A stretch of DNA of 64,000 bases from Marinicella sp. (GCA_965230295.1 OZ246001.1:288001-352000), one strand, 5' to 3'; shown: positions 1-64,000, numbered from the stretch's first letter. Translations and numbers: made by a program. The notes: generated by a model not told the origin, from the sequence alone.

Positions 1-1085
1 GCCGATTGGTTGGTGAACAAGTGATGTAGTGCGTGCATGGTTTCTGATGTTTTGTATACCTCGGCCTTTCTGGTCCGTTGGTATTTTTTCAGGGCACTGG
101 CCAACTCTTCACTTTTCTTTAAGTTGATTGTAGATAATTTTTCTGCCAAACATTCAGCGTCACCAAAACCTAAATTGACGCCTTGGCCTGCCAATGGATG
201 GATGGTATGGGCTGCATCGCCCACCAACACCACACGACCTTGATAATAATCATTGGCATAAGATTTAACCAATGGGAAAGCTTGACGGTCACTGCGTAAC
301 CTGATGTCACCAAAGTTGCGATTGATGTGAACCTTCAGGCCATTGATGAACTTATTTTCATCGGCGTTTAGCCAAGCCTGCACTTCATTTTCGGGTAAGC
401 TCCAAACCATGGAAAACAAACCGCCATTCATGGGTAACAGTCCCACAGGCCCACCCGCATTGAAGGCTTGTAAGGCAGTTTTTTCTGGTGCATTTTCAAT
501 ATCTAAATAACACACCAAACCGCGTTGATCGTAAGGTTTCTGCTGGGTGCTTATGCCTAAATCCGTTCTTACCTTCGATCTGGCCCCATCAGCACCAACC
601 AATAAACTGGCTTGCAAATCGCTGCCATCATTCAACACCACTTTAACTTTGCGTTCATTGTGTTCAAATGCATCTATGGTGGCATCGAAAAAGAGGTCTA
701 TTTGAGGGTGTTCAACACATTTTTTCTGGGCAGCTGCGATGATTTGATTGTTTTCAGTCATGGCACCCAGTATTTTTTCACTGCCACTGTTGAAATCAAT
801 TGTTCCGGTTGAATGGTTGTCCCAGACCACCATGTTGTTATAGTAGCCCATGCGTTCGTGACACAAAAACTGACCCATACCCAATCGATTGAACAAATCT
901 AAATTGTGTTTAGAGATGGCAGAAACCCGCAACTGACGTGTCTCATCAGAATCGTATTCGGTTTGCGGGTTGGCTTCTATCACGGCTATGGAAAAAACCT
1001 GGTCTGTCACTTGATCTGTCAATAACAAAGCAGTGACAGCTCCGACCATGCCGGCCCCATTGATGATCACATCATATTGTTTCAT
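1..1085 (-). CDS. FAD-dependent ubiquinone-biosynthesis hydroxylase, UbiH/UbiF/UbiI(VisC) family; partial, runs off the window start
   Basis: Not in the ORF track; read by hand from ATG at 1085: MKQYDVIINGAGMVG (Rossmann motif), later VVLVGDAAHTIHPLAGQGVNLG. Lies directly downstream of ubiH, as ubiI/visC does. Confidence 0.85.
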   Translation of the reverse strand, partial: MKQYDVIINGAGMVGAVTALLLTDQVTDQVFSIAVIEANPQTEYDSDETRQLRVSAISKHNLDLFNRLGMGQFLCHERMGYYNNMVVWDNHSTGTIDFNSGSEKILGAMTENNQIIAAAQKKCVEHPQIDLFFDATIDAFEHNERKVKVVLNDGSDLQASLLVGADGARSKVRTDLGISTQQKPYDQRGLVCYLDIENAPEKTALQAFNAGGPVGLLPMNGGLFSMVWSLPENEVQAWLNADENKFINGLKVHINRNFGDIRLRSDRQAFPLVKSYANDYYQGRVVLVGDAAHTIHPLAGQGVNLGFGDAECLAEKLSTINLKKSEELASALKKYQRTRKAEVYKTSETMHALHHLFTNQS

Positions 1086-1115
1086 AGCCATTCCTGATTA
1101 ATTGGCGGCAACTGT

Positions 1116-2318
1116 TCATTTCAACCCACCTGCTGTCTCATACAACGATCTTTTTAATGACAAACTGGCGTTGATGGCGACCAAACCCATCGACCTGATG
1201 GCATTGACTGCTGGCTCATCGATTTTGAACCAGGTCATTAAATCATCAGTGTAGTTCAAGGTTCTCTGCTGATCCTCATCTGACGCTTGTTGATAGGCCT
1301 GCAGTACCTCCTCAATACCTAAATCTATGCCTTGCTGATGTTTGTCAGCCAACAATTCACTGAGTCTTTTGATTCCTCTGACCGCTAAATTTAAGCCTTG
1401 TGCGGATACCGGACTGACGGCGTGTGCGGCATTACCCATCAACACCACTCGAGAAGCAAACTGAATTGGAACCTTGATTTGGTATAAAGGGTAGCTACTG
1501 CGCCTGCCAATTCTTTGGAACTGTCCGGCACGGTGGCCAAACTGTTGTTGTGCTTGTAGCATGAAGTTGGCATCATCTACAGCCATCAGTGCTTCTGCTT
1601 TGTCAGTGGCCATTGACCAAACAAACCCGAACCGGTTGTGAAATGGCAACAAGGCCATTGGCCCTTCTTGGGTAAGCCGTTCAAAAGCCCGGTTGCCATG
1701 ATTTTGGCTGGTTTGGATGTTACAAATGATCGCAGTGCGTTCATACGACTTGACTGATGTGGCCAATTGCAAATTTTTTCTGATGTGAGAAGTCACACCA
1801 TCGGCTGCCACCATCAGCTGTGCATTGACATGGATTGTTTGCTGCCCTTGTTCGACAATGAGATTTACATGAGAAGCCTGTTGTTCAAAAGTCAATAACC
1901 TGGCGGGTTGCAGGTAATGAATCAAGGATTCATTCCTGACCTTCTGCAGCAGCACTTGTGCCAATGACTTGGCCGCAATGACGTGACCCAATTGTGGTAC
2001 ACCCAATTCATCCTTAGTGAAGTTCACCACACCAAATTGGCCTTGATTAGACACATGCACATGATGAATTCCAGTGGTCAATGGTTCAATCTCTTCCCAC
2101 AAGTCCAGTGCTTGCCAAAATTGCATGGCTGCAGGGTTGATGACCAATGTACGGTCATCAAAACTGGCATGCTCATCTTCTGGCATCTCGTTGGCTTCAA
2201 GCAAAACCGAAGGAATGCCCTTTTGTGATAAAGACAAAGCCAGCGCCATGCCCACCAACCCACCACCAACAATCGCAACATGGCTGGTCAATTCCGTTTT
2301 TGAGGGTGTTTCAGCCAT
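1116..2318 (-). CDS. ubiH: 2-octaprenyl-6-methoxyphenol hydroxylase
   Basis: [28 protein letters not shown] and [17 protein letters not shown] motifs; paired with a second Ubi hydroxylase. Confidence 0.85.
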
Positions 2319-3783
2319 TGCCTTGTTTGGCGAGGTCGCTCCTTTGAATGCCTATTTTTTCAAAATACTCTTCGCCCACATCAGTGACGTATTCATTAGA
2401 AAAACAGGATGAGTCAAATCGATCAATTTTGGGATTTCCCTCTAGACAAGAGGATTCCAGATCTTCCAAAGTCTGGTAAATCAAACCGTCGGCACCAAGG
2501 ATGTTACAAATTTCATCTTCAGTGCGGTTGTGTGCCACCAATTCTTCAGCCACTGGCATGTCTATGCCATAAACATTGGGGAACCTGACTGGTGGTGCGG
2601 CTGAAGCAAAAAACACTTTTTTAGCCCCGGCTTCCCTGGCCATTTGTATGATTTGTTTTGAAGTGGTTCCTCTGACTATGGAGTCATCAATCAACAACAC
2701 GTTTTTGTTGCGAAATTCCAACTCCACCGCATTCAATTTTCGCCTGACTGATTTAACCCGTTGCTCTTGGCCTGGCATGATGAAAGTGCGTCCAATGTAA
2801 CGGTTTTTGATGAACCCTTCACGGAATTTGACCCCTAATGAATAGGCCATTGGAATGGCACTGGTCCGAGATGATTCAGGAATGGGGATCACCACATCAA
2901 TGTCTTCATCAGCCCAACGTTCTTTGATCCGTTCAGCCAACTTTTCACCCATCCGCAATCGGGCTTTATAAACAGAAACATCATCTATCATTGAATCTGG
3001 ACGGGCAAAATAGACAAACTCAAACACACAGGGTGACAGCTGGGTCTTCTCAGCACATTGTTGTTTATACATTTTACGGTCATTGGTCATGATGATGGCT
3101 TCACCCGGTGCCACATCACCCAGCAAATCGAAATCATGTTGGTCCAAAGCAATGCTCTCAGAAGCCACCATGTATTCATCTGGCGCATCGTTGGTTTTTC
3201 GCACCCCGTAAACCAACGGCCTGATGCCGTTAGGATCACGAAATGCCACAATACCATAACCGGGAATGATCAACACATTGGCATAGGCTCCTTTACATCG
3301 TTTGTGTACCCGAGAAACCGCATGGAATACCGCTTCTGGAGTGATCACCAGTCCTGATGCATTTTGTAATTCATGAGCAAACACATTCAACAGCACTTCA
3401 GAATCAGAATGGGTGTTGATGTGACGGCGGTCTTCTGCAAACAGTTCTTTTTTTAACTGTTCAGCATTGTGTAAATTGCCATTGTGGGCCAACGCAATGC
3501 CAAAGGGCGAGTTGACATAAAATGGTTGAGCTTCTTCATAATTGCTTGAGCCTGCCGTTGGGTATCGAACATGGCCTATGCCAGATAAGCCTTTGAGTTT
3601 TTTGGCACTTTTGGATCTGAACACATCACTGACCAGTCCATTGTTCTTGACCAATTCTAACTTGCCTTCTTCACAGGTCGCTATACCTGCCGCATCTTGT
3701 CCACGGTGTTGCAAGATGGTTAAACATTCATATATTGTTGATGCCACATCGTGGTTGGCAATCATGCCTACTATTCCGCACAT
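2311..3783 (-). CDS. purF: amidophosphoribosyltransferase
   Basis: N-terminal [24 protein letters not shown] and PRPP loop [13 protein letters not shown]. Confidence 0.98.
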
Positions 3784-4445
3784 TACAGTCCAGGGTCCGA
3801 TTCAGGTTGTTGTTTATCTGCTTCATCTTCAGCAGGAGGGTCACCCGCTTGGGGTGTTTGATCATCAGCCGCAGTGTTGGTGTCTTCTGCATTGATTGAT
3901 AACGCATTTTTCAAAGCCGGATTCAGGGTCTCCTGAAGCGTTTCCGGTTCAATGAAAGAAAAATATTCAGCCAAATCTTCTGGCATTTGTTCTTTGACCC
4001 AATTGGCCAGCTTTGAGAACTGTGGTGTCAGTTTTGACTCAGTCCACCATGGGTCTTTTGAAAAAGGTGTGGCTTGTAAAAACAGCACCAATAAAGTCAC
4101 GGCAAGAATACCCCGACCCAACCCAAAAAACACGCCAAAAAAACGGTCAGTGGCACCCAGGCCAGTTTTGGTGATCATCTTGCCAACCAGGAAATTGATC
4201 AAACCGCCGACAATCAATGCCGCCAAAAACAAAGCCACAAAGGCCAACAAATGTCTGGCTGAAGGCAGTTCAATGAATGCCTGAAGCCAATCAGCGCCTT
4301 GATCGACAAAAGTCCAAGCCAACCAAAAAGCCCCGACCCATATCAACAATGACAACACTTCACGTATCAGACCACGAAATAAACTGACAATGACTGACAA
4401 AGCCAGGATTGACAAAATGGTGAGGTCAAACCAATTCATGGTCAA
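3783..4445 (-). CDS. cvpA: CvpA family membrane protein (colicin V production)
   Basis: MNWFD...[10 protein letters not shown] and [15 protein letters not shown] motifs; dedD-cvpA-purF synteny. The start may be the ATG at 4439. Confidence 0.93.
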
Positions 4446-5470
4446 TTCACTATTTGGCTCAACTCATGATTTTTAATCAAACCATCCAACTTCAACTTAC
4501 GCTTGATGTCCAGTTGCGCTTGTTCAGCGTCTGCTTTTTCCATCAATGGTCCGATGCGCAATCGATACAACTGTACACCTTTGCTGTTGGTGATGACATC
4601 AACAAAGCCATTGAATCCAGCTGCTTTGACTTTATTGCGTAACTCAATGGCGTTGTTCTTCGCTGAGAAACTGCCTAGCTGAACCACCCAACCCATTTGT
4701 CCCTGGCTGGCCATTTGTGCCACCTCTTGAGGCTTCAGAGTCACCACCTTCGGTGTACCAATGTTGAGCTTTTGTTGGTTGACTGCATTGACATAGTCAT
4801 TGGCTTTGGTCTGATCCTGGTATAAATCCTGGGACCAGACTCGGTAGATTTTCAGTCCAGGGTTGTATTCAACAATTGCTTTGATGTTTTTCTGTAACAA
4901 CGAACTTTTGACCCGCTCAGCATTGGCTTGCTGAGAGAAACTACCCAATTTAACCCTGAAGACTTGATTCACTCCACCTACTGGGCGGCTTCTTTCAACC
5001 ACCGGAACTCTGGTTTCTCTGGGCTCTGGTTTGCTCACCACGGGTTCTGGCACTTCAGCCACTGGCTGTTCCACCACTTGCTCTTGTGGTCTCGTGGCTG
5101 GCTTTTGCACAACGGGCTCTTCAGTGCTTATGCTTACCACTGGTTTGTTTTCTTCCACTTCAGTCGGTGTTGTTTGTTGTGGTATTTGAGTCACCGGGTT
5201 GGCTTGATCTTTTTCTACCAAAATGGGTTGACTTTCATTGATCACCAGTTCGACATCACCAGGCGGTAACTCTTTGGTTTCGACCACAGGTTTATCCAAC
5301 TCAAACTTTTTCACTTCCAGGTTGTTTTCACCAGCTTCTGGTATATTGATGCTGATGTTCTGGTTGTTCTTTTGCTGCACTTCACCATCAAAAAGCATCG
5401 GCACAAAGATGATTGCCAAGGCAATAATGACAGCTGCACCAATGAGTCTTTGCTTTAATTCTTGATCCAT
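4442..5470 (-). CDS. dedD: SPOR-domain cell division protein DedD (two SPOR domains)
   Basis: LKQRLIGAAVIIALAIIFVPMLFDG N-terminus; SPOR motifs VKLGSFS and WVVQLGSFS; upstream of cvpA. Confidence 0.85.
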   Translation of the reverse strand: MDQELKQRLIGAAVIIALAIIFVPMLFDGEVQQKNNQNISINIPEAGENNLEVKKFELDKPVVETKELPPGDVELVINESQPILVEKDQANPVTQIPQQTTPTEVEENKPVVSISTEEPVVQKPATRPQEQVVEQPVAEVPEPVVSKPEPRETRVPVVERSRPVGGVNQVFRVKLGSFSQQANAERVKSSLLQKNIKAIVEYNPGLKIYRVWSQDLYQDQTKANDYVNAVNQQKLNIGTPKVVTLKPQEVAQMASQGQMGWVVQLGSFSAKNNAIELRNKVKAAGFNGFVDVITNSKGVQLYRLRIGPLMEKADAEQAQLDIKRKLKLDGLIKNHELSQIVN

Positions 5471-5483
5471 TTATTCACCAAAT

Positions 5484-6752
5484 TTATTGAGCATCTAAAA
5501 AAGAAATTAACGCAGATTCTGACAATTGTTGCTGACCGAAATTCCTGTCTTGCAAAGCCTTGATCGAGTAGACCTGTTGAGCCATTTCTTCTTCACCGAT
5601 TATTATAGCGAATTTAGCGCCCGATTTATCGGCTTTTTTAAACTGTGACTTGAACGAAGCTTGTCCCATGTTTACCATCATTTTTAAATTCGGCAAGGCA
5701 TCGCGTAATCGCTCTGAAAACTGCATGATGGCATCGTTTGGAATGGATTTATCACGGATTAAATACACATCTGTCTGTGCTTCTGTTTGCCACAGGTTAT
5801 GGTCTAGTATCAACTCCACCAGTCGATCTATGCCCATTGCAAACCCTGTGGCAGGTGTTGGTTTTCCGCCTTGCATCTCAACCAAGCGATCATAACGCCC
5901 GCCAGCGCAGATCGTTCCTTGTGCACCCAAGTCATCTGTAATCCATTCAAACACATTGTGCGAATAGTAGTCCAACCCCCGAACTAATTTTGGATTCACT
6001 TGATAGGCCAAGCCACAGGCATCCAGAATGTCACACAAGCCTTTGAAATGTGCATTGGCTTCATCACTGAGGTAATCTTTAATCAAAGGTGCATTTTCAA
6101 TCACCACTTTCATGGCAGGGTTTTTAGAATCGAGAATCCTTAACGGATTGCTGTGCAACCTGTTTTTTGCTTCTGCATCCAACACATCTGCATGGGCTTC
6201 AAAATAGTCAATCAATACTTGTCGGTAAGCTGTTCGGCATTCAGGTGTACCCAGTGTATTCAACTCCAAACGTACATTCTTGATGCCCAGTTGTTGCCAC
6301 ATTTTGTGAGTCATCAAGAGCAGTTCTGCATCAACATCCGGACCCTCAAAGCCAAAAACTTCAGCACCCACCTGAGAAAACTGGCGATTGCGCCCTTTTT
6401 GAGGTTTTTCATAACGAAACATGGGGCAGCTGTAATACAATTTTTGTGGATCATTGAAAATCATGCCATTTTGCAAGACCATGCGTACAGTCGATGCAGT
6501 GCCCTCTGGCCGCATGCTGATGGATTCACCTTTGCGGGTTTCAAAAGTGAACATTTCTTTTTCTACCACATCAGTCACTTCACCAATGGCAGAATGAAAC
6601 AAGGCTGTTTTTTCTAATATGGGAAAGCGGATTTCCTGGTACCCATACTGTTGCAGTATGGATGTCACTGTATTTTCCAGTCGTTGCCACACCCAGACTT
6701 GATCTGGTGTGACATCGTACATGCCTCTAAGACGGGTAATTTTATTGCTCAA
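5484..6752 (-). CDS. hisS: histidine--tRNA ligase
   Basis: RPEGTA, FRYEKPQKGR.RQF, LVRGLDYY and AGGRYD motifs. Confidence 0.98.
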   Translation of the reverse strand: MSNKITRLRGMYDVTPDQVWVWQRLENTVTSILQQYGYQEIRFPILEKTALFHSAIGEVTDVVEKEMFTFETRKGESISMRPEGTASTVRMVLQNGMIFNDPQKLYYSCPMFRYEKPQKGRNRQFSQVGAEVFGFEGPDVDAELLLMTHKMWQQLGIKNVRLELNTLGTPECRTAYRQVLIDYFEAHADVLDAEAKNRLHSNPLRILDSKNPAMKVVIENAPLIKDYLSDEANAHFKGLCDILDACGLAYQVNPKLVRGLDYYSHNVFEWITDDLGAQGTICAGGRYDRLVEMQGGKPTPATGFAMGIDRLVELILDHNLWQTEAQTDVYLIRDKSIPNDAIMQFSERLRDALPNLKMMVNMGQASFKSQFKKADKSGAKFAIIIGEEEMAQQVYSIKALQDRNFGQQQLSESALISFLDAQ

Positions 6753-6847
6753 AATTCAGCCTTTGCAAAAATAGCGTATTTTATACGAGCCATGCAGTTA
6801 GATACAGCCCCAGATGAACTTGATTGATGTCATTTCAAGGCAGGGGC

Positions 6848-7786
6848 TCAGCTTGGGTTCATTGGCCATTCAAAATCAGCGATGTCACGCTTGATCAACT
6901 GGTTCAATTCCACTGGATCTTCATTGATCAATAGTTGTAATTTCTTGGCATTACCAATTCGGAAATGCAACGGTTTATCTGATTGGTATTCACGCAACCC
7001 CGGACCAATCAGATCGTGAACAATTTTATCCCCATCCAAGGTTTTTATTGAAACCCAGGCTTGCTCTTCCAGTTGCATCTTAATTGAATAGATGGCTGCC
7101 TGGTTTTTAGTGGGTTCAACGGCCGCAACAGTTAAGTCTGAATCTTCCGGTTCATTCGACTCTTGCTCAACTTCTTGTGGCGAATCTTCTGCAGATTCAT
7201 CTGCGCTATCATCCAATGAGTCTACATTGATCAGATCTTCATCGGGTGTTGAATTGGATAAATTGGGCCCCGTTACTTGAGGCAACAGTGATGAATAGGT
7301 GATTTTCTTGTCGGTACCCTGATCGTTTGACTCTAAAGCCAAATCAACCGGTGTATCAGAAAGGGAGCGTTTGGGTAATGACCATTTGTCCCAAATAAAA
7401 TAAAAACTCAAAGTCAGCATACCCAACAGAGCAGTCCCAACTGCATACCTGCCGAAGTGGTTTGATTGTCGTCTGACTTTAGCCAAAGGACTGGCGCCCA
7501 GTGCATCGGCAGTTTGTAAATCATGGTGTTGCAAATATTGTACTGGCACCAATGACAGGACTTCCTGTGGATCTACACCGATCACTTTACAGTAATTGGT
7601 AATGTGTCCACGTAAAAATGTCGGCGCACCTAATTTATCAAATTTGCCATCTTCGATGTAAAGAATAAAATCTCTGCTGACCTTCATGCCATCAGCCACA
7701 GTTTCAATTGTGAGTTTTTGCTTTTCTCGAATATTTTTCAGAGCTGATATCTCTGTGATTTCGGGATTATTGATTGATTTACTCAT
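6848..7786 (-). CDS. rodZ: cytoskeleton protein RodZ (HTH, TM helix, C-terminal periplasmic domain)
   Basis: N-terminal HTH (IEDGKFDKL..PTFLRGHI.NY), single TM helix, C-terminal W.SI...DG...RIGNA; rlmN-pilW-rodZ synteny. Confidence 0.88.
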   Translation of the reverse strand: MSKSINNPEITEISALKNIREKQKLTIETVADGMKVSRDFILYIEDGKFDKLGAPTFLRGHITNYCKVIGVDPQEVLSLVPVQYLQHHDLQTADALGASPLAKVRRQSNHFGRYAVGTALLGMLTLSFYFIWDKWSLPKRSLSDTPVDLALESNDQGTDKKITYSSLLPQVTGPNLSNSTPDEDLINVDSLDDSADESAEDSPQEVEQESNEPEDSDLTVAAVEPTKNQAAIYSIKMQLEEQAWVSIKTLDGDKIVHDLIGPGLREYQSDKPLHFRIGNAKKLQLLINEDPVELNQLIKRDIADFEWPMNPS

Positions 7787-7793
7787 TTTATTT

Positions 7794-8534
7794 TTATGAT
7801 TTTTTTAGTTTTTTCAATTGTGCTAAATATTGCTTTGCAGCACGCTCATTCCCCATCTTTTTCTCAACTTGATAAGCCACTTTTAAGACCCTTTCATCTA
7901 AAGCGGTTAGCCCCTCAAGTCTTTGTATGAATGCTCGGGCCTTCATACTCTCACCTTTTCCTGCTGTTACAATCACCATGTTGTATAACGAAATTGTTAA
8001 ATTGGGATTGCTAGACAATGCCGATCTGAAATGCTGCTCTGCTTCATCAAAGTTATCAGCTTTCATCAAACACACACCGATATTTTCATGCACGGTTTCC
8101 GGTGTTTTATAGAACGGATTTGCCAATGTTTTTTTGTAATAAATCACGGCTTCTTCAGGCTTGCCGGTCTGACACAAAAATGTGCCGTAGTTGTTTAATA
8201 TGGTTGGGTCATTCGGCGCATACCTGACTGACAGTTTGTAATGTCGCTCGGCATCCACTTTGGCATTCATGGCGCCGTAAACTGTGGCAATGGCTGAATG
8301 GGCAATGGCTAACTTGGGATTGTGGTTCAAAGCCCGTTTTAGTTTTTCCAATGCAGTGTCAAAGTCATTGCGCTCGAAATAAGCCACACCCATTTTTACA
8401 TTCAGCATGGCCGGACTGTTTTCTGGCTCAACTTGAGAGTCTGTGTCTTGGTAGCGCTTTGATCCGCCAGATGTTTGGGCACAGGCTGTCAGTAAAACAA
8501 ACACCCATCCAATAACCAAAGTCCTCAATATCAT
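7794..8534 (-). CDS. pilW: type IV pilus biogenesis/stability TPR lipoprotein PilW/PilF
   Basis: Lipobox LTAC, TPR repeats, NNYGTFLC and ENIGVC; follows rlmN. Confidence 0.9.
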   Translation of the reverse strand: MILRTLVIGWVFVLLTACAQTSGGSKRYQDTDSQVEPENSPAMLNVKMGVAYFERNDFDTALEKLKRALNHNPKLAIAHSAIATVYGAMNAKVDAERHYKLSVRYAPNDPTILNNYGTFLCQTGKPEEAVIYYKKTLANPFYKTPETVHENIGVCLMKADNFDEAEQHFRSALSSNPNLTISLYNMVIVTAGKGESMKARAFIQRLEGLTALDERVLKVAYQVEKKMGNERAAKQYLAQLKKLKKS

Positions 8535-9631
8535 GCCACCACCTCTAATTGCATTTTTTTAATTTGTGCTGACCGTCTGGTCCGATCCATAAACTCACCT
8601 GCCAACTGACCGCATGCAGCAGCAATGTCATCACCTCTGGTTTTCCTGACCGTGGTGATGAAACCGTTTTTCATGCAAATTGATTTAAATCGCTCAATGG
8701 CTTCAGGCTTGGCTTGTTTAAAAGCTGTTCCAGAGAACGGGTTAAAAGGAATTAAGTTGATCTTACTTGGCATGTGGGCCAGAATTTTGCACAGGGCATG
8801 GGCATGTTCCGGTTTGTCATTCATGCCATCAATCAACGTATATTCAATGGTGATGCGAGCTTTGCGCTTGTCTTTAACGAAATTCTGGCAGGCATTCAAT
8901 AACGTTTTGATGTTGTATTTTTTATTCAATGGCACCAGTTGATTGCGCAATTCATCAAAAGGAGCATGCAATGAAATGGCTAACGATACATCAGCATCTT
9001 GGTTCAAACGATCGATATAAGGCACCAACCCCGCAGTACTGACAGTGACCCGCTTGTTGGCGAATCCAAAACCAAAATCATCTCGCATGATGTTTAAGGC
9101 CGGCAACACTTGGCTGTAGTTGGCTAAGGGTTCACCCATGCCCATCATCACCACATTGGTGATTTTACGATCCAGTTGTGTGTGGTTGAGTTGTTTGGCT
9201 GCCACCCAAACTTGAGCGATGATTTCGGCGGTGCTGAGGTGTCGATTGAAACCTTGGGCACCGGTGGCACAAAATGTACAGTTCAAGGTACAGCCCACTT
9301 GTGAGGACACGCAGAGCGTGCCACGGTTCTTTTCCGGGATGTACACCGTTTCAACGGCGTTGACATCATCGACTTTAAGTAACCACTTGATGGTACCGTC
9401 TTTGGAAACCTGCTCACTCAGTAATTCAGGAACAGTGGCCTGGTATTCTTCAGATAACTTCTGCCTCAGCACTTTGCTGAAATTACTGAAGGCAGAAAAG
9501 TCAAGTTGTTGCTCCCCATAAATCCATTTCATCGCTTGAGACGCCCGAAAACGTTGTTCCCCCATTTCGAGGAACAACGTCTCTAAACCTTGGCGGTCAT
9601 GGTTCAATAAATTGACGGGTGCATTTTTCAA
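8531..9631 (-). CDS. rlmN: 23S rRNA m2A2503/tRNA m2A37 methyltransferase
   Basis: CVSSQVGCTLNCTFC radical-SAM motif, MGMGEP and DIAAACGQL. Confidence 0.98.
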   Translation of the reverse strand: MKNAPVNLLNHDRQGLETLFLEMGEQRFRASQAMKWIYGEQQLDFSAFSNFSKVLRQKLSEEYQATVPELLSEQVSKDGTIKWLLKVDDVNAVETVYIPEKNRGTLCVSSQVGCTLNCTFCATGAQGFNRHLSTAEIIAQVWVAAKQLNHTQLDRKITNVVMMGMGEPLANYSQVLPALNIMRDDFGFGFANKRVTVSTAGLVPYIDRLNQDADVSLAISLHAPFDELRNQLVPLNKKYNIKTLLNACQNFVKDKRKARITIEYTLIDGMNDKPEHAHALCKILAHMPSKINLIPFNPFSGTAFKQAKPEAIERFKSICMKNGFITTVRKTRGDDIAAACGQLAGEFMDRTRRSAQIKKMQLEVVA

Positions 9632-9638
9632 AATTTAT

Positions 9639-10058
9639 TTAACTCAGTTCAGTGGCTGAAAAAAAGTAGGCAATTTCAACCGCTGCAGTTTCTTCTGCAT
9701 CAGAACCGTGTACAGCATTGGCATCAATGCTTTCGGCGAAGTCAGCACGAATGGTTCCAGGTGCAGCTTCTTTGGGATTGGTAGCTCCCATGATGTCACG
9801 GTTTTGCTTGATGGCATCTTCACCTTCAAGAACTTGTATCATCACAGGACCTGAGGTCATGAATTCAACCAAATCGCCAAAGAAAGGTCTTTCTTTGTGC
9901 ACAGCATAAAAGCCTTCTGCCTCAGCCTGGCTTAAATGTTTCATCTTTGCAGCCACAATTTTCAGGCCTGCATTTTCGAATCTTTGGTAAATCTGACCGA
10001 TGACATTTTTAGCCACGGCATCAGGCTTAATTATTGATAAAGTTCTTTGTTTAGACAT
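9639..10058 (-). CDS. ndk: nucleoside diphosphate kinase
   Basis: [17 protein letters not shown] and NAVHGSD. Confidence 0.98.
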
Positions 10059-10363
10059 TTTTTACTCCAAATTGGTACACAAATCAAGATTTTTCTTTTA
10101 AAATCTGTGATTTACGCCCTAAATTAAAAATATTATTTAACTTATGGTTGACTGATATTTTTGCCTACTGAGGCACATCCTTCATCCACCTTTAAAAAAA
10201 CCTGCGCATTGTAACAATTTTAGCGATCAGATTAAACTCCAAAACCTTATTTAATCAGGGAGTTGTCACAGTCATGTCATTGTAGAATCGCACCTATTTT
10301 TAACCGATCATTTTTACTGTTTTGCGATACAGGTCACAAGTCACTGAATATCGCCAAATTGAA

Positions 10364-10381
10364 TTAAAACGAGCGTTTGAA
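10364..10381. promoter_or_regulatory. PsrA-type operator TTAAAACGAGCGTTTGAA
   Basis: Imperfect palindrome matching the known PsrA box (AAAC-N4-GTTTG), abutting a -35 element upstream of the TetR/fad operon. Confidence 0.65.
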
Positions 10382-10410
10382 TTGATAACGTTTTGCACTT
10401 CAATTACAAT
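10382..10410 (+). promoter_or_regulatory. sigma70-like promoter TTGATA-N17-TACAAT for the psrA-fad operon
   Basis: Near-consensus hexamers with a 17-nt spacer, 30 nt upstream of ATG 10440. Confidence 0.55.
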
Positions 10411-10439
10411 GCCTGCACCTCATAAAATTCATCTATGAT

Positions 10440-11063
10440 ATGACAACGCTCTCAACCAAGGAAAGAATACTCAACAGTACGGAAAGACTGATCGCTGAAA
10501 ATGGTTTTGCTGAACTGTCCATCAGAAAAATCAGCTTGCAAGCGCACACCAATTTAGCAGCCATTAATTACCATTTTGGCAACAAACAACAACTGATCAA
10601 TCAAGTGCTTGAACGGCGTTTAAATAACTTGTTTGAAGTCAGGAAGAAAATGTTGCAAGACCTGAATCAAGGTGACAACAAGATGACGTGTAACCTGGAG
10701 CAGATATTGCATGCATTCATTGCACCGGCTTTGTACATGATCAATGACGAACACCAAGGGGGTCGGGTGTTTATGAAAGTGTTGGCCAGAGCCTATGCCG
10801 AACAAAGTGATTCATTACATGACATGCTGGCCAAACGTTACACCCCCATTATCAAGGACTTTGCTGAGGCCATTCACTTGGCCTGTCCTGAATTACCACG
10901 TGAGACTATTTTCTGGCGGTTTCACTTCATCATTGGCGCCCTCACTTACACCATGGGCGATTTTGGTGCATCCAGTATGGCCAAACAAATGCCCGAAGCC
11001 GAGTATTTCAACAAATCTGTTCAAGAATTGATTCAATTTGCAGTGGCCTCTTTAACCGTATAA
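10440..11063 (+). CDS. psrA: TetR family regulator of fatty-acid degradation, PsrA-like
   Basis: TKERIL..ERL, NLAAINYHFG.K and FWRFHFIIGAL motifs; PsrA box upstream; leads a fad operon. Confidence 0.75.
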   Translation: MTTLSTKERILNSTERLIAENGFAELSIRKISLQAHTNLAAINYHFGNKQQLINQVLERRLNNLFEVRKKMLQDLNQGDNKMTCNLEQILHAFIAPALYMINDEHQGGRVFMKVLARAYAEQSDSLHDMLAKRYTPIIKDFAEAIHLACPELPRETIFWRFHFIIGALTYTMGDFGASSMAKQMPEAEYFNKSVQELIQFAVASLTV

Positions 11064-11071
11064 GCCGTTAA

Positions 11072-13405
11072 ATGACCCTGTATTTATTGACATTATTTTT
11101 ACTGACTTTAAGCCATGCTTATTACCGTCTGCCCTTTTGGCTGTTATCAATATTTTGGTTTTTCACCCCATTTGTTTTTTATAAATTACAATTGATAACC
11201 AACACCCAAGGCATCATCACTTTGTTTTTACTCTTGAATGTGATGATCATCGGCAACCTAAGATACATCAGACGCTTATTCTTCACACTGCCCTTATTGC
11301 GGATTTTTAACAGCAAAGACCGCATCAATTGGCAACAGTTTGAACAAATTGATGATGGTTGGTTGGTCACTCCTTTTGAGAAATCACTGTACAACGGGCA
11401 ACCCAACTTTAAATTCGCAGAAACCCCAGTCAGCAACATTTCAGAACGGGCGCAGAATTTTGCCGCACAGCTGCTGCAAAGCAAAAACACCGACATCATA
11501 AAGTTCAGGCAGTCAATCCAACCAGAAAACTATTTGGGCATGGCCATTGAAAGCAGCTATGGTGGTCAATCATTCAACCGGCATGAATTGGCTTATGTGG
11601 TCAGCCAAGTGTCACAACTAGATCCTTTGATGGCATCCTTGATCGGAATTGTGAATACTGAATCAGTGATCAGCATCATTCAAAACCATGGCACCAAGGA
11701 ACAGAAGAAACAATACTTGCCGCAGTTTACTGCCGGTAAAAAACAGCCATTTTTGAACACCACATTTCTATACGAACTGTTGGAAAATGGAAAGTCTTCG
11801 ATTGAAGGCCGTATTGACATTGAAAGTCATCAACAACAATCCGTGCATGGGATCAGACTCAGCTTCACAGACATCATCATGCTGGGAACACCAGAATCCT
11901 CAGTGTTTTATCTGGCAGTTAATCTGACTGATTTCGCCAATGAGTTGAGTGACCGTACCAAACTGGGCACAGCCATGTGCATATTGGATGCCCAAACAGA
12001 CCGCATAGAAATCAAGGAAGGTAATGAAGCTTACAAAGGCCTGTTTCGTTACTACAGCTGTTCTGCACAAGACATTTTTATTCCTCTGACTCAAATTGTT
12101 GGTGGTTTTAAAAATGTTGATCAGGGCATCAAACAAATGTATTTAAAGCAAGCCGCGGCTGCGAGCATTTGGCCCGCTGCTGTTTCGAAACCAATCCATG
12201 ACAGCACCACCTACATATCATGGTATTTTGCCCACATCAAAAAACAAAATTCCAGAGCCCTGTTGAATTATCGTTTGGTACAGAAACAATTGAATCGCCA
12301 GTTCAGTCACCGCCAGCGGTTACAAAATATCCAACAAATGGCATTGATCAATGGCGACAACATGTTGATGAGTTACTCCAATATTTTGTTCAAAAACTCT
12401 ATTTTCGACATCAGCTTGCATCAATTAACTTGGCTGCGAACGGTGTTGGGGTCACATGCCCATCACATCAAAAGTGAAAACAACCTGAATCAGTATTTTC
12501 GGGTCAAACACTTGAGCATGGAACTGGATGGAAACAGTCATGAAATCAATCAGTTACCACTGATGAAAAAGGTCGCTCTGTCTGCCCACCCCTGGTACAA
12601 CAAAGAGGTGGATGTACTGAACAAAACCCACATTGACAGCAAAAAGTTGGATTTCTATTTATTCAAACACTTTGGCTACATAGCCAACAATCTGGCAAAA
12701 ATATGGGTCCATGCTGTCAGAACATCATGGCTGGGACGATTTATCTGGCCAAAATCGAAACATCAAAATTTAATCCGCAGGATGAGCAGCACTTATGCTT
12801 TCATTGCCGATTTATCGTTAATCAAATGGTCTTTGAAAACAGAAAACAACACCGAATTCACTGGCTTTTTGGCCCAATGTAACCAACAGCTGATCATACA
12901 AATGGCGGTGCTCAGGCAGTATCAAAGGAATCACAATGATGACAACACCAAGTTCATCCTCAAACAATCTTTGCGTGACAGCTTTTTCATCAGCCAACAA
13001 ACCATCAACAAATGCATCAACAGTGCATTTTCCAGGTTCTCGGCATTGTTGTTAAAAATCATGGTATTTCCACTGGGAAAACCGTTTCACCAGGCCAGTT
13101 TTGCAGCGCCCAAGAATTTGAACTTGATTGAAAGCACCACAATCAATAATTTAGCCAAACACAACAGCGTACTGGCACAGATTGCCCAGGCATCTGAACA
13201 ACTCAGTCACGTCCAAAACATAGAAAATGCAGTGACCAATGCCACTGGCTTGGCTTTGACCACAAAAAACTACCAGGTTTTGATCGATCGAACCCTGGCC
13301 GCTGGCATCATCAGTGTAGAACAAGCCGAACAGATCAGGTCGGCCTACGATGCCATCCATAACTTAGAACTAATTAACCATTTCGGAAACAAGCATGAAG
13401 ACTAA
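11072..13405 (+). CDS. highly divergent FadE-type acyl-CoA dehydrogenase homologue, probably catalytically inactive
   Basis: Collinear with long FadE: N-terminal TM region, YGGQSF, HGTKEQKKQYLP, DIFIPL..IVGG, HPW, VFPLG. FAD-binding and catalytic motifs are substituted. Confidence 0.75.
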   Translation: MTLYLLTLFLLTLSHAYYRLPFWLLSIFWFFTPFVFYKLQLITNTQGIITLFLLLNVMIIGNLRYIRRLFFTLPLLRIFNSKDRINWQQFEQIDDGWLVTPFEKSLYNGQPNFKFAETPVSNISERAQNFAAQLLQSKNTDIIKFRQSIQPENYLGMAIESSYGGQSFNRHELAYVVSQVSQLDPLMASLIGIVNTESVISIIQNHGTKEQKKQYLPQFTAGKKQPFLNTTFLYELLENGKSSIEGRIDIESHQQQSVHGIRLSFTDIIMLGTPESSVFYLAVNLTDFANELSDRTKLGTAMCILDAQTDRIEIKEGNEAYKGLFRYYSCSAQDIFIPLTQIVGGFKNVDQGIKQMYLKQAAAASIWPAAVSKPIHDSTTYISWYFAHIKKQNSRALLNYRLVQKQLNRQFSHRQRLQNIQQMALINGDNMLMSYSNILFKNSIFDISLHQLTWLRTVLGSHAHHIKSENNLNQYFRVKHLSMELDGNSHEINQLPLMKKVALSAHPWYNKEVDVLNKTHIDSKKLDFYLFKHFGYIANNLAKIWVHAVRTSWLGRFIWPKSKHQNLIRRMSSTYAFIADLSLIKWSLKTENNTEFTGFLAQCNQQLIIQMAVLRQYQRNHNDDNTKFILKQSLRDSFFISQQTINKCINSAFSRFSALLLKIMVFPLGKPFHQASFAAPKNLNLIESTTINNLAKHNSVLAQIAQASEQLSHVQNIENAVTNATGLALTTKNYQVLIDRTLAAGIISVEQAEQIRSAYDAIHNLELINHFGNKHED

Positions 13406-15761
13406 AAACATCAAAAAAGTGGCCATCCTGGGCGCTGGTGTGATGGGCGCTCAAATTGCAGCCCATTTTGCCAATGCAGGGATACCGGCCATCCTATTTG
13501 ACCTGGCCGCCAAAGAAGGTCCAAAGAATGGCATTGTCAATAAAGCCTTAGCCACCTTGAAAAAATTGCGCCCTGCTCCATTGGGTGACAGCCAAGTGAT
13601 TTCACTGATTGAACCAGCCAATTATCAAGATGATCTGGAAAAACTAAAACAAGCTGATTTGATCATTGAAGCTGTGGCAGAGCGCATGGACATCAAAAAA
13701 TCAGTGTATGACATGGTTGAGGACTACATCAATGAGGACGCCATCTTTGCCACCAACACGTCCGGATTGAGCATCAATGAACTGGCCACCGTACTGCCCG
13801 CTTCATTACAAAGTAAATTTTGTGGCGTTCATTTCTTCAACCCACCTCGTTACATGCACTTGGTTGAAATCATTCCCACCAACAACACCAACCAACAAGT
13901 GGTCAGTGACTTGGAAGCCGTACTGACAACGGTGGTAGGTAAAGGCGTTATCATCGCCAAAGACACGCCCAACTTCATAGCCAATCGCATTGGCGTTTTC
14001 TCCATTGTCTCTACCATGCACCACGGCGCGCAATTTGGCATTCCTTTTGAAACCATCGATGCCTTGACTGGCGTGCTGATTGGCCGACCTAAATCCGCCA
14101 CTTTCAGAACCGCTGATGTGGTGGGATTAGACACCTTGGCCCACACCATCAACACCATGAAAAATGGTTTACCTGATGATCCGTGGCATGCCCATTTTGA
14201 GCAACCTGCGTGGATGTCTGCCCTGATCGAAAAAGGTGCTTTGGGACAGAAAACAGGTGCTGGCGTTTACATGAAAAAAGGCCGTGACATTTTGGTACTG
14301 GACACTGAAAAAGGTGAATACAGGGCTCAGCATGTAGAGATTGACCCACGCGTGATGGAAATCATGAAGAAAGGTAATCCACAAGATCGCTTGAGTGATT
14401 TACAAGCCTTAACAGATTCGCCACAAGCCCAATTTTTGTGGTCTATCTTCAGGGACCTGTTCCATTATTGTGTCACCCAATTGGAGCACATTGCTGATAC
14501 GGCACGTGACATTGACTTTGCCATTCGGTGGGGCTTTGGTTATGGTCAAGGACCTTTTGAAACTTGGCAAGCCTCCGGTTGGAACCGCATCGTTTCGTTG
14601 ATCGTTGATGACATTGATGCCGGTAAAACCATGGCTTCATCACCGATGCCTGGCTGGGTGATGAAAGTAGATGGCGCACACACAGCAGATGGCTCTTACT
14701 CTGCTGCAGAAGGCAGTTTCAAACCGCGATCAACCGCTCCGGTGTATCAACGTCAGGCGTTCCCTGAGCTGCTGATTTCAGAGCAAGCCGATTACGGCGA
14801 AACCATCTTTGAAGACGATGACATCCGTATTTGGCATCAAGGTGATGAGATTGCCATTGCCAGCTTCAAAACCAAGAAACACATCATCGCTGAAGGCGTA
14901 TTGAAAGGGCTGAGAAAAGCCGTGGCGATTGCTGAACAAGACTACAAAGGCCTGATCGTGTGGCAAACCGAAGAGCCCTTCACTTTAGGGGCTAACCTGG
15001 CCCCAGCAGCCATGGCCATTGCCGATGGTCAGGTGGCAGCTGTTGAGCAATCAGTTGACTTCTTCCAACAAACCTCACAAACCCTGCGCTTCAGTGCAGT
15101 GCCTACCATCATGGCGACTCGAGGCATGGCCTTGGGGGGTGGTTGTGAATTTTCCATGAGCGCGACATCAGTGGTCGCTGCCTTTGAAACTTATATTGGC
15201 TTGGTTGAAGCGGGCGTTGGTTTGTTACCCGCCGGTGGTGGTCTGAAAGAAATCGCCCGCCGCACGGCCAAAGAATCATTTGGTCATGACCTGTATCCCA
15301 TGCTGGAACACTACTTCAAGAAAGTGGCCATGGCTGCCGTTGCCGGCAGTGCATTGGAGGCCAAAGAGATTGGTTTCCTGAAAGCCGATACTGAAGTGGT
15401 GATGAACGCCAAAGAAATCCTGCACGTGGCTAAAGCCAAGATCAATTACCTGCATGACAAGGGCTATGTACCACCGGCCAATGAACAAGCGATTCGCGTG
15501 GCAGGTGAGCCAGGTATTGCCAACATGGAAATGATCCTGGCCAACATGATTGAAGGCAACATGGTTTCTGAACATGATTGTGAAATTGCTAAACGCATCG
15601 CCATCGTGATGTGTGGTGGTTATGTGGACGCCGATTCATTGGTCACCGAGCAATATTTACTCGATTTAGAGCGCAAATACTTTATGGAGTTGATCCAGAT
15701 GCCTAAGACCTTGGCGCGGATAGAACACACTTTGAAAACCGGTAAACCCTTAAGAAACTGA
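13395..15761 (+). CDS. 3-hydroxyacyl-CoA dehydrogenase/enoyl-CoA hydratase (FadN/FadB-type)
   Basis: ILGAGVMG, TNTSGL, GVHFFNPPRYM and crotonase ALGGGCEF...IGLVEAGVGLLP. Confidence 0.93.
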   Translation: MKTKNIKKVAILGAGVMGAQIAAHFANAGIPAILFDLAAKEGPKNGIVNKALATLKKLRPAPLGDSQVISLIEPANYQDDLEKLKQADLIIEAVAERMDIKKSVYDMVEDYINEDAIFATNTSGLSINELATVLPASLQSKFCGVHFFNPPRYMHLVEIIPTNNTNQQVVSDLEAVLTTVVGKGVIIAKDTPNFIANRIGVFSIVSTMHHGAQFGIPFETIDALTGVLIGRPKSATFRTADVVGLDTLAHTINTMKNGLPDDPWHAHFEQPAWMSALIEKGALGQKTGAGVYMKKGRDILVLDTEKGEYRAQHVEIDPRVMEIMKKGNPQDRLSDLQALTDSPQAQFLWSIFRDLFHYCVTQLEHIADTARDIDFAIRWGFGYGQGPFETWQASGWNRIVSLIVDDIDAGKTMASSPMPGWVMKVDGAHTADGSYSAAEGSFKPRSTAPVYQRQAFPELLISEQADYGETIFEDDDIRIWHQGDEIAIASFKTKKHIIAEGVLKGLRKAVAIAEQDYKGLIVWQTEEPFTLGANLAPAAMAIADGQVAAVEQSVDFFQQTSQTLRFSAVPTIMATRGMALGGGCEFSMSATSVVAAFETYIGLVEAGVGLLPAGGGLKEIARRTAKESFGHDLYPMLEHYFKKVAMAAVAGSALEAKEIGFLKADTEVVMNAKEILHVAKAKINYLHDKGYVPPANEQAIRVAGEPGIANMEMILANMIEGNMVSEHDCEIAKRIAIVMCGGYVDADSLVTEQYLLDLERKYFMELIQMPKTLARIEHTLKTGKPLRN

Positions 15762-15774
15762 TAGGAGAATTAAC

Positions 15775-16974
15775 ATGAAACCAGTATATATAGTAGAAGC
15801 TGTCAGAACGCCTATCGGTAAAGCACCCAGAGGCATGTTCAACAAAACCCGCCCTGATGACCTTTTGGCCAGGTGTTTGTCAGAAATCATGGGTCGCAAC
15901 CCTTCCTTTGATCCAGCAACCATCGGTGATGTGGTGATTGGCTGTGCCATGCCAGAAGCCGAACAAGGCATGAACGTGGCACGCATCGCCGCCCTGCTCG
16001 CAGGCTTACCGGAAAGCGTGCCAGCCATGACCATCAACCGTTTTTGTTCTTCGGGGATTCAAGCCGTGGCCATCGCTGCCCAGCAAATTGCCACCGGACA
16101 AATGGATGCAGCCATCGCAGGCGGCACCGAAAGCATGAGCATGGTACCCATGATGGGTCACAAAGTGGCGATGAACCCGGCGGTGTTCGATGATGCCTGT
16201 GAAGTAGACAATGCCGTAGCAATTGCCTATGGTATGGGCATCACGGCAGAAAAAGTGGCCGAACAATGGCAAGCCTCACGTGAAGACCAAGACCGCTTTG
16301 CGGTGGAGTCACACAACCGTGCCATCAACGCCATCCAGAACGGTCATTTCAATGATGAAATCATCCCATATGAAATCACCAGCAAAAAGCCGGATTTCAA
16401 TAATGCTGGCAACATCATTTCCAAGCGCACTGTTGACACCGACGAAGGCCCAAGGCCAGGATCTTCGGAAGAAGTGTTGAACAAGTTGCGCCCCGTGTTC
16501 CGCATGGGTGGCTCTGTCACAGCCGGTAATTCATCGCAAATGTCAGATGGTGCCGGTGCCTTGTTATTGGTGAATGAAGAAGTGCTGAAGCGTGACAACT
16601 TGACACCCATTGCCATGTTCCATGGTTTTTCAGTGGCTGGTGTGCCACCTGAAATCATGGGTATCGGCCCAATCAAAGCGATTCCTAAGGTATTGAGCCT
16701 GACCGGCATCAAACAAGATGATTTGGATTGGATCGAGCTGAACGAAGCCTTTGCTGCGCAATCGCTGGCAGTGATTGGGGAGTTGGGTTTGAACCCAGAA
16801 AAAGTCAACCCCAATGGCGGTGCGATTGCTTTGGGTCATCCCTTGGGTGCCACGGGCGCCTGTCGAGCAGCCACGGCCATTCACGGCCTGCGCCGCACTG
16901 GCGGGAAATACGGCATGGTCACCATGTGTATTGGTACCGGTATGGGCGCAGCCGGTGTGATCGAAGCTTTATAA
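15775..16974 (+). CDS. fadA: acetyl-CoA C-acyltransferase (thiolase)
   Basis: INRFCSSG, NEAFA, GHPLGATG and CIGTGMG thiolase motifs. Confidence 0.93.
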   Translation: MKPVYIVEAVRTPIGKAPRGMFNKTRPDDLLARCLSEIMGRNPSFDPATIGDVVIGCAMPEAEQGMNVARIAALLAGLPESVPAMTINRFCSSGIQAVAIAAQQIATGQMDAAIAGGTESMSMVPMMGHKVAMNPAVFDDACEVDNAVAIAYGMGITAEKVAEQWQASREDQDRFAVESHNRAINAIQNGHFNDEIIPYEITSKKPDFNNAGNIISKRTVDTDEGPRPGSSEEVLNKLRPVFRMGGSVTAGNSSQMSDGAGALLLVNEEVLKRDNLTPIAMFHGFSVAGVPPEIMGIGPIKAIPKVLSLTGIKQDDLDWIELNEAFAAQSLAVIGELGLNPEKVNPNGGAIALGHPLGATGACRAATAIHGLRRTGGKYGMVTMCIGTGMGAAGVIEAL

Positions 16975-16995
16975 CTCGATCTCCAACAAGTCTTG

Positions 16996-17022
16996 AAAAG
17001 GCCGCAACAAGCGGCCTTTTTT
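16996..17022 (+). terminator. rho-independent terminator after fadA (A-tract on the other side makes it potentially bidirectional)
   Basis: AAAAGGCCGC-aacaa-GCGGCCTTTTTT. Confidence 0.85.
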
Positions 17023-17037
17023 GTTATGATCTTCAGC

Positions 17038-17691
17038 ATGAAAAGCTTGCTCATTATATTGTTCGTCATTGTGTCATTGCCTTTATTGGCTCAGATTGAA
17101 GACGGGCCTTCATTCAACCCAATGGAAATTGATCATTTGGAGCCCATTTCAAGTTACGGCTGGGTTGGCTTTGACTCTGAAATAATCACAGACAGTGACT
17201 TTTTGAATAAGGATGATTTTGTGATCTCACAACATTACCAACATTCTCACTGTGAATCTAATTTCATGATCTCTTTATTGGGGTCCAACAGCAATCGGGC
17301 ATCATTCAAAATTGCTTATACTTTTGCGACAAAGCCACTCAACAAAGCAAGGAAAAGACACATCAAAACAATACACAGGGCCGTATCATTGGAGACATCA
17401 AGTTTGATTCAAAATATGTATGAATTGGTCTTGATCAATACACGTTATTCCCCCAATGCGGATAATGTTTGGCTGCTGGATTGTGCAAACACACATCATT
17501 TTCATGGTCATGGTCCCAAATATAGGCCCATGTATGGAGGCACTGTGAGCCCCAGATCAGGTACACCCCCAGATTGGCTGATCCAGGCATCAAACCACAT
17601 GATTGCTTTTGTCAAAGAAGAAATTGATGAAATAAAATTAGCTTACCTGATCAATCAAGCAAAAAAATCAATTGGACGCTACAACAAATAA
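17038..17691 (+). CDS. hypothetical secreted protein
   Basis: Likely start MKSLLIILFVIVSLPLLA (Sec signal) downstream of the terminator; no family recognised. Confidence 0.6.
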   Translation: MKSLLIILFVIVSLPLLAQIEDGPSFNPMEIDHLEPISSYGWVGFDSEIITDSDFLNKDDFVISQHYQHSHCESNFMISLLGSNSNRASFKIAYTFATKPLNKARKRHIKTIHRAVSLETSSLIQNMYELVLINTRYSPNADNVWLLDCANTHHFHGHGPKYRPMYGGTVSPRSGTPPDWLIQASNHMIAFVKEEIDEIKLAYLINQAKKSIGRYNK

Positions 17692-17770
17692 AATATTGTT
17701 GATATTAATTGCACTTTTTAACACATTGGACTCATAATGATTGTTTTATAAGGAAATTTTGAGGTGCAAC

Positions 17771-19627
17771 ATGACTCAAGCCATCAATGACAATCAAATC
17801 AACAACCACATCACCAACGTCGCGCCTGACCTGCCGGATATTCGGGATTGGGTTTATCAACCGGCATTGGTTAACCTTAAAAGTCGTCTGGATCCACCAC
17901 GTAACTTACACATATTGGATCAGAAAACCGAAGCGGCTTGCACCGGTTTTGCCTTGGCAGCGGTGATCAACTACCTCAACCAACAGCGCGGTGAAGATGA
18001 CAAAAAAGTCTCCATGCGCATGCTCTATGAAATGGCTAAACGGCATGATGAATGGGAAGGTGAGGCCTATTCAGGGTCATCTTGTCGTGGTGCCATCAAA
18101 GGCTGGTACAACATGGGCGTAGCCGAGGAGTCATTCTGGTCATATGAAGCCAATAAGCCTGGGAATTACAGCGTCGATGCGGCCAAAGATGCCCGCTCCA
18201 ACACCGTAGGTGCCTACTACCGCTTGAATCATCGAGTTTCTGATTTTCATGCGGCATTGAATGAAGCCGGGGTGATTTATTGTTCAGCTCGGGTGCACCA
18301 AGGTTGGTCGCAAGAACACGTGAAAGACGGCATCATTAATGACAACAATGCTTTTGCCGGCAGTCATGCCTTTGCCATAGTTGGTTATGACGACCAAGGC
18401 TTTTGGGTACAAAACTCTTGGGGTGAAAGCTGGGGAAAAGATGGCTTAGCGATATGGACTTATGAAGACTGGCAGAAAAACATCCAAGATGCCTGGGTCT
18501 TGAGGCTGGCCCTGGAAACACCACAAATCTGGCATTTGGACCCAAAAAATCAAGCTTCCTATGCCTCAAAAATCATGAGCAGCAAAAAACCTAACCGGGC
18601 TGAATTGGCAGGTCATTTCGTCCACATTGATGATGGCAAATTTCATGATTCGGGTAAGTATTGGTCTAATCTGGATGACGTTAAAATCACCACCAACTTA
18701 TTGAAAGACTCCAAAGATTATGATCACATCCTGTTTTATGCCCACGGGGGCCTGAACAGCCCAGATGCCTCGGCCAAACGCATCAAGAGCATGAAAGAAG
18801 TGTTCAAAGACAACCGCATCTATCCGTATCATTTCATGTATGACACGGGCTTGAAGGAAGAGCTGAAGGACTTGATTTTCCGCAAGAAAGACCCGGTCGA
18901 AGACCGTGCTGGCGGGGTGACCGATGCCACTGACTGGTTGTTAGAGAAGATCACCCGCATCCCTGGACGGGCTTTTTGGCGCGAGATGAAAAGTGGCGCC
19001 AGGCTGCCATTCAACAAACCCGGTGCTGGCACTCAGGTATTGGAGCAGTTTGTAAAAGCCATACAACACAACAACCAAACCAGAGCTGCTGACAAACCCA
19101 TCAAACTCCATGTCATCGGTCACAGCACCGGTGCAATCTTATTGGGATGGTTGATGAACCGCATGAGTCAGTTACCCAGCAGCCAAAGGATCAGGGTCAA
19201 TACTGCGGCTTTAATGGCTCCTGCTGCCAGCATTGATTTTTATGCAGACCATTACCACGAAAGCCTGAAATCCCAAACCAAGACATACGGTATCGATGAA
19301 CTGTTCATTTATAACTTGAGTAAAAAACTAGAAAAAGACGACAGCGTGGGCCCTTACCGCAAATCGTTGTTATTTCTGGTTTCAAGGGCTTTTGAAGAAA
19401 AGAAAAAAACCCCTATTTTGGGCATGGAAAAATACGCCGGTAAGGTGCCCACTCACAACAAACTCAAACGCATCATTTCAGATGGGATCAATGGCAATGA
19501 AAACCTCAGCTGGAGTGAAACCCACGGAGGCTTTGACAACGATGTGCGCACCATGAACAGCTTGTTGAAGAATATCCTGAAAAAGCAACCCAAACGCTTA
19601 TTCACAGAATCCGATTTGGACTATTAA
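17771..19627 (+). CDS. papain-like C1 cysteine peptidase fused to a C-terminal alpha/beta-hydrolase domain
   Basis: DQ..EAACTGFA, HAFAIVGYD and QNSWG (C1 triad); AHGGLN, GHSTGA and HGGFDND (hydrolase). RBS GAGGT before ATG 17771. Confidence 0.85.
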   Translation: MTQAINDNQINNHITNVAPDLPDIRDWVYQPALVNLKSRLDPPRNLHILDQKTEAACTGFALAAVINYLNQQRGEDDKKVSMRMLYEMAKRHDEWEGEAYSGSSCRGAIKGWYNMGVAEESFWSYEANKPGNYSVDAAKDARSNTVGAYYRLNHRVSDFHAALNEAGVIYCSARVHQGWSQEHVKDGIINDNNAFAGSHAFAIVGYDDQGFWVQNSWGESWGKDGLAIWTYEDWQKNIQDAWVLRLALETPQIWHLDPKNQASYASKIMSSKKPNRAELAGHFVHIDDGKFHDSGKYWSNLDDVKITTNLLKDSKDYDHILFYAHGGLNSPDASAKRIKSMKEVFKDNRIYPYHFMYDTGLKEELKDLIFRKKDPVEDRAGGVTDATDWLLEKITRIPGRAFWREMKSGARLPFNKPGAGTQVLEQFVKAIQHNNQTRAADKPIKLHVIGHSTGAILLGWLMNRMSQLPSSQRIRVNTAALMAPAASIDFYADHYHESLKSQTKTYGIDELFIYNLSKKLEKDDSVGPYRKSLLFLVSRAFEEKKKTPILGMEKYAGKVPTHNKLKRIISDGINGNENLSWSETHGGFDNDVRTMNSLLKNILKKQPKRLFTESDLDY

Positions 19628-19667
19628 AAAAAGGAGGCCTGATGATCACCATGATCATTGGCCTCCT
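19626..19667 (-). terminator. terminator between the convergent C1 peptidase and amt genes
   Basis: AGGAGGCC...GGCCTCCT stem with inner TGATCA pairing, preceded by an A-run (U-tail on the minus strand). Confidence 0.7.
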
Positions 19668-19689
19668 GGACAGGACAAAAATAGTTAGG

Positions 19690-20919
19690 TCAGCTGTTGG
19701 TGAACTCTGGGTACGCCTCCATACCACATTCTGACATATCCACCCCTTCATATTCTTCTTCGGCTGTGACTCGGATACCAATGGTTTTTTTCAACAAAAA
19801 CCACACCACTGCACTGGTCACAAAAACCCAGATGAATATAGTCAACGCCCCAATGAGTTGACCGCTGAGTTTCACTTCAGCATTGGTCAAAGGCACCAAC
19901 ATCAAACCCAAAAAACCCACCACACCATGAACAGATATGGCCCCCACAGGATCATCCAGCTTTAATTTATCGAACATGATCACCGAGAGCACCACCAGCA
20001 CGCCACCCAAAGCACCGAACAGTGTAGCCAATGCGGGTGTTGGGGTTGAGGGTTCTGCTGTGATCGCCACCAATCCGGCCAATGCGCCATTGAGCGTCAT
20101 GGTCAAATCGGCTTTCCCAAACAACAACTTGGCAGTGACCAATGCGGCAATCAACCCCCCTGCCGCTGCCGCATTGGTGTTCATGAACACCACAGCAACG
20201 GCATTGGCGTTCTCGACCGAAGCCGTTGCCAAGACTGAGCCACCATTGAACCCAAACCACCCCATCCAGAGGATGAACGTGCCCAGTGTAGCCAAGGGTA
20301 AATTGGCACCAGGAATGGCTTTGACATGACCGTTGGCATCGTATTTACCAGCTCTGGGGCCTAACAACATCACTCCACTCAAAGCAGCAGCGGCGCCTGC
20401 CATATGGACAATGCCAGAACCGGCAAAGTCAGAAAAACCCAAGCCTTTGAGTGTGTACAGACCAAATACCGGACCTTCACCCCATGTCCAATACCCTTCA
20501 AGCGGGTAAATAAATCCTGTCAACACCACGGCAAAAACCAAAAAGGCCATCAGTTTCATCCGCTCTGCCACCGCCCCTGAAACAATGGACATGGCTGTGG
20601 CCACAAACACCACTTGGAAAAAGAAATCAGCCGATGGCGCATAAGTGTTTTCAGCCGCCACACCATCCCCTGTTATACCAGTGAGTAAGGCGTCACCCAA
20701 ATCTGGATACATGATGGCATAGCCAATCAGCATATACATGGTGCAAGATACGGCGAACAAAGCGACGTTTTTGGTCAAGATTTCGGTGGTGTTCTTTGAA
20801 CGCACCAAGCCAGCTTCCAACATAGAGAAGCCAGCGGCCATCCACATGACAAAGGCACCACAAATTAAAAAGTAAAACGTATCTAAAGCGTATTGAAGTT
20901 CGAATATTTGGTTTTCCAT
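19690..20919 (-). CDS. amtB: ammonium transporter (Amt family)
   Basis: FFFQVVF, SGAVAER, DFAGSGIVH, WMGWFGFNGGS and DDPVGAISVHG; RBS GGAG before ATG 20919. Confidence 0.92.
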   Translation of the reverse strand: MENQIFELQYALDTFYFLICGAFVMWMAAGFSMLEAGLVRSKNTTEILTKNVALFAVSCTMYMLIGYAIMYPDLGDALLTGITGDGVAAENTYAPSADFFFQVVFVATAMSIVSGAVAERMKLMAFLVFAVVLTGFIYPLEGYWTWGEGPVFGLYTLKGLGFSDFAGSGIVHMAGAAAALSGVMLLGPRAGKYDANGHVKAIPGANLPLATLGTFILWMGWFGFNGGSVLATASVENANAVAVVFMNTNAAAAGGLIAALVTAKLLFGKADLTMTLNGALAGLVAITAEPSTPTPALATLFGALGGVLVVLSVIMFDKLKLDDPVGAISVHGVVGFLGLMLVPLTNAEVKLSGQLIGALTIFIWVFVTSAVVWFLLKKTIGIRVTAEEEYEGVDMSECGMEAYPEFTNS

Positions 20920-21110
20920 GGGCTCCTCTTTTGTTTTTTTCCATTGTAAAAACCCAGCTGTGCTTATGTACATCCGTTGAATTGCGTATGTTTAAATTCT
21001 GCCGATAATAAAAACCCTTAAAGAACAACGCATAAATCATTGACCCGGCAACGTTGATTCAAACCGATCTAATCATTATCATAGGCTTTTGTTATTTTTG
21101 AGGTACAACG

Positions 21111-21836
21111 ATGACCCAACTGACATTTGTGGCTGGCGGCTCTAAAGGACTGGGCGCTGAATTGGTCAATAAATTCACCCTTCACAATCACCAAGTCTTT
21201 GAGTTTTCAAGATCTGGCCAAGGTGATCACCACATAGCTTGTGATTTCAGTGACAGTCAATCCAGCACCGATGTGATCAAAGCTGCATTCGCAAAACAAG
21301 CCAATCAAGACTTGAGCAGCATCAACCTGATCATCAACACCGCCATCATTGCGCCCTTTGGACCCATTGCCAAGGCTGACCACCTCAGTATCAGAAAGCA
21401 TTTAATGATCAATGTAGAAAGCACTTTGCTCTTACTCAGTGAGTTTTTGGCAGCCTTTCAAGACCATGCTGTTGATAAATCCATCACTTACATATCATCC
21501 GGTGCGGCTCGGCGAGCCATCCCAGGCATGGCGATTTATTCAGCCAGTAAAGCCTTTTTCGATCGATATATGGACACCTTGGCTGAAGAACAAACTAATG
21601 AACCCCACCCTTTTCAATGCATGACCATCAATCCAGGTGTGATGAACACAGGCATGCAAGTCGAAATACGCGCTCAGGATGCCGCTGATTTCCCCATGGT
21701 GGACATGTGGCATGAATTCCATGAGAAAGGCCAACTGGCAGACCCTAAAGACATCGCTGAAGTCTGTTACCGTTTGATCTCTGAAGAAGGTGAAAATGGC
21801 GGTTATTACACGGCGCAGGGATACCTGCCGTATTGA
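21111..21836 (+). CDS. short-chain dehydrogenase/reductase (benzil reductase/sepiapterin reductase-like)
   Basis: GGSKGLG, ISSGAA, YSASK and PGVMNTGMQ..IR. Confidence 0.88.
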   Translation: MTQLTFVAGGSKGLGAELVNKFTLHNHQVFEFSRSGQGDHHIACDFSDSQSSTDVIKAAFAKQANQDLSSINLIINTAIIAPFGPIAKADHLSIRKHLMINVESTLLLLSEFLAAFQDHAVDKSITYISSGAARRAIPGMAIYSASKAFFDRYMDTLAEEQTNEPHPFQCMTINPGVMNTGMQVEIRAQDAADFPMVDMWHEFHEKGQLADPKDIAEVCYRLISEEGENGGYYTAQGYLPY

Positions 21837-21849
21837 TATCTCTATGATT

Positions 21850-21992
21850 CGTCATCCTCGGGCTCGACCCGGGGATCCATTGTTACAATGTTGTATCAGC
21901 AGCTGGGTAAATTTATTATGACAATATAGGTTGGATGACACTGCGTGCGTTTGCTGCGCAAACTGGATCCCGGATCGGGGTCCGGGATGACG
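21850..21992. repeat. inverted REP doublet (CGTC-class REP/REPIN-like)
   Basis: CGTCATCCTCGGGCTCGACCCGGGGATCCA (21850-21879) and TGGATCCCGGATCGGGGTCCGGGATGACG (21964-21992): each is a hairpin and the two are mutually inverted. Confidence 0.75.
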
Positions 21993-22014
21993 GCATCATT
22001 GGCCTTCAATAGAC

Positions 22015-22788
22015 TCAACCCATCAAAACCGCATTCAGGTCGTAAAAACCAACGGGTTTTCCTGCCAGCCATTTGGCGGCATCCAAGGCGCCTTGGGCGA
22101 AGATGGTGGGGTCGTGGGCTTCGTGCTTGAAAGTGAATGTTTCATCGTCTAATTTAACAGAAACCTCGTGTGTTCCTGGCACCTCACCTTCACGCAAAGC
22201 ATGGATATCAACTGCACCCAATTTGAACGACTGGTCTGCTGTCTTGATCATGTTACTTTTTGGATCAATGGCTTGCGCCAAAGATATGGCGGTCCCTGAT
22301 GGCATGTCTTTTTTATGGACGTGGTGTGTTTCAGTGATGCTGAATTGGCCATTGGGATTGGTGTGCTTGACCATTTGTAGCAAATTTTTCAGAATTTGGA
22401 TGTTCAAGGAAAAATTCGAAGTCCACATCACAGGAATGTATTTGGCCGCCTGACTGATGCGGTCAAAACTCTCTTGATTCAGACCGGTTGTGCCACTGAC
22501 CAATGCAGTCTGGCCCAAAACACAGTAATCCACCAGTTCGTCAAACCCTTCAGGCTGGGCAAAATCAATCACCACATCTGCTTTCACCTCTGCCAATGTA
22601 TCAACGGCTTGAATTCCAGTGGCATTGGTTTGAATCAAATCGCCCAAGTCACGACCCAAATACTGACTACCAGGAGACACCAACCCGGCCACCAATTTAA
22701 AGTTTGTGTCATTAAGAATCAGTTTGAACAAACGGCGACCAATGCGGCCAGACACGCCGGAGATGATGACTTTGATGGGTTGATTCAT
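22015..22788 (-). CDS. dapB: 4-hydroxy-tetrahydrodipicolinate reductase
   Basis: GVSGRIG, VIDF, GTTG, ETHHVHKKDMPSGTA; follows dnaJ. Confidence 0.95.
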   Translation of the reverse strand: MNQPIKVIISGVSGRIGRRLFKLILNDTNFKLVAGLVSPGSQYLGRDLGDLIQTNATGIQAVDTLAEVKADVVIDFAQPEGFDELVDYCVLGQTALVSGTTGLNQESFDRISQAAKYIPVMWTSNFSLNIQILKNLLQMVKHTNPNGQFSITETHHVHKKDMPSGTAISLAQAIDPKSNMIKTADQSFKLGAVDIHALREGEVPGTHEVSVKLDDETFTFKHEAHDPTIFAQGALDAAKWLAGKPVGFYDLNAVLMG

Positions 22789-22891
22789 ATAATTCTTCCT
22801 ATGACGACTTTCAGAAATTGTTCGTTACAATGTTTTATGACCCTATCAATTTGGTCAACCAGCCTGTTGTAGATAATGATCATTAAGTATA

Positions 22892-23025
22892 CGTCAATCT
22901 ATGGCTTCCTTAAAGGACCTACTTTTGGTGACCACAGAACCCTGGATCGAAATCAAGAAATCTATGACTGGCCTTGTTTTATGATTTTTTCTGTCTGGAT
23001 CTTGCGGTCAAGCCGCAGAATGACA
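22892..23025. repeat. second, more degenerate REP doublet
   Basis: TGGATCTTGCGGTCAAGCCGCAGAATGACA (22996-23025), plus a degenerate inverted partner CGTCAATCTATGGCTT[22 nt]GACCACAGAACCC starting at 22892. Confidence 0.55.
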
Positions 23026-23055
23026 TGTTCCAAAGCTATTCTGGTTGTTTTGAGT

Positions 23056-24204
23056 TTAACCAGTCATTTTATCCAAGAAAGATTTCACATTATCAAACCA
23101 GCCTTTGCGTCTGGGGTTGTTTTTGTCTCCCGCTTCCTTGATGGTTTTTTCCAATTGTTGCAACAGCTCTTTTTGTTCTGAGGATAAATTAACCGGTGTT
23201 TCAACATTGACTTTACAATACAAATCACCGGTGCTGTGCGATCGCACTGACTTCACCCCTTTACCACGCAGACGAAACTGTTTACCGGATTGGGTCTCAG
23301 CGGGTACCTTCAGTTTCACTTCACCAGACAAAGTTGGGACATTAATCTCCCCACCCAAACAAGCGGTGGTGAAATCAATCGGCATTTCACAGTACAGTGA
23401 ATCGCCGTCACGGTTGAAAATCTTATGCGGCAGCACATGAATATCCACATACAAATCGCCAGCTGGGCCACCTTGTGGACCGGCCTCACCTTTGCCTGAC
23501 AATCTGATGCGGTCACCTTGGTCAACACCTGCAGGGATTTTCACATTCAGCTTGCGGTTTTCCTGACGACGGCCTTGGCCATTACATGAACCACACGGGT
23601 TGCTGATGACTTTGCCTTGTCCACGACAATCCGGACAGGCTTGCTGAACTGAGAACATGCCTTGTTGCATGCGAACCTGCCCAATACCGTTACAGGTTTG
23701 ACAGGTTTTGCTTTCACCATCCTTAGATCCTGTGCCCTTACAAGGGTCACAGCTGACCATGGTCGGAATGTTGATTTCTTTGTTGACACCGTTGATGGCT
23801 TCTTCCAACTCTACAGTCATTTCAATCTGCACATCCCTACCACGTTGGGGACCAGCAGACCGACCACCACCACGGCGACCACCACCAAATATGTCGCTGA
23901 ATATGTCACCAAAAATATCACCCACATCACCTTGAAAGCCACCACCGAAGCCGCCGGGGCCACCACCCGGACCTTGGCCACTGACGGCATCAAAGCCATA
24001 TTGGTCATAGGTTTGCCGTTTATTTTCATCTTTCAAGATTTCATAGGCCATCTGTGCTTCTTTAAACTTGTCCTGCGCAGAAGGGTCATCTGCATTCCTG
24101 TCAGGATGGTACTTCATCGCAGTGCGTTTAAAAGCTTTCTTGATTTCAGCTTTGGTGGCTGATTTCTGAATGCCCAGAATTTCGTATAAATCTTTTTGTG
24201 CCAT
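23056..24204 (-). CDS. dnaJ: chaperone DnaJ
   Basis: J-domain HPD, G/F-rich region and four CxxCxGxG repeats. Confidence 0.98.
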
Positions 24205-24228
24205 GTTCGTTTTGGTCTTCTACTTGTT

Positions 24229-24261
24229 AAAAAACCGCCTCATACAACTGTATAAGGCGGT
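24229..24261 (-). terminator. terminator-like hairpin between dnaK and dnaJ
   Basis: ACCGCCT...AGGCGGT stem with a U-tail on the minus strand. Confidence 0.55.
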
Positions 24262-24322
24262 ATTCACATTCATGGTGTCGGTTGACAAGCAAAGCTTGCC
24301 AGAGAAACACCTCATTTTATTT

Positions 24323-24372
24323 ATTAAGATCACTGCGGTTTTTGCTACAGCAAAAGAAGCGGTGATCTTAAT
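24323..24372 (-). terminator. long inverted repeat immediately after the dnaK stop
   Basis: ATTAAGATCAC...TTTTGCT-AC-AGCAAAA...GTGATCTTAAT. Confidence 0.6.
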
Positions 24373-24376
24373 GCCT

Positions 24377-26302
24377 TCATTTCTTGTCGTCTTCGTTAAC
24401 TTCTTCAAACTCAGCATCAACGACATCATCACCTTGAGACGACGCATCGGCATCACCTGCAGGTTGTTCGGCTTGTTGTGCTTGCGCTGCCTGGGTGACT
24501 TTTTGCATCACTGGTTGCACCGCTGCTTGTAAAGCTTCACTGGCTGAATCGATGGCAGCTTTGTCATCACCTTTGGCGGCTGTTTCCAGTCCCTCAATGG
24601 CTTTTTCAATGGCTGCTTTCTCGCCTTCTTCAATGATCTCTTTGTGCTCATCCAACATTTGTTTGGTTGAGTGAGTCATCGCATCAGCTGAATTTCTGGC
24701 TTGAGACAATTCTTTGAATTCCTTGTCTTTATCAGCATTCAACTCAGCGTCTTTGATCATGTTTTCAATTTCTTCATCAGACAAACCTGAGCCCGCCTTG
24801 ATTTCAATGCGCTGCTCTTTACCGGTGGCTTTGTCTTTGGCTGACACATGGATGATGCCATTGGCATCAATATCAAAGGCCACTTCAATTTGTGGCATGC
24901 CACGAGGAGCGGCAGCAATGCCTTCTAAATTGAACTGTCCCAAAGATTTATTGGCATGGGCCACTTCACGTTCACCTTGTAACACATGTACAGTCACAGC
25001 AGATTGGTTGTCTTCGGCTGTCGAAAACACTTGTGATGCCTTGGTTGGAATCGTGGTGTTTTTCTCAATCAACTTGGTCATGACACCACCCATGGTCTCA
25101 ATACCCAGTGACAAAGGTGTGACATCTAACAACAACACATCTTTGACATCCCCGGATAACACGCCACCTTGAACCGCAGCACCCATGGCCACAGCTTCGT
25201 CGGGATTCACGTCTTTACGAGGTTTTTTACCGAAGGTTTGTTCTACGATGGTTTGTACTGCAGGCATGCGGGTTTGACCGCCAACCAAGATGACGTCAGC
25301 AATTTCACTCAATGAAATGCCTGCATCTTTGATCGCTGTTTCACAAGGAGCCACCGTTTTCTTCACCAAATCTTCAACCAACGACTCTAACTTCGAGCGG
25401 GTGATTTTCACATTCATGTGTTTAGGACCTGAAGCATCGGCCGTGATGTATGGCAAATTCACTTCCGTTTGGTCTAAGGTTGACAATTCGATTTTGGCTT
25501 TTTCAGCCGCTTCTTTCAAACGTTGTAAAGCCAATGGATCATTTTTCAGGTTGACACCTTGATCTTTTTCGAATTCTGCAACCAAATAATCCATCACGCG
25601 GTTATCAAAATCCTCACCACCTAAGAAGGTGTCACCATTGGTCGCCAACACTTCAAATTGTTGTTCGCCATCGATGTCAGCAATTTCAATGATTGAGATA
25701 TCAAAGGTACCGCCACCCAAGTCATAAACAGCGATGGTGCGATCACCACCTTTCTTGTCCATGCCATAAGCCAATGCGGCTGCTGTGGGTTCATTGATGA
25801 TGCGTTTCACTTCCAATCCAGCGATCTTACCGGCATCTTTGGTGGCTTGGCGTTGTGAATCATTGAAGTAAGCAGGCACGGTAATAACAGCTTGTGTGAC
25901 ATCCTGACCCAAATAATCTTCTGCCGTACTTTTCATTTTTTCCAAGATACGGGCTGAAATTTCTTGTGGCGCCATTTTCTTACCGCGCACTTCTACCCAA
26001 GCATCGCCGTTATCAGCACCGATGATTTTGTAGGGCACGATGTCTTGGTCTTTTTTAACCACATCTTCGTTGAATTTTCTGCCGATCAAACGTTTGATGG
26101 CAAATAATGTATTTTCCGGGTTTGTGACTGCTTGTCTTTTTGCAGCTTGACCCACAATGGTTTTACCTTCTTCTGTGAAAGCCACAATAGAAGGGGTTGT
26201 TCTATCACCTTCGGCGTTTTCGATGACTTTGATGTCATTGCCTTCCATGATAGCGACGCAGGAATTGGTGGTTCCTAAATCTATACCTATTACTTTTGAC
26301 AT
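24377..26302 (-). CDS. dnaK: chaperone DnaK
   Basis: [17 protein letters not shown] and [11 protein letters not shown]. Confidence 0.99.
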
Positions 26303-26370
26303 TTTTTAACCTCTAAAATATTTTGTTTCTTAACTGACCTCTATTTAAGGTCTGTTTCAATTTTTTCAAC

Positions 26371-26976
26371 TTACTGGGCAACCACAACCATGGCAGCTCG
26401 AACCACTCGGCCATTTAGCAGGTAGCCTTTTTGGAATACATTCACAATGGTGTTCTTTTCATGATCAGGAGAAGCAACCATACTCATGGCTTCATGAATT
26501 TCCGGATCAAACTTTTCACCCACGGGATCAACGATTTCAATGCCGTTGTCAGTCAAGACTTTGGCAAATATCTTTTGGGTATTTTGGGTGCCTTCAATCA
26601 TGGCTTCTGTGGTCACTTCACAGGCCTCATCATCGATCACTTCGAGTGCCTTATCGAAACTGTCCATCACCGGGACCATGGCCTTGATGATTTTGTCGTT
26701 GGCAAACTTGCGGGTGTTGTCCAAATCTCTTTGTAAACGTTTCTGCAAATTCATCCCTTCGGCAACCACACGCAACACTTCTTCATCCTTTTCTGCCAAC
26801 AGTGCTTTTTTCTCATCCAGCTCTGTTTGCAGTGATTCGATTTTGGCCTGCATTTGCTCTAAGGCTGACAGTTCATCATCATCCAATTCTGCAATCACCA
26901 CTTCATCTTCTGCGGCCATTTCTTCAGTATCTACGGCTTCGTTTTCATCCACTTGATTTACGTTTTCCTCAGTCAT
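26371..26976 (-). CDS. grpE: nucleotide exchange factor GrpE
   Basis: GEKFDPEIHEAM and QKGYLLNGRVVRAAMVVV. Confidence 0.96.
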   Translation of the reverse strand: MTEENVNQVDENEAVDTEEMAAEDEVVIAELDDDELSALEQMQAKIESLQTELDEKKALLAEKDEEVLRVVAEGMNLQKRLQRDLDNTRKFANDKIIKAMVPVMDSFDKALEVIDDEACEVTTEAMIEGTQNTQKIFAKVLTDNGIEIVDPVGEKFDPEIHEAMSMVASPDHEKNTIVNVFQKGYLLNGRVVRAAMVVVAQ

Positions 26977-27006
26977 AATTACCAGTACATATTAATAATG
27001 GCAGTG

Positions 27007-27034
27007 ATATGGTGTTTACAGATGACAATTCAAG
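27007..27034 (-). promoter_or_regulatory. sigma32 heat-shock promoter for grpE-dnaK-dnaJ
   Basis: Minus strand CTTGAA-N14-CACCATAT versus consensus CTTGAA-N13-14-CCCCATAT, 30 nt upstream of grpE. Confidence 0.7.
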
Positions 27035-27083
27035 GCAGTGTGGTTAAAATTAAGCTTCATTTTAGGATTTTTTTCACCACACC

Positions 27084-28745
27084 ATGTTGCAATCACTTTA
27101 CATCGAAAATTTTGTCCTTATCGATCATTTGGAAATTGATTTTCACCCTAAGATGTCAGTCTTTACAGGTGAAACAGGTGCTGGCAAATCCATCATCATT
27201 GGCGCCTTGTCCCTGGCCTTGGGCAACCGTGCTGACACCCAAGCCATTGGTCCATTTGCAGAGCAAACTGAAATCATTGCCGAATTCAACATTGCCAACA
27301 ACTTGCAGGCCATACAATGGTTAACTGATCAAGACTTAGCCAACCATGATGAACTGATCATCCGTCGCACCATCAACCAACAAGGCAGGAGCAAACAATG
27401 GGTCAATGGACGCCCCACGCCATCTGGCTTGGTCAAGGAACTCAGTCAACACCTGGTGCAAATCCATGGTCAACATGATCAAATAAAGTTGTTAAAGAAC
27501 CACAACCAATTGACCATTTTAGATCAAGCCGGTGAACACCCTTTGTTGCTGAAACAAACCCAGGAAGCGGTGAAAAAAATCCAACACATTGAGCATGAGA
27601 TCAACGCACTGACAGAAGCTGGTTCAATGAACCCAGAACAAGTGCAGTTGCTGCAATACCAATTTGAAGAGTTGCAACAACTGGAACTGAGTGAGGGCGA
27701 ATACGAGACACTTCATGAGTCATTGACCACTGCAGCCCACGCACAGGAGTTGATCCAAACCATTGATGAGTCGATCCAGGTCATTGCAGAAGCTGACCAA
27801 AGTGTAGAAAACCAACTGGGCCAGATCATCAACCAACTCAAACAAGCCAAAGGCCGGGATTTTTCCGAAATCTGTCAGATGCTGGATGAGTCACTGATCA
27901 ACATCAATGAAGCCCAGCAAGAATTGAAATCAATGGCAGAAGGCATTGACAATGATCCATCACACTTGTCTGCGATTGAAACCCGCCTTGAACAGATCAG
28001 CCACATTGCCCGCAAGCAGCAAATCATGCCAGAGCTGTTGTACCAACATCATCAGGAATTGGGCAACACCCTGACCAAACATGCCGACTTATCCAGCAGC
28101 CAAAAACAGCTGGAGGAACAAAGGCTACAGGCTCTGAAGACATACCGACAACTGGCACAAAAACTGTCTGATCAAAGAAAACAATCCGCTAAAAAGTTAG
28201 CTAAAACCATCACCAGAACGATTCAGGATTTGGGCTTACCTGAAGCTGATTTCAGCATCCAAGTATCCCATGATGCTGATGCCAAACCCAAAACACTGGG
28301 CAATGACCACATTGAATTCATGATTGCTGCCAACAAAGGGCAAAAATTCCAACCTTTGAATAAAACCGCTTCAGGTGGTGAACTGTCCAGAATTTCCTTG
28401 GCCATCGAAGTCAGTACCCAGCAAAAGAACCAAAACCAGGCGTTTGTGTTCGATGAAGTAGATACCGGTATCGGTGGCGCCACTGCAGAAAAAGTGGGCC
28501 ACATCATGCAACAACTCAGCCATCACAACCAAGTTTTTGCCGTGACTCATTTACCTCAAGTGGCCGGCCATGCCCATGATCACATGTTGGTCAGTAAATC
28601 CACCCATGGCAAATACACCACCTCTGCCATTGCACATTTAAGTGAAACTCAACGCATTGAGGAACTGGCGCGCATGTCGGGTGGTCAAAACATCACCGAA
28701 GCCACTTTGGCACAGGCCCGGGAATTCCTCAAAACTGGTTCCTGA
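27084..28745 (+). CDS. recN: DNA repair protein RecN
   Basis: TGETGAGKS, IHGQH, ASGGELSR, FDEVDTG and VTHLPQVA. Confidence 0.97.
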   Translation: MLQSLYIENFVLIDHLEIDFHPKMSVFTGETGAGKSIIIGALSLALGNRADTQAIGPFAEQTEIIAEFNIANNLQAIQWLTDQDLANHDELIIRRTINQQGRSKQWVNGRPTPSGLVKELSQHLVQIHGQHDQIKLLKNHNQLTILDQAGEHPLLLKQTQEAVKKIQHIEHEINALTEAGSMNPEQVQLLQYQFEELQQLELSEGEYETLHESLTTAAHAQELIQTIDESIQVIAEADQSVENQLGQIINQLKQAKGRDFSEICQMLDESLININEAQQELKSMAEGIDNDPSHLSAIETRLEQISHIARKQQIMPELLYQHHQELGNTLTKHADLSSSQKQLEEQRLQALKTYRQLAQKLSDQRKQSAKKLAKTITRTIQDLGLPEADFSIQVSHDADAKPKTLGNDHIEFMIAANKGQKFQPLNKTASGGELSRISLAIEVSTQQKNQNQAFVFDEVDTGIGGATAEKVGHIMQQLSHHNQVFAVTHLPQVAGHAHDHMLVSKSTHGKYTTSAIAHLSETQRIEELARMSGGQNITEATLAQAREFLKTGS

Positions 28746-28784
28746 GGTTCTGTTAAGATAGGGCCAACTTGAATCAAGGCTAGT

Positions 28785-29939
28785 ATGATGAAAATTCTTT
28801 TTGGGATACTGACATTGTTGTCACACCAGGTTTTGGCCACGAACCAACAAGCCAACGCAGAAAACATGCCTGGCAAAATGTCAACAGAGCAAATGGCTGC
28901 AGCTGAAGCGGAATACGCGCTGTGGTTCAATCAACTCAATTCTTATTTGCTGTCTTCGTCTGACCCATATGAAATGTCTTTGGGTTTGGCTGCCATTTTG
29001 AATGGCACGTTGAATGACTTGAGTCAACAGCCTGAAAATCAACAATTGAAGGACAATTTAAACAGTCACATCAAAATCCTGAATGGCATCATTCAACAAG
29101 ACAAATTATCTGCCACAACCCTGGAACTGTTACTGAATTGGTGTTTTAAAAAAGAAATTGCCAATCAATGCCACCAGGATGCCTTGCTGGATAAACAACT
29201 GCAATTGTCACCTGAAAACCTAAGCGTCTATCTAAAACCCTTGGCTTTGGCATTGGCCCGAAAGGATCAAGTTTTGACCGATAAAATCATTGCCTTGATG
29301 AGTGAAACCACATACAACCAAACCACTCAATACATTGCTGAATCATTCAGTAAAAAAATAGATGAATACATCAACAACAACCCCATCCCAGAAAGCGCAA
29401 TCACTGCATTCAAAGATGACAAGGCCTTGTTAGATGGCGTTGCCGAGGACATCAAAGCCAACCTGGATCAACGCATTCAGGATTACTTCCCTGCTTCCAT
29501 TAAAATGTCCTATGTATATTTGTTCAACTCAGCAGACAGCAAACCCCTTTATGAACTGTGTAAGAACAGGTCTGACTTATTTAAAAAATGTGTCAACATA
29601 ACCCAGATTTTAATCAACGACAGCAACTCCATACAATTCAAAGGATTGGGTTATGCCATGTTAATGGCCATTCATGAGAGTATGGGAGAAGTCAATTTAT
29701 TAAGAGAAGTTCAGCGCAAACAGGAAAAATACAAAACCACCATCCAATGCCTGACCAAAGCCACCCAATCGAATCATTTTATGGATAATTTTTTGGATCC
29801 CAAATACCAGGAAATCAATTTATTACCCATCAAAGAAATCAATAAACTGGAATTATTGGCTTCCTATGTTTATCAAAAAAACAAGGGCACCGATCCCAAG
29901 TTGCGTGACCCCAAGACTTGTCACATTTCAAATCCATGA
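28785..29939 (+). CDS. hypothetical secreted, largely helical protein
   Basis: Sec-type signal (KILFGILTLLSHQVLA), 384-aa ORF with paired Cys; no family recognised. Confidence 0.65.
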   Translation: MMKILFGILTLLSHQVLATNQQANAENMPGKMSTEQMAAAEAEYALWFNQLNSYLLSSSDPYEMSLGLAAILNGTLNDLSQQPENQQLKDNLNSHIKILNGIIQQDKLSATTLELLLNWCFKKEIANQCHQDALLDKQLQLSPENLSVYLKPLALALARKDQVLTDKIIALMSETTYNQTTQYIAESFSKKIDEYINNNPIPESAITAFKDDKALLDGVAEDIKANLDQRIQDYFPASIKMSYVYLFNSADSKPLYELCKNRSDLFKKCVNITQILINDSNSIQFKGLGYAMLMAIHESMGEVNLLREVQRKQEKYKTTIQCLTKATQSNHFMDNFLDPKYQEINLLPIKEINKLELLASYVYQKNKGTDPKLRDPKTCHISNP

Positions 29940-30886
29940 ACAAAAATTATTTCGTTCAATGGGGCGGTGTTGTTGGGGTTATCCGCAAAGGCAACCCATT
30001 CGCCATTGCCGCTGTTACCAGCCATCAAAGCACCTGTTGGAGAATTGGCATTCGAGCTGTCCAGGACTTTTGGCCCCTGCCCTTCTTCAAAACGGTAGTT
30101 ACCAACCAACCCAAAGGCTGAGTTATTGATGACCAAGAATCGATCGCGATGGATATCACTGATCGTTCGAGCCACATTCCAAACCCTCAACTCATCTAAA
30201 TAGCCATTGAATGACGGGTATGCCGACCCTGCATCATGTTTTTCTGCCGCCACCACCAAAAACCAGCCATAAGGCGTGAGCTGACCGGTGTTGCAATTTC
30301 CTGTTACGGGCACCCCGTCATCAGGGTATGACAAATCAGCTTGGTTGACACCCAAAGAACTGGCATAATCCAACGACCCATCAACAACGATGCTCAACTG
30401 ACCTGCTTGTGCATCTCGCACCAATGCGATGTGGTGCCATTGGTCATCCAACACATCTGCATTGCCTTCAATGGTCCAGGAAGAACTGCCACCGGCATCA
30501 CCTTCCCCAACACCGAAGCGAATCTTGCCGCCCATCACACTGACCCCGAAATTGCGTTCAGTACCGCACCACACATCACGATCCAGAATGATGTTGCCTT
30601 CAATCCAGTTGTAATCATTGAAATCGATGCCTCCGCCTGCATTTTGGGTGGGGTTATCACTCAGTTGGCCCCGCATCCAGAACTCAAAGGTGAAATCACC
30701 ACCCACATCCAGCAAACTTGAGTTAGCCCCAGCCACGTTGTCATCCACAGGAATCAAAATGCGGTCTTGCTGACCAGGCGGACCGACACCTGTACCAAAA
30801 AAACGCAGGGCATGGTTGGATTGTGATATGGACGCTTTGGTCATCAATAATAGCAAAGCACCTAATATAATCGACTTTATATTCAT
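29921..30886 (-). CDS. secreted LamG/concanavalin-like jellyroll protein
   Basis: Signal MNIKSIILGALLLL; DFTFEFW, DDQWHHIALVRD, FNGYLDELRVWNVAR and LVGNYRFEEG; ends IIFVHGFEM. Confidence 0.8.
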   Translation of the reverse strand: MNIKSIILGALLLLMTKASISQSNHALRFFGTGVGPPGQQDRILIPVDDNVAGANSSLLDVGGDFTFEFWMRGQLSDNPTQNAGGGIDFNDYNWIEGNIILDRDVWCGTERNFGVSVMGGKIRFGVGEGDAGGSSSWTIEGNADVLDDQWHHIALVRDAQAGQLSIVVDGSLDYASSLGVNQADLSYPDDGVPVTGNCNTGQLTPYGWFLVVAAEKHDAGSAYPSFNGYLDELRVWNVARTISDIHRDRFLVINNSAFGLVGNYRFEEGQGPKVLDSSNANSPTGALMAGNSGNGEWVAFADNPNNTAPLNEIIFVHGFEM

Positions 30887-31207
30887 CACCATCGGTATAA
30901 TTAACATGTAACCATTGGAAAATATTGACACATAAATAGTTAAAATCCCACCACAACACTTAAAACTTGCAACGTGAGTCACATATAAGGCATGTTCTTG
31001 GGCCTTTACAGCCATGGTTTCATGCAATTGTCAGCATTTAACACTTCCAAGTAGGTCCATTCGCTATTGTGAATGGACTGAAGCAGCCGAAGGATTCTCG
31101 ACAAAAGTGAAATCATTCTAAAAATCACTGAAATGATGTACCCAGTTCAATTTTTATGATGTGGTGGTGTGGTAGCATAGACACGGTTTTTAAGTATGGA
31201 ACGATTA

Positions 31208-32551
31208 ATGAAATTAGTTTTGGGTTTATTGGGTTGTTTATTTTTAATGACAGCAGCTGCTGAAGAAGCTGATTTACTGGTTTTAAATATTGATGGCATT
31301 GGCCCAGAATTACTCAACCAAACCAAAGCCATGGAAGGCGTAGACTGGTGGCTTGAAATGGGTGATAAGATGCTGGTCTCAACCAAGCAAAATAAAAGTA
31401 TTCAGTTACCCACTGGTGTAAAGCTTGAATCAGTCCTGCGAAATTTCAATACAAATGACATGGCATTTCACGTATTGGGACACTGTGACCACAGCGAAAT
31501 GGATGACATATTACATGACAACTTGGATGTGGTATATGCCGGAATGACAACAAGAATAGTCAGCCTCAAGAACGTGACTGATAAAAGCCAACTCATCAAA
31601 CATGAGTCTATATTACCTTTTGTAAAAAATCAGGTGTTAACCTATCAGCTTAAAAACCGCAGTTTCACCCATCAACAACAAAAAAATGCACAAGTACAAT
31701 CTTTGGTTGATCAAGTGGATAAGGACCGTTGGTACAGTCAAGTTGAGTATTTTTCGGGGTTGGATCGAATGTTAGAAACTGATCTGGATACTTCAGGAGA
31801 TTGGTTGGAAGGTAAGTTCAGTGACTTGGGTTTAACAACTTCGCGAGTTACATTGCACAACCATTATCGAGGGACCAATGTTTTGGGCTTTAAACAGGGT
31901 ACCAGCCGACCGGATGACTGGTACGTGGTAGGTGCTCATATGGATTCACGCAACAGGTTTTGGGATGACAGCCAACCCTCTCCAGGTGCAGAAGACAACG
32001 CTTCAGGATGTTCCGGGGTTTTAGAAATAGCCAATGTGATCACACAATATGACACCGAGGCGTCCATCATTTTCATGTGTTTCATTGAAGAAGAATCAGG
32101 CTTATTGGGCTCTGCGGACGTGGTGACGAAATTTACCAACGATGGCGATATCAACAAAGTGAAAACCATGCTTAATCTGGATATGATCAGTTACCGGGGA
32201 CCCAACCGCAACACCGCCATTGCTGGAACCAATTCCAGCGCATACCAAACCTTGGCAAACACGATTGCTGCCAATGGTAACCTATACACGGATATTGATT
32301 GGCAAGTAAATCTGAACATGTGCTGTACCGATTTTGTCAGTTTTGCCAATGCAGGCATACCGGCTGTGACTTCCAACCAACCCGATATTTCAAGCTATGC
32401 GGGCTATCACACCTCTGTGGATTTGGCTTCTAACTTAGATCCTGTATTGGGCGCAGGCATAGTGAGGGCTAGTTTGGTCACTTTGATTGATTTGGTCGGC
32501 GTCGATTTCACATCCGGCGACCTTATTTTTGAAGATGACTTTGAAAAGTAA
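31208..32551 (+). CDS. secreted M28 family zinc aminopeptidase
   Basis: GAHMDS, PGAEDNASG, EEESGL.GS, NLDMI and YHT zinc ligands; Sec signal; ends DLIFEDDFEK. Confidence 0.88.
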   Translation: MKLVLGLLGCLFLMTAAAEEADLLVLNIDGIGPELLNQTKAMEGVDWWLEMGDKMLVSTKQNKSIQLPTGVKLESVLRNFNTNDMAFHVLGHCDHSEMDDILHDNLDVVYAGMTTRIVSLKNVTDKSQLIKHESILPFVKNQVLTYQLKNRSFTHQQQKNAQVQSLVDQVDKDRWYSQVEYFSGLDRMLETDLDTSGDWLEGKFSDLGLTTSRVTLHNHYRGTNVLGFKQGTSRPDDWYVVGAHMDSRNRFWDDSQPSPGAEDNASGCSGVLEIANVITQYDTEASIIFMCFIEEESGLLGSADVVTKFTNDGDINKVKTMLNLDMISYRGPNRNTAIAGTNSSAYQTLANTIAANGNLYTDIDWQVNLNMCCTDFVSFANAGIPAVTSNQPDISSYAGYHTSVDLASNLDPVLGAGIVRASLVTLIDLVGVDFTSGDLIFEDDFEK

Positions 32552-32644
32552 CAGCATGCTGCGGGAATTTTAACTGCATTCAATTTAAGGATTTAAGTTA
32601 AAACTTAATAAGACAGCATATGTCACTTTGCTTGAACCCTTATG

Positions 32645-32932
32645 TTAGTTGCCATTGTTATTTTCTGCTTTGGCGATGGCCTCTCCTCCAAGTAATCCCG
32701 CCAGTAAGCCCAGTATCAATTCAAAAGCATGAATCAACATGGTGTGAATGGCACTTAATTGACTGAAAAAAGCTGTTCCAATGGCGAATACCAAAACCAT
32801 CAACAACAACCCTGCAGCCACCAATAGGCGAATTTTATTGAATGCAAATTCAACTCCTTGAGGTTGGTTTTGAGTATCTGACGTTGAATGATCGGCCTGG
32901 ACTTTATTGTGAGAGACTTGTTTAATGAACAT
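32645..32932 (-). CDS. small hypothetical membrane protein (2 TM)
   Basis: RBS GGAG upstream; two hydrophobic segments. Confidence 0.55.
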   Translation of the reverse strand: MFIKQVSHNKVQADHSTSDTQNQPQGVEFAFNKIRLLVAAGLLLMVLVFAIGTAFFSQLSAIHTMLIHAFELILGLLAGLLGGEAIAKAENNNGN

Positions 32933-33268
32933 GCATGACTCCTGACGCTGGTTGAGATTGAAAAGCAGAAATTCGCGATATGTACTGATTAAAAGTAGTG
33001 AGCAAGAATTTCAGGTTCCAATGTACAGTGACTGACGATCAAGCAATCTCTCATCCGCCATTAAGTTTCTTATACAAGAATTCACTGTTATGAGACACCC
33101 TGAAATCATTTTCTCAGTGGCCATTCATAACTCAAATAAACCGCCTCTTATTTCATATACTGATCGAAATTAGTTCAATGATTACATGATGATAGCTATA
33201 CCAAGTGAGAGAATTTGATTTCCTTGCACACCATAGATTAAGATAAATGTACATCTCAGAGGGCCGAT

Positions 33269-34300
33269 ATGGATACTTTAAACCAATCCCGATACAGCTT
33301 AAAGTCAGTCTGTGCGCTTGTTTTTGCGCTGATATTATCAGCCTGCCAAAGTCCAAGTCCCAGATCTGTCTTTACTGATACCATAGAAGACACACCCATT
33401 GAATTACATACCGTTTTATTGGCATCAAAATGTGAATTAGCCAAAGCATTTGTAGCCATAAAAAATCAGGGTATTGACGTTAAAATCTATGATGGCACCA
33501 TGGAATTCAGCGGCACCATTAAAACAACCAAAGACAAAGGTTTCAGTATTTCTGCTGTCATTCCCCTGGGCGCTGAACATGTGCTAGAACCCGATTTTGG
33601 CTACGGGAATACTGCAGTGACCACCCAAAACATCGTTCTTAAAAACAAACTATCCAGTACAGTTAAAGACACTTCAGTGTGTCAATCACCTACATTAGCA
33701 AATTTTGACACCGGCAACTTTATTTCAGAGGCCATCATCAGCACTGCTGATGGCATTGCATCCATCCCAACTGGACCAGATGGCAAGGCTTATCAGCCGT
33801 CATTGAATGAAACCGAACTTAACATCACCACCTCATTCAACGTTGTGAAACTTAAAAATGGCGGCGTGGCTCTTAAGTATGTCTGGCCAACATCTCGAGA
33901 GCACTTGGATGGACTCACACCAGGTGGAACATTGGATAACTCCATCGATACGACCTACACCTTGACCATTAAACTGCCATTGGTTGCAACAAACCCACCC
34001 GTAGACCCACGTAAAATAATGCGCTGTAAAAATGACATCAGTTCAGGTGAAACCATTTGTATAGAGTCTCCCTATATTGTTAGCGCCAATAAAAATGATG
34101 CCATGGAATATGATGACTTCCCAAGTAGAGGCGTCTTGTGGTTTCTGTCAGAAGAATTCATTCAATGGTTAGGAGAAAATGACCTACTTGGCCAAGGAAA
34201 TATGATGCAACAACAATCCCTGCCTTTCAAACTACCTAAGCAGCCTCCTAAAAACCTAAAAGGCAAAGAAGTAGATGACATCTACACACGAGATCGTTGA
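33269..34300 (+). CDS. hypothetical lipoprotein
   Basis: Lipobox ILSAC; RBS GAGGG; 343-aa beta-rich ORF. Confidence 0.65.
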   Translation: MDTLNQSRYSLKSVCALVFALILSACQSPSPRSVFTDTIEDTPIELHTVLLASKCELAKAFVAIKNQGIDVKIYDGTMEFSGTIKTTKDKGFSISAVIPLGAEHVLEPDFGYGNTAVTTQNIVLKNKLSSTVKDTSVCQSPTLANFDTGNFISEAIISTADGIASIPTGPDGKAYQPSLNETELNITTSFNVVKLKNGGVALKYVWPTSREHLDGLTPGGTLDNSIDTTYTLTIKLPLVATNPPVDPRKIMRCKNDISSGETICIESPYIVSANKNDAMEYDDFPSRGVLWFLSEEFIQWLGENDLLGQGNMMQQQSLPFKLPKQPPKNLKGKEVDDIYTRDR

Positions 34301-34576
34301 TTGATAACAAATAAGATTGATTAATTCACCACAAAATAGACTTTAGTAACTTTAACCGCTTCTGCATCTCCTACCAGCATCATGTGATGTCTTCTTTCAT
34401 CAAGATTTTCTGCGTTGTTGAGGTAGAATTAACTACAGAAGCATAATCATTTGCTGAGATCAGAATCTGACCTTGTTGACTTAATAAACCGTCTCTTTTG
34501 CTGAATGTAATTAGGCAATGGTATTGATTTTGGGTAACGGGCAAATATCTAATGAATGCTAATTAATCTTGAACCC

Positions 34577-35323
34577 TTATTCAACTTCACCTTCAATACT
34601 TGACCAATGATCGTCAAATACGCCTGTAAGTAAATTAGAAACAATAAGAAGACAACATCCAATAATTCCAATTGCCATATTTTCGTTTATTGCGCTTTCA
34701 AAAATCGTATCAACATATTTAAGGTAAAATAACATTACAAAAAATGGAAGTACAACGGGGGCATCTATAAAACGGATTAGACCGACTAGGTATCTTTCTT
34801 GCTTAGTATTTTTGATACCTAACTTGTTTGCTTGACTTTTCACATGTCTCAAAGCAATGTAATTTACGAAAAAAAAGAAGATCAGAGGCATCATAGGAAT
34901 GTAAGGTGCAATACCGTGAATTAAAACGTAGAATGCCTTTCCATCCTCTTGAATTTCAAGCAAAGGAATAAGTTCGCCTTGACTATTAACAACCTTTGTT
35001 TCAAAGAAGATCACAGTTAGTTTTATCAGTATAAAAATGCCAATCACATTGAGCACACAACTCTTAATTCGTGCATTGAATTTTCTAGATGCATACTCAA
35101 AACCGCTAAATTGCATCAGTTTTTGTGCCACAAGAAACACATGAACAAGAGCTGCAATCTCCCAAGCTGCCAAAGGAGGTACTTGCCAACCAACGTAAGA
35201 AGAAAGAAATTTAAGATATGAAGCAATAACAAGAATTACAATAAAAACTATTAAGTGCGTCCAAGCTGAACAGCGAGAATATAGAAAATTCTGAACTCGT
35301 TTGAAATATGAAAAAAAACTCAT
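34577..35323 (-). CDS. hypothetical integral membrane protein (~6 TM), last gene of the island operon
   Basis: Hydrophobic segments; start overlaps the stop of the upstream methyltransferase. Confidence 0.7.
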   Translation of the reverse strand: MSFFSYFKRVQNFLYSRCSAWTHLIVFIVILVIASYLKFLSSYVGWQVPPLAAWEIAALVHVFLVAQKLMQFSGFEYASRKFNARIKSCVLNVIGIFILIKLTVIFFETKVVNSQGELIPLLEIQEDGKAFYVLIHGIAPYIPMMPLIFFFFVNYIALRHVKSQANKLGIKNTKQERYLVGLIRFIDAPVVLPFFVMLFYLKYVDTIFESAINENMAIGIIGCCLLIVSNLLTGVFDDHWSSIEGEVE

Positions 35324-36081
35324 TCTAGTTTCTTCCCAATTATAAGATGATCTTGAAAATCAATTTCTAGGGTTGCATCAGCATATTTCACAAGACGATT
35401 TCCAAATGCTTCCGTCGTAGGAATTGTAGGTCGCCAAAACCTTCTAAGTGATTCAAGTTCAGCTTTGCTAAAACCATCTCCATCTGGAAATTGAAACCGA
35501 GAACGTAGCGTGAATGATGATTCATCGAGATTAAATAGGCGAAAGAGTGATTCAACTTTGTTAGCACAATTTGGCAATGGTGGCAAATCTAGAAAGAAAG
35601 GGCTCTGTTCTGGGAGAACTAAAGCAAACACTGCTCCTCCAGGACGCAAATGAAAATTAATCAAGTCCTTTAATGACTCTTCGAAGTTATCAATGTAGTA
35701 GGTAGAGTGTAAAAACAGAATTGCATCAGTAACATAATCTTCAGGAATTTCTTTGATATTAGAAAACGAATTGTATAGAGGTCCTAGTTTTGATCTTGGC
35801 AAGATATGAGCTTTCACACGTTCTCTAGCCGTTTGTGATGGCTCGACTATCGTTAGTGAAGGGAAGCATCTGGTTTTTGTAAATATCTGTTCGCATATTG
35901 TTTCAGTAGAAGTACCTGTCCCACAACCTATATCTAAAATTGATGTTTGGCAACTCTTGGATGAAGCGTACTTTACAATCGCCCCTGCAATTGCACTTGT
36001 TATTTTATACCAATCATCTGTACTGCAGAACTGTGAAAACAACCTGTAAGAATGATCATGCTTTTTCCAAAAGTCAGACAT
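35320..36081 (-). CDS. class I SAM-dependent methyltransferase
   Basis: Motif I ILDIGCGTG, IVEPS, DAILFLHSTYY and LRPGG. Confidence 0.85.
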   Translation of the reverse strand: MSDFWKKHDHSYRLFSQFCSTDDWYKITSAIAGAIVKYASSKSCQTSILDIGCGTGTSTETICEQIFTKTRCFPSLTIVEPSQTARERVKAHILPRSKLGPLYNSFSNIKEIPEDYVTDAILFLHSTYYIDNFEESLKDLINFHLRPGGAVFALVLPEQSPFFLDLPPLPNCANKVESLFRLFNLDESSFTLRSRFQFPDGDGFSKAELESLRRFWRPTIPTTEAFGNRLVKYADATLEIDFQDHLIIGKKLE

Positions 36082-36730
36082 GTTTAAGTATGTTGAGTTG
36101 TTTATCTTCTAAAAGAAATACAGCATCAAAAGGGATAGTGAGTCTCCTTTGATATAACAATATAGTAATTTGATTTTTATTCCTGCGTATTTTAACAATC
36201 TCTGAAAGAAGACTAATTTGCAGTTTATTACTTGGACATGGAATCTCATCAATGATTAAAAGGAATGGATCTAGAATATATGCATAAAAACAAACCACTA
36301 CCCGCCAAAGATCTGGATTCGAAAGATCTCTCGGATTACATTCTAAATTTTTTGGAAGCGAGTGTTTTTCTGCGAAATCAATGTAAATATTTTCTAAAGA
36401 TAGTTTATCTGTGCCTATCGCATAAGAATATAATTCATTCCGAACGGATGAACCAAGAATAGATAAATGACCAACCTGTTGAATATAGGAAGTAATTTTG
36501 CACCGTTCTGCTGGTGGGGTGACTGCTGGCGATATTCCATTAATGAAATAGCTTCCACTATCAGGTTTAATTAACCCAGCAAGAAGACGACCAAATGTCG
36601 TTTTTCCTGAACCATTGTCTCCAATAATTAAAATGCTCTGCCCAGCATCAAAATTGCAGTTGATACCTGATAAGATTGGAGAGGTGGGCCCATATGAAAA
36701 TTCCAAATTTTTAATTTGCAATGTAGTCAT
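36074..36730 (-). CDS. ECF-type ABC ATPase (Walker A/B intact, signature degenerate)
   Basis: NLEFSY, GDNGSGKTT, LAGLIKPDSG, DLSNPD in place of LSGG, LLIIDE. Confidence 0.85.
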   Translation of the reverse strand: MTTLQIKNLEFSYGPTSPILSGINCNFDAGQSILIIGDNGSGKTTFGRLLAGLIKPDSGSYFINGISPAVTPPAERCKITSYIQQVGHLSILGSSVRNELYSYAIGTDKLSLENIYIDFAEKHSLPKNLECNPRDLSNPDLWRVVVCFYAYILDPFLLIIDEIPCPSNKLQISLLSEIVKIRRNKNQITILLYQRRLTIPFDAVFLLEDKQLNILKHV

Positions 36731-36735
36731 AATAA

Positions 36736-37257
36736 TTATTGTACCTCGATTAATCTTGATCCAGAACTTTCTAGGTTTCTTGCGTTTATCAGGTGGGGTA
36801 TCAATATCTTATTATCGTAATCAACAAATGCTGTATTTAGAATACCTAAATTCTCAAAACCATCCAAAAGTTTTCTGATTGTTGAATCTGAAAGGTGGCC
36901 AATAAAATCGACGAAAAGTAGATTATTACACATGCGATTCGCGAACAGAGATAACGCCAAAACTTTTCGCCAACCACCAGAAAGGTGATACACTTTTTTT
37001 TCAAGCACCCCCTCCCAAGACCAAAATTCTATAAACTGATTACAGTTCATGCGAGCATCCAGACACTTATTTTGATGGCTAACCACAAGGTCAATTTCTT
37101 CGCTAACAAACTGTGTGAGGCATGAATATTCAGCAAAAAGAACCGGAGCAAAATAAATCACTGGCTTATCTATGAATCTCGCAAATTGGTTACATATAGT
37201 TTGCGGACGTTGTTCCATTAAACTCCAATCTGAACAAGATATTTGGTAAAAATTCAT
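36736..37257 (-). CDS. truncated ABC ATPase-like subunit (signature intact, no Walker A)
   Basis: VSEEI, VYHLSGGWRKVLAL and LLFVDF..HL; position in the ECF operon. Confidence 0.65.
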   Translation of the reverse strand: MNFYQISCSDWSLMEQRPQTICNQFARFIDKPVIYFAPVLFAEYSCLTQFVSEEIDLVVSHQNKCLDARMNCNQFIEFWSWEGVLEKKVYHLSGGWRKVLALSLFANRMCNNLLFVDFIGHLSDSTIRKLLDGFENLGILNTAFVDYDNKILIPHLINARNLESSGSRLIEVQ

Positions 37258-37964
37258 AGGCCGTAATTTCGTTGTATGCCGACTAGAAATAACATTACAA
37301 GTGTAATGAAAAGCAACTTTTGCGCTAAAGTCAGTACTGGCTTTCTCGGATTAGTTGGATAAAAGTAGTGAGGACTTCCCACGATTTCTCGATAGCGAAA
37401 TGCATAGGCTGCTTCGCAAATTGCTGATGTTAACAAAGGAACAATCCAAACATTTAGGTGACGAATATGCTGCAATTTCGTTTCCAGCGGTATTCCTCGT
37501 AGAATACTTGTTTCTCGAATAGTTTCAAGCCTTCGTATTAGTCGCTCTCTTGTAGCGAAGACCGAAATAAGTGGTCTAAATGCTCTTAAACCAGTCCAAT
37601 GTGATAACTCGTGAGGTAATCTTTCTCCTTCCAACTCTGAAACCATGAAAAGTCCAGGAAGAATAACAAGAAAATATGCGTACAATGGAAAAGGTAAACT
37701 TTGTATCAGCTTTTCTGCTTCCAATAAGTCTAAATTGCCGTTAATTATCAATGTCATCATAAAAACATATACAAATGTAAACATTACCAGCAGTAATGCT
37801 GATGACCACTTTTTCCGTATTATGAGAAAAATTGGTAAAATTGTGACACAGATCGCTAGATATAATAATTTCTCACCAAGAAAGTACTCAGCACTATTTT
37901 TAAATAGAAATGATACCAAATAAAGCCCTACCAACACGAATACTGTAAAGTTTGGTGACTTCAT
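37254..37964 (-). CDS. putative ECF transporter transmembrane (T) component
   Basis: N-terminal TMs; IRETSILRG and VPLL...A...RE resembling the two EcfT X-R-X motifs; between the S component and the ATPases. Confidence 0.65.
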   Translation of the reverse strand: MKSPNFTVFVLVGLYLVSFLFKNSAEYFLGEKLLYLAICVTILPIFLIIRKKWSSALLLVMFTFVYVFMMTLIINGNLDLLEAEKLIQSLPFPLYAYFLVILPGLFMVSELEGERLPHELSHWTGLRAFRPLISVFATRERLIRRLETIRETSILRGIPLETKLQHIRHLNVWIVPLLTSAICEAAYAFRYREIVGSPHYFYPTNPRKPVLTLAQKLLFITLVMLFLVGIQRNYGL

Positions 37965-37966
37965 CT

Positions 37967-38542
37967 TTATTCATTTAATGGTTTTGTTTGTGATCGAAGT
38001 CCAAAATCTTTAAAAAACCTTCTAGGAAGGGAACGAAGAATGAGACAAGCAGATATTGACACTAATATCTTGTCAACAATTTCAGAAGAGATTCCAGATA
38101 AAATCACTGAGTTTAAAATATTTTGACCAGTTTGTCGTATTAGGGCTGTTAACAAATCTACACCACTGGCAGTCACACCACCAAACAAATAAGCAGTCAC
38201 TGGTGCTGAAACAATTGCTGCAACCAGAGCCAGAATAATGCCAGCAATAACGCTTGATCGGATATTTCGGAACATTTGTTTTTTTGTAAGCAACTCACAA
38301 GTGATTACAAGGGCTATAAGGGTCGCAGAGTATGCTGGCAAGTATGGGTTGATTATTAAGAAGCCAACTCCTACAGTAATTGAACCGGTTAATAGACCAT
38401 ACCGCCATCCGAGAAGTACAGTTGAGAGAATCAGGCCAATCGAGTCTAAATAGATTGGTAATTTCAACCATGAAACTATCCCACCTATTGTTAAATTGAT
38501 AGCGGCCAATGCCAGAGCAATTGATGTTTTTTGAATATTCAT
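37967..38542 (-). CDS. ECF transporter substrate-specific S component (STY3230-like family)
   Basis: AINL.IG....LKLPIYLDSIG, LFGGVT.SGVD and GQNILNSV......VDK. Confidence 0.82.
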   Translation of the reverse strand: MNIQKTSIALALAAINLTIGGIVSWLKLPIYLDSIGLILSTVLLGWRYGLLTGSITVGVGFLIINPYLPAYSATLIALVITCELLTKKQMFRNIRSSVIAGIILALVAAIVSAPVTAYLFGGVTASGVDLLTALIRQTGQNILNSVILSGISSEIVDKILVSISACLILRSLPRRFFKDFGLRSQTKPLNE

Positions 38543-38965
38543 CTTCAAAATTATTTACATGTAATAAATGCTGAACCCATTTTGTATATAAAAAATATAT
38601 CTAGATATTTTGATAATCACTTCAATATATCCTTACTTCCGAACTGAAGGAAAAAATTTTATTAATAATACACAAGACTTGCGTATAAATAAACAATATT
38701 TTACTTTCGATATGTGCAAATAATATTTTAATTACAATTACACTGTAAAATACAGACATGTAAAATTAGCTACTATCGAGGAATGTATCGAGAACCTGAA
38801 ATCAAATATTGCTAGAATTGAGTCTGAAAGAGCATGAACTTAATCCGGACTAGAAATTATATGAACCCGGGTTCAATAATCATAGTGGCCAATTTTCAAG
38901 TGTATTTTACGCCTCATATTACACTCTTGATTTAACCCATTAATGACTTAAACAATAAATAATTT

Positions 38966-38978
38966 TAAGTGATTGATT
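38966..38978 (-). promoter_or_regulatory. IHF-consensus site next to the tRNA 3' end
   Basis: Minus strand AATCAATCACTTA equals WATCAANNNNTTR, 15 nt beyond the tRNA CCA. Confidence 0.5.
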
Positions 38979-38993
38979 TTAAAAATAAAAAGA

Positions 38994-39070
38994 TGGTGCG
39001 CTCGGAGGGAATTGAACCCCCGACCTGCCGCTTAGGAGGCGGCCGCTCTATCCGGCTGAGCTACGAACGC
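38994..39070 (-). tRNA. tRNA-Arg(CCT)
   Basis: GCGTTCGTAGCTCAGCCGGATAGAGCGGCCGCCT-CCT-AAGCGGCAGGTCGGGGGTTCAATTCCCTCCGAGCGCACCA: 77-nt cloverleaf with encoded CCA. Confidence 0.97.
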
Positions 39071-39088
39071 ATTGGATTTTTGGGTATT

Positions 39089-40024
39089 CTATTCTGTGTG
39101 GGTTTTTTCTGCAAACACTATGGCGATTTGATCGGCTTGGGGGTTGGTGGTCACACGAGTTATTTGGTGTAGATTGGGGTCGTTGAATTCTTGCACAATG
39201 TACCACCGCTGTTGGTCGGTGCTGACGAATAGTGTGTTGTCTCTGCCGGCCCAGAAACGGCCTTTGCTGTCCAGGGTGAAATCTTCCACACCCATGGGTA
39301 AGGCCATCACATCTTCTGCGGCTTTGCTGTCGACTGTGTATCTCTTAATGCGCCAGGGTGTGGTGTTTTTATCAACAAAGTATAAATATTTGTGGGCTTG
39401 ATCGGTAATGAATGCGCGGCCAATGTTGCTGACTTTTTGTGTACTTTTCAAATCTTTGCCTTGGTGGTACAAGTCACCACCATTGTCGTCATTCAAAACA
39501 AACGACCAGAGACTGCCATCGGCTGTCCAGTTAAAATAACCAATTTGCTTCAAATCGCTGTACCTTTTCGCCTGCTCACCTGGTTTCGTTTGGTTATCCA
39601 ACAGCACCACATATTGATCACCTTTATCATCCACTTGCACCACACTCAAGCCCTTGCCGTTTATCAATGGTGTGGGTGAATATTCACTTTCTTTGGTGAT
39701 CAAATAGGGGTTTGTTTCACCGCTGTGCGCATCATATTGGTATATGTCCATTTGGAAGCCATTGTCACTGGTGACCGCATGGGTGTAGTACAGGTATTTT
39801 CCATCCAATGAGAATTTCGGCTGAGAGTCATAACCAGGTTGGTTGGTGATGTTTTTTCCTGCGCCCAGTTCAACCACACCATCAGACCGGTTTTTGATAT
39901 CAAACAACAAAATTTCATTGCCCGGGATCGCTGGCACTGTCGGAGTAGCGGGTGTTTCAGTGACTTCTTCAGAAAGAGATACAGGTGCGATCAGCAGAAA
40001 GAGGATTGAATAGATAAATTTCAT
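39089..40024 (-). CDS. secreted TolB/PD40-like beta-propeller protein
   Basis: Signal peptide; NITNQPGYDSQPKFSLDG and ESEYSPTP repeats. Confidence 0.75.
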   Translation of the reverse strand: MKFIYSILFLLIAPVSLSEEVTETPATPTVPAIPGNEILLFDIKNRSDGVVELGAGKNITNQPGYDSQPKFSLDGKYLYYTHAVTSDNGFQMDIYQYDAHSGETNPYLITKESEYSPTPLINGKGLSVVQVDDKGDQYVVLLDNQTKPGEQAKRYSDLKQIGYFNWTADGSLWSFVLNDDNGGDLYHQGKDLKSTQKVSNIGRAFITDQAHKYLYFVDKNTTPWRIKRYTVDSKAAEDVMALPMGVEDFTLDSKGRFWAGRDNTLFVSTDQQRWYIVQEFNDPNLHQITRVTTNPQADQIAIVFAEKTHTE

Positions 40025-40383
40025 GTTTTAACTCCAAGCCAAAAGGCCAAAAAACAACAAAAAGTGGTTGCTGCAGTGTAAGCAATGGCTTTACTCAATT
40101 GGTCGTTTTGGATCATCAACACCGTTTCCAATGAAAATGTTGACCAGGTTGTTAATGCACCCAACAAACCCACAGTGATGAACAACCGCATGGCTTCGCT
40201 GATACTTGCATGGGACTGTAAATATTGATAAGCGAATCCCATCAGGTAACAGCCGACCACATTAACTGACAGCGTGGCCCAAAATAACGGCGCATTGAAC
40301 AGGTTAATGACCAACAGGTTGACACCATAACGGATGCTGGCACCCAGTGCCCCACCCAAAGCCACTGCCAGTAAGGACAGCAT
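40021..40383 (-). CDS. crcB: fluoride efflux channel Fluc/CrcB
   Basis: GGALGASIRY, TLSVNVVG and GLLGALTTWSTFS. Confidence 0.93.
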   Translation of the reverse strand: MLSLLAVALGGALGASIRYGVNLLVINLFNAPLFWATLSVNVVGCYLMGFAYQYLQSHASISEAMRLFITVGLLGALTTWSTFSLETVLMIQNDQLSKAIAYTAATTFCCFLAFWLGVKT

Positions 40384-41690
40384 CAGGCATCACTCCTGTT
40401 GGTTTTACTTTGTGCGGCAGTCCGTTGTGAACGAATGAATGATAATTTTTGTCCGATTTTCTGTTCCAGGCCGCTGTCTGCCGGATGGTAATAGGCTTGT
40501 TCGCCCATCTTTTCAGGAAAACCGGTTTGGCTGTATGCAACCCCACCTGACGAATCATGATCATATTGGTAACCTGCACCATAACCGGATTCTTTCATTA
40601 GTTTGGTCGGGGCATTGCGCAAATGCATAGGTACTGGCAAAGTTCCATATTTCGACACGTCAGCCTGGGCCATTTTAAATGCGGTATACACGGCATTTGA
40701 TTTAGGACAACTGGCCAAATAAGCCACAGCTTGTGCCAAAGCCAAATCACCTTCCGGAGGTCCCAGTCGTTCATAACTTTGCCAAGCATCCAGACACATG
40801 GATATGGCACGGGGGTCTGCGTTACCGATGTCTTCACTGGCCATGCGCAAGATCCTGCGGGCCAAGTAAAACGGATCACAACCACCATCTAACATCCGCG
40901 CTAACCAATACAAGGCAGCATCAGGGTTGCTGCTCCTGACACACTTGTGCAAAGCTGAAATTTGTTCATAAAATTCATCACCGGCTTTATCGAAACGCCT
41001 GGCTTGACCTGAGGTTACCAAACCTATGTGCTGCTCATTGACCACACCTTCAGTCACATAGTCTTGTAGTATTTCCAATAAGCCCAGGAGTTTGCGACCA
41101 TCACCATCAGCAGCTCTGACCAAGGTCATTTGCTGCTCATCAGTCATTTCCAATGGACACGCGGCTGCGGCTATACTCTGTTGCAAGAGCTGCAGCAAAT
41201 CTTCATCAGCCAAACTGTTGAGGATGTATACCTTCAAGCGCGACAACAACGCATTGTTCAATGCAAATGACGGGTTCTCAGTAGTGGCACCTATCAAGGT
41301 GATCAAACCACTTTCTAAATGAGGTAAGAAGGCATCTTGTTGAGATTTATTGAACCGGTGTATCTCATCAACAAACAGCAAAGTGCTTTGTGGCAAGGCT
41401 TGTTTGGCTTGCTCAATGGCACTGCGGATGTCTTTGACACCAGACAAGACCGCAGATAAATTAATCAGGTTGGTATCCATGGCCTGGCTGATGATTCTGG
41501 CCAAGGTGGTTTTACCAGTTCCCGGAGGTCCCCAAAATACCATGGAGTGTAAGGTTTGATTTTCCAACATCCGCGCCAAAGGCTTACCACCGGCCACCAG
41601 ATGTTGTTGGCCCACCACTTCAGCCAATGTTTTTGGCCGCAACAAGTCAGCCAACGGTTGGTGCTTCATACCCGCAGTCAAATCATTCAT
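40383..41690 (-). CDS. rarA: replication-associated recombination protein A
   Basis: PLADLLRP, WGPPGTGKTT, DEIHRFNKSQQD and SEDIGNADP. Confidence 0.96.
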   Translation of the reverse strand: MNDLTAGMKHQPLADLLRPKTLAEVVGQQHLVAGGKPLARMLENQTLHSMVFWGPPGTGKTTLARIISQAMDTNLINLSAVLSGVKDIRSAIEQAKQALPQSTLLFVDEIHRFNKSQQDAFLPHLESGLITLIGATTENPSFALNNALLSRLKVYILNSLADEDLLQLLQQSIAAAACPLEMTDEQQMTLVRAADGDGRKLLGLLEILQDYVTEGVVNEQHIGLVTSGQARRFDKAGDEFYEQISALHKCVRSSNPDAALYWLARMLDGGCDPFYLARRILRMASEDIGNADPRAISMCLDAWQSYERLGPPEGDLALAQAVAYLASCPKSNAVYTAFKMAQADVSKYGTLPVPMHLRNAPTKLMKESGYGAGYQYDHDSSGGVAYSQTGFPEKMGEQAYYHPADSGLEQKIGQKLSFIRSQRTAAQSKTNRSDA

Positions 41691-42352
41691 TCATCAATGG
41701 CTTTGATGACATCAACACCTTCAGGCGGAACAAATTGAAACATGGCAGCCTCAAGTTCCGGATTCTTGTTAATCTCAGTAAACTCAAATACCATGGTTTG
41801 ACCAAAATTATTGTGAACTTTGATTTGTGTGATGACATCCTGTTTAACCGCCAACCACACCGACTTGACTTCTTCATTGCGCACTTTAGGCGTCAAACTG
41901 ACCCAATCGATGCCTTCTTTGAAGGCTTCATGTTTGATGTCATAATGCTGTTGGGATTTTTCATCATTGATGATGACATAAATGGGGTTGAGCTCATTGT
42001 CTTGTGTCTTGACCGTCACCTGTTCAAGGTCTTCATCATAGACCCACACATTTTCACCATCTGCCACGATCAATTGTTCTATCGGGTCTTTGTAGTGCCA
42101 GCGGAATTTGTCTGGTGATTGCATCCACACCATCCCTGCATTGGGATCAAGCTGTTCTTGATTTTCTGCCAGCTCATATTGGACAAAGGTTGCTTCCAAC
42201 CCGGTCAGATCTTTTCTGACCCCTGCCAGTAAAGCCAGTGGGTCAGTCTGTGATACTTCGACAGCTGCTACTTGGGGCTCTGCTTGTTCATTTTGTGCTG
42301 TTGTCAACATTGAGACACTGATCAACCACATCACCATAACAATTTTATTCAT
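41687..42352 (-). CDS. lolA: outer-membrane lipoprotein carrier protein
   Basis: PDKFRWHY..P.EQLIVADGENVWVYDEDLEQVT and FQFVPPEGVDVI. Confidence 0.93.
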   Translation of the reverse strand: MNKIVMVMWLISVSMLTTAQNEQAEPQVAAVEVSQTDPLALLAGVRKDLTGLEATFVQYELAENQEQLDPNAGMVWMQSPDKFRWHYKDPIEQLIVADGENVWVYDEDLEQVTVKTQDNELNPIYVIINDEKSQQHYDIKHEAFKEGIDWVSLTPKVRNEEVKSVWLAVKQDVITQIKVHNNFGQTMVFEFTEINKNPELEAAMFQFVPPEGVDVIKAIDE

Positions 42353-42453
42353 GGATTTAACCTGTTCAAAACAGTTATTTTACCCAAACAACCTGAACTA
42401 AAGCTAAATTATTTTTAACACACCGGGCTACCAGACGAAGTCTGGAAAATACA

Positions 42454-42481
42454 TTGACAAAAATGTGCAAAGCTTTAAACT
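42454..42481 (+). promoter_or_regulatory. sigma70-like promoter TTGACA-N16-TAAACT upstream of the adhesin
   Basis: Perfect -35 and plausible -10, ~90 nt upstream of ATG 42570. Confidence 0.4.
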
Positions 42482-42569
42482 TAATAAAAGGGTAATGAAG
42501 GCAGGCAAATCACTGTATTTTATGTCTTCTGAGAAAAATAAATACAAATAAAATTTTAAAGGGGTAAAA

Positions 42570-45500
42570 ATGGGCCGTCACATCACAGCAGCGTTCTGCT
42601 TTCTCTCATGCATTGCATTTTCTTCTGTTCAAGCGCAAGATCGTTACTATCATGTTTACATCGACAGTGACAATGAAACCACCACTGGGTGTGATGTCAA
42701 CATCCCGGATTTTGCCACCACACTTAATGGCATAGACTCAAGGGTCACCATCACCACCAACAGTGCTTTACCACCTGCCATTACCAACAGCAGTATACAC
42801 ACCTGTACGGGTGCCGCCTTTGATGCGGGTGTGCCCGTTAATGCGGCTGCATTGGGCTTCAACACGGGCTTCAACGGTTCTGATGTGTTTGAGACCAGTA
42901 TTGACCGAACTGATTTGCTTCACACTTCGCAACGCAGCCTGCGCGCTTATTTTGCCACCGACACTGCGGTTGCAGATGATGTGGTGCTGACCAACAGTGG
43001 CGGTGGTGCAATCCTGTTGGGATTCCCTTTTGCCATCCCTACTCTCAGTCTATTCGGTTTATTGCTGATTGCCATGCTGGTTTTACTGGCTTCAAGAAAA
43101 CAGCTCCACAAGCGAATCATGGTTTCTGTGGTATTGGTTGGCGTAGCGACAGTGGCGCTTGCCATGAGCATTGTGGTCGATGGTCAAACCAATGACTGGA
43201 TGAATATCGGGCCGGCTAACACCGATCCCGTTGGTGACACTTCTGCAGCAGGTAATTATGCAGATTTAACTGCCGTCTATTTGACTCAACAAAATGATGT
43301 CATTTTCTTCCGCATGGATGTATCCGATTTGGAAAACCAGGCACCCACAATCACCACAGCTGCAGCAGTCAGCGTGGTTGAAAACCAGACAGCAGTTATT
43401 GATGTCAATTCAACTGACCCAGAAGGCGATGTTGAAGGCGCTGGTTTAAGCTACACCATCACAGGTGCTGTTGATGATGCCCTGTTCACAATCAACCCCA
43501 ACACTGGAGTTCTGACTTTCCTGGTAGCGCCAGATTTCGAAAACCCAAGTGATGTGGGTGCAGACAATGTGTATAACGTGCAAGTCACAGTGACCGACTC
43601 TGGGGCCGCCACCGATGTACAAGACCTGGCTGTCACCGTCACCAATGATGTGGTGGATGACACTTCCGTGGCATTCCAAACAGCCAACAGCAACACCGTT
43701 GATGAAGGCACTGCATTGAATGTGGTTGTACAGCTAACTGCATCAGCACCACTGACAGCGGCGGTATCTATCGACGTAGTGGATGCTGGCGGTGGTTCTG
43801 CCACCAGTGGCTCTGATTACACCGCATTCGGCACACAAACGGTGACGTTCCCAATGGGCGCCACCAATGGCACAACACAGAATGTCATTTTGACTCCCAA
43901 TGATGATGTCAATGTAGAAAACAACGAAACTGTCAATCTACAACTGCAAAATATCAGTGGCCCGGCATTAATTGGCAGCCAAACGGCTCATGTGGTCAGT
44001 ATCACAGAAGATGATGTGGCAACAGTTGAATTTGATACCGCTGCCAGTGGCACAGTTGATGAAAACACTCCATTGGATATAACTGTACGATTAAACATTC
44101 CCAGTGGCGGGCAGTTAGATGTTGCCGTCAGTGCAGATGTGGTTGATGCAGGCACCGGAACCGCGACCAGTGGGGTTGATTACACCGCTTTTGGTACCCA
44201 AATGGTGACATTCCCAATTGGCTCAACCAACGCCAATACACAAAACACAACGCTAACGCCATTGGATGATCCTAATTCAAAAGGCAATGAAACAGTCGAT
44301 TTAGCTTTACAAAATTTAACCGGACCACCAGCGGCATCACTGGGTACTCAAACCACCCACACAGTCACCATTACTGATGATGAAGCCGCAGTATCATTCC
44401 AAGTTACCAGCAGCTCAACGGTAGATGAAGGCACTAACCTGAATGTGGCCGTGGTATTGAGCACACCAATTCCCTTAACGGCACCAGTTTCAGTGGATGT
44501 GATTGACGTTGGTGGTGGATCTGCCATCAGTGGCACAGATTTCATCGCCTTTGGCACCCAAACTGTGACTTTCCCATTGGGTTCAACCAATGGCACCATC
44601 CAAAATGCGGTGTTATCGCCGATTGATGACAACAATGTAGAAAACAATGAAACCGTGAATTTAGAGCTACAAAACCTGGTTGGTACTGGATCGATAGGCA
44701 CTCAAAACACACACACAGTGACCATCACAGAAGACGACACAGCCAGTGTGGCATTCCAAGCGGCCAGCAGTGCAACGGTCAATGAAGGTACGCCACTGAA
44801 TATCAGTGTATTATTGACCATCCCGAGTGGTGGCCAATTAGACATCGCAGTTTCTGCCGATGTGATCGATGCAGGTGGTGGATCAGCCACCAGTGGTGTT
44901 GATTACAATGTTTTTGGCACCCAAGCCATAACATTTCCTGTGGGTACTGGAAACGGTGCCACACAAACCTCAACTTTAACGCCCATCGATGATCCAAATT
45001 CAGAAGGCAATGAAACGGTCAATTTGGCGTTGCAGAATCTAGTTGGACCCATTTCGGCTTCCTTAGGAGCGCCAACCGCCCACACGGCCACGATCACCGA
45101 TGACGAAGCTTCTGTGGTGTTCCAAAATATTGCCAGCTCGACCATTGATGAAGGCACAGCTTTGAATATACCAGTGGTGTTATCAACCCCAATTCCATTG
45201 GGTGCACCTTTGTCTGTTGATGTGGTCGATGCCGGCGGTGGGTCAGCCACCAGTGCTGCAGATTACACGGCCATTGGCACACAAACCGTCACTTTCCCAA
45301 TGGGTTCTACCAATGGTGCCACGCAGAATGCCAATTTCAACCCCATCGATGACACCAATGTTGAAAACAATGAGACGGTCAATTTACAGTTACAAAATCT
45401 GGTTGGTTCAGGTTCGATTGGCACCCAATCCACACAAACCATCACCATCACTGAAAATGATACTGCCACGGTTGAATTCCAGGCTGCCAACAGCGCCACA

Positions 45501-48500
45501 GTAGATGAAAGCACTGCACTGAATATCAATGTGCTATTAAACATCCCCAGTGGTGGCCAGTTAGATGTTGCGATCACTCTGGATGCCATTGATGCCGGTG
45601 GTGGTTCTGCCACCAGTGGTGTAGATTACACCGCTTTTGGCACCCAAATGCTGACTTTCCCTGTTGGTTCAAACGATGGTGCGACACAAAACACCACACT
45701 CACCCCGCTTGATGATGTTGCTACCGAAGGTGACGAAACGGTTAATTTACAGTTGCAAAACCTGGCTGGGCCAATACTGGCTGGTTTGGGTGCACAGACC
45801 ACCCACACCGCCACCATCACTGATGATGACAACACCGCCCCAACGGCCAACCCGGACAGCTATGAAACAATTGGTAACACCGGGCTCAATGCCACTGCAG
45901 GTGCACCATCCACTCCGATACTGCACCCCCAGAATTTGATTTTCAACGACACCGACCCAGAATTGGATCCATTGGTGGTGTCTGAAGCCATGGGTGACTT
46001 GACAGCTCCATTCACAGGAACAGGTACTATGGGCGGTGATGTCGTGGTGCAAGCCAATGGTGATTTCACCTACTACCCACCAGTGGGTGTAACCGGCATT
46101 ACTGACACCTTTGATTACACCGTCAGTGATGGCAGCCTCACTTCATCAGCAACCGTATCAATCACCGTCACAGCCGATTTGGTTTATTATGTAGATAACA
46201 CCGCTGCAGCTGGTGGTACCGGTCGAGATGATGCTCGTTTTGACCAACTGTCAGATGTTCCGGCGGCAGCTGCCAACACCACTGTCTTTGTTTTCCAAGG
46301 TGCCGGTGATACCACAGGTGCCATCACCATGGGAGCCAACCAAGTCTTGATTGGTAATGGTGTCAATCTGGAATTCAATGTCAACAACACCTTACCCAAT
46401 CCAGATGTTTTGATTCCTGCTGCTGGTCGTCCAACATTAACCGGAACCTCAACTTTGGGCACCAACAACACCATCAGGGGCCTGAACATTGGTAACACGG
46501 GTGCTCAGACAGGCATCACAGGTAACAACTTTGGTACCGCCACCATCAACAATGTGGCCATCAACGGTACCGGAAAAGCCCTTGACTTAACCACCGGTAC
46601 AGCAGCAATGACTTTTGATTCAATTGCTTCAACCAACAGTGCTTCTGAGGGTGTTGACCTCAGTGAAGTGAGTGGTAATTTCACAGTTACGGGACTGACA
46701 AACATCACCAATCCAGCACAAATTGGGGTGAACATCCAAAATTCCAATTTGATCTATACTTTTGGCGACGTCACAGTGAACAACCGCAACAGTGCAGGTG
46801 TGTTCATCAATGCCTTCACTGGTGGAACTCAAACCGGTACATTCGGTAATGTGGTCATCAACAACCAAAACACCTCTCCTTCCACGGCCTTTGGCATCGA
46901 CAACACGGTTACTGGTGGTAGTATCATCAATGTGGCCAGCGTGGCCATCGACAACAATGGGTCTAACAGTTCAGCCATCGCCCTGTCTAACAACGATGGC
47001 GCCACCATCAACATCAATGGCGGCAGCGTACAAGGTGCAGCGGGTGCGGCTGTGAGTATATCCAGCAGTGCAGGCAATGCAACTTATGCAGGATCGATCA
47101 ACAACACAGCTGGACGTTCACTACAGGTGTTGAACAACACAGGTGGTGTGACCACCCTATCAGGAAACATCACTGATTCCGGGACTGGCATATTCGTAAA
47201 TAACAACACTGGATCCACCATCAACTTCTCAGGAACCATTGACTTAGACACCACCACCAATACCGCATTCACAGCAACTGGCGGTGGTACCGTAAATGCC
47301 ACTGGCAGTAGCAGCACCATCAACACCAGCAGTGGCATCGCAGTGGATGTGCAAAATACCACCATTGGAGCCAGTAACCTGACATTCCAAAGCATCTCTG
47401 CCGGGACTGGTGCAGGCACAGCAGGGGTTGGCATCAACTTGGTCAATACGGGAAATGCAGGTGGTTTGGCTGTTACAGGAGTGGCCTCCAACGCCAGTTC
47501 TGGCGGTGTCATTCAAAATAAAAATGGCGCCAATGGCAGCACCGCTGGAGGCATTGGTATTCACCTGAACAACACCAGTAACGTTTCACTGAGAAACATG
47601 CAATTGGGCGGCTTTGATAATTTCGCCATACGTGGCACCACAGTGACCAACTTCACCATGATCGATTCTGTGGTCAATGCCAACAGCGGTAATTCAGCAG
47701 CCGATGATGAAGGCGCCATCAGTTTCACCAACCTGTTGGGTACGTCAGTCTTTTCAGGCAACAATGTGGCTGGTGGTTTTGAGGACCAAATCAAAATAAC
47801 CAATACCACAGGAACCTCCAGCATCACCGTTAATGACAGCGCCAATGATGCAGCTGTGATTGGCCTGGATGCCAACCCGGCAGGTACCAATGGCAATGAT
47901 GGCATCTTGGTCGAAAGCCAGATGGCTGCACAAATTAATTTAACCGTAGATGGTGTTGAATTCTTGGGCGCCCGTGGTGACATGATACAAACCAATGCAT
48001 TGAATACATCAAACTTCACGACTTTGATTCAAAACAACAGTTTCAATAACAGCCACCCTAACATTGTACCTGGCGGTGGCGGCATCACCTTATCCGGTGG
48101 TGGGGCGGGTGCCAACATCACCAAAGGCTATGATGTGTTGAATTCCAATTTCACCGGGGCTGTGGGCAATGCCACCACAGTTAATTTTGTTTCAGGTGCT
48201 GGTACCGTCAGTGGCGAAGTCACTAACAACATGGTCGGCACCAATGGTGTACCAGCCTCTGGCTCCACAACTGCCAGCGGGATTTCGATTGGTGCCTCAG
48301 CCAATGTACAACACAACACCACCATTGATAATAATCAGGTCAGGGGTGTCAGTGGTTTTGCCGGCATTGAAACCGTAGCCAATACCGATGTCAACTTCAA
48401 TGCCACCATCATCAATAATGTGGTTGAACAACTGGCAGGAAATGTACTCGGTGCCATGTACAACCTGGTTGGCGGAGCAGGCACTGAAACGGGTACTGCT

Positions 48501-48797
48501 TGCTTAGATGTAAGAAGTAATACTTTTGATGCCAGTGCTGCCCCATTTGCGGGCCACGCCGTATTAAAAGATCAGATCAGTGCTACTGCCAACTTCAATT
48601 TGCCAGGTTATACCGGATCGCCTAACGGCGAATTTGCCTTTGCTTGTGCAACTGGCACTGCCGGTGTTAATGCTGGGGCCCATCATGCCGGAAATTTCAA
48701 TACCATGACCAATGGGCCCTTCCCGTTTATTGTTGGTGGTGTGGATGCCACCATTGTTTGTGGCATGACAGGCATAGGCACCAGCTGCCCGCAATAA
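42570..48797 (+). CDS. giant surface adhesin: signal peptide, internal IPTL sorting signal plus second signal, cadherin, 6x Calx-beta, Ig-like domain, beta-helix
   Basis: AIPTLSLFGLLLIAMLVLLASRKQLHKR at aa ~155-182; cadherin APDFENP.D...DNVYNVQV; Calx-beta SATSG.DY...NETV.L.L repeats; PTANPDSY...DTFDYTVSDG; N/G/T-rich solenoid C-terminal half. Confidence 0.88.
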   Translation: MGRHITAAFCFLSCIAFSSVQAQDRYYHVYIDSDNETTTGCDVNIPDFATTLNGIDSRVTITTNSALPPAITNSSIHTCTGAAFDAGVPVNAAALGFNTGFNGSDVFETSIDRTDLLHTSQRSLRAYFATDTAVADDVVLTNSGGGAILLGFPFAIPTLSLFGLLLIAMLVLLASRKQLHKRIMVSVVLVGVATVALAMSIVVDGQTNDWMNIGPANTDPVGDTSAAGNYADLTAVYLTQQNDVIFFRMDVSDLENQAPTITTAAAVSVVENQTAVIDVNSTDPEGDVEGAGLSYTITGAVDDALFTINPNTGVLTFLVAPDFENPSDVGADNVYNVQVTVTDSGAATDVQDLAVTVTNDVVDDTSVAFQTANSNTVDEGTALNVVVQLTASAPLTAAVSIDVVDAGGGSATSGSDYTAFGTQTVTFPMGATNGTTQNVILTPNDDVNVENNETVNLQLQNISGPALIGSQTAHVVSITEDDVATVEFDTAASGTVDENTPLDITVRLNIPSGGQLDVAVSADVVDAGTGTATSGVDYTAFGTQMVTFPIGSTNANTQNTTLTPLDDPNSKGNETVDLALQNLTGPPAASLGTQTTHTVTITDDEAAVSFQVTSSSTVDEGTNLNVAVVLSTPIPLTAPVSVDVIDVGGGSAISGTDFIAFGTQTVTFPLGSTNGTIQNAVLSPIDDNNVENNETVNLELQNLVGTGSIGTQNTHTVTITEDDTASVAFQAASSATVNEGTPLNISVLLTIPSGGQLDIAVSADVIDAGGGSATSGVDYNVFGTQAITFPVGTGNGATQTSTLTPIDDPNSEGNETVNLALQNLVGPISASLGAPTAHTATITDDEASVVFQNIASSTIDEGTALNIPVVLSTPIPLGAPLSVDVVDAGGGSATSAADYTAIGTQTVTFPMGSTNGATQNANFNPIDDTNVENNETVNLQLQNLVGSGSIGTQSTQTITITENDTATVEFQAANSATVDESTALNINVLLNIPSGGQLDVAITLDAIDAGGGSATSGVDYTAFGTQMLTFPVGSNDGATQNTTLTPLDDVATEGDETVNLQLQNLAGPILAGLGAQTTHTATITDDDNTAPTANPDSYETIGNTGLNATAGAPSTPILHPQNLIFNDTDPELDPLVVSEAMGDLTAPFTGTGTMGGDVVVQANGDFTYYPPVGVTGITDTFDYTVSDGSLTSSATVSITVTADLVYYVDNTAAAGGTGRDDARFDQLSDVPAAAANTTVFVFQGAGDTTGAITMGANQVLIGNGVNLEFNVNNTLPNPDVLIPAAGRPTLTGTSTLGTNNTIRGLNIGNTGAQTGITGNNFGTATINNVAINGTGKALDLTTGTAAMTFDSIASTNSASEGVDLSEVSGNFTVTGLTNITNPAQIGVNIQNSNLIYTFGDVTVNNRNSAGVFINAFTGGTQTGTFGNVVINNQNTSPSTAFGIDNTVTGGSIINVASVAIDNNGSNSSAIALSNNDGATININGGSVQGAAGAAVSISSSAGNATYAGSINNTAGRSLQVLNNTGGVTTLSGNITDSGTGIFVNNNTGSTINFSGTIDLDTTTNTAFTATGGGTVNATGSSSTINTSSGIAVDVQNTTIGASNLTFQSISAGTGAGTAGVGINLVNTGNAGGLAVTGVASNASSGGVIQNKNGANGSTAGGIGIHLNNTSNVSLRNMQLGGFDNFAIRGTTVTNFTMIDSVVNANSGNSAADDEGAISFTNLLGTSVFSGNNVAGGFEDQIKITNTTGTSSITVNDSANDAAVIGLDANPAGTNGNDGILVESQMAAQINLTVDGVEFLGARGDMIQTNALNTSNFTTLIQNNSFNNSHPNIVPGGGGITLSGGGAGANITKGYDVLNSNFTGAVGNATTVNFVSGAGTVSGEVTNNMVGTNGVPASGSTTASGISIGASANVQHNTTIDNNQVRGVSGFAGIETVANTDVNFNATIINNVVEQLAGNVLGAMYNLVGGAGTETGTACLDVRSNTFDASAAPFAGHAVLKDQISATANFNLPGYTGSPNGEFAFACATGTAGVNAGAHHAGNFNTMTNGPFPFIVGGVDATIVCGMTGIGTSCPQ
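43662..45830 (+). repeat. intragenic tandem repeat: three A-B pairs of Calx-beta domains, 723-bp period
   Basis: Conserved Phe codons at 43674, 44031, 44397, 44754, 45120 and 45477 (alternating 357/366 nt). Confidence 0.9.
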
Positions 48798-48871
48798 ACA
48801 CAATAATATTGTGAAGCTGCATATGTTTTTGTTGTATAATAAAGTAGATATATTTTAAAGGGGGATATCAA

Positions 48872-49378
48872 ATGTCAGAACCATTTTTGGCCGAAATCAG
48901 GATGATGGGCTTTAATTTCGCACCCAGAGGATGGGCACTTTGTGATGGACAAATCTTGCCCATCAACCAAAACCAGTCGCTGTATTCGTTGTTGGGAACC
49001 ACCTATGGTGGTGATGGCCGCACTTCATTCGCATTGCCTGAGTTGCGTGGCCGCACACCTATCCATGTAGGACAAGACGGTGGGAGCAGTTTTACCGAGG
49101 GTCAACAGGGCGGCGAGGAAGCCCATACACTGACCATCAGTGAAATACCACAACACAAGCATGACGTACACACGTCAGCCAATGATGGTAATGCACCGAT
49201 TCCTGTAGACAATACCTTGGGTGGCTTTAACAACGGTTATAACAGTGGCAGCAACCTGCTTAACATGACCAATGAAGTGGCCAATGCTGGCGGCGGCCAA
49301 GCTCATAACAACATGCAACCTACCTTGGCGGTGAATTTTTGTATCGCCCTACAAGGTTTGTTCCCACCAAGAAACTAG
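48872..49378 (+). CDS. phage tail collar domain protein (microcystin-dependent protein-like), copy 1
   Basis: EIRMMGFNFAPRGWALCDGQIL...LYSLLGTTYGGDG..FALPELRGR; HKH; AHNNMQP. Confidence 0.9.
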   Translation: MSEPFLAEIRMMGFNFAPRGWALCDGQILPINQNQSLYSLLGTTYGGDGRTSFALPELRGRTPIHVGQDGGSSFTEGQQGGEEAHTLTISEIPQHKHDVHTSANDGNAPIPVDNTLGGFNNGYNSGSNLLNMTNEVANAGGGQAHNNMQPTLAVNFCIALQGLFPPRN

Positions 49379-49387
49379 GAGGTCATC

Positions 49388-49906
49388 ATGTCAGAACCAT
49401 TTGTAGGCGAAATCAGAATGTTTGCCGGGAACTTTGCCCCTCGTGGCTGGGCTTTTTGTGATGGGCAATTACTTGCTGTGTCGCAGAATGACGCTTTATT
49501 TTCACTGTTGGGTACCATCTATGGCGGTGATGGCCGAACCACTTTTGGCTTACCGGATATGCGAGGTCGCATTCCCAACCATGCAGGAACTGGCCCTGGC
49601 CTTTCACCCAGACCACTTGGACAAAAAACGGGCAGTGAAAATGAAACTTTAACCGTTAATCAACTGCCATCACACAATCATGACATGTCGGTATCGACAG
49701 ATGCAGGTACTCAGAGCACCAGCAACGGGCAATATTTGGCCTCATCGCCGAATGTGCGTATTTTCAGACCAGCCGGTCCCAACAGTTCACTGTTGAATAC
49801 ATCAGTGACTAACTTTGGAGGCAGCGGTTCACACGCCAACGTGATGCCATTTTTGTGTGTGAATTTTATCATCGCATTGGTTGGAATTTATCCAAGTCGC
49901 ACCTAA
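49388..49906 (+). CDS. phage tail collar domain protein, copy 2
   Basis: GEIRMFAGNFAPRGWAFCDGQLL...YGGDGRTTFGLPDMRGR; HNH; RBS GGAGG. Confidence 0.9.
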   Translation: MSEPFVGEIRMFAGNFAPRGWAFCDGQLLAVSQNDALFSLLGTIYGGDGRTTFGLPDMRGRIPNHAGTGPGLSPRPLGQKTGSENETLTVNQLPSHNHDMSVSTDAGTQSTSNGQYLASSPNVRIFRPAGPNSSLLNTSVTNFGGSGSHANVMPFLCVNFIIALVGIYPSRT

Positions 49907-49916
49907 GGAGCTTATC

Positions 49917-50441
49917 ATGTCAGAACCATTTATTGCAGAAATCAGAATATTCGCAGGTAACTTTGCTCCCAGGAGCTGGGCCTTTTGTAATGGCCAATTG
50001 TTACCTATTGCACAAAACACCGCATTGTTTTCTTTGATCGGCACCACATATGGTGGTGATGGAAGAACCACCACTGCCTTACCTAACTTACAAGGCCGTG
50101 CACCCATGCACCCTGGCCGTGGGCCAGGACTCACAGATCGACGACTGGGTCAAAAAGGTGGTACGGAAACCGTCACCCTTAACGATAATCAGATACCAAG
50201 TCATAACCACAACCTCAACACTTCTACATCACCAGGTACCTCTTTCAGTCCAACAGCGTCTGCTTATTTATCAAGAAGTGTGGGCGGCAATGCATATGAC
50301 AGTGGTGACAACTTGAGCAGTGAAATGAACACTGGCGCCTTACAAAACATGGGCGGCAGCCAGGCTCACAACAACATGCAACCTTTCTTGGCGATTAATT
50401 ACATCATCGCTCTGCAAGGATTGTATCCTTCCAGAGGTTAA
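49917..50441 (+). CDS. phage tail collar domain protein, copy 3
   Basis: Start MSEPFIAEIR after RBS AAGGAG; YGGDGRTTTALPNLQGR; HNH; AHNNMQP. Confidence 0.9.
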   Translation: MSEPFIAEIRIFAGNFAPRSWAFCNGQLLPIAQNTALFSLIGTTYGGDGRTTTALPNLQGRAPMHPGRGPGLTDRRLGQKGGTETVTLNDNQIPSHNHNLNTSTSPGTSFSPTASAYLSRSVGGNAYDSGDNLSSEMNTGALQNMGGSQAHNNMQPFLAINYIIALQGLYPSRG

Positions 50442-50443
50442 TC

Positions 50444-50797
50444 ATGAACAGAAGAAATTTTGCCAAAAACATCATCGGTGGTTTAGGACTGTCAATGGTT
50501 GCAGGTCAAACCGTACACGCTGCCAACTCTGAAAAATCAGCACAGCCCTTTGAGGCCGGACACCAAATGCAAACAGCTGATGGCATGAAAATGACACTCA
50601 GCCAGCACTCTTTAGCCACCCAAAATCAGGATCGCCAACAGTTCATTTTGACATTTGATGTGCACAATAACACCGCACCATTAACTGAGAAAATATACCG
50701 ATTGAAAGATCATAACGGAGTGAACCATGAGATCTTTATGAGCCCTGTAGGTAAACAAAAACTACAAGCCTTATTCAATTGGAGAACTCATGCATGA
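50444..50797 (+). CDS. DUF6916-like protein with a twin-arginine (Tat) signal
   Basis: MNRRNFAK...VHA signal; QFILTF...IY.L.....EIFMSPVG...LQALFN. Confidence 0.7.
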   Translation: MNRRNFAKNIIGGLGLSMVAGQTVHAANSEKSAQPFEAGHQMQTADGMKMTLSQHSLATQNQDRQQFILTFDVHNNTAPLTEKIYRLKDHNGVNHEIFMSPVGKQKLQALFNWRTHA

Positions 50798-51332
50798 AGA
50801 ATGGCTGGCATTTAACGGTGCAGCCAAACTGATTCCTGAGGAAATCACTTTTCAAGCCATGTCAGATAATGACATGGCTTTTTTATCTGAACTTTATCGC
50901 ACCACACGGTGGCAAGAAGTGCAACAGGCACCTTGGAATGACGAACAACGCAAGTCCTTCTTACACCAACAGTTCACCGCCCAACACCAGCATTACCTGA
51001 CTCATTATCCAAATGCACAAAAGTTGCTGATCTTGAAAAATCAACAATGCATAGGCAGGATTTATTTGGACCGTGATGAAGATTCAATCTGCCTGATTGA
51101 TGTGGCCATATTGCCCAATCATCACCGACAAGGAATTGGTACTGCTATATTGAAGGAGTTGCTCACTGAGGCACAGTTGTCACAAAAGAAAGTAATGATC
51201 CATGTTGAAAACTTCAACCCCGCATATCAATGGTATGAAAAACACGGGTTCCGGCAAATTGAAGACAAAGGTGTGTACCAATACATGGAATGGTACCCCA
51301 TACCTAAAGGTCAGGTGAATACAGCCTCATAG
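50790..51332 (+). CDS. GNAT family N-acetyltransferase
   Basis: QQFTAQHQHY..HYP, IGRIYLDR, DVAILP.HRQGIGT and NPA..WYEKHGF. Confidence 0.9.
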   Translation: MHEEWLAFNGAAKLIPEEITFQAMSDNDMAFLSELYRTTRWQEVQQAPWNDEQRKSFLHQQFTAQHQHYLTHYPNAQKLLILKNQQCIGRIYLDRDEDSICLIDVAILPNHHRQGIGTAILKELLTEAQLSQKKVMIHVENFNPAYQWYEKHGFRQIEDKGVYQYMEWYPIPKGQVNTAS

Positions 51333-51604
51333 TGCACTTCACTGTCATTACCAAAAACAGGAACCAAAAACAAATCGAACTCACCTAATTCCGTGTGACT
51401 GACCCGATAAACCCCTTGTTCATAAACCATTGGATCGGGATTTTTAAACACCACTGAAAACTGCTTTTCACCTTTTTCATTAGGAGTCGCATTTGAAACA
51501 GTGATTTCTTTGATATCACACTTGTCAGGCTGATCTTGAGTGAACTTTATGGAAAAACTATCGTCTTGGTGACTTTCAAACTGATGTAATTGAGGTAGAT
51601 TCAT
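51311..51604 (-). CDS. DUF6916-like protein (no signal peptide)
   Basis: QFSVVF......EQGVY...H..LG..DLFLVPV......YEAVF. Confidence 0.78.
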   Translation of the reverse strand: MNLPQLHQFESHQDDSFSIKFTQDQPDKCDIKEITVSNATPNEKGEKQFSVVFKNPDPMVYEQGVYRVSHTELGEFDLFLVPVFGNDSEVHYEAVFT

Positions 51605-51683
51605 GCTATTGGATAAAAGACAAAATTGATGAATAATTATACATCGTATAACAAAGGTTTTTGCAGCACTTTATCGATCTAAT

Positions 51684-52226
51684 TCAGAACGGATTCAGCG
51701 TAAATCCTTGTTGTTGCAGCTGAGCATGTGCTGTCATGGCAGACAGAGACATTTTGATGCCAGGCAGCAAGTCTTCTGTTTTGACTCCATAGTAAGCAGC
51801 GCTTTGGCCACAAACATAAAACTGAACGCCCTTTTCTTGTAAAGCTTTTATCAATGTGGCATGGCTTTTCTTATCAATCGACTGAGTACTGTCGTGGCTG
51901 GATTGACTGACATCTTTAACAGCTCCACCATGAATGACGACTGCCAATTCAATATTCTCCACAGGAACGCCAGCCGCCGTGTGCATATTAATAAAACGAG
52001 CCGCACTTTCGATAGATCGGTTGATATCACCTGCATTGGCCGCTTTTGCCACATCGAAACTGATTCTGAATGTACTCCCAGAATCAATAGGTAGCCTACC
52101 CGGAACATCGGCATACATGCCAAAATCCGGAATGGTTGTTCCCGCTTTGAACTTGTCCAGTTGGGCCATGGGTTGATTGCTTACCAACACCAGAAAAAAC
52201 AGCATTAAGGATTTTGATTTGAACAT
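51684..52226 (-). CDS. secreted DsrE/DsrF-like protein
   Basis: Signal peptide; ARFINMH..AGVP, VVIHGGA and GVQFYVCGQS. Confidence 0.8.
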   Translation of the reverse strand: MFKSKSLMLFFLVLVSNQPMAQLDKFKAGTTIPDFGMYADVPGRLPIDSGSTFRISFDVAKAANAGDINRSIESAARFINMHTAAGVPVENIELAVVIHGGAVKDVSQSSHDSTQSIDKKSHATLIKALQEKGVQFYVCGQSAAYYGVKTEDLLPGIKMSLSAMTAHAQLQQQGFTLNPF

Positions 52227-52244
52227 TCAATAGCTCCTGTTTCT

Positions 52245-54530
52245 TTATTCAACGGATGGTGGCGGTGGTGCCAATACCTCTCTGGCACCATTGTGAGCTG
52301 GTGCCGAAACCACACCATTTTCCTCTAATTGTTCTACGATGGTTGCAGCCCTGTTATAACCGACCCTTAGGCGGCGTTGTACATAAGAGATGGATGCTTT
52401 GCGACTCTCAGTCACCACGAATACGGCCTTGTCATACAGCTCATCCACATCTGACTCAGCACGCTCAGGAACACCTGTTTCATTCAGCATTTGTCCATCG
52501 TCAGTCAATTGTACATTGTCCAATATGCCTTCTTGATACTCAGCCTCATAATGACTGGTTAAATAATTCACCACAGAATGCACTTCATGATCATCCACAA
52601 AAGCACCATGAACCCGATCAGGTTGTGCTTTGCCAGGTGGTAAATACAACATATCACCATGACCCAATAACATTTCTGCACCTCCTTGATCTAAGATGGT
52701 TCTGGAATCTATCCTGGACGACACTTGGAAAGCCATTCTGGTTGGTATATTGGCTTTTATCAATCCGGTGATGACATCGACAGAAGGTCTTTGAGTGGCA
52801 AGAATCAAATGCACACCTGCTGCCCTGGCTTTTTGGGCCAATCGGGCAATCAACTCTTCGACTTTCTTACCCACAATCATCATCATGTCAGCAAATTCAT
52901 CAATCACGACCACAATATAAGGCAAAGGCTTAATCGCCTCCTGCACGGTCCCAATTGGGGCAGTGGTCTCATCGAAGAACGGGTCCATGATCGGTTCACC
53001 CGAATCAATGGCTTTTTGTATCTTTTTATTGAACCCAGCCAAGTTACGCACACCCATGGCTGCCATCAACTTATAACGACGTTCCATTTCAGCCACACAC
53101 CAACGCAATGCATTGGCCGCTTCTTTCATATCAGTAACCACCGGTGCCAACAGATGGGGGATACCTTCATAAATCGAAAGCTCCAGCATTTTGGGATCGA
53201 CCATGATCATCCTGACCTGCTCGGGACTGGCTTTGTAAAGCAAAGAAATGATCATGGAGTTTACTGCCACAGATTTACCAGATCCAGTGGTACCTGCCAC
53301 CAGTAAATGTGGCATTTTTGCTATGTCAGCAATCACCGGGTTACCACCGATGCTTTTGCCCATGGCCAAAGTCAAAGGAGATCGTGATTTGTCAAAACTG
53401 ACTGACCGCAGGATTTCACTGAGATAAACGATTTCCCTGCTGGCATTGGGTATTTCAATCCCAATGTATGGTTTACCAGGAATCACATCTACGATCCTGA
53501 CACTGGTGATCGACAACCCGCGAGCCAGATCTTTGGCCAAACCCATTATCTTGCTGGCTTTGATGCCAGCCGATGGATTCACTTCAAAACGGGTGATGAC
53601 AGGGCCCGGATAAACACCCACAACTTCAGCTTTGACTTTATAATCCGCTAACTTAAGTTCTAACTGTCTGGACAATACTTCCAGCTCCTCGTTGGAATAG
53701 CCAAACTCCTGACTTGGAGGATTATCTAACAAGGATAAAGGGGGTAATTTTCCGGCCGGTAAAGCATGAAACAAGTTCATTTGCTTCTCTTTACTTGAAC
53801 GTTTGCTTTCAACCACCTCATGATCAAACTCTTTGATCACAATAGGTTCTCTTTTTTGTTGGATTTCAGCATCAATTTTTCGCACCACTTCGCGTTCTGT
53901 TCGGGCTTTTTTACCCGCACGCCAATCCTTGAAATGATCCCATTTCAGCCCCAGCCATTGAACAAAGCGAACGGTGAATTGCCCGACTTTATCAGCCAAC
54001 CCAATCCAGGACAGCCCGGTAAACAAGGTAATCCCTGCCAGAAAAGTGGCAGCCAGGATCAGTGAGGCACCAATGCCTCCAAATCCAGAATAGACTGAAC
54101 TACCAACCACATCACCAATGATGCCTCCGCCAGAAAAAGGCATTTCGCCAGTATCCGCGTGCAAATGTGACAGGCCACATCCGGTTAACAAGGTGGCCAC
54201 AAAACCCAATAACTTTATGGTGGTGTCCAACCAACTGTCTTCAACATCTGATTGGTCCTGATACATGCGCCATGCAATGTACAACAGACCTACGGGGATG
54301 AAATAGGCAAAATAACCCAAAAAATGCAACAGAAAATCGGCTATATAAGCACCTGTTAGGCCGCCTAAATTATTAATCTTTGTGACATCTGAAGTGGCAA
54401 AAGAGCCAGGATCTTGGGGGTTATAGGTCGATAGAGACAGCAGAAAATAGGCCGCAACCGGAACGATGATGAATACCAGAGATTCCCTGACTCGATTTCT
54501 GACTTGTTTGGATACTTGGTTCAACAGCAC
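52245..54530 (-). CDS. ftsK: DNA translocase FtsK
   Basis: N-terminal TM domain, [29 protein letters not shown] and gamma domain [12 protein letters not shown]. Confidence 0.98.
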
Positions 54531-54608
54531 TCACATAAATGGATTGAATAAGGCACTAAGGATAAGCCTTAATGCCTCAACATTCAATGCATCAATGCAT
54601 CAATTATT

Positions 54609-55667
54609 TCAGTCCATCAATGCTGGATGAACAATTTTACCGGCTTGTACGTTGATGCCTTTCTGTAAAGAAGGTACAGCTTCCCAGCCGGCTTGCGATA
54701 ACCGTTGCACATAAGGCAAAATCGCTGCTGAAATGGCATGTGTAGAAGTCCGGGGAACAGCACCTGGCATGTTGGTGACAGAAAAATGTACCACACCGTG
54801 TTCAGTGAAGGTAGGTTCTGCCCAAGTGGTTGGTCTGGTGGTCTCAACACAGCCACCTTGGTCCACTGAAATATCAGCAATCACAGATCCAGGTTCCATA
54901 CCTTTGACCATTTCTTCGGTAATCACATGTGGGGCTTTTGCACCAGTTACCAAAACGGCACCAATGACCAGATCTGCATTTGAGATTTCACTGGCCACCA
55001 ACTCTTGATAAGGATACAAGGCAGTCACATTGGAGCCCATCGCCATCATTTCTGCCAAGCGGTCTTGGCGCTTATCAAAAACCACCACATTGGCACCACT
55101 GGCTGCAGCCAGGGCTGCTGAGTTACCGCCTGCAGCACCACCACCCAACACCACGACTTTACCGCGCTCGGTTGATGGCAAGCCACCTAATAACAAACCT
55201 TTTCCTCCTAAGGGATGGTGCAAGGTATGGGTACCCACTTGGGTGGCAATTTTACCAGCAATGATACTCATAGGTGCCAACAAAGGCAGTGATCCATCAG
55301 CATCTTCAACAGTTTCAAATGCCACACCAGTTAAACCAATGTCTAACAAAGATTGGGTCAAATCAGGCTCAGCTGCCAAATGCAGGTAACAGAACAACAA
55401 GTGGCCTTCTCTGAGGTATTTCAAATCGCCAGCAATCGGCTCTTTGACTTTAACCACCATCTCAGCAACACCATACAAACTTTCCGCATCGGGCTGGATG
55501 TTAGCCCCTGCTCTAACATAATCGTCATCTGAAAAGCCACTCATCAATCCAGCAGTGGATTGTATATGAACTTCATTGCCAGCCCTGACTAAGTCAGCCA
55601 CTGCTGCCGGTACCAAAGCCACTCGACCCTCGAGTGTTTTGGTTTCTTTTGGAATACCAATTCTCAT
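54609..55667 (-). CDS. ald: alanine dehydrogenase
   Basis: MRIGIPKE.K..E.RV, VKVKEP, PLLAPMS, VDQGGCVET and NMPGAVPRTST. Confidence 0.95.
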   Translation of the reverse strand: MRIGIPKETKTLEGRVALVPAAVADLVRAGNEVHIQSTAGLMSGFSDDDYVRAGANIQPDAESLYGVAEMVVKVKEPIAGDLKYLREGHLLFCYLHLAAEPDLTQSLLDIGLTGVAFETVEDADGSLPLLAPMSIIAGKIATQVGTHTLHHPLGGKGLLLGGLPSTERGKVVVLGGGAAGGNSAALAAASGANVVVFDKRQDRLAEMMAMGSNVTALYPYQELVASEISNADLVIGAVLVTGAKAPHVITEEMVKGMEPGSVIADISVDQGGCVETTRPTTWAEPTFTEHGVVHFSVTNMPGAVPRTSTHAISAAILPYVQRLSQAGWEAVPSLQKGINVQAGKIVHPALMD

Positions 55668-55911
55668 CTTTCTGCGTCCCCACAAAAGGTAAATTTACGA
55701 TCAGCTTTCAAAATACCTGGTCTGATCATTAGTCACGTGCAAGTCAGGCTTGCACACTGTATTGCATAGGCCGCACATTTTATCTTAATCCAATCAGATA
55801 GAACAAACGATTTATCACTTCTGAACAGTAAATTGAATCGGTTTTTTACTTAACAAGCATGTACTGGCTATTGAATGCCGTTTGATGATGTTAGTTTAAG
55901 CCGCAAACAGT

Positions 55912-57096
55912 TTAATTCACGGGATCGAATCCACTCATGAAGATCAAATCACCGTCAAAATCTGCATCGTTGATTTCGACGACTTGTGAAGATGTTGTGT
56001 AGAATATCCTGCCGTCTTCAGCCTCACCAAACCCAAAAATGCTGCCTGAAACGTCAGTCAACAATTGTGATGACCAAACACCAGGCGTGTTTTCAGTTCC
56101 AAGGAAGATCTCTCCAGTACAAAAATCTGCGTATAAATAACTGCCATACCAAGTGGTTTCTTGACCGCGATAACGATAGCCACCTGTAATTGAGCATCGT
56201 CCCTGTGTATGTGAATACTCTAATACCGGATCTACGAATGTACCAGTGCAGTTGCCTGGCCCGGTGATAGAACCTTCTCTGCAATTCCAACCATAGTTTT
56301 CACCACCCATAGATGTGGCTGATTGAAAATCGATTTCTTCTCTGCTGCCTGCTCCCACATCTGCAATCAGGATGTCACCTGTGTCTCGGTCCATACTGAA
56401 TCGATAGGGATTGCGAAAGCCAATCGCCCATATTTCATCAAGCTCAGGTGAACCAATAAAAGGGTTACTGGCAGGAATTTCATATGCTGTGACCACAGGA
56501 TCTTCAACACTGGGATCTATTCTGAGCATCTTCCCCAGTAAATTACTGATGTTTTGCGAGGTGCTGCTCGAAGCGCCCCCGTCACCCAACGCAATGTATA
56601 AAAAACCATCATGACCAAAATGTAAATCACCACCATTGTGGTTGCCAGCTGGCTGGCCTATGGTTATGATTTCAACACCAGAGTTGACATCAGCCACATC
56701 AGGATCCATGTCATCCACTTCGTATCTGGCAATCACGGTAGTCAATGAATCACCTCCAGTCCCTGTTCGGGTGTAGTTGACATAGAAAAAACCATTATTG
56801 GCGTAATCCGGGTGAAAGGCCAAGCCCAATAGTCCACCTTCAAAAAAGGTATCTACCAAAGATGTGATGTCTAAAAATATGCTCGAAGTTGAAGTATTAC
56901 TTGGATCAATTAAACGGATTCTTCCAGAACGTTCGATAACAAACAATCGGTTGCTACCATCACCAGCATTTCTGACACCTAAGGGTGTACTGAAACTTCC
57001 ACCAATTGGGTTGAACTCGGGGTTCAAAGGCAGCCCTCCTGCCGTAACCTTGATTGTAAAGAACATCATCAGTATTAAAATCATCAAACGTGTCAT
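55912..57096 (-). CDS. secreted PQQ-dependent sugar dehydrogenase-family beta-propeller
   Basis: EGGLLGLAFHPD, NHNGG.L.FG.DGFLYIALGDGG, GKMLRID and GFRNPYRFS.D; ends DLIFMSGFDPVN. Confidence 0.88.
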   Translation of the reverse strand: MTRLMILILMMFFTIKVTAGGLPLNPEFNPIGGSFSTPLGVRNAGDGSNRLFVIERSGRIRLIDPSNTSTSSIFLDITSLVDTFFEGGLLGLAFHPDYANNGFFYVNYTRTGTGGDSLTTVIARYEVDDMDPDVADVNSGVEIITIGQPAGNHNGGDLHFGHDGFLYIALGDGGASSSTSQNISNLLGKMLRIDPSVEDPVVTAYEIPASNPFIGSPELDEIWAIGFRNPYRFSMDRDTGDILIADVGAGSREEIDFQSATSMGGENYGWNCREGSITGPGNCTGTFVDPVLEYSHTQGRCSITGGYRYRGQETTWYGSYLYADFCTGEIFLGTENTPGVWSSQLLTDVSGSIFGFGEAEDGRIFYTTSSQVVEINDADFDGDLIFMSGFDPVN

Positions 57097-57357
57097 CATC
57101 ATCTCCTGCAAAATATAGTTTACTCAAATAATAAAACGAGAACTGCCTACATGTCCGTACACAGTACCGATCATAAATTTAGTCTAAATGGCATGTTAAT
57201 TTCGTTACAGAACTCTCAAATACAGAATTATTTTTGCTTGTTTGATCACGTCACTTACCATCTAGCCGCACAGCGGTTAATTTATCTGCTTATCATAGAT
57301 AAATCCAATCATCATGACACATTTATTCTAATTTACAATTTTGTCTCTTAGGTATAA

Positions 57358-58347
<990 letters not shown>

Positions 58348-58403
58348 TATTGATATGATTGTGGGTGGATTGAAATACCTTCAACCTACAGTCTGTTGAA
58401 CTG

Positions 58404-59045
58404 ATGATATTACCTTGTGTCGATGGTGAAATGGATTTTCCACCGGTCGAAAGCGCATTGAATGACCCTGATGGCTTGCTCTGCTTTGGTGGTGATTTGT
58501 CAGTTAAAAGGCTCAAAGCTGCTTATCACAAAGGTATTTTTCCTTGGTATTCTGCTGGAGAACCCATATTATGGTGGTCTCCAGCAATGCGCATGGTGTT
58601 GAACCCACAGCACTTACACATCAGCAAAAGCCTGCAAAAATCCATCAATAAATACCAACCTAAATTTTTCTTCAATCGCAACTTCCACGCCGTGATAAAA
58701 CAGTGTGCACAAGTACCGAGAAAAGATCAGGGCACCTGGATTCACGTTGAGATGATTGAAGCCTACTGCGCCATGTACGATGCCGGGCTGGCGTTTTGTC
58801 TTGAAGTTGAAATCAACGAACAATTGGCAGGTGGTATATACGGGATTGTGGCCAATCAGGTTTTCTGTGGTGAATCCATGTTCTCAATAACCACCAATGG
58901 ATCTAAATATGCCATGTATGGCCTTTGCCAGCATATGCTTGAACATGACATCACATTATTGGATTGTCAATTGCACAATACACACCTCGAATCTTTAGGA
59001 GCCAAGTTGATCCCGCGTGCAAAATTCATTCAATATTTAGGTTAA
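58404..59045 (+). CDS. aat: leucyl/phenylalanyl-tRNA--protein transferase
   Basis: GGDLS..RL..AY..GIFPW, WWSP, GESMFS and DCQL...HLESLGA. Confidence 0.95.
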   Translation: MILPCVDGEMDFPPVESALNDPDGLLCFGGDLSVKRLKAAYHKGIFPWYSAGEPILWWSPAMRMVLNPQHLHISKSLQKSINKYQPKFFFNRNFHAVIKQCAQVPRKDQGTWIHVEMIEAYCAMYDAGLAFCLEVEINEQLAGGIYGIVANQVFCGESMFSITTNGSKYAMYGLCQHMLEHDITLLDCQLHNTHLESLGAKLIPRAKFIQYLG

Positions 59046-59968
59046 TCTGTAGATGACTTCAACCGCATTGGAATCGGCACCCCGCAGGCATCCATGTAGT
59101 CATGTTGATAAACAAACCATTCTCCTGTGCGATTTTTACGCGACTCAAGTAATTGCTTGAAGGATTTTGACTGAGAATCCAACACCTCAATCGCTGTCCT
59201 TTGACTGACAGGCAAATCTGCCGAAACCTTTATGTTTTTTATGGTGTTTTTACCTGACATATCTACCGGGCCGTTGAGTCCGCTGCTTCGATGCAAGGCC
59301 TGGATGTGTTGCATCCCTGAAACCACCCGGCCAAAGACTGTGGTGTTGCGATCCAAATATCGCTGGGCCGGGCCATTGATGATATACAATTCAGTGCCGC
59401 CGCTGTCAGCTTCATTGGCGCGTCCCATGGCAAAAGCACCATAACAATGTAACAACCAAGTTTCGTTACTGGTCAAGTCTTTCCCAACCGCATAACTTTT
59501 CAAGAAACCTGTTTGATCGGCATAACCATCATTCTCATCAAATGCAGTGTAGGCACTGCCTAAATCCCCGTTCCAAGTGAACTCAGCAGGTACGTTGAAT
59601 GAACCAGCTGTTAGTTCAGGTTTTTCCGCATCTGTTGCATACATGGGACCGCCTTGTGCCACAAACGCATCTAAAACACGGTAAAAATTTGTACCATCAA
59701 AAATCCCTTGTCGAACCAGTTGTTTGGTGTTCTCCACATGCAATGGTGCCAACTCAGGCACCAACTCAATCACAACAACGCCGGTTTCCAGGGTCATTTG
59801 GAGGGTGTTTTCAGGGTCAATCTGTCGCCACTCTTCAGGTAAAGAAGCACTGACCACCGTTCCAGGTGTTAATTGTTTGGTCTTCGGTGGTTCAGGCGCT
59901 GTTTTGACAGCCAGAGATTGATGACAGCCTGATAAGGCCAACATGATGAGCAAAATTATGAATTTCAT
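59042..59968 (-). CDS. cyclophilin-type peptidyl-prolyl isomerase lipoprotein
   Basis: Lipobox LSGC; AP.HVEN, FYRVLDAFVAQGG and YLDRNTTVFGRVVSGM. Confidence 0.87.
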   Translation of the reverse strand: MKFIILLIMLALSGCHQSLAVKTAPEPPKTKQLTPGTVVSASLPEEWRQIDPENTLQMTLETGVVVIELVPELAPLHVENTKQLVRQGIFDGTNFYRVLDAFVAQGGPMYATDAEKPELTAGSFNVPAEFTWNGDLGSAYTAFDENDGYADQTGFLKSYAVGKDLTSNETWLLHCYGAFAMGRANEADSGGTELYIINGPAQRYLDRNTTVFGRVVSGMQHIQALHRSSGLNGPVDMSGKNTIKNIKVSADLPVSQRTAIEVLDSQSKSFKQLLESRKNRTGEWFVYQHDYMDACGVPIPMRLKSSTD

Positions 59969-60074
59969 GGCATTTGAACTGAAAATAAAACCATAATATA
60001 ACGCAGATGAACAGTTTTGAGAATCTTGAATCAGATGTAAGCAGGAATGATTGACACTCCTGAATTGAATTGCA

Positions 60075-60608
60075 CTATGAAATACAGTCAGGCTCGTTTA
60101 ATTGATACCTGAAGCTGAGTACTTTTTGACCATTGATGGTCAGATACCTGAATCGCCCAGCTTGGTAGTTAAGGTACTTGCGGTGTTTGCGATGAACCCG
60201 ACGAAACATGATTTCCTGGTGGTTATCCAAAGTAGCAAACAGCAGGTACTTGTACCCTATGGCAGCATGAACTTGAGCCGATTCTGACTTGAGGTGTTCA
60301 CCAAAATCTGCTTTGAATTCATGTGCCATGGCTTTGAAATGTGGGCCGTGGCCGTGCTGCAATCCGGCACATAAATGTGCCAATTCATGTCGGATGGTGG
60401 CATCAAGCAATTGCATGGCCTCAGTACCAACAAATGCCTGGTTGACATAGACCCAGCCATCAATGTCAGCCATGCCATATTTGGTCTTGTGATGAGTGAC
60501 TTTGATACCTTGTGGTTCATGACACCATTGCGCAACTGGCATCTGCAATGCCAACTCAGTCAAAACCAGCTGAAAACGGTCTTCAATATATCGCCAATTG
60601 ATCATCAT
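60075..60608 (-). CDS. SprT-like zinc metalloprotein
   Basis: TIRHELAHL.....HGHGPHFK; start placed downstream of the ahpC terminator. Confidence 0.75.
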   Translation of the reverse strand: MMINWRYIEDRFQLVLTELALQMPVAQWCHEPQGIKVTHHKTKYGMADIDGWVYVNQAFVGTEAMQLLDATIRHELAHLCAGLQHGHGPHFKAMAHEFKADFGEHLKSESAQVHAAIGYKYLLFATLDNHQEIMFRRVHRKHRKYLNYQAGRFRYLTINGQKVLSFRYQLNEPDCIS

Positions 60609-60618
60609 GTCATCCCAC

Positions 60619-60652
60619 AAAAAACGGCCTGAAAGTCTAAACTTTCAAGCCG
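60619..60652 (-). terminator. rho-independent terminator after ahpC
   Basis: CGGC-C-TGAAAGT-ctaa-ACTTTCA-A-GCCG stem with an A6 run (U-tail on the minus strand). Confidence 0.7.
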
Positions 60653-60708
60653 CTAAGCGCTGTTTCGAGGTCAAAGTAAACAGCGTTAGGTGGGTAAGTA
60701 TGTATAGA

Positions 60709-61314
60709 TTACAACTTACCGGATTCTGATGATAAGTATTCGGCAACGCCATCGGGTGATGCATCCATACCTTTGTCACCATCTTGCCAACCTGCTGGAC
60801 AAACTTCGCCATGTTCTTCATGGAAAATCAAAGCATCGACCATGCGCAGCATTTCGTCTACATTTCTACCTAAAGGTAAATCATTGATCACTTGGTGACG
60901 AACCACATTGTCTTTGTCAATCAAAAACGAGCCGCGAAAAGCCACTGCACCATCTGGTGTTTCAACGTCATATTTTTTACAAGCTTTGTGAGTCACGTCT
61001 GCAAACATGGTGTACTTGACTGGTCCAATACCGCCTTGGTTAATCGGTGTGTTACGCCAAGCATTGTGAGTGAATTGTGAATCAATTGAAACAGCAACCA
61101 CTTCAACACCACGTTTGGTGAATTCATCCATGCGATGATCAAAAGCAATCAACTCAGAAGGACAAACAAAAGTGAAATCCAAAGGATAGAAGAAAACCAC
61201 TTTGATCTTACCTTCTGTGGCTTTTTTAAAGTTGTAATCATCAACTATTTCACCATTGCCTAAGACTGCTGCACCTTTTAAATTAGGTGCTTTTCTGCCG
61301 ACTAATACGCCCAT
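60709..61314 (-). CDS. ahpC: 2-Cys peroxiredoxin (AhpC/TsaA)
   Basis: FYPLDFTFVCPSE and GEVCPAGW; RBS GGAG before ATG 61314. Confidence 0.93.
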   Translation of the reverse strand: MGVLVGRKAPNLKGAAVLGNGEIVDDYNFKKATEGKIKVVFFYPLDFTFVCPSELIAFDHRMDEFTKRGVEVVAVSIDSQFTHNAWRNTPINQGGIGPVKYTMFADVTHKACKKYDVETPDGAVAFRGSFLIDKDNVVRHQVINDLPLGRNVDEMLRMVDALIFHEEHGEVCPAGWQDGDKGMDASPDGVAEYLSSESGKL

Positions 61315-61386
61315 AAAAATCTCCAAATAATTTTGTGTTAAAAACTATATTTTAGTCCAATATGTACAGTAAATATATTGCGAAAT

Positions 61387-64000
61387 TCAGATTGTTGTTT
61401 TCGATTTTTTGAATAATGATTTGATTTTGTTCATCACACCTTGCTTTTCTTCAATAACATTCGATGAATCTTCAGCGACACCACCAACTGCAGCCATTTC
61501 ACTGTCTCCATCAAAGGTCAAAACTTGTTTATTCGGCGATCTTGCAATCCATCGGCTGGCCAAATTATTTAATCGATCTTTACCCCACAAGCGCAAATCA
61601 TCTAACCATATATACAAACATGGTAACAACACCAATGAAATGATGGTGGAGAAAGTAAGACCACCAATGATGGCCCTCGCCATTGGGAAATAACTGGGAC
61701 CGTTGCCTCCACCCACAGCTGAGACGCTGACACTCAAAGGTAATAAACCCACCACAGTGGTTGATACTGTCATCAAAACCGGACGTATACGATCCAGGCC
61801 ACCTTGTACCACCGCTTCAAATCGGTTCATGCCTTCATCGCGCAAATTATTGATGTGATCGATCAATACAATGCCATTATTCACCACCACCCCAACCAGT
61901 ATCATGGCGCCAATTCCAGCCATCACATTGAATGTGGTACCGGTAATCGCAAAAAAGAAAAAGATGCCTAAAATTGAAAATAATATGGTGTTGTATACAC
62001 AGATGGGAAACAGCAACGATTCAAACATGGCTGCCATCACCATAAATATCACACAAAGAGCGATCAAAAACGGTGCCACCAAATCTAACAATGAAATGTT
62101 GACCCCACTGCCATCTTCATTGAAGGTCCATGAATACCCTGTTGGCAAATTCATACGGTCCATCGCAGCTTTGATTTCGTCTTTGATTTCTTTGACATTG
62201 CTGTCATCCTCAACGTCCAAATCTATTTGAATTGAGTTCATTCGTCCTAGGCGGAATAAACGCTGTGGCGAACTGGTGGACTTTATTTCAGCCACATTTT
62301 CCAAAGGAATAGATACACCATCACTGTTTTTAATCGGTAAGTTTCGCAATTGTTCAATTTCAAATTCACCTTTTTGATAAAATCGCATCTTGACTGGTAT
62401 TTCGCCAGTCTCCGATATGTATTCCTGTAAGTTCATACCACGCATGGCAATTGAAACTGATTGAGCCACTGCTGTGGGATCCAACCCAAGATTTAATGCG
62501 CGTTCTCGATTGACATTGACCTGTAGTTCCTCCCGATTGTTTTTCTGCTCGACTTGAACATTGGTGACCTTGTCTACGTTTCGCAGGATAAACATCGCAT
62601 CATCCAACAACTCATTCCTTAATACTTCTGAAGAATCACCCTGTAAATAGAGTTTAATTCCTTGAGAGCCCAAATTACTGCGCCACTGAAAGGACGGCGC
62701 ACCAATGGTGATTTCGGGCATGTCGGCTAAAATTTCTTTTTTGATTTGAGCGACTGTTTTGGTGGCAAAAGCCTCATCAATCAAAGTAATCATTGAAGTC
62801 GCATTGCCATTTTCGTTGTAATAAGTGTACACCGAATCAATTTCAAATTTTTCCTGGTTGGCATAGAGGTAATTTTCAACCCGATCAATGTCTTTTTTCA
62901 TCCGGTCCAACGTGTAGTTACCTCTGACATGGTATGGTAGCCAAAAGCTTCTGCTGACATTCTGACCGGTTCCATCATCTTGCTTCATTGATGAATAAAA
63001 TGACATACTGATGACGATCAGCAACAAAGCACTGAACACCGTTTTCCATCGATGACTGAGGAAATAAGTCAGGATGCGTTTGTAGTTTTTCACCAAATAC
63101 AAACTGAACAGGAAAAACAGTGAGACATAAGCAAATATGGTGAAATTTTCACTGGGCATACCCATTGACTTGGCCAGCATATACATCAACACATAAAACC
63201 CCGCCACCAATAAAATTTTGTAGCGTTTTTTAAGTTGGGCCCAACGAGCGAAGATACGCTCCTCTAGGCCACTGGTTTTGACTTGCTGTTTTTTCACAAA
63301 CATGCCGATGGCCATCGGAACTGCAGAAATAGACAACATCAAAGAGATCACCAGTGATGCGATGATGGCCACTGCCACATGAGTCAGAAAAATGGCCAAT
63401 AAATTTCCATCTCCAACGATGACAGGTAAAAACACACAGATGGTGGTTAATGTGCCTGCTATAACGGGTTTTATAACCAATTTGACCCCTTTAATCAGAG
63501 CATCTTTCGGATTATCAGGATCCAATTGTCTTTGGGTATAAACACTTTCAGTGATCACCACTGAATTGTCCACCAACATACCAACGGCCAGCATCAAGCC
63601 CATCAACGACAAATTATTCAAACTGATTCCAGTGAAGTACAACACCCCCAGAGTGATGATAATGGAAATGGGAATGGACATGGATATGATCAATGTCATG
63701 GGTAAGTTGCGTAAAAATACAAACAACACCACCAGTGATAACAAGGATCCAGTCACACCAGCTTTAACCACATCTTCCAATGAATTGGTAACAGCTTCAG
63801 ACTGGTTGCTCAAGAAGACCAGTTTAATACCACTCATTTGTGGGGTTTGGCTGATCTCATCAATTTTTTCCATCACCAGTTCGCCCACCTCGACCAAATT
63901 GGCTGTAGACTCTTTAAAAACCTCAATTCCTACTGAGTATTTTTGGTTTAAATGACGCGCATAATCACGTTCTCCATTGATCAACGAGATGGTGGCAATG
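61387..64000 (-). CDS. RND efflux transporter permease (AcrB/AcrD/AcrF family); partial, starts beyond the window end
   Basis: GMLVDNSVVITE, TLTTICVFLP, GVVVNNGIVLID and RIRPVLMT. Confidence 0.92.
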   Translation of the reverse strand, partial: IATISLINGERDYARHLNQKYSVGIEVFKESTANLVEVGELVMEKIDEISQTPQMSGIKLVFLSNQSEAVTNSLEDVVKAGVTGSLLSLVVLFVFLRNLPMTLIISMSIPISIIITLGVLYFTGISLNNLSLMGLMLAVGMLVDNSVVITESVYTQRQLDPDNPKDALIKGVKLVIKPVIAGTLTTICVFLPVIVGDGNLLAIFLTHVAVAIIASLVISLMLSISAVPMAIGMFVKKQQVKTSGLEERIFARWAQLKKRYKILLVAGFYVLMYMLAKSMGMPSENFTIFAYVSLFFLFSLYLVKNYKRILTYFLSHRWKTVFSALLLIVISMSFYSSMKQDDGTGQNVSRSFWLPYHVRGNYTLDRMKKDIDRVENYLYANQEKFEIDSVYTYYNENGNATSMITLIDEAFATKTVAQIKKEILADMPEITIGAPSFQWRSNLGSQGIKLYLQGDSSEVLRNELLDDAMFILRNVDKVTNVQVEQKNNREELQVNVNRERALNLGLDPTAVAQSVSIAMRGMNLQEYISETGEIPVKMRFYQKGEFEIEQLRNLPIKNSDGVSIPLENVAEIKSTSSPQRLFRLGRMNSIQIDLDVEDDSNVKEIKDEIKAAMDRMNLPTGYSWTFNEDGSGVNISLLDLVAPFLIALCVIFMVMAAMFESLLFPICVYNTILFSILGIFFFFAITGTTFNVMAGIGAMILVGVVVNNGIVLIDHINNLRDEGMNRFEAVVQGGLDRIRPVLMTVSTTVVGLLPLSVSVSAVGGGNGPSYFPMARAIIGGLTFSTIISLVLLPCLYIWLDDLRLWGKDRLNNLASRWIARSPNKQVLTFDGDSEMAAVGGVAEDSSNVIEEKQGVMNKIKSLFKKSKTTI

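Follow-up and report, generated by a model that had tools for sequence, protein, structure and literature searches.

In phage T4, gp12 has zinc on its three-fold axis. The C-terminal domains of T4 gp12 and gp10 (PDB 1OCY, 1PDI, 5IV5; PF07484, PF21939) combine a collar with a head and carry a HxH motif. The collar and the motif recur in the collar proteins of the bacterial locus described here, and a head of this type is above the Pfam cut-off in one of them. However, in the phage three copies of one chain form the trimer, with a long shaft at the N-terminus and a baseplate attachment, whereas here there are three distinct chains, no shaft and no virion. A triplet of collar proteins is found in the virophage DSLV2. 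According to the available part of that report, the three proteins co-purify as one heterotrimer of ~58 kDa (PMC12724248, J Virol 2025), which binds to cells of cyanobacteria, and its authors propose LPS as receptor (PMC12724248). The DSLV2 / Aquatic Virophage 1 lineage resembles our locus in having three consecutive co-oriented small PF07484 genes, but in the virophage these adjoin capsid genes and, in the same available part, the proteins are thought to sit on the capsid (PMC12724248). Here they are located on a bacterial chromosome together with a GNAT gene, two DUF6916 genes and the gene of a giant envelope protein.

There are also cellular, non-phage collar proteins, namely RhiB (Rhizobium rhiABC(D)) and MrpB (Microcystis), both COG4675 'microcystin-dependent proteins' without an assigned function in the accessible portions of the literature (PMC13133039, PMC6969944, PMC3328848). 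As far as those descriptions extend, they set these operons apart from our locus by a single collar protein, the Pfam-less partners RhiA and RhiC and quorum-sensing regulators, and they report neither triplet nor GNAT nor DUF6916 (PMC13133039, PMC6969944, PMC3328848). No LuxR/LuxI-type regulators were found among the annotated neighbours of our locus (cassette genes and ten upstream ORFs, Pfam). Another known arrangement is the Tat hitchhiker export of hydrogenase-2 (HybO/HybC) and DMSO reductase (DmsA/DmsB) in E. coli. There too a folded partner devoid of signal is encoded beside a small twin-arginine protein, but those are cofactor redox enzymes, whereas for our locus co-export is what we infer. 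Our literature searches turned up no description of the cassette or of a mechanism for it, as a preliminary description of this DNA had already supposed.

We analyzed a window of 64,000 nucleotides of a Marinicella sp. genome. The preliminary description had listed an adhesin, three collar proteins, a Tat DUF6916, a GNAT and a convergent DUF6916, and the ORF and Pfam analysis of the window confirmed the seven co-located genes in their coordinates, domains and spacing (Table 1). The collar genes are separated from one another by 9 and 10 nt that contain GGAGG and GGAG, the Tat-DUF6916 gene starts 2 nt past collar C and is overlapped by the GNAT gene by 8 nt, and the convergent DUF6916 gene overlaps the 3' end of the latter by 22 nt. 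The longest ORF of collar C starts at the TTG at 49881. Between the giant gene and collar A there is a 74-nt gap on the same strand without a convincing terminator. Upstream of the giant gene we detected a promoter-like site that is only a weak lead, because the whole region contains no excess of such sites (11 found versus 14.7 expected from shuffles). Our analysis indicates that this locus represents an entire copy, kept by vertical descent, of a widespread non-viral bacterial cassette. The core of this cassette comprises three collar paralogues of ancient origin, one of each type, together with DUF6916 and a GNAT of its own.

Table 1. Features of the cassette locus, with positions counted from the first letter of the window.
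Feature	Position	Strand	Details
Giant envelope protein (adhesin)	42570-48797	+	2075 aa; signal peptide, Calx-beta, Cadherin, Big_9 (Pfam)
Collar paralogue A	48872-49378	+	168 aa; PF07484, HxH motif, Gp10_C-like head
Collar paralogue B	49388-49906	+	172 aa; PF07484, PHROG, tree clade
Collar paralogue C	49917-50441	+	174 aa counted from ATG; PF07484, PHROG, tree clade
Tat-DUF6916 (putative twin-arginine signal peptide)	50444-50797	+	PF21880; MNRRNFAK..., hydrophobic core, VHA-A site
Cassette-specific GNAT acetyltransferase, without signal peptide	50790-51332	+	GNAT Pfam families
Cytoplasmic DUF6916, convergent	51311-51604	-	97 aa; PF21880
Promoter-like site upstream of giant gene	42454..42481	+	TTGACA-16-TAAACT (10/12); weak lead only
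Internal IPTL-CTERM-like motif of giant protein	43032..43097	+	residues 155-176 of 2075; then basic residues and second hydrophobic segment ending in AxA-like site
C-terminal beta-solenoid region of giant protein	46257..48794	+	AF2 mean pLDDT 76.8, all-beta

The closed genome (4.0 Mb) contains three collar and two DUF6916 matches, all of them at this locus. Contractile tails were searched genome-wide through two markers only, Phage_sheath_1 (PF04984) and GPW_gp25 (PF04965), and each gave 0 matches in the single-contig genome, which is rated as 97.9% complete, with positive controls. By Pfam, no phage genes appeared among the ten ORFs upstream. In 80 viral contigs, most collar proteins were single and had N-terminal shafts, with 30-760 residues before the domain; the cassette GNAT was found in 4 of these contigs and DUF6916 in 1. 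The preliminary description had held that the locus is not a prophage, tailocin or eCIS, and had raised the case of a contractile-tail locus elsewhere in the genome that uses the collar proteins as fibres. The former view stands, with sheath and gp25 at 0 and the collar and DUF6916 genes only here, and neither marker gave any sign of the latter. That the cassette could be the remnant of a decaying or domesticated prophage or tailocin with its other genes elsewhere is scarcely credible and already contradicted. The collar proteins do align along their whole length with PHROG tail-fibre families, and T4 gp12 is among their PDB matches, but to this must be opposed the closed genome devoid of sheath and gp25, DUF6916 searched against PHROG with no match, the conservation and purifying selection over the whole genus (see below), and the mostly single and shafted viral collars that so rarely have GNAT or DUF6916 in their contigs.

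Within the genus, collar genes were present in 20 of 24 species genomes, 17 of which had exactly three. The 13 genus loci fetched all have collar A, B, C, Tat-DUF6916, GNAT and DUF6916 in identical order. The block was located between ftsK-dsrE and lolA in 10 of them and elsewhere in 3, and in two of these three genomes ftsK and lolA are adjacent. In the genus the seven genes move together as a unit. Besides, all the small genes are under purifying selection, with dN/dS of 0.01-0.5 in pairs with pS below 0.5. We extended the comparison to a 401-genome sample of the phylum, in which 43 of the 47 DUF6916 matches (39 of 42 genomes) were at 5 kb or less from a collar gene among the matches listed, and DUF6916 was found at 23 of 29 triplets. 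Among 80 loci from about ten phyla, at least three collar genes were found in 58, GNAT in 54 and DUF6916 in 50. A GNAT homologue adjoins the triplet in 17/20 loci, in 13/13 of the genus and in 54/80 of the wide survey. The association of triplet, GNAT and DUF6916 suggested earlier is therefore a strong co-occurrence, and the core recurs across many phyla outside phage contexts. Identity across phyla is 50-77%, suggesting transfer. At other loci the neighbours include sulfotransferases, an Asn-synthase-like gene and a HPr-kinase-like gene, all of tailoring type.

PF07484 was found in the three collar proteins with 95.7-105.2 bits (cut-off 24; E 1e-28 to 2e-31). The Gp10_C head (PF21939) reached 29.7 bits in paralogue A (cut-off 27) and 20.8 bits in C, with no row for B. 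PHROG tail-fibre families cover residues 7-165 of all three, and their sequence matches in the PDB were T4 gp12 and other fibres (E 1e-6 to 4e-5). The HxH motif appears in each of them and is invariant in 20/20 sequences per clade, as are other residues within each clade. No shaft or virion-attachment domain precedes the collar domain, which starts at residue 2-8 and, by Pfam, at residue 7-8 of these 168-174 aa proteins (8 in paralogue A), and none of the three has a signal peptide. Among cellular relatives, the domain can be the very start of the protein in 288 of 301 distinct collar ORFs, and the residue after the start Met position was Ser in 162 and Ala in 80 of these ORFs. The collar proteins are tail-fibre tips without the shaft. 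In a tree of the collar proteins of 20 loci, three clades were apparent with one member each per locus; clade C occupied the third gene position in 19/20 loci, and A and B were swapped in 3. One member of each of three old clades at each locus fits a 1:1:1 heterotrimer, as the preliminary description had proposed, and by analogy with DSLV2 the three chains most likely form one mixed, shaft-less binding knob.

Taken as a whole, the explanation that we find on balance probable is a non-viral cassette that makes an exported heterotrimeric knob with DUF6916 and GNAT and that works with the giant protein. We infer for it five steps, given in falling order of confidence. First, the three chains would assemble into one 1:1:1 heterotrimeric knob, in which a metal on the axis would be held by six His, two from each HxH motif, in the way of T4 gp12, and the ligand of the variable loops would most likely be a surface glycan. 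Second, DUF6916 would be a direct partner of the knob, either assembly factor or adaptor. Third, in this lineage the Tat-DUF6916 paralogue would carry the folded, signal-less knob over the inner membrane as a hitchhiker. Fourth, the targets of the GNAT would be the N-termini of the three chains, which start directly at the collar domain with a free Ser or Ala that it would acetylate. Fifth, the knob would work in the envelope with the giant beta-solenoid protein encoded upstream, although not strictly needing it. Overall, the interpretation of the preliminary description is partly supported.

The region of the head at residues ~98-145 (~45 residues after HxH) varies within the genus while the remainder is nearly invariant, and the head loops gave no sign of positive selection (omega 0.07-0.22). 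A hypervariable head on an invariant scaffold, the cross-phyla identity that suggests transfer and the tailoring-type neighbours at other loci could also point to a weapon or recognition lectin, released or kept at the surface and directed to other cells. Its head loops would be specific to the strain, in the manner of a bacteriocin or of a tag for kin recognition, and the GNAT would serve for self-protection or tailoring. We consider this very unlikely, given that none of the six small proteins contains a toxin domain, that PADLOC gave no match, that omega in the head is below 0.25, and that the genus carries the cassette almost universally and in synteny, which is not the pattern of a strain-variable trait.

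Regarding the partners of the favoured exported knob, the two DUF6916 proteins had 32.6 and 77.2 bits against PF21880 (cut-off 27). The cytoplasmic one forms a split beta-barrel of six strands and terminates in the conserved sequence Y-E/Q-A-V-F-N/T, and its fold matched a YcgR-N/PilZN-like split barrel (Z 8.0, rmsd 2.5, 81 aligned), within the range of chance best hits. The predicted complex of the collar trimer with DUF6916 scored 0.47 versus 0.15 for the best control, a grade of 'weak support' that 58 of 80 solved complexes attained in the calibration, as did 2 of 110 mismatches. With scores of 0.60 or lower, just 7 of the 80 solved complexes attained it, plus both mismatches, and per this calibration such a score misleads more often than not if the guess was not already a likely one. 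Three runs agreed in at least 85% of the contacts, with pLDDT of at least 82 for the DUF6916 partner, which alone is covered by the score, and of 89-91 for the collar trimer chains. The binding of DUF6916 to the trimer, advanced in the preliminary description, thus gains over the control in the model, but only with a weak grade.

The putative Tat signal has the twin-arginine motif, hydrophobic core and AxA-type site, and TatC is in the genome (227.7 bits). RRxF and the hydrophobic core are found in the window and in 13/13 genus orthologues, and three further genomes of the class have them too. This conservation across the genus makes the export of something folded plausible. By a crude motif, the Tat-type DUF6916 appeared at 16/80 cassette loci, the commonest form being cytoplasmic. 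Since most loci elsewhere are devoid of it, the Tat route cannot be the general export rule and, the collar proteins being signal-less, no path of export is apparent for many copies, the knob of which may act inside the cell. The folded export claimed before is accordingly plausible here and not general. As for the GNAT, Acetyltransf_1/7/10 were above their cut-offs (46-49 bits), and the best NCBIfam row was RimI TIGR01575 with 40.9 bits (cut-off 86.4), so by score it is not a RimI/J/L equivalog member, but it may work like one. There was no invariant Lys pointing to a side-chain target. Ser/Ala at collar position 2 may be mere inheritance.

These data have to be weighed also against an intracellular module, which we consider fairly unlikely. 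The collar proteins would be cytoplasmic, abundant and soluble, as reported for the RhiB/MrpB relatives, and would bind a cytoplasmic or inner-leaflet ligand, the GNAT would modify the ligand or a small molecule, and the giant neighbours would reflect shared regulation or islands. Collar proteins without signal peptide, a GNAT and a commonest DUF6916 form that are cytoplasmic, the Tat-type at just 16/80 loci and the adhesin dispensable in cis in the congener G407 are consistent with it, as is Acaryochloris, in which, according to the available part of the source, three collar genes, a hypothetical one and an acetyltransferase are co-regulated with light-harvesting genes (PMC11633204). Against it are the Tat signal kept in the window and 13/13 genus orthologues in a gene 2 nt past collar C, the roughly four-fold enrichment of proteins of at least 1500 aa beside the triplet, the joint move of all seven genes, with the adhesin among them, to another site in three congeners, and a fold that is the one of extracellular receptor-binding tips. 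Moreover, the DSLV2 homologues bind cell surfaces, by the accessible part of their description (PMC12724248).

The giant protein has, in order, the signal peptide, a ~130-aa N-domain, an internal IPTL-like hydrophobic segment followed by a second signal-peptide-like segment, cadherin, Calx-beta repeats, Big_9 and a ~700-residue all-beta solenoid that ends in a low-confidence Cys-containing tail. An orthologue was found at the same position in 11/13 genus loci. In the congener G407 (99% complete) the six small genes are all retained, and the N-terminal 310 aa of the adhesin were not found in its genome. ORFs of at least 800 aa within 3 kb were not enriched (47/80 loci versus 46% of random spots in the own genome); those of at least 1500 aa were, with 28/80 loci, or 19/40 of the loci with full flanks, versus 8% of random spots. 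Giants elsewhere are of several unrelated kinds, with autotransporter, IPTL-CTERM or GlyGly-like C-termini. The giant protein is accessory, present at about half of the loci. The mounting of the knob on or beside the adhesin, put forward in the preliminary description, is a conjecture.

The beta-solenoid is the only part of the giant protein common to cassette-linked giants of other lineages, region ~aa 1300-2050 matching the giants of loci L032, L034, L039 and L040 only. In a structure search with the solenoid model the best rows were all parallel beta-helix proteins, none significant. The solenoid common to four other loci, and the short same-strand gap without a convincing terminator after the giant gene, would suit a role of the small proteins in the biogenesis of the giant, in which the trimer and DUF6916 would chaperone or cap the beta-solenoid and the GNAT would acetylate the giant protein. 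This is highly improbable, with unrelated giants at other loci, no giant at about half of them, and the six genes intact in G407 without it. A bolder form of the exported knob, which we regard as quite unlikely, is a fibre built in trans. Here the single-chain, three-sided beta-solenoid of the giant protein would be the shaft and the heterotrimer its tip; the knob would fold in the cytoplasm together with DUF6916 and be acetylated there at its N-termini, after which the DUF6916 paralogue with the signal would carry it through Tat, and it would dock on the shaft in the envelope. As such a shaft is devoid of three-fold symmetry, the tip would have to be a heterotrimer, and each paralogue meeting a different face would explain why one of each ancient paralogue is kept everywhere. 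If true, bacteria would have borrowed phage fibres to make an organelle for recognition, and Tat hitchhikers would gain a new class.

The IPTL-CTERM-like motif of the giant protein scored 19.5 bits in one search (cut-off 20.8) and 22 bits in another, and it is internal and not C-terminal as in IPTL-CTERM sorted proteins. Its arrangement with the second hydrophobic segment is kept in 11/11 genus orthologues, and also in a same-order genome the giant protein of which has 32% identity.

The window carries a real, complete and conserved copy of a cassette of seven genes (see table) that is widespread, non-viral and undescribed, and that is built on a shaft-less three-chain fibre tip. The preliminary description had read here a run of one giant gene, three phage-tail-collar paralogues, a Tat-signal DUF6916, a GNAT and a convergent second DUF6916, and the ORFs and Pfam searches bore out this run together with its spacing and its domains. 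Between the collar genes there are gaps of 9 and 10 nt, in which GGAGG and GGAG occur, the Tat-type DUF6916 ORF begins 2 nt after collar C and is overlapped by the GNAT ORF over 8 nt, while the convergent 97-aa DUF6916 ORF shares 22 nt with the end of the GNAT ORF. All three small proteins matched PF07484 in Pfam with 96-105 bits (cut-off 24). Upstream neighbours were LolA, RarA/MgsA and CrcB, and downstream a secreted DsrE-like protein and FtsK. A scan of the cassette region for promoters and terminators was no richer than shuffled sequence, and a look-up of RNA data over 48000-52300 found none.

Genes of the cassette in the window, with Pfam domains
Gene	Position	Strand	Product and domains
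Giant gene	42570-48797	+	2075-aa ORF; Calx-beta, Cadherin, Big_9
Collar A	48872-49378	+	168 aa, Collar PF07484
Collar B	49388-49906	+	172 aa, Collar PF07484
Collar C	49917-50441	+	174 aa, Collar PF07484
Tat-type DUF6916	50444-50797	+	117 aa, PF21880 (32.6 bits, cut-off 27)
GNAT	50790-51332	+	180 aa, GNAT families
Convergent DUF6916	51311-51604	-	97 aa, PF21880 (77.2 bits, cut-off 27)

We looked at the conservation of the cassette within the genus. Collar matches were present in 20 of the 24 species genomes, with exactly three in 17 (17 of 18 when only good-quality genomes are counted). We fetched 13 of the Collar-bearing loci. All of them had collars A, B and C, the Tat-type DUF6916, the GNAT and the convergent DUF6916 in the order found in the window, and in 11 the giant gene stood in front. 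In another, L062, the contig ends where this gene would be. In the last one, that of the congener G407, collar A adjoins lolA and the giant gene is missing between them. When the N-terminal 310 aa of the giant protein were used as query, nothing was found anywhere in this genome (99% complete), and each of two control congeners gave one strong match. The small genes can thus persist without the giant.

The cassette was located between ftsK-dsrE and lolA in ten of the 13 loci and at another site in three, still as the same seven genes. In two of the three genomes with a relocated cassette, ftsK and lolA are direct neighbours, 75 and 54 nt apart, and dsrE is absent. The relocated blocks and these bare junctions indicate that the seven genes behave as one unit, with dsrE outside. 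The secreted DsrE-like gene (51684-52226, minus strand), which separates ftsK from the cassette in 10 of the 13 loci, was considered as a further member and rejected, being absent from the three relocated cassettes. The genus provides in this way a natural experiment, with two chromosomal sites and one species devoid of the giant gene. Relative to the window, the collar proteins had median identities of 67-69%, the GNAT had 69%, both DUF6916 proteins were at 55-56% and the giant was at 48%. Outside the cassette, LolA gave 64% and FtsK 91%. In the few unsaturated pairs (pS <0.5), the dN/dS of all six small genes was between 0.01 and 0.5.

We studied the distribution first in 401 genomes sampled evenly from the phylum, of which 42 had DUF6916 and 90 had Collar. 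For 43 of the 47 DUF6916 matches, in 39 of the 42 genomes, one of the Collar matches listed lay within 5 kb. The 150 Collar matches listed formed 29 triplets, 10 pairs and 43 singles (there were 37 further matches beyond these), and 23 of these 29 triplets had DUF6916 within 5 kb. Of the 28 foreign triplet loci we fetched 20; most of the eight omitted were on short contigs. The homologue of the window GNAT was beside the triplet in 17 of the 20 and DUF6916 in 16, neighbour counts in high-GC loci being taken only from homology matches and from Pfam of chosen large ORFs. One locus, L046, had neither gene, and its collar proteins have N-terminal extensions and a tree branch of their own, which indicates a different, phage-like kind. 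A second, independent sample was made of the best 80 relatives of collar B, one genome per species, with the collar-B alignment as query. Judging from the record titles, whose names we assigned to phyla ourselves, it included Pseudomonadota, Acidobacteriota, Chloroflexota, Planctomycetota, Bacteroidota, Myxococcota, Verrucomicrobiota, Gemmatimonadota, Bacillota and Actinomycetota. Identity to collar B of the window was between 48 and 89% among these best 80, the nearest named relatives being Marinicella species. At least three collar genes were found in 58 of the 80 loci, the GNAT in 54, DUF6916 in 50 and, by a crude motif, an RR-plus-hydrophobic N-terminus on DUF6916 in 16. For the 40 loci with full 10-kb flanks the figures were 31, 32, 27 and 8, respectively.

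In several loci of alphaproteobacterial type (L036, 11153-16450, and also L041, L044, L050 and L049), the triplet was beside Asn-synthase-like, two sulfotransferase and HPr-kinase-like genes, a set that we take to resemble tailoring or lasso-peptide-type clusters. Sulfotransferases also flank the triplet in the foreign loci L037 and L048.

The census confirmed only in part the association first proposed: the triplet with GNAT and DUF6916 recurs, but the giant adhesin is only loosely linked to it. ORFs of at least 800 aa within 3 kb were found in 47 of the 80 loci versus 46% of random spots in the genome of the window, so this criterion was dropped as uninformative. ORFs of at least 1500 aa flanked 28 of the 80 loci and 19 of the 40 with full flanks, versus 8% of random spots, and also 11 of the first 20 foreign loci. 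Pfam searches on 15 of the large flanking ORFs showed them to be genuine and of several kinds, with Big_9 in seven, Cadherin_4 in six, He_PIG and Cadherin_5 in five each, and Calx-beta, Autotransporter and IPTL-CTERM in two each; two of the 15 were unrelated enzymes. The link of the cassette to a giant envelope protein is real but loose, and is not bound to one domain. The C-terminal region of the window giant (residues ~1300-2050) was common to only four foreign giants. It models as an all-beta solenoid of ~700 residues with a mean pLDDT of 76.8 (<50 in the last 72 residues of the model), for which the best Foldseek rows were all parallel beta-helix proteins, none of them significant.

The other end of the giant (residues 1-210, 42570-43200) has a normal signal peptide, a domain of ~130 aa and an internal IPTL-CTERM-like segment, followed by basic residues, a second hydrophobic stretch and an AxA-like site just before VVDGQTNDW. 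This arrangement was kept in 11 of 11 genus orthologues and in one genome of the same order and, from its sequence, looks like a small sorted protein fused ahead of a second pre-protein. The 4.0 Mb genome is unusually rich in giant proteins, with 23 ORFs of at least 1500 aa and 204 of at least 800 aa.

The PHROGs tail-fibre families match the collar proteins over their whole length. The claim that the locus is not a phage was upheld. The single-contig genome (4.0 Mb) has exactly three Collar and two DUF6916 matches, all at the cassette, and no match to Phage_sheath_1 or GPW_gp25, both of which are found in control genomes. PADLOC matched nothing among the seven cassette proteins, PHROGs had no match for DUF6916, and NCBIfam none for the collar proteins, DUF6916 or the giant. 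In the best 80 viral-contig loci, most had one longer protein with the collar domain well inside; three or more small collar proteins were found in ten, the cassette GNAT in four and DUF6916 in one. Among the IMG/VR contigs, L149 and L151 had six to nine small collar genes in tandem, and L146, L148, L150 and L152 a triplet with the GNAT of the cassette; such contigs may include host DNA flanking the called prophages, or the copies may be carried by phages.

A tree of 63 collar proteins from 21 loci showed three old clades. Each locus except L046 contributes one member per clade (L048 is uncertain), clade C is in third position in 19 of 20 loci, and the order of A and B is swapped in three. When classified by tree distance to the three window proteins, only 9 of the 21 loci had one of each; the assignment used here is that of tree topology, not distance. 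Such a pattern, with each type kept once at every locus, is expected of an obligate 1:1:1 trimer. Conserved in every clade are an invariant Cys, the HxH motif, a His-x-Asn further along and several Gly and Pro, and the best sequence matches in the PDB were a long tail fibre and T4 gp12. Within the genus, each collar protein is nearly constant over its first ~95 and last ~35 residues, and residues ~98-145, right after HxH, vary freely. The omega of this stretch was 0.16-0.22 versus 0.01-0.06 for the rest of the protein in paralogues A and C, was not above it in collar B, and never reached values >1 in genus pairs. We infer that the A, B and C chains would fold as one mixed trimeric knob. There is a similar triplet in the DSLV2 virophage, where the products of three consecutive PF07484 genes purify together as a single complex of ~58 kDa and attach to Synechococcus cells (PMC12724248).

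The 97-aa DUF6916 was modeled (pLDDT 93.4) as a short helix and a six-stranded barrel, and the family has a conserved Y-E/Q-A-V-F-N at the extreme C-terminus. Foldseek found nothing at E <=0.001 (weak rows were Psb28 and tail-tube/Hcp-like folds), the best VIA-align Z was 8.0, to YcgR-N/PilZN-type barrels and within the chance range, and a protein atlas search returned only DUF6916 clusters. We predicted the structure of collars A, B and C with this protein as scored partner. The scores were 0.47, 0.35 and 0.48 versus 0.00, 0.00 and 0.15 for controls. The contact of the cytoplasmic DUF6916 with the knob, proposed earlier as a chaperone role, thus reached the grade of "weak support" (0.47 versus 0.15 for the best control), a mark attained by 58 of the 80 solved complexes and 2 of the 110 mismatches; scores at the mark but <=0.60 included only 7 of the 80 complexes, and both mismatches. 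The runs agreed in at least 85% of contacts, with partner pLDDT of at least 82.

The N-terminus of the other DUF6916 is MNRRNFAK, a hydrophobic core and VHA-A, and the window protein and all 13 genus orthologues keep RRxF, core and small-x-small site. The Tat type was also found in three other genomes of the class, one with a lipobox. In this gammaproteobacterial locus (L033, 10603-11055, minus strand) LMAGC follows the twin-arginine motif, so that the protein would be a Tat-exported lipoprotein. TatC is present in the genome of the window. Since no collar protein carries a signal and the Tat-type gene begins right after collar C, co-export is the simplest route here, and the folded knob would leave the cytoplasm together with the Tat-type DUF6916. 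An exported recognition knob is the best-supported reading, in which we infer the steps after the heterotrimer.

The cassette GNAT has no signal peptide, and its best NCBIfam row was RimI, far below cut-off. A start directly at the collar domain is possible for 288 of the 301 distinct collar ORFs of cellular origin; Ser follows the start in 162 and Ala in 80. Such N-termini are of the type acetylated by Rim-type enzymes. The collar clades have no invariant Lys. Our preferred guess is that the GNAT would acetylate the N-termini of the three collar chains.

Thousands of bacterial genomes have COG4675/MdpB "phage tail collar" proteins annotated without function and, to our knowledge, the roles of RhiB and MrpB have been a puzzle since the 1990s. 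The cassette places such proteins among definite partners, with three fixed paralogues, an acetyltransferase of their own, DUF6916 and, in many cases, a giant envelope protein. If the mixed trimer and its Tat hitchhiking are true, bacteria of at least ten phyla would re-use a viral receptor-binding tip for their own surface recognition. Our literature search found no paper on the cellular cassette, although the supplements of PMC12724248 and PMC13133039 may list bacterial homologues. RhiB of Rhizobium and MrpB of Microcystis are collar-domain COG4675 proteins of unknown function (PMC13133039, PMC6969944, PMC3328848), and in Acaryochloris marina the expression of AM1_3688-3690 ("phage tail collar"), AM1_3687 and the acetyltransferase AM1_3686 changes together (PMC11633204).

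Elsewhere in the window (34000-38600) there are six co-oriented minus-strand genes with a G+C of 0.35-0.36 versus ~0.45 in the rest, coding for an ABC ATPase, a methyltransferase, an ECF-transporter-like protein and three proteins without Pfam match; this run may be an acquired island. Finally, the organism's own contigs were present in the DNA read runs X1 and X2. These runs also had very deep contigs of another organism (depth 915 and 169) with ~80% identity to conserved collar segments (window 49385-49485 and 49912-50062), so cassette-bearing organisms may be abundant in this community.
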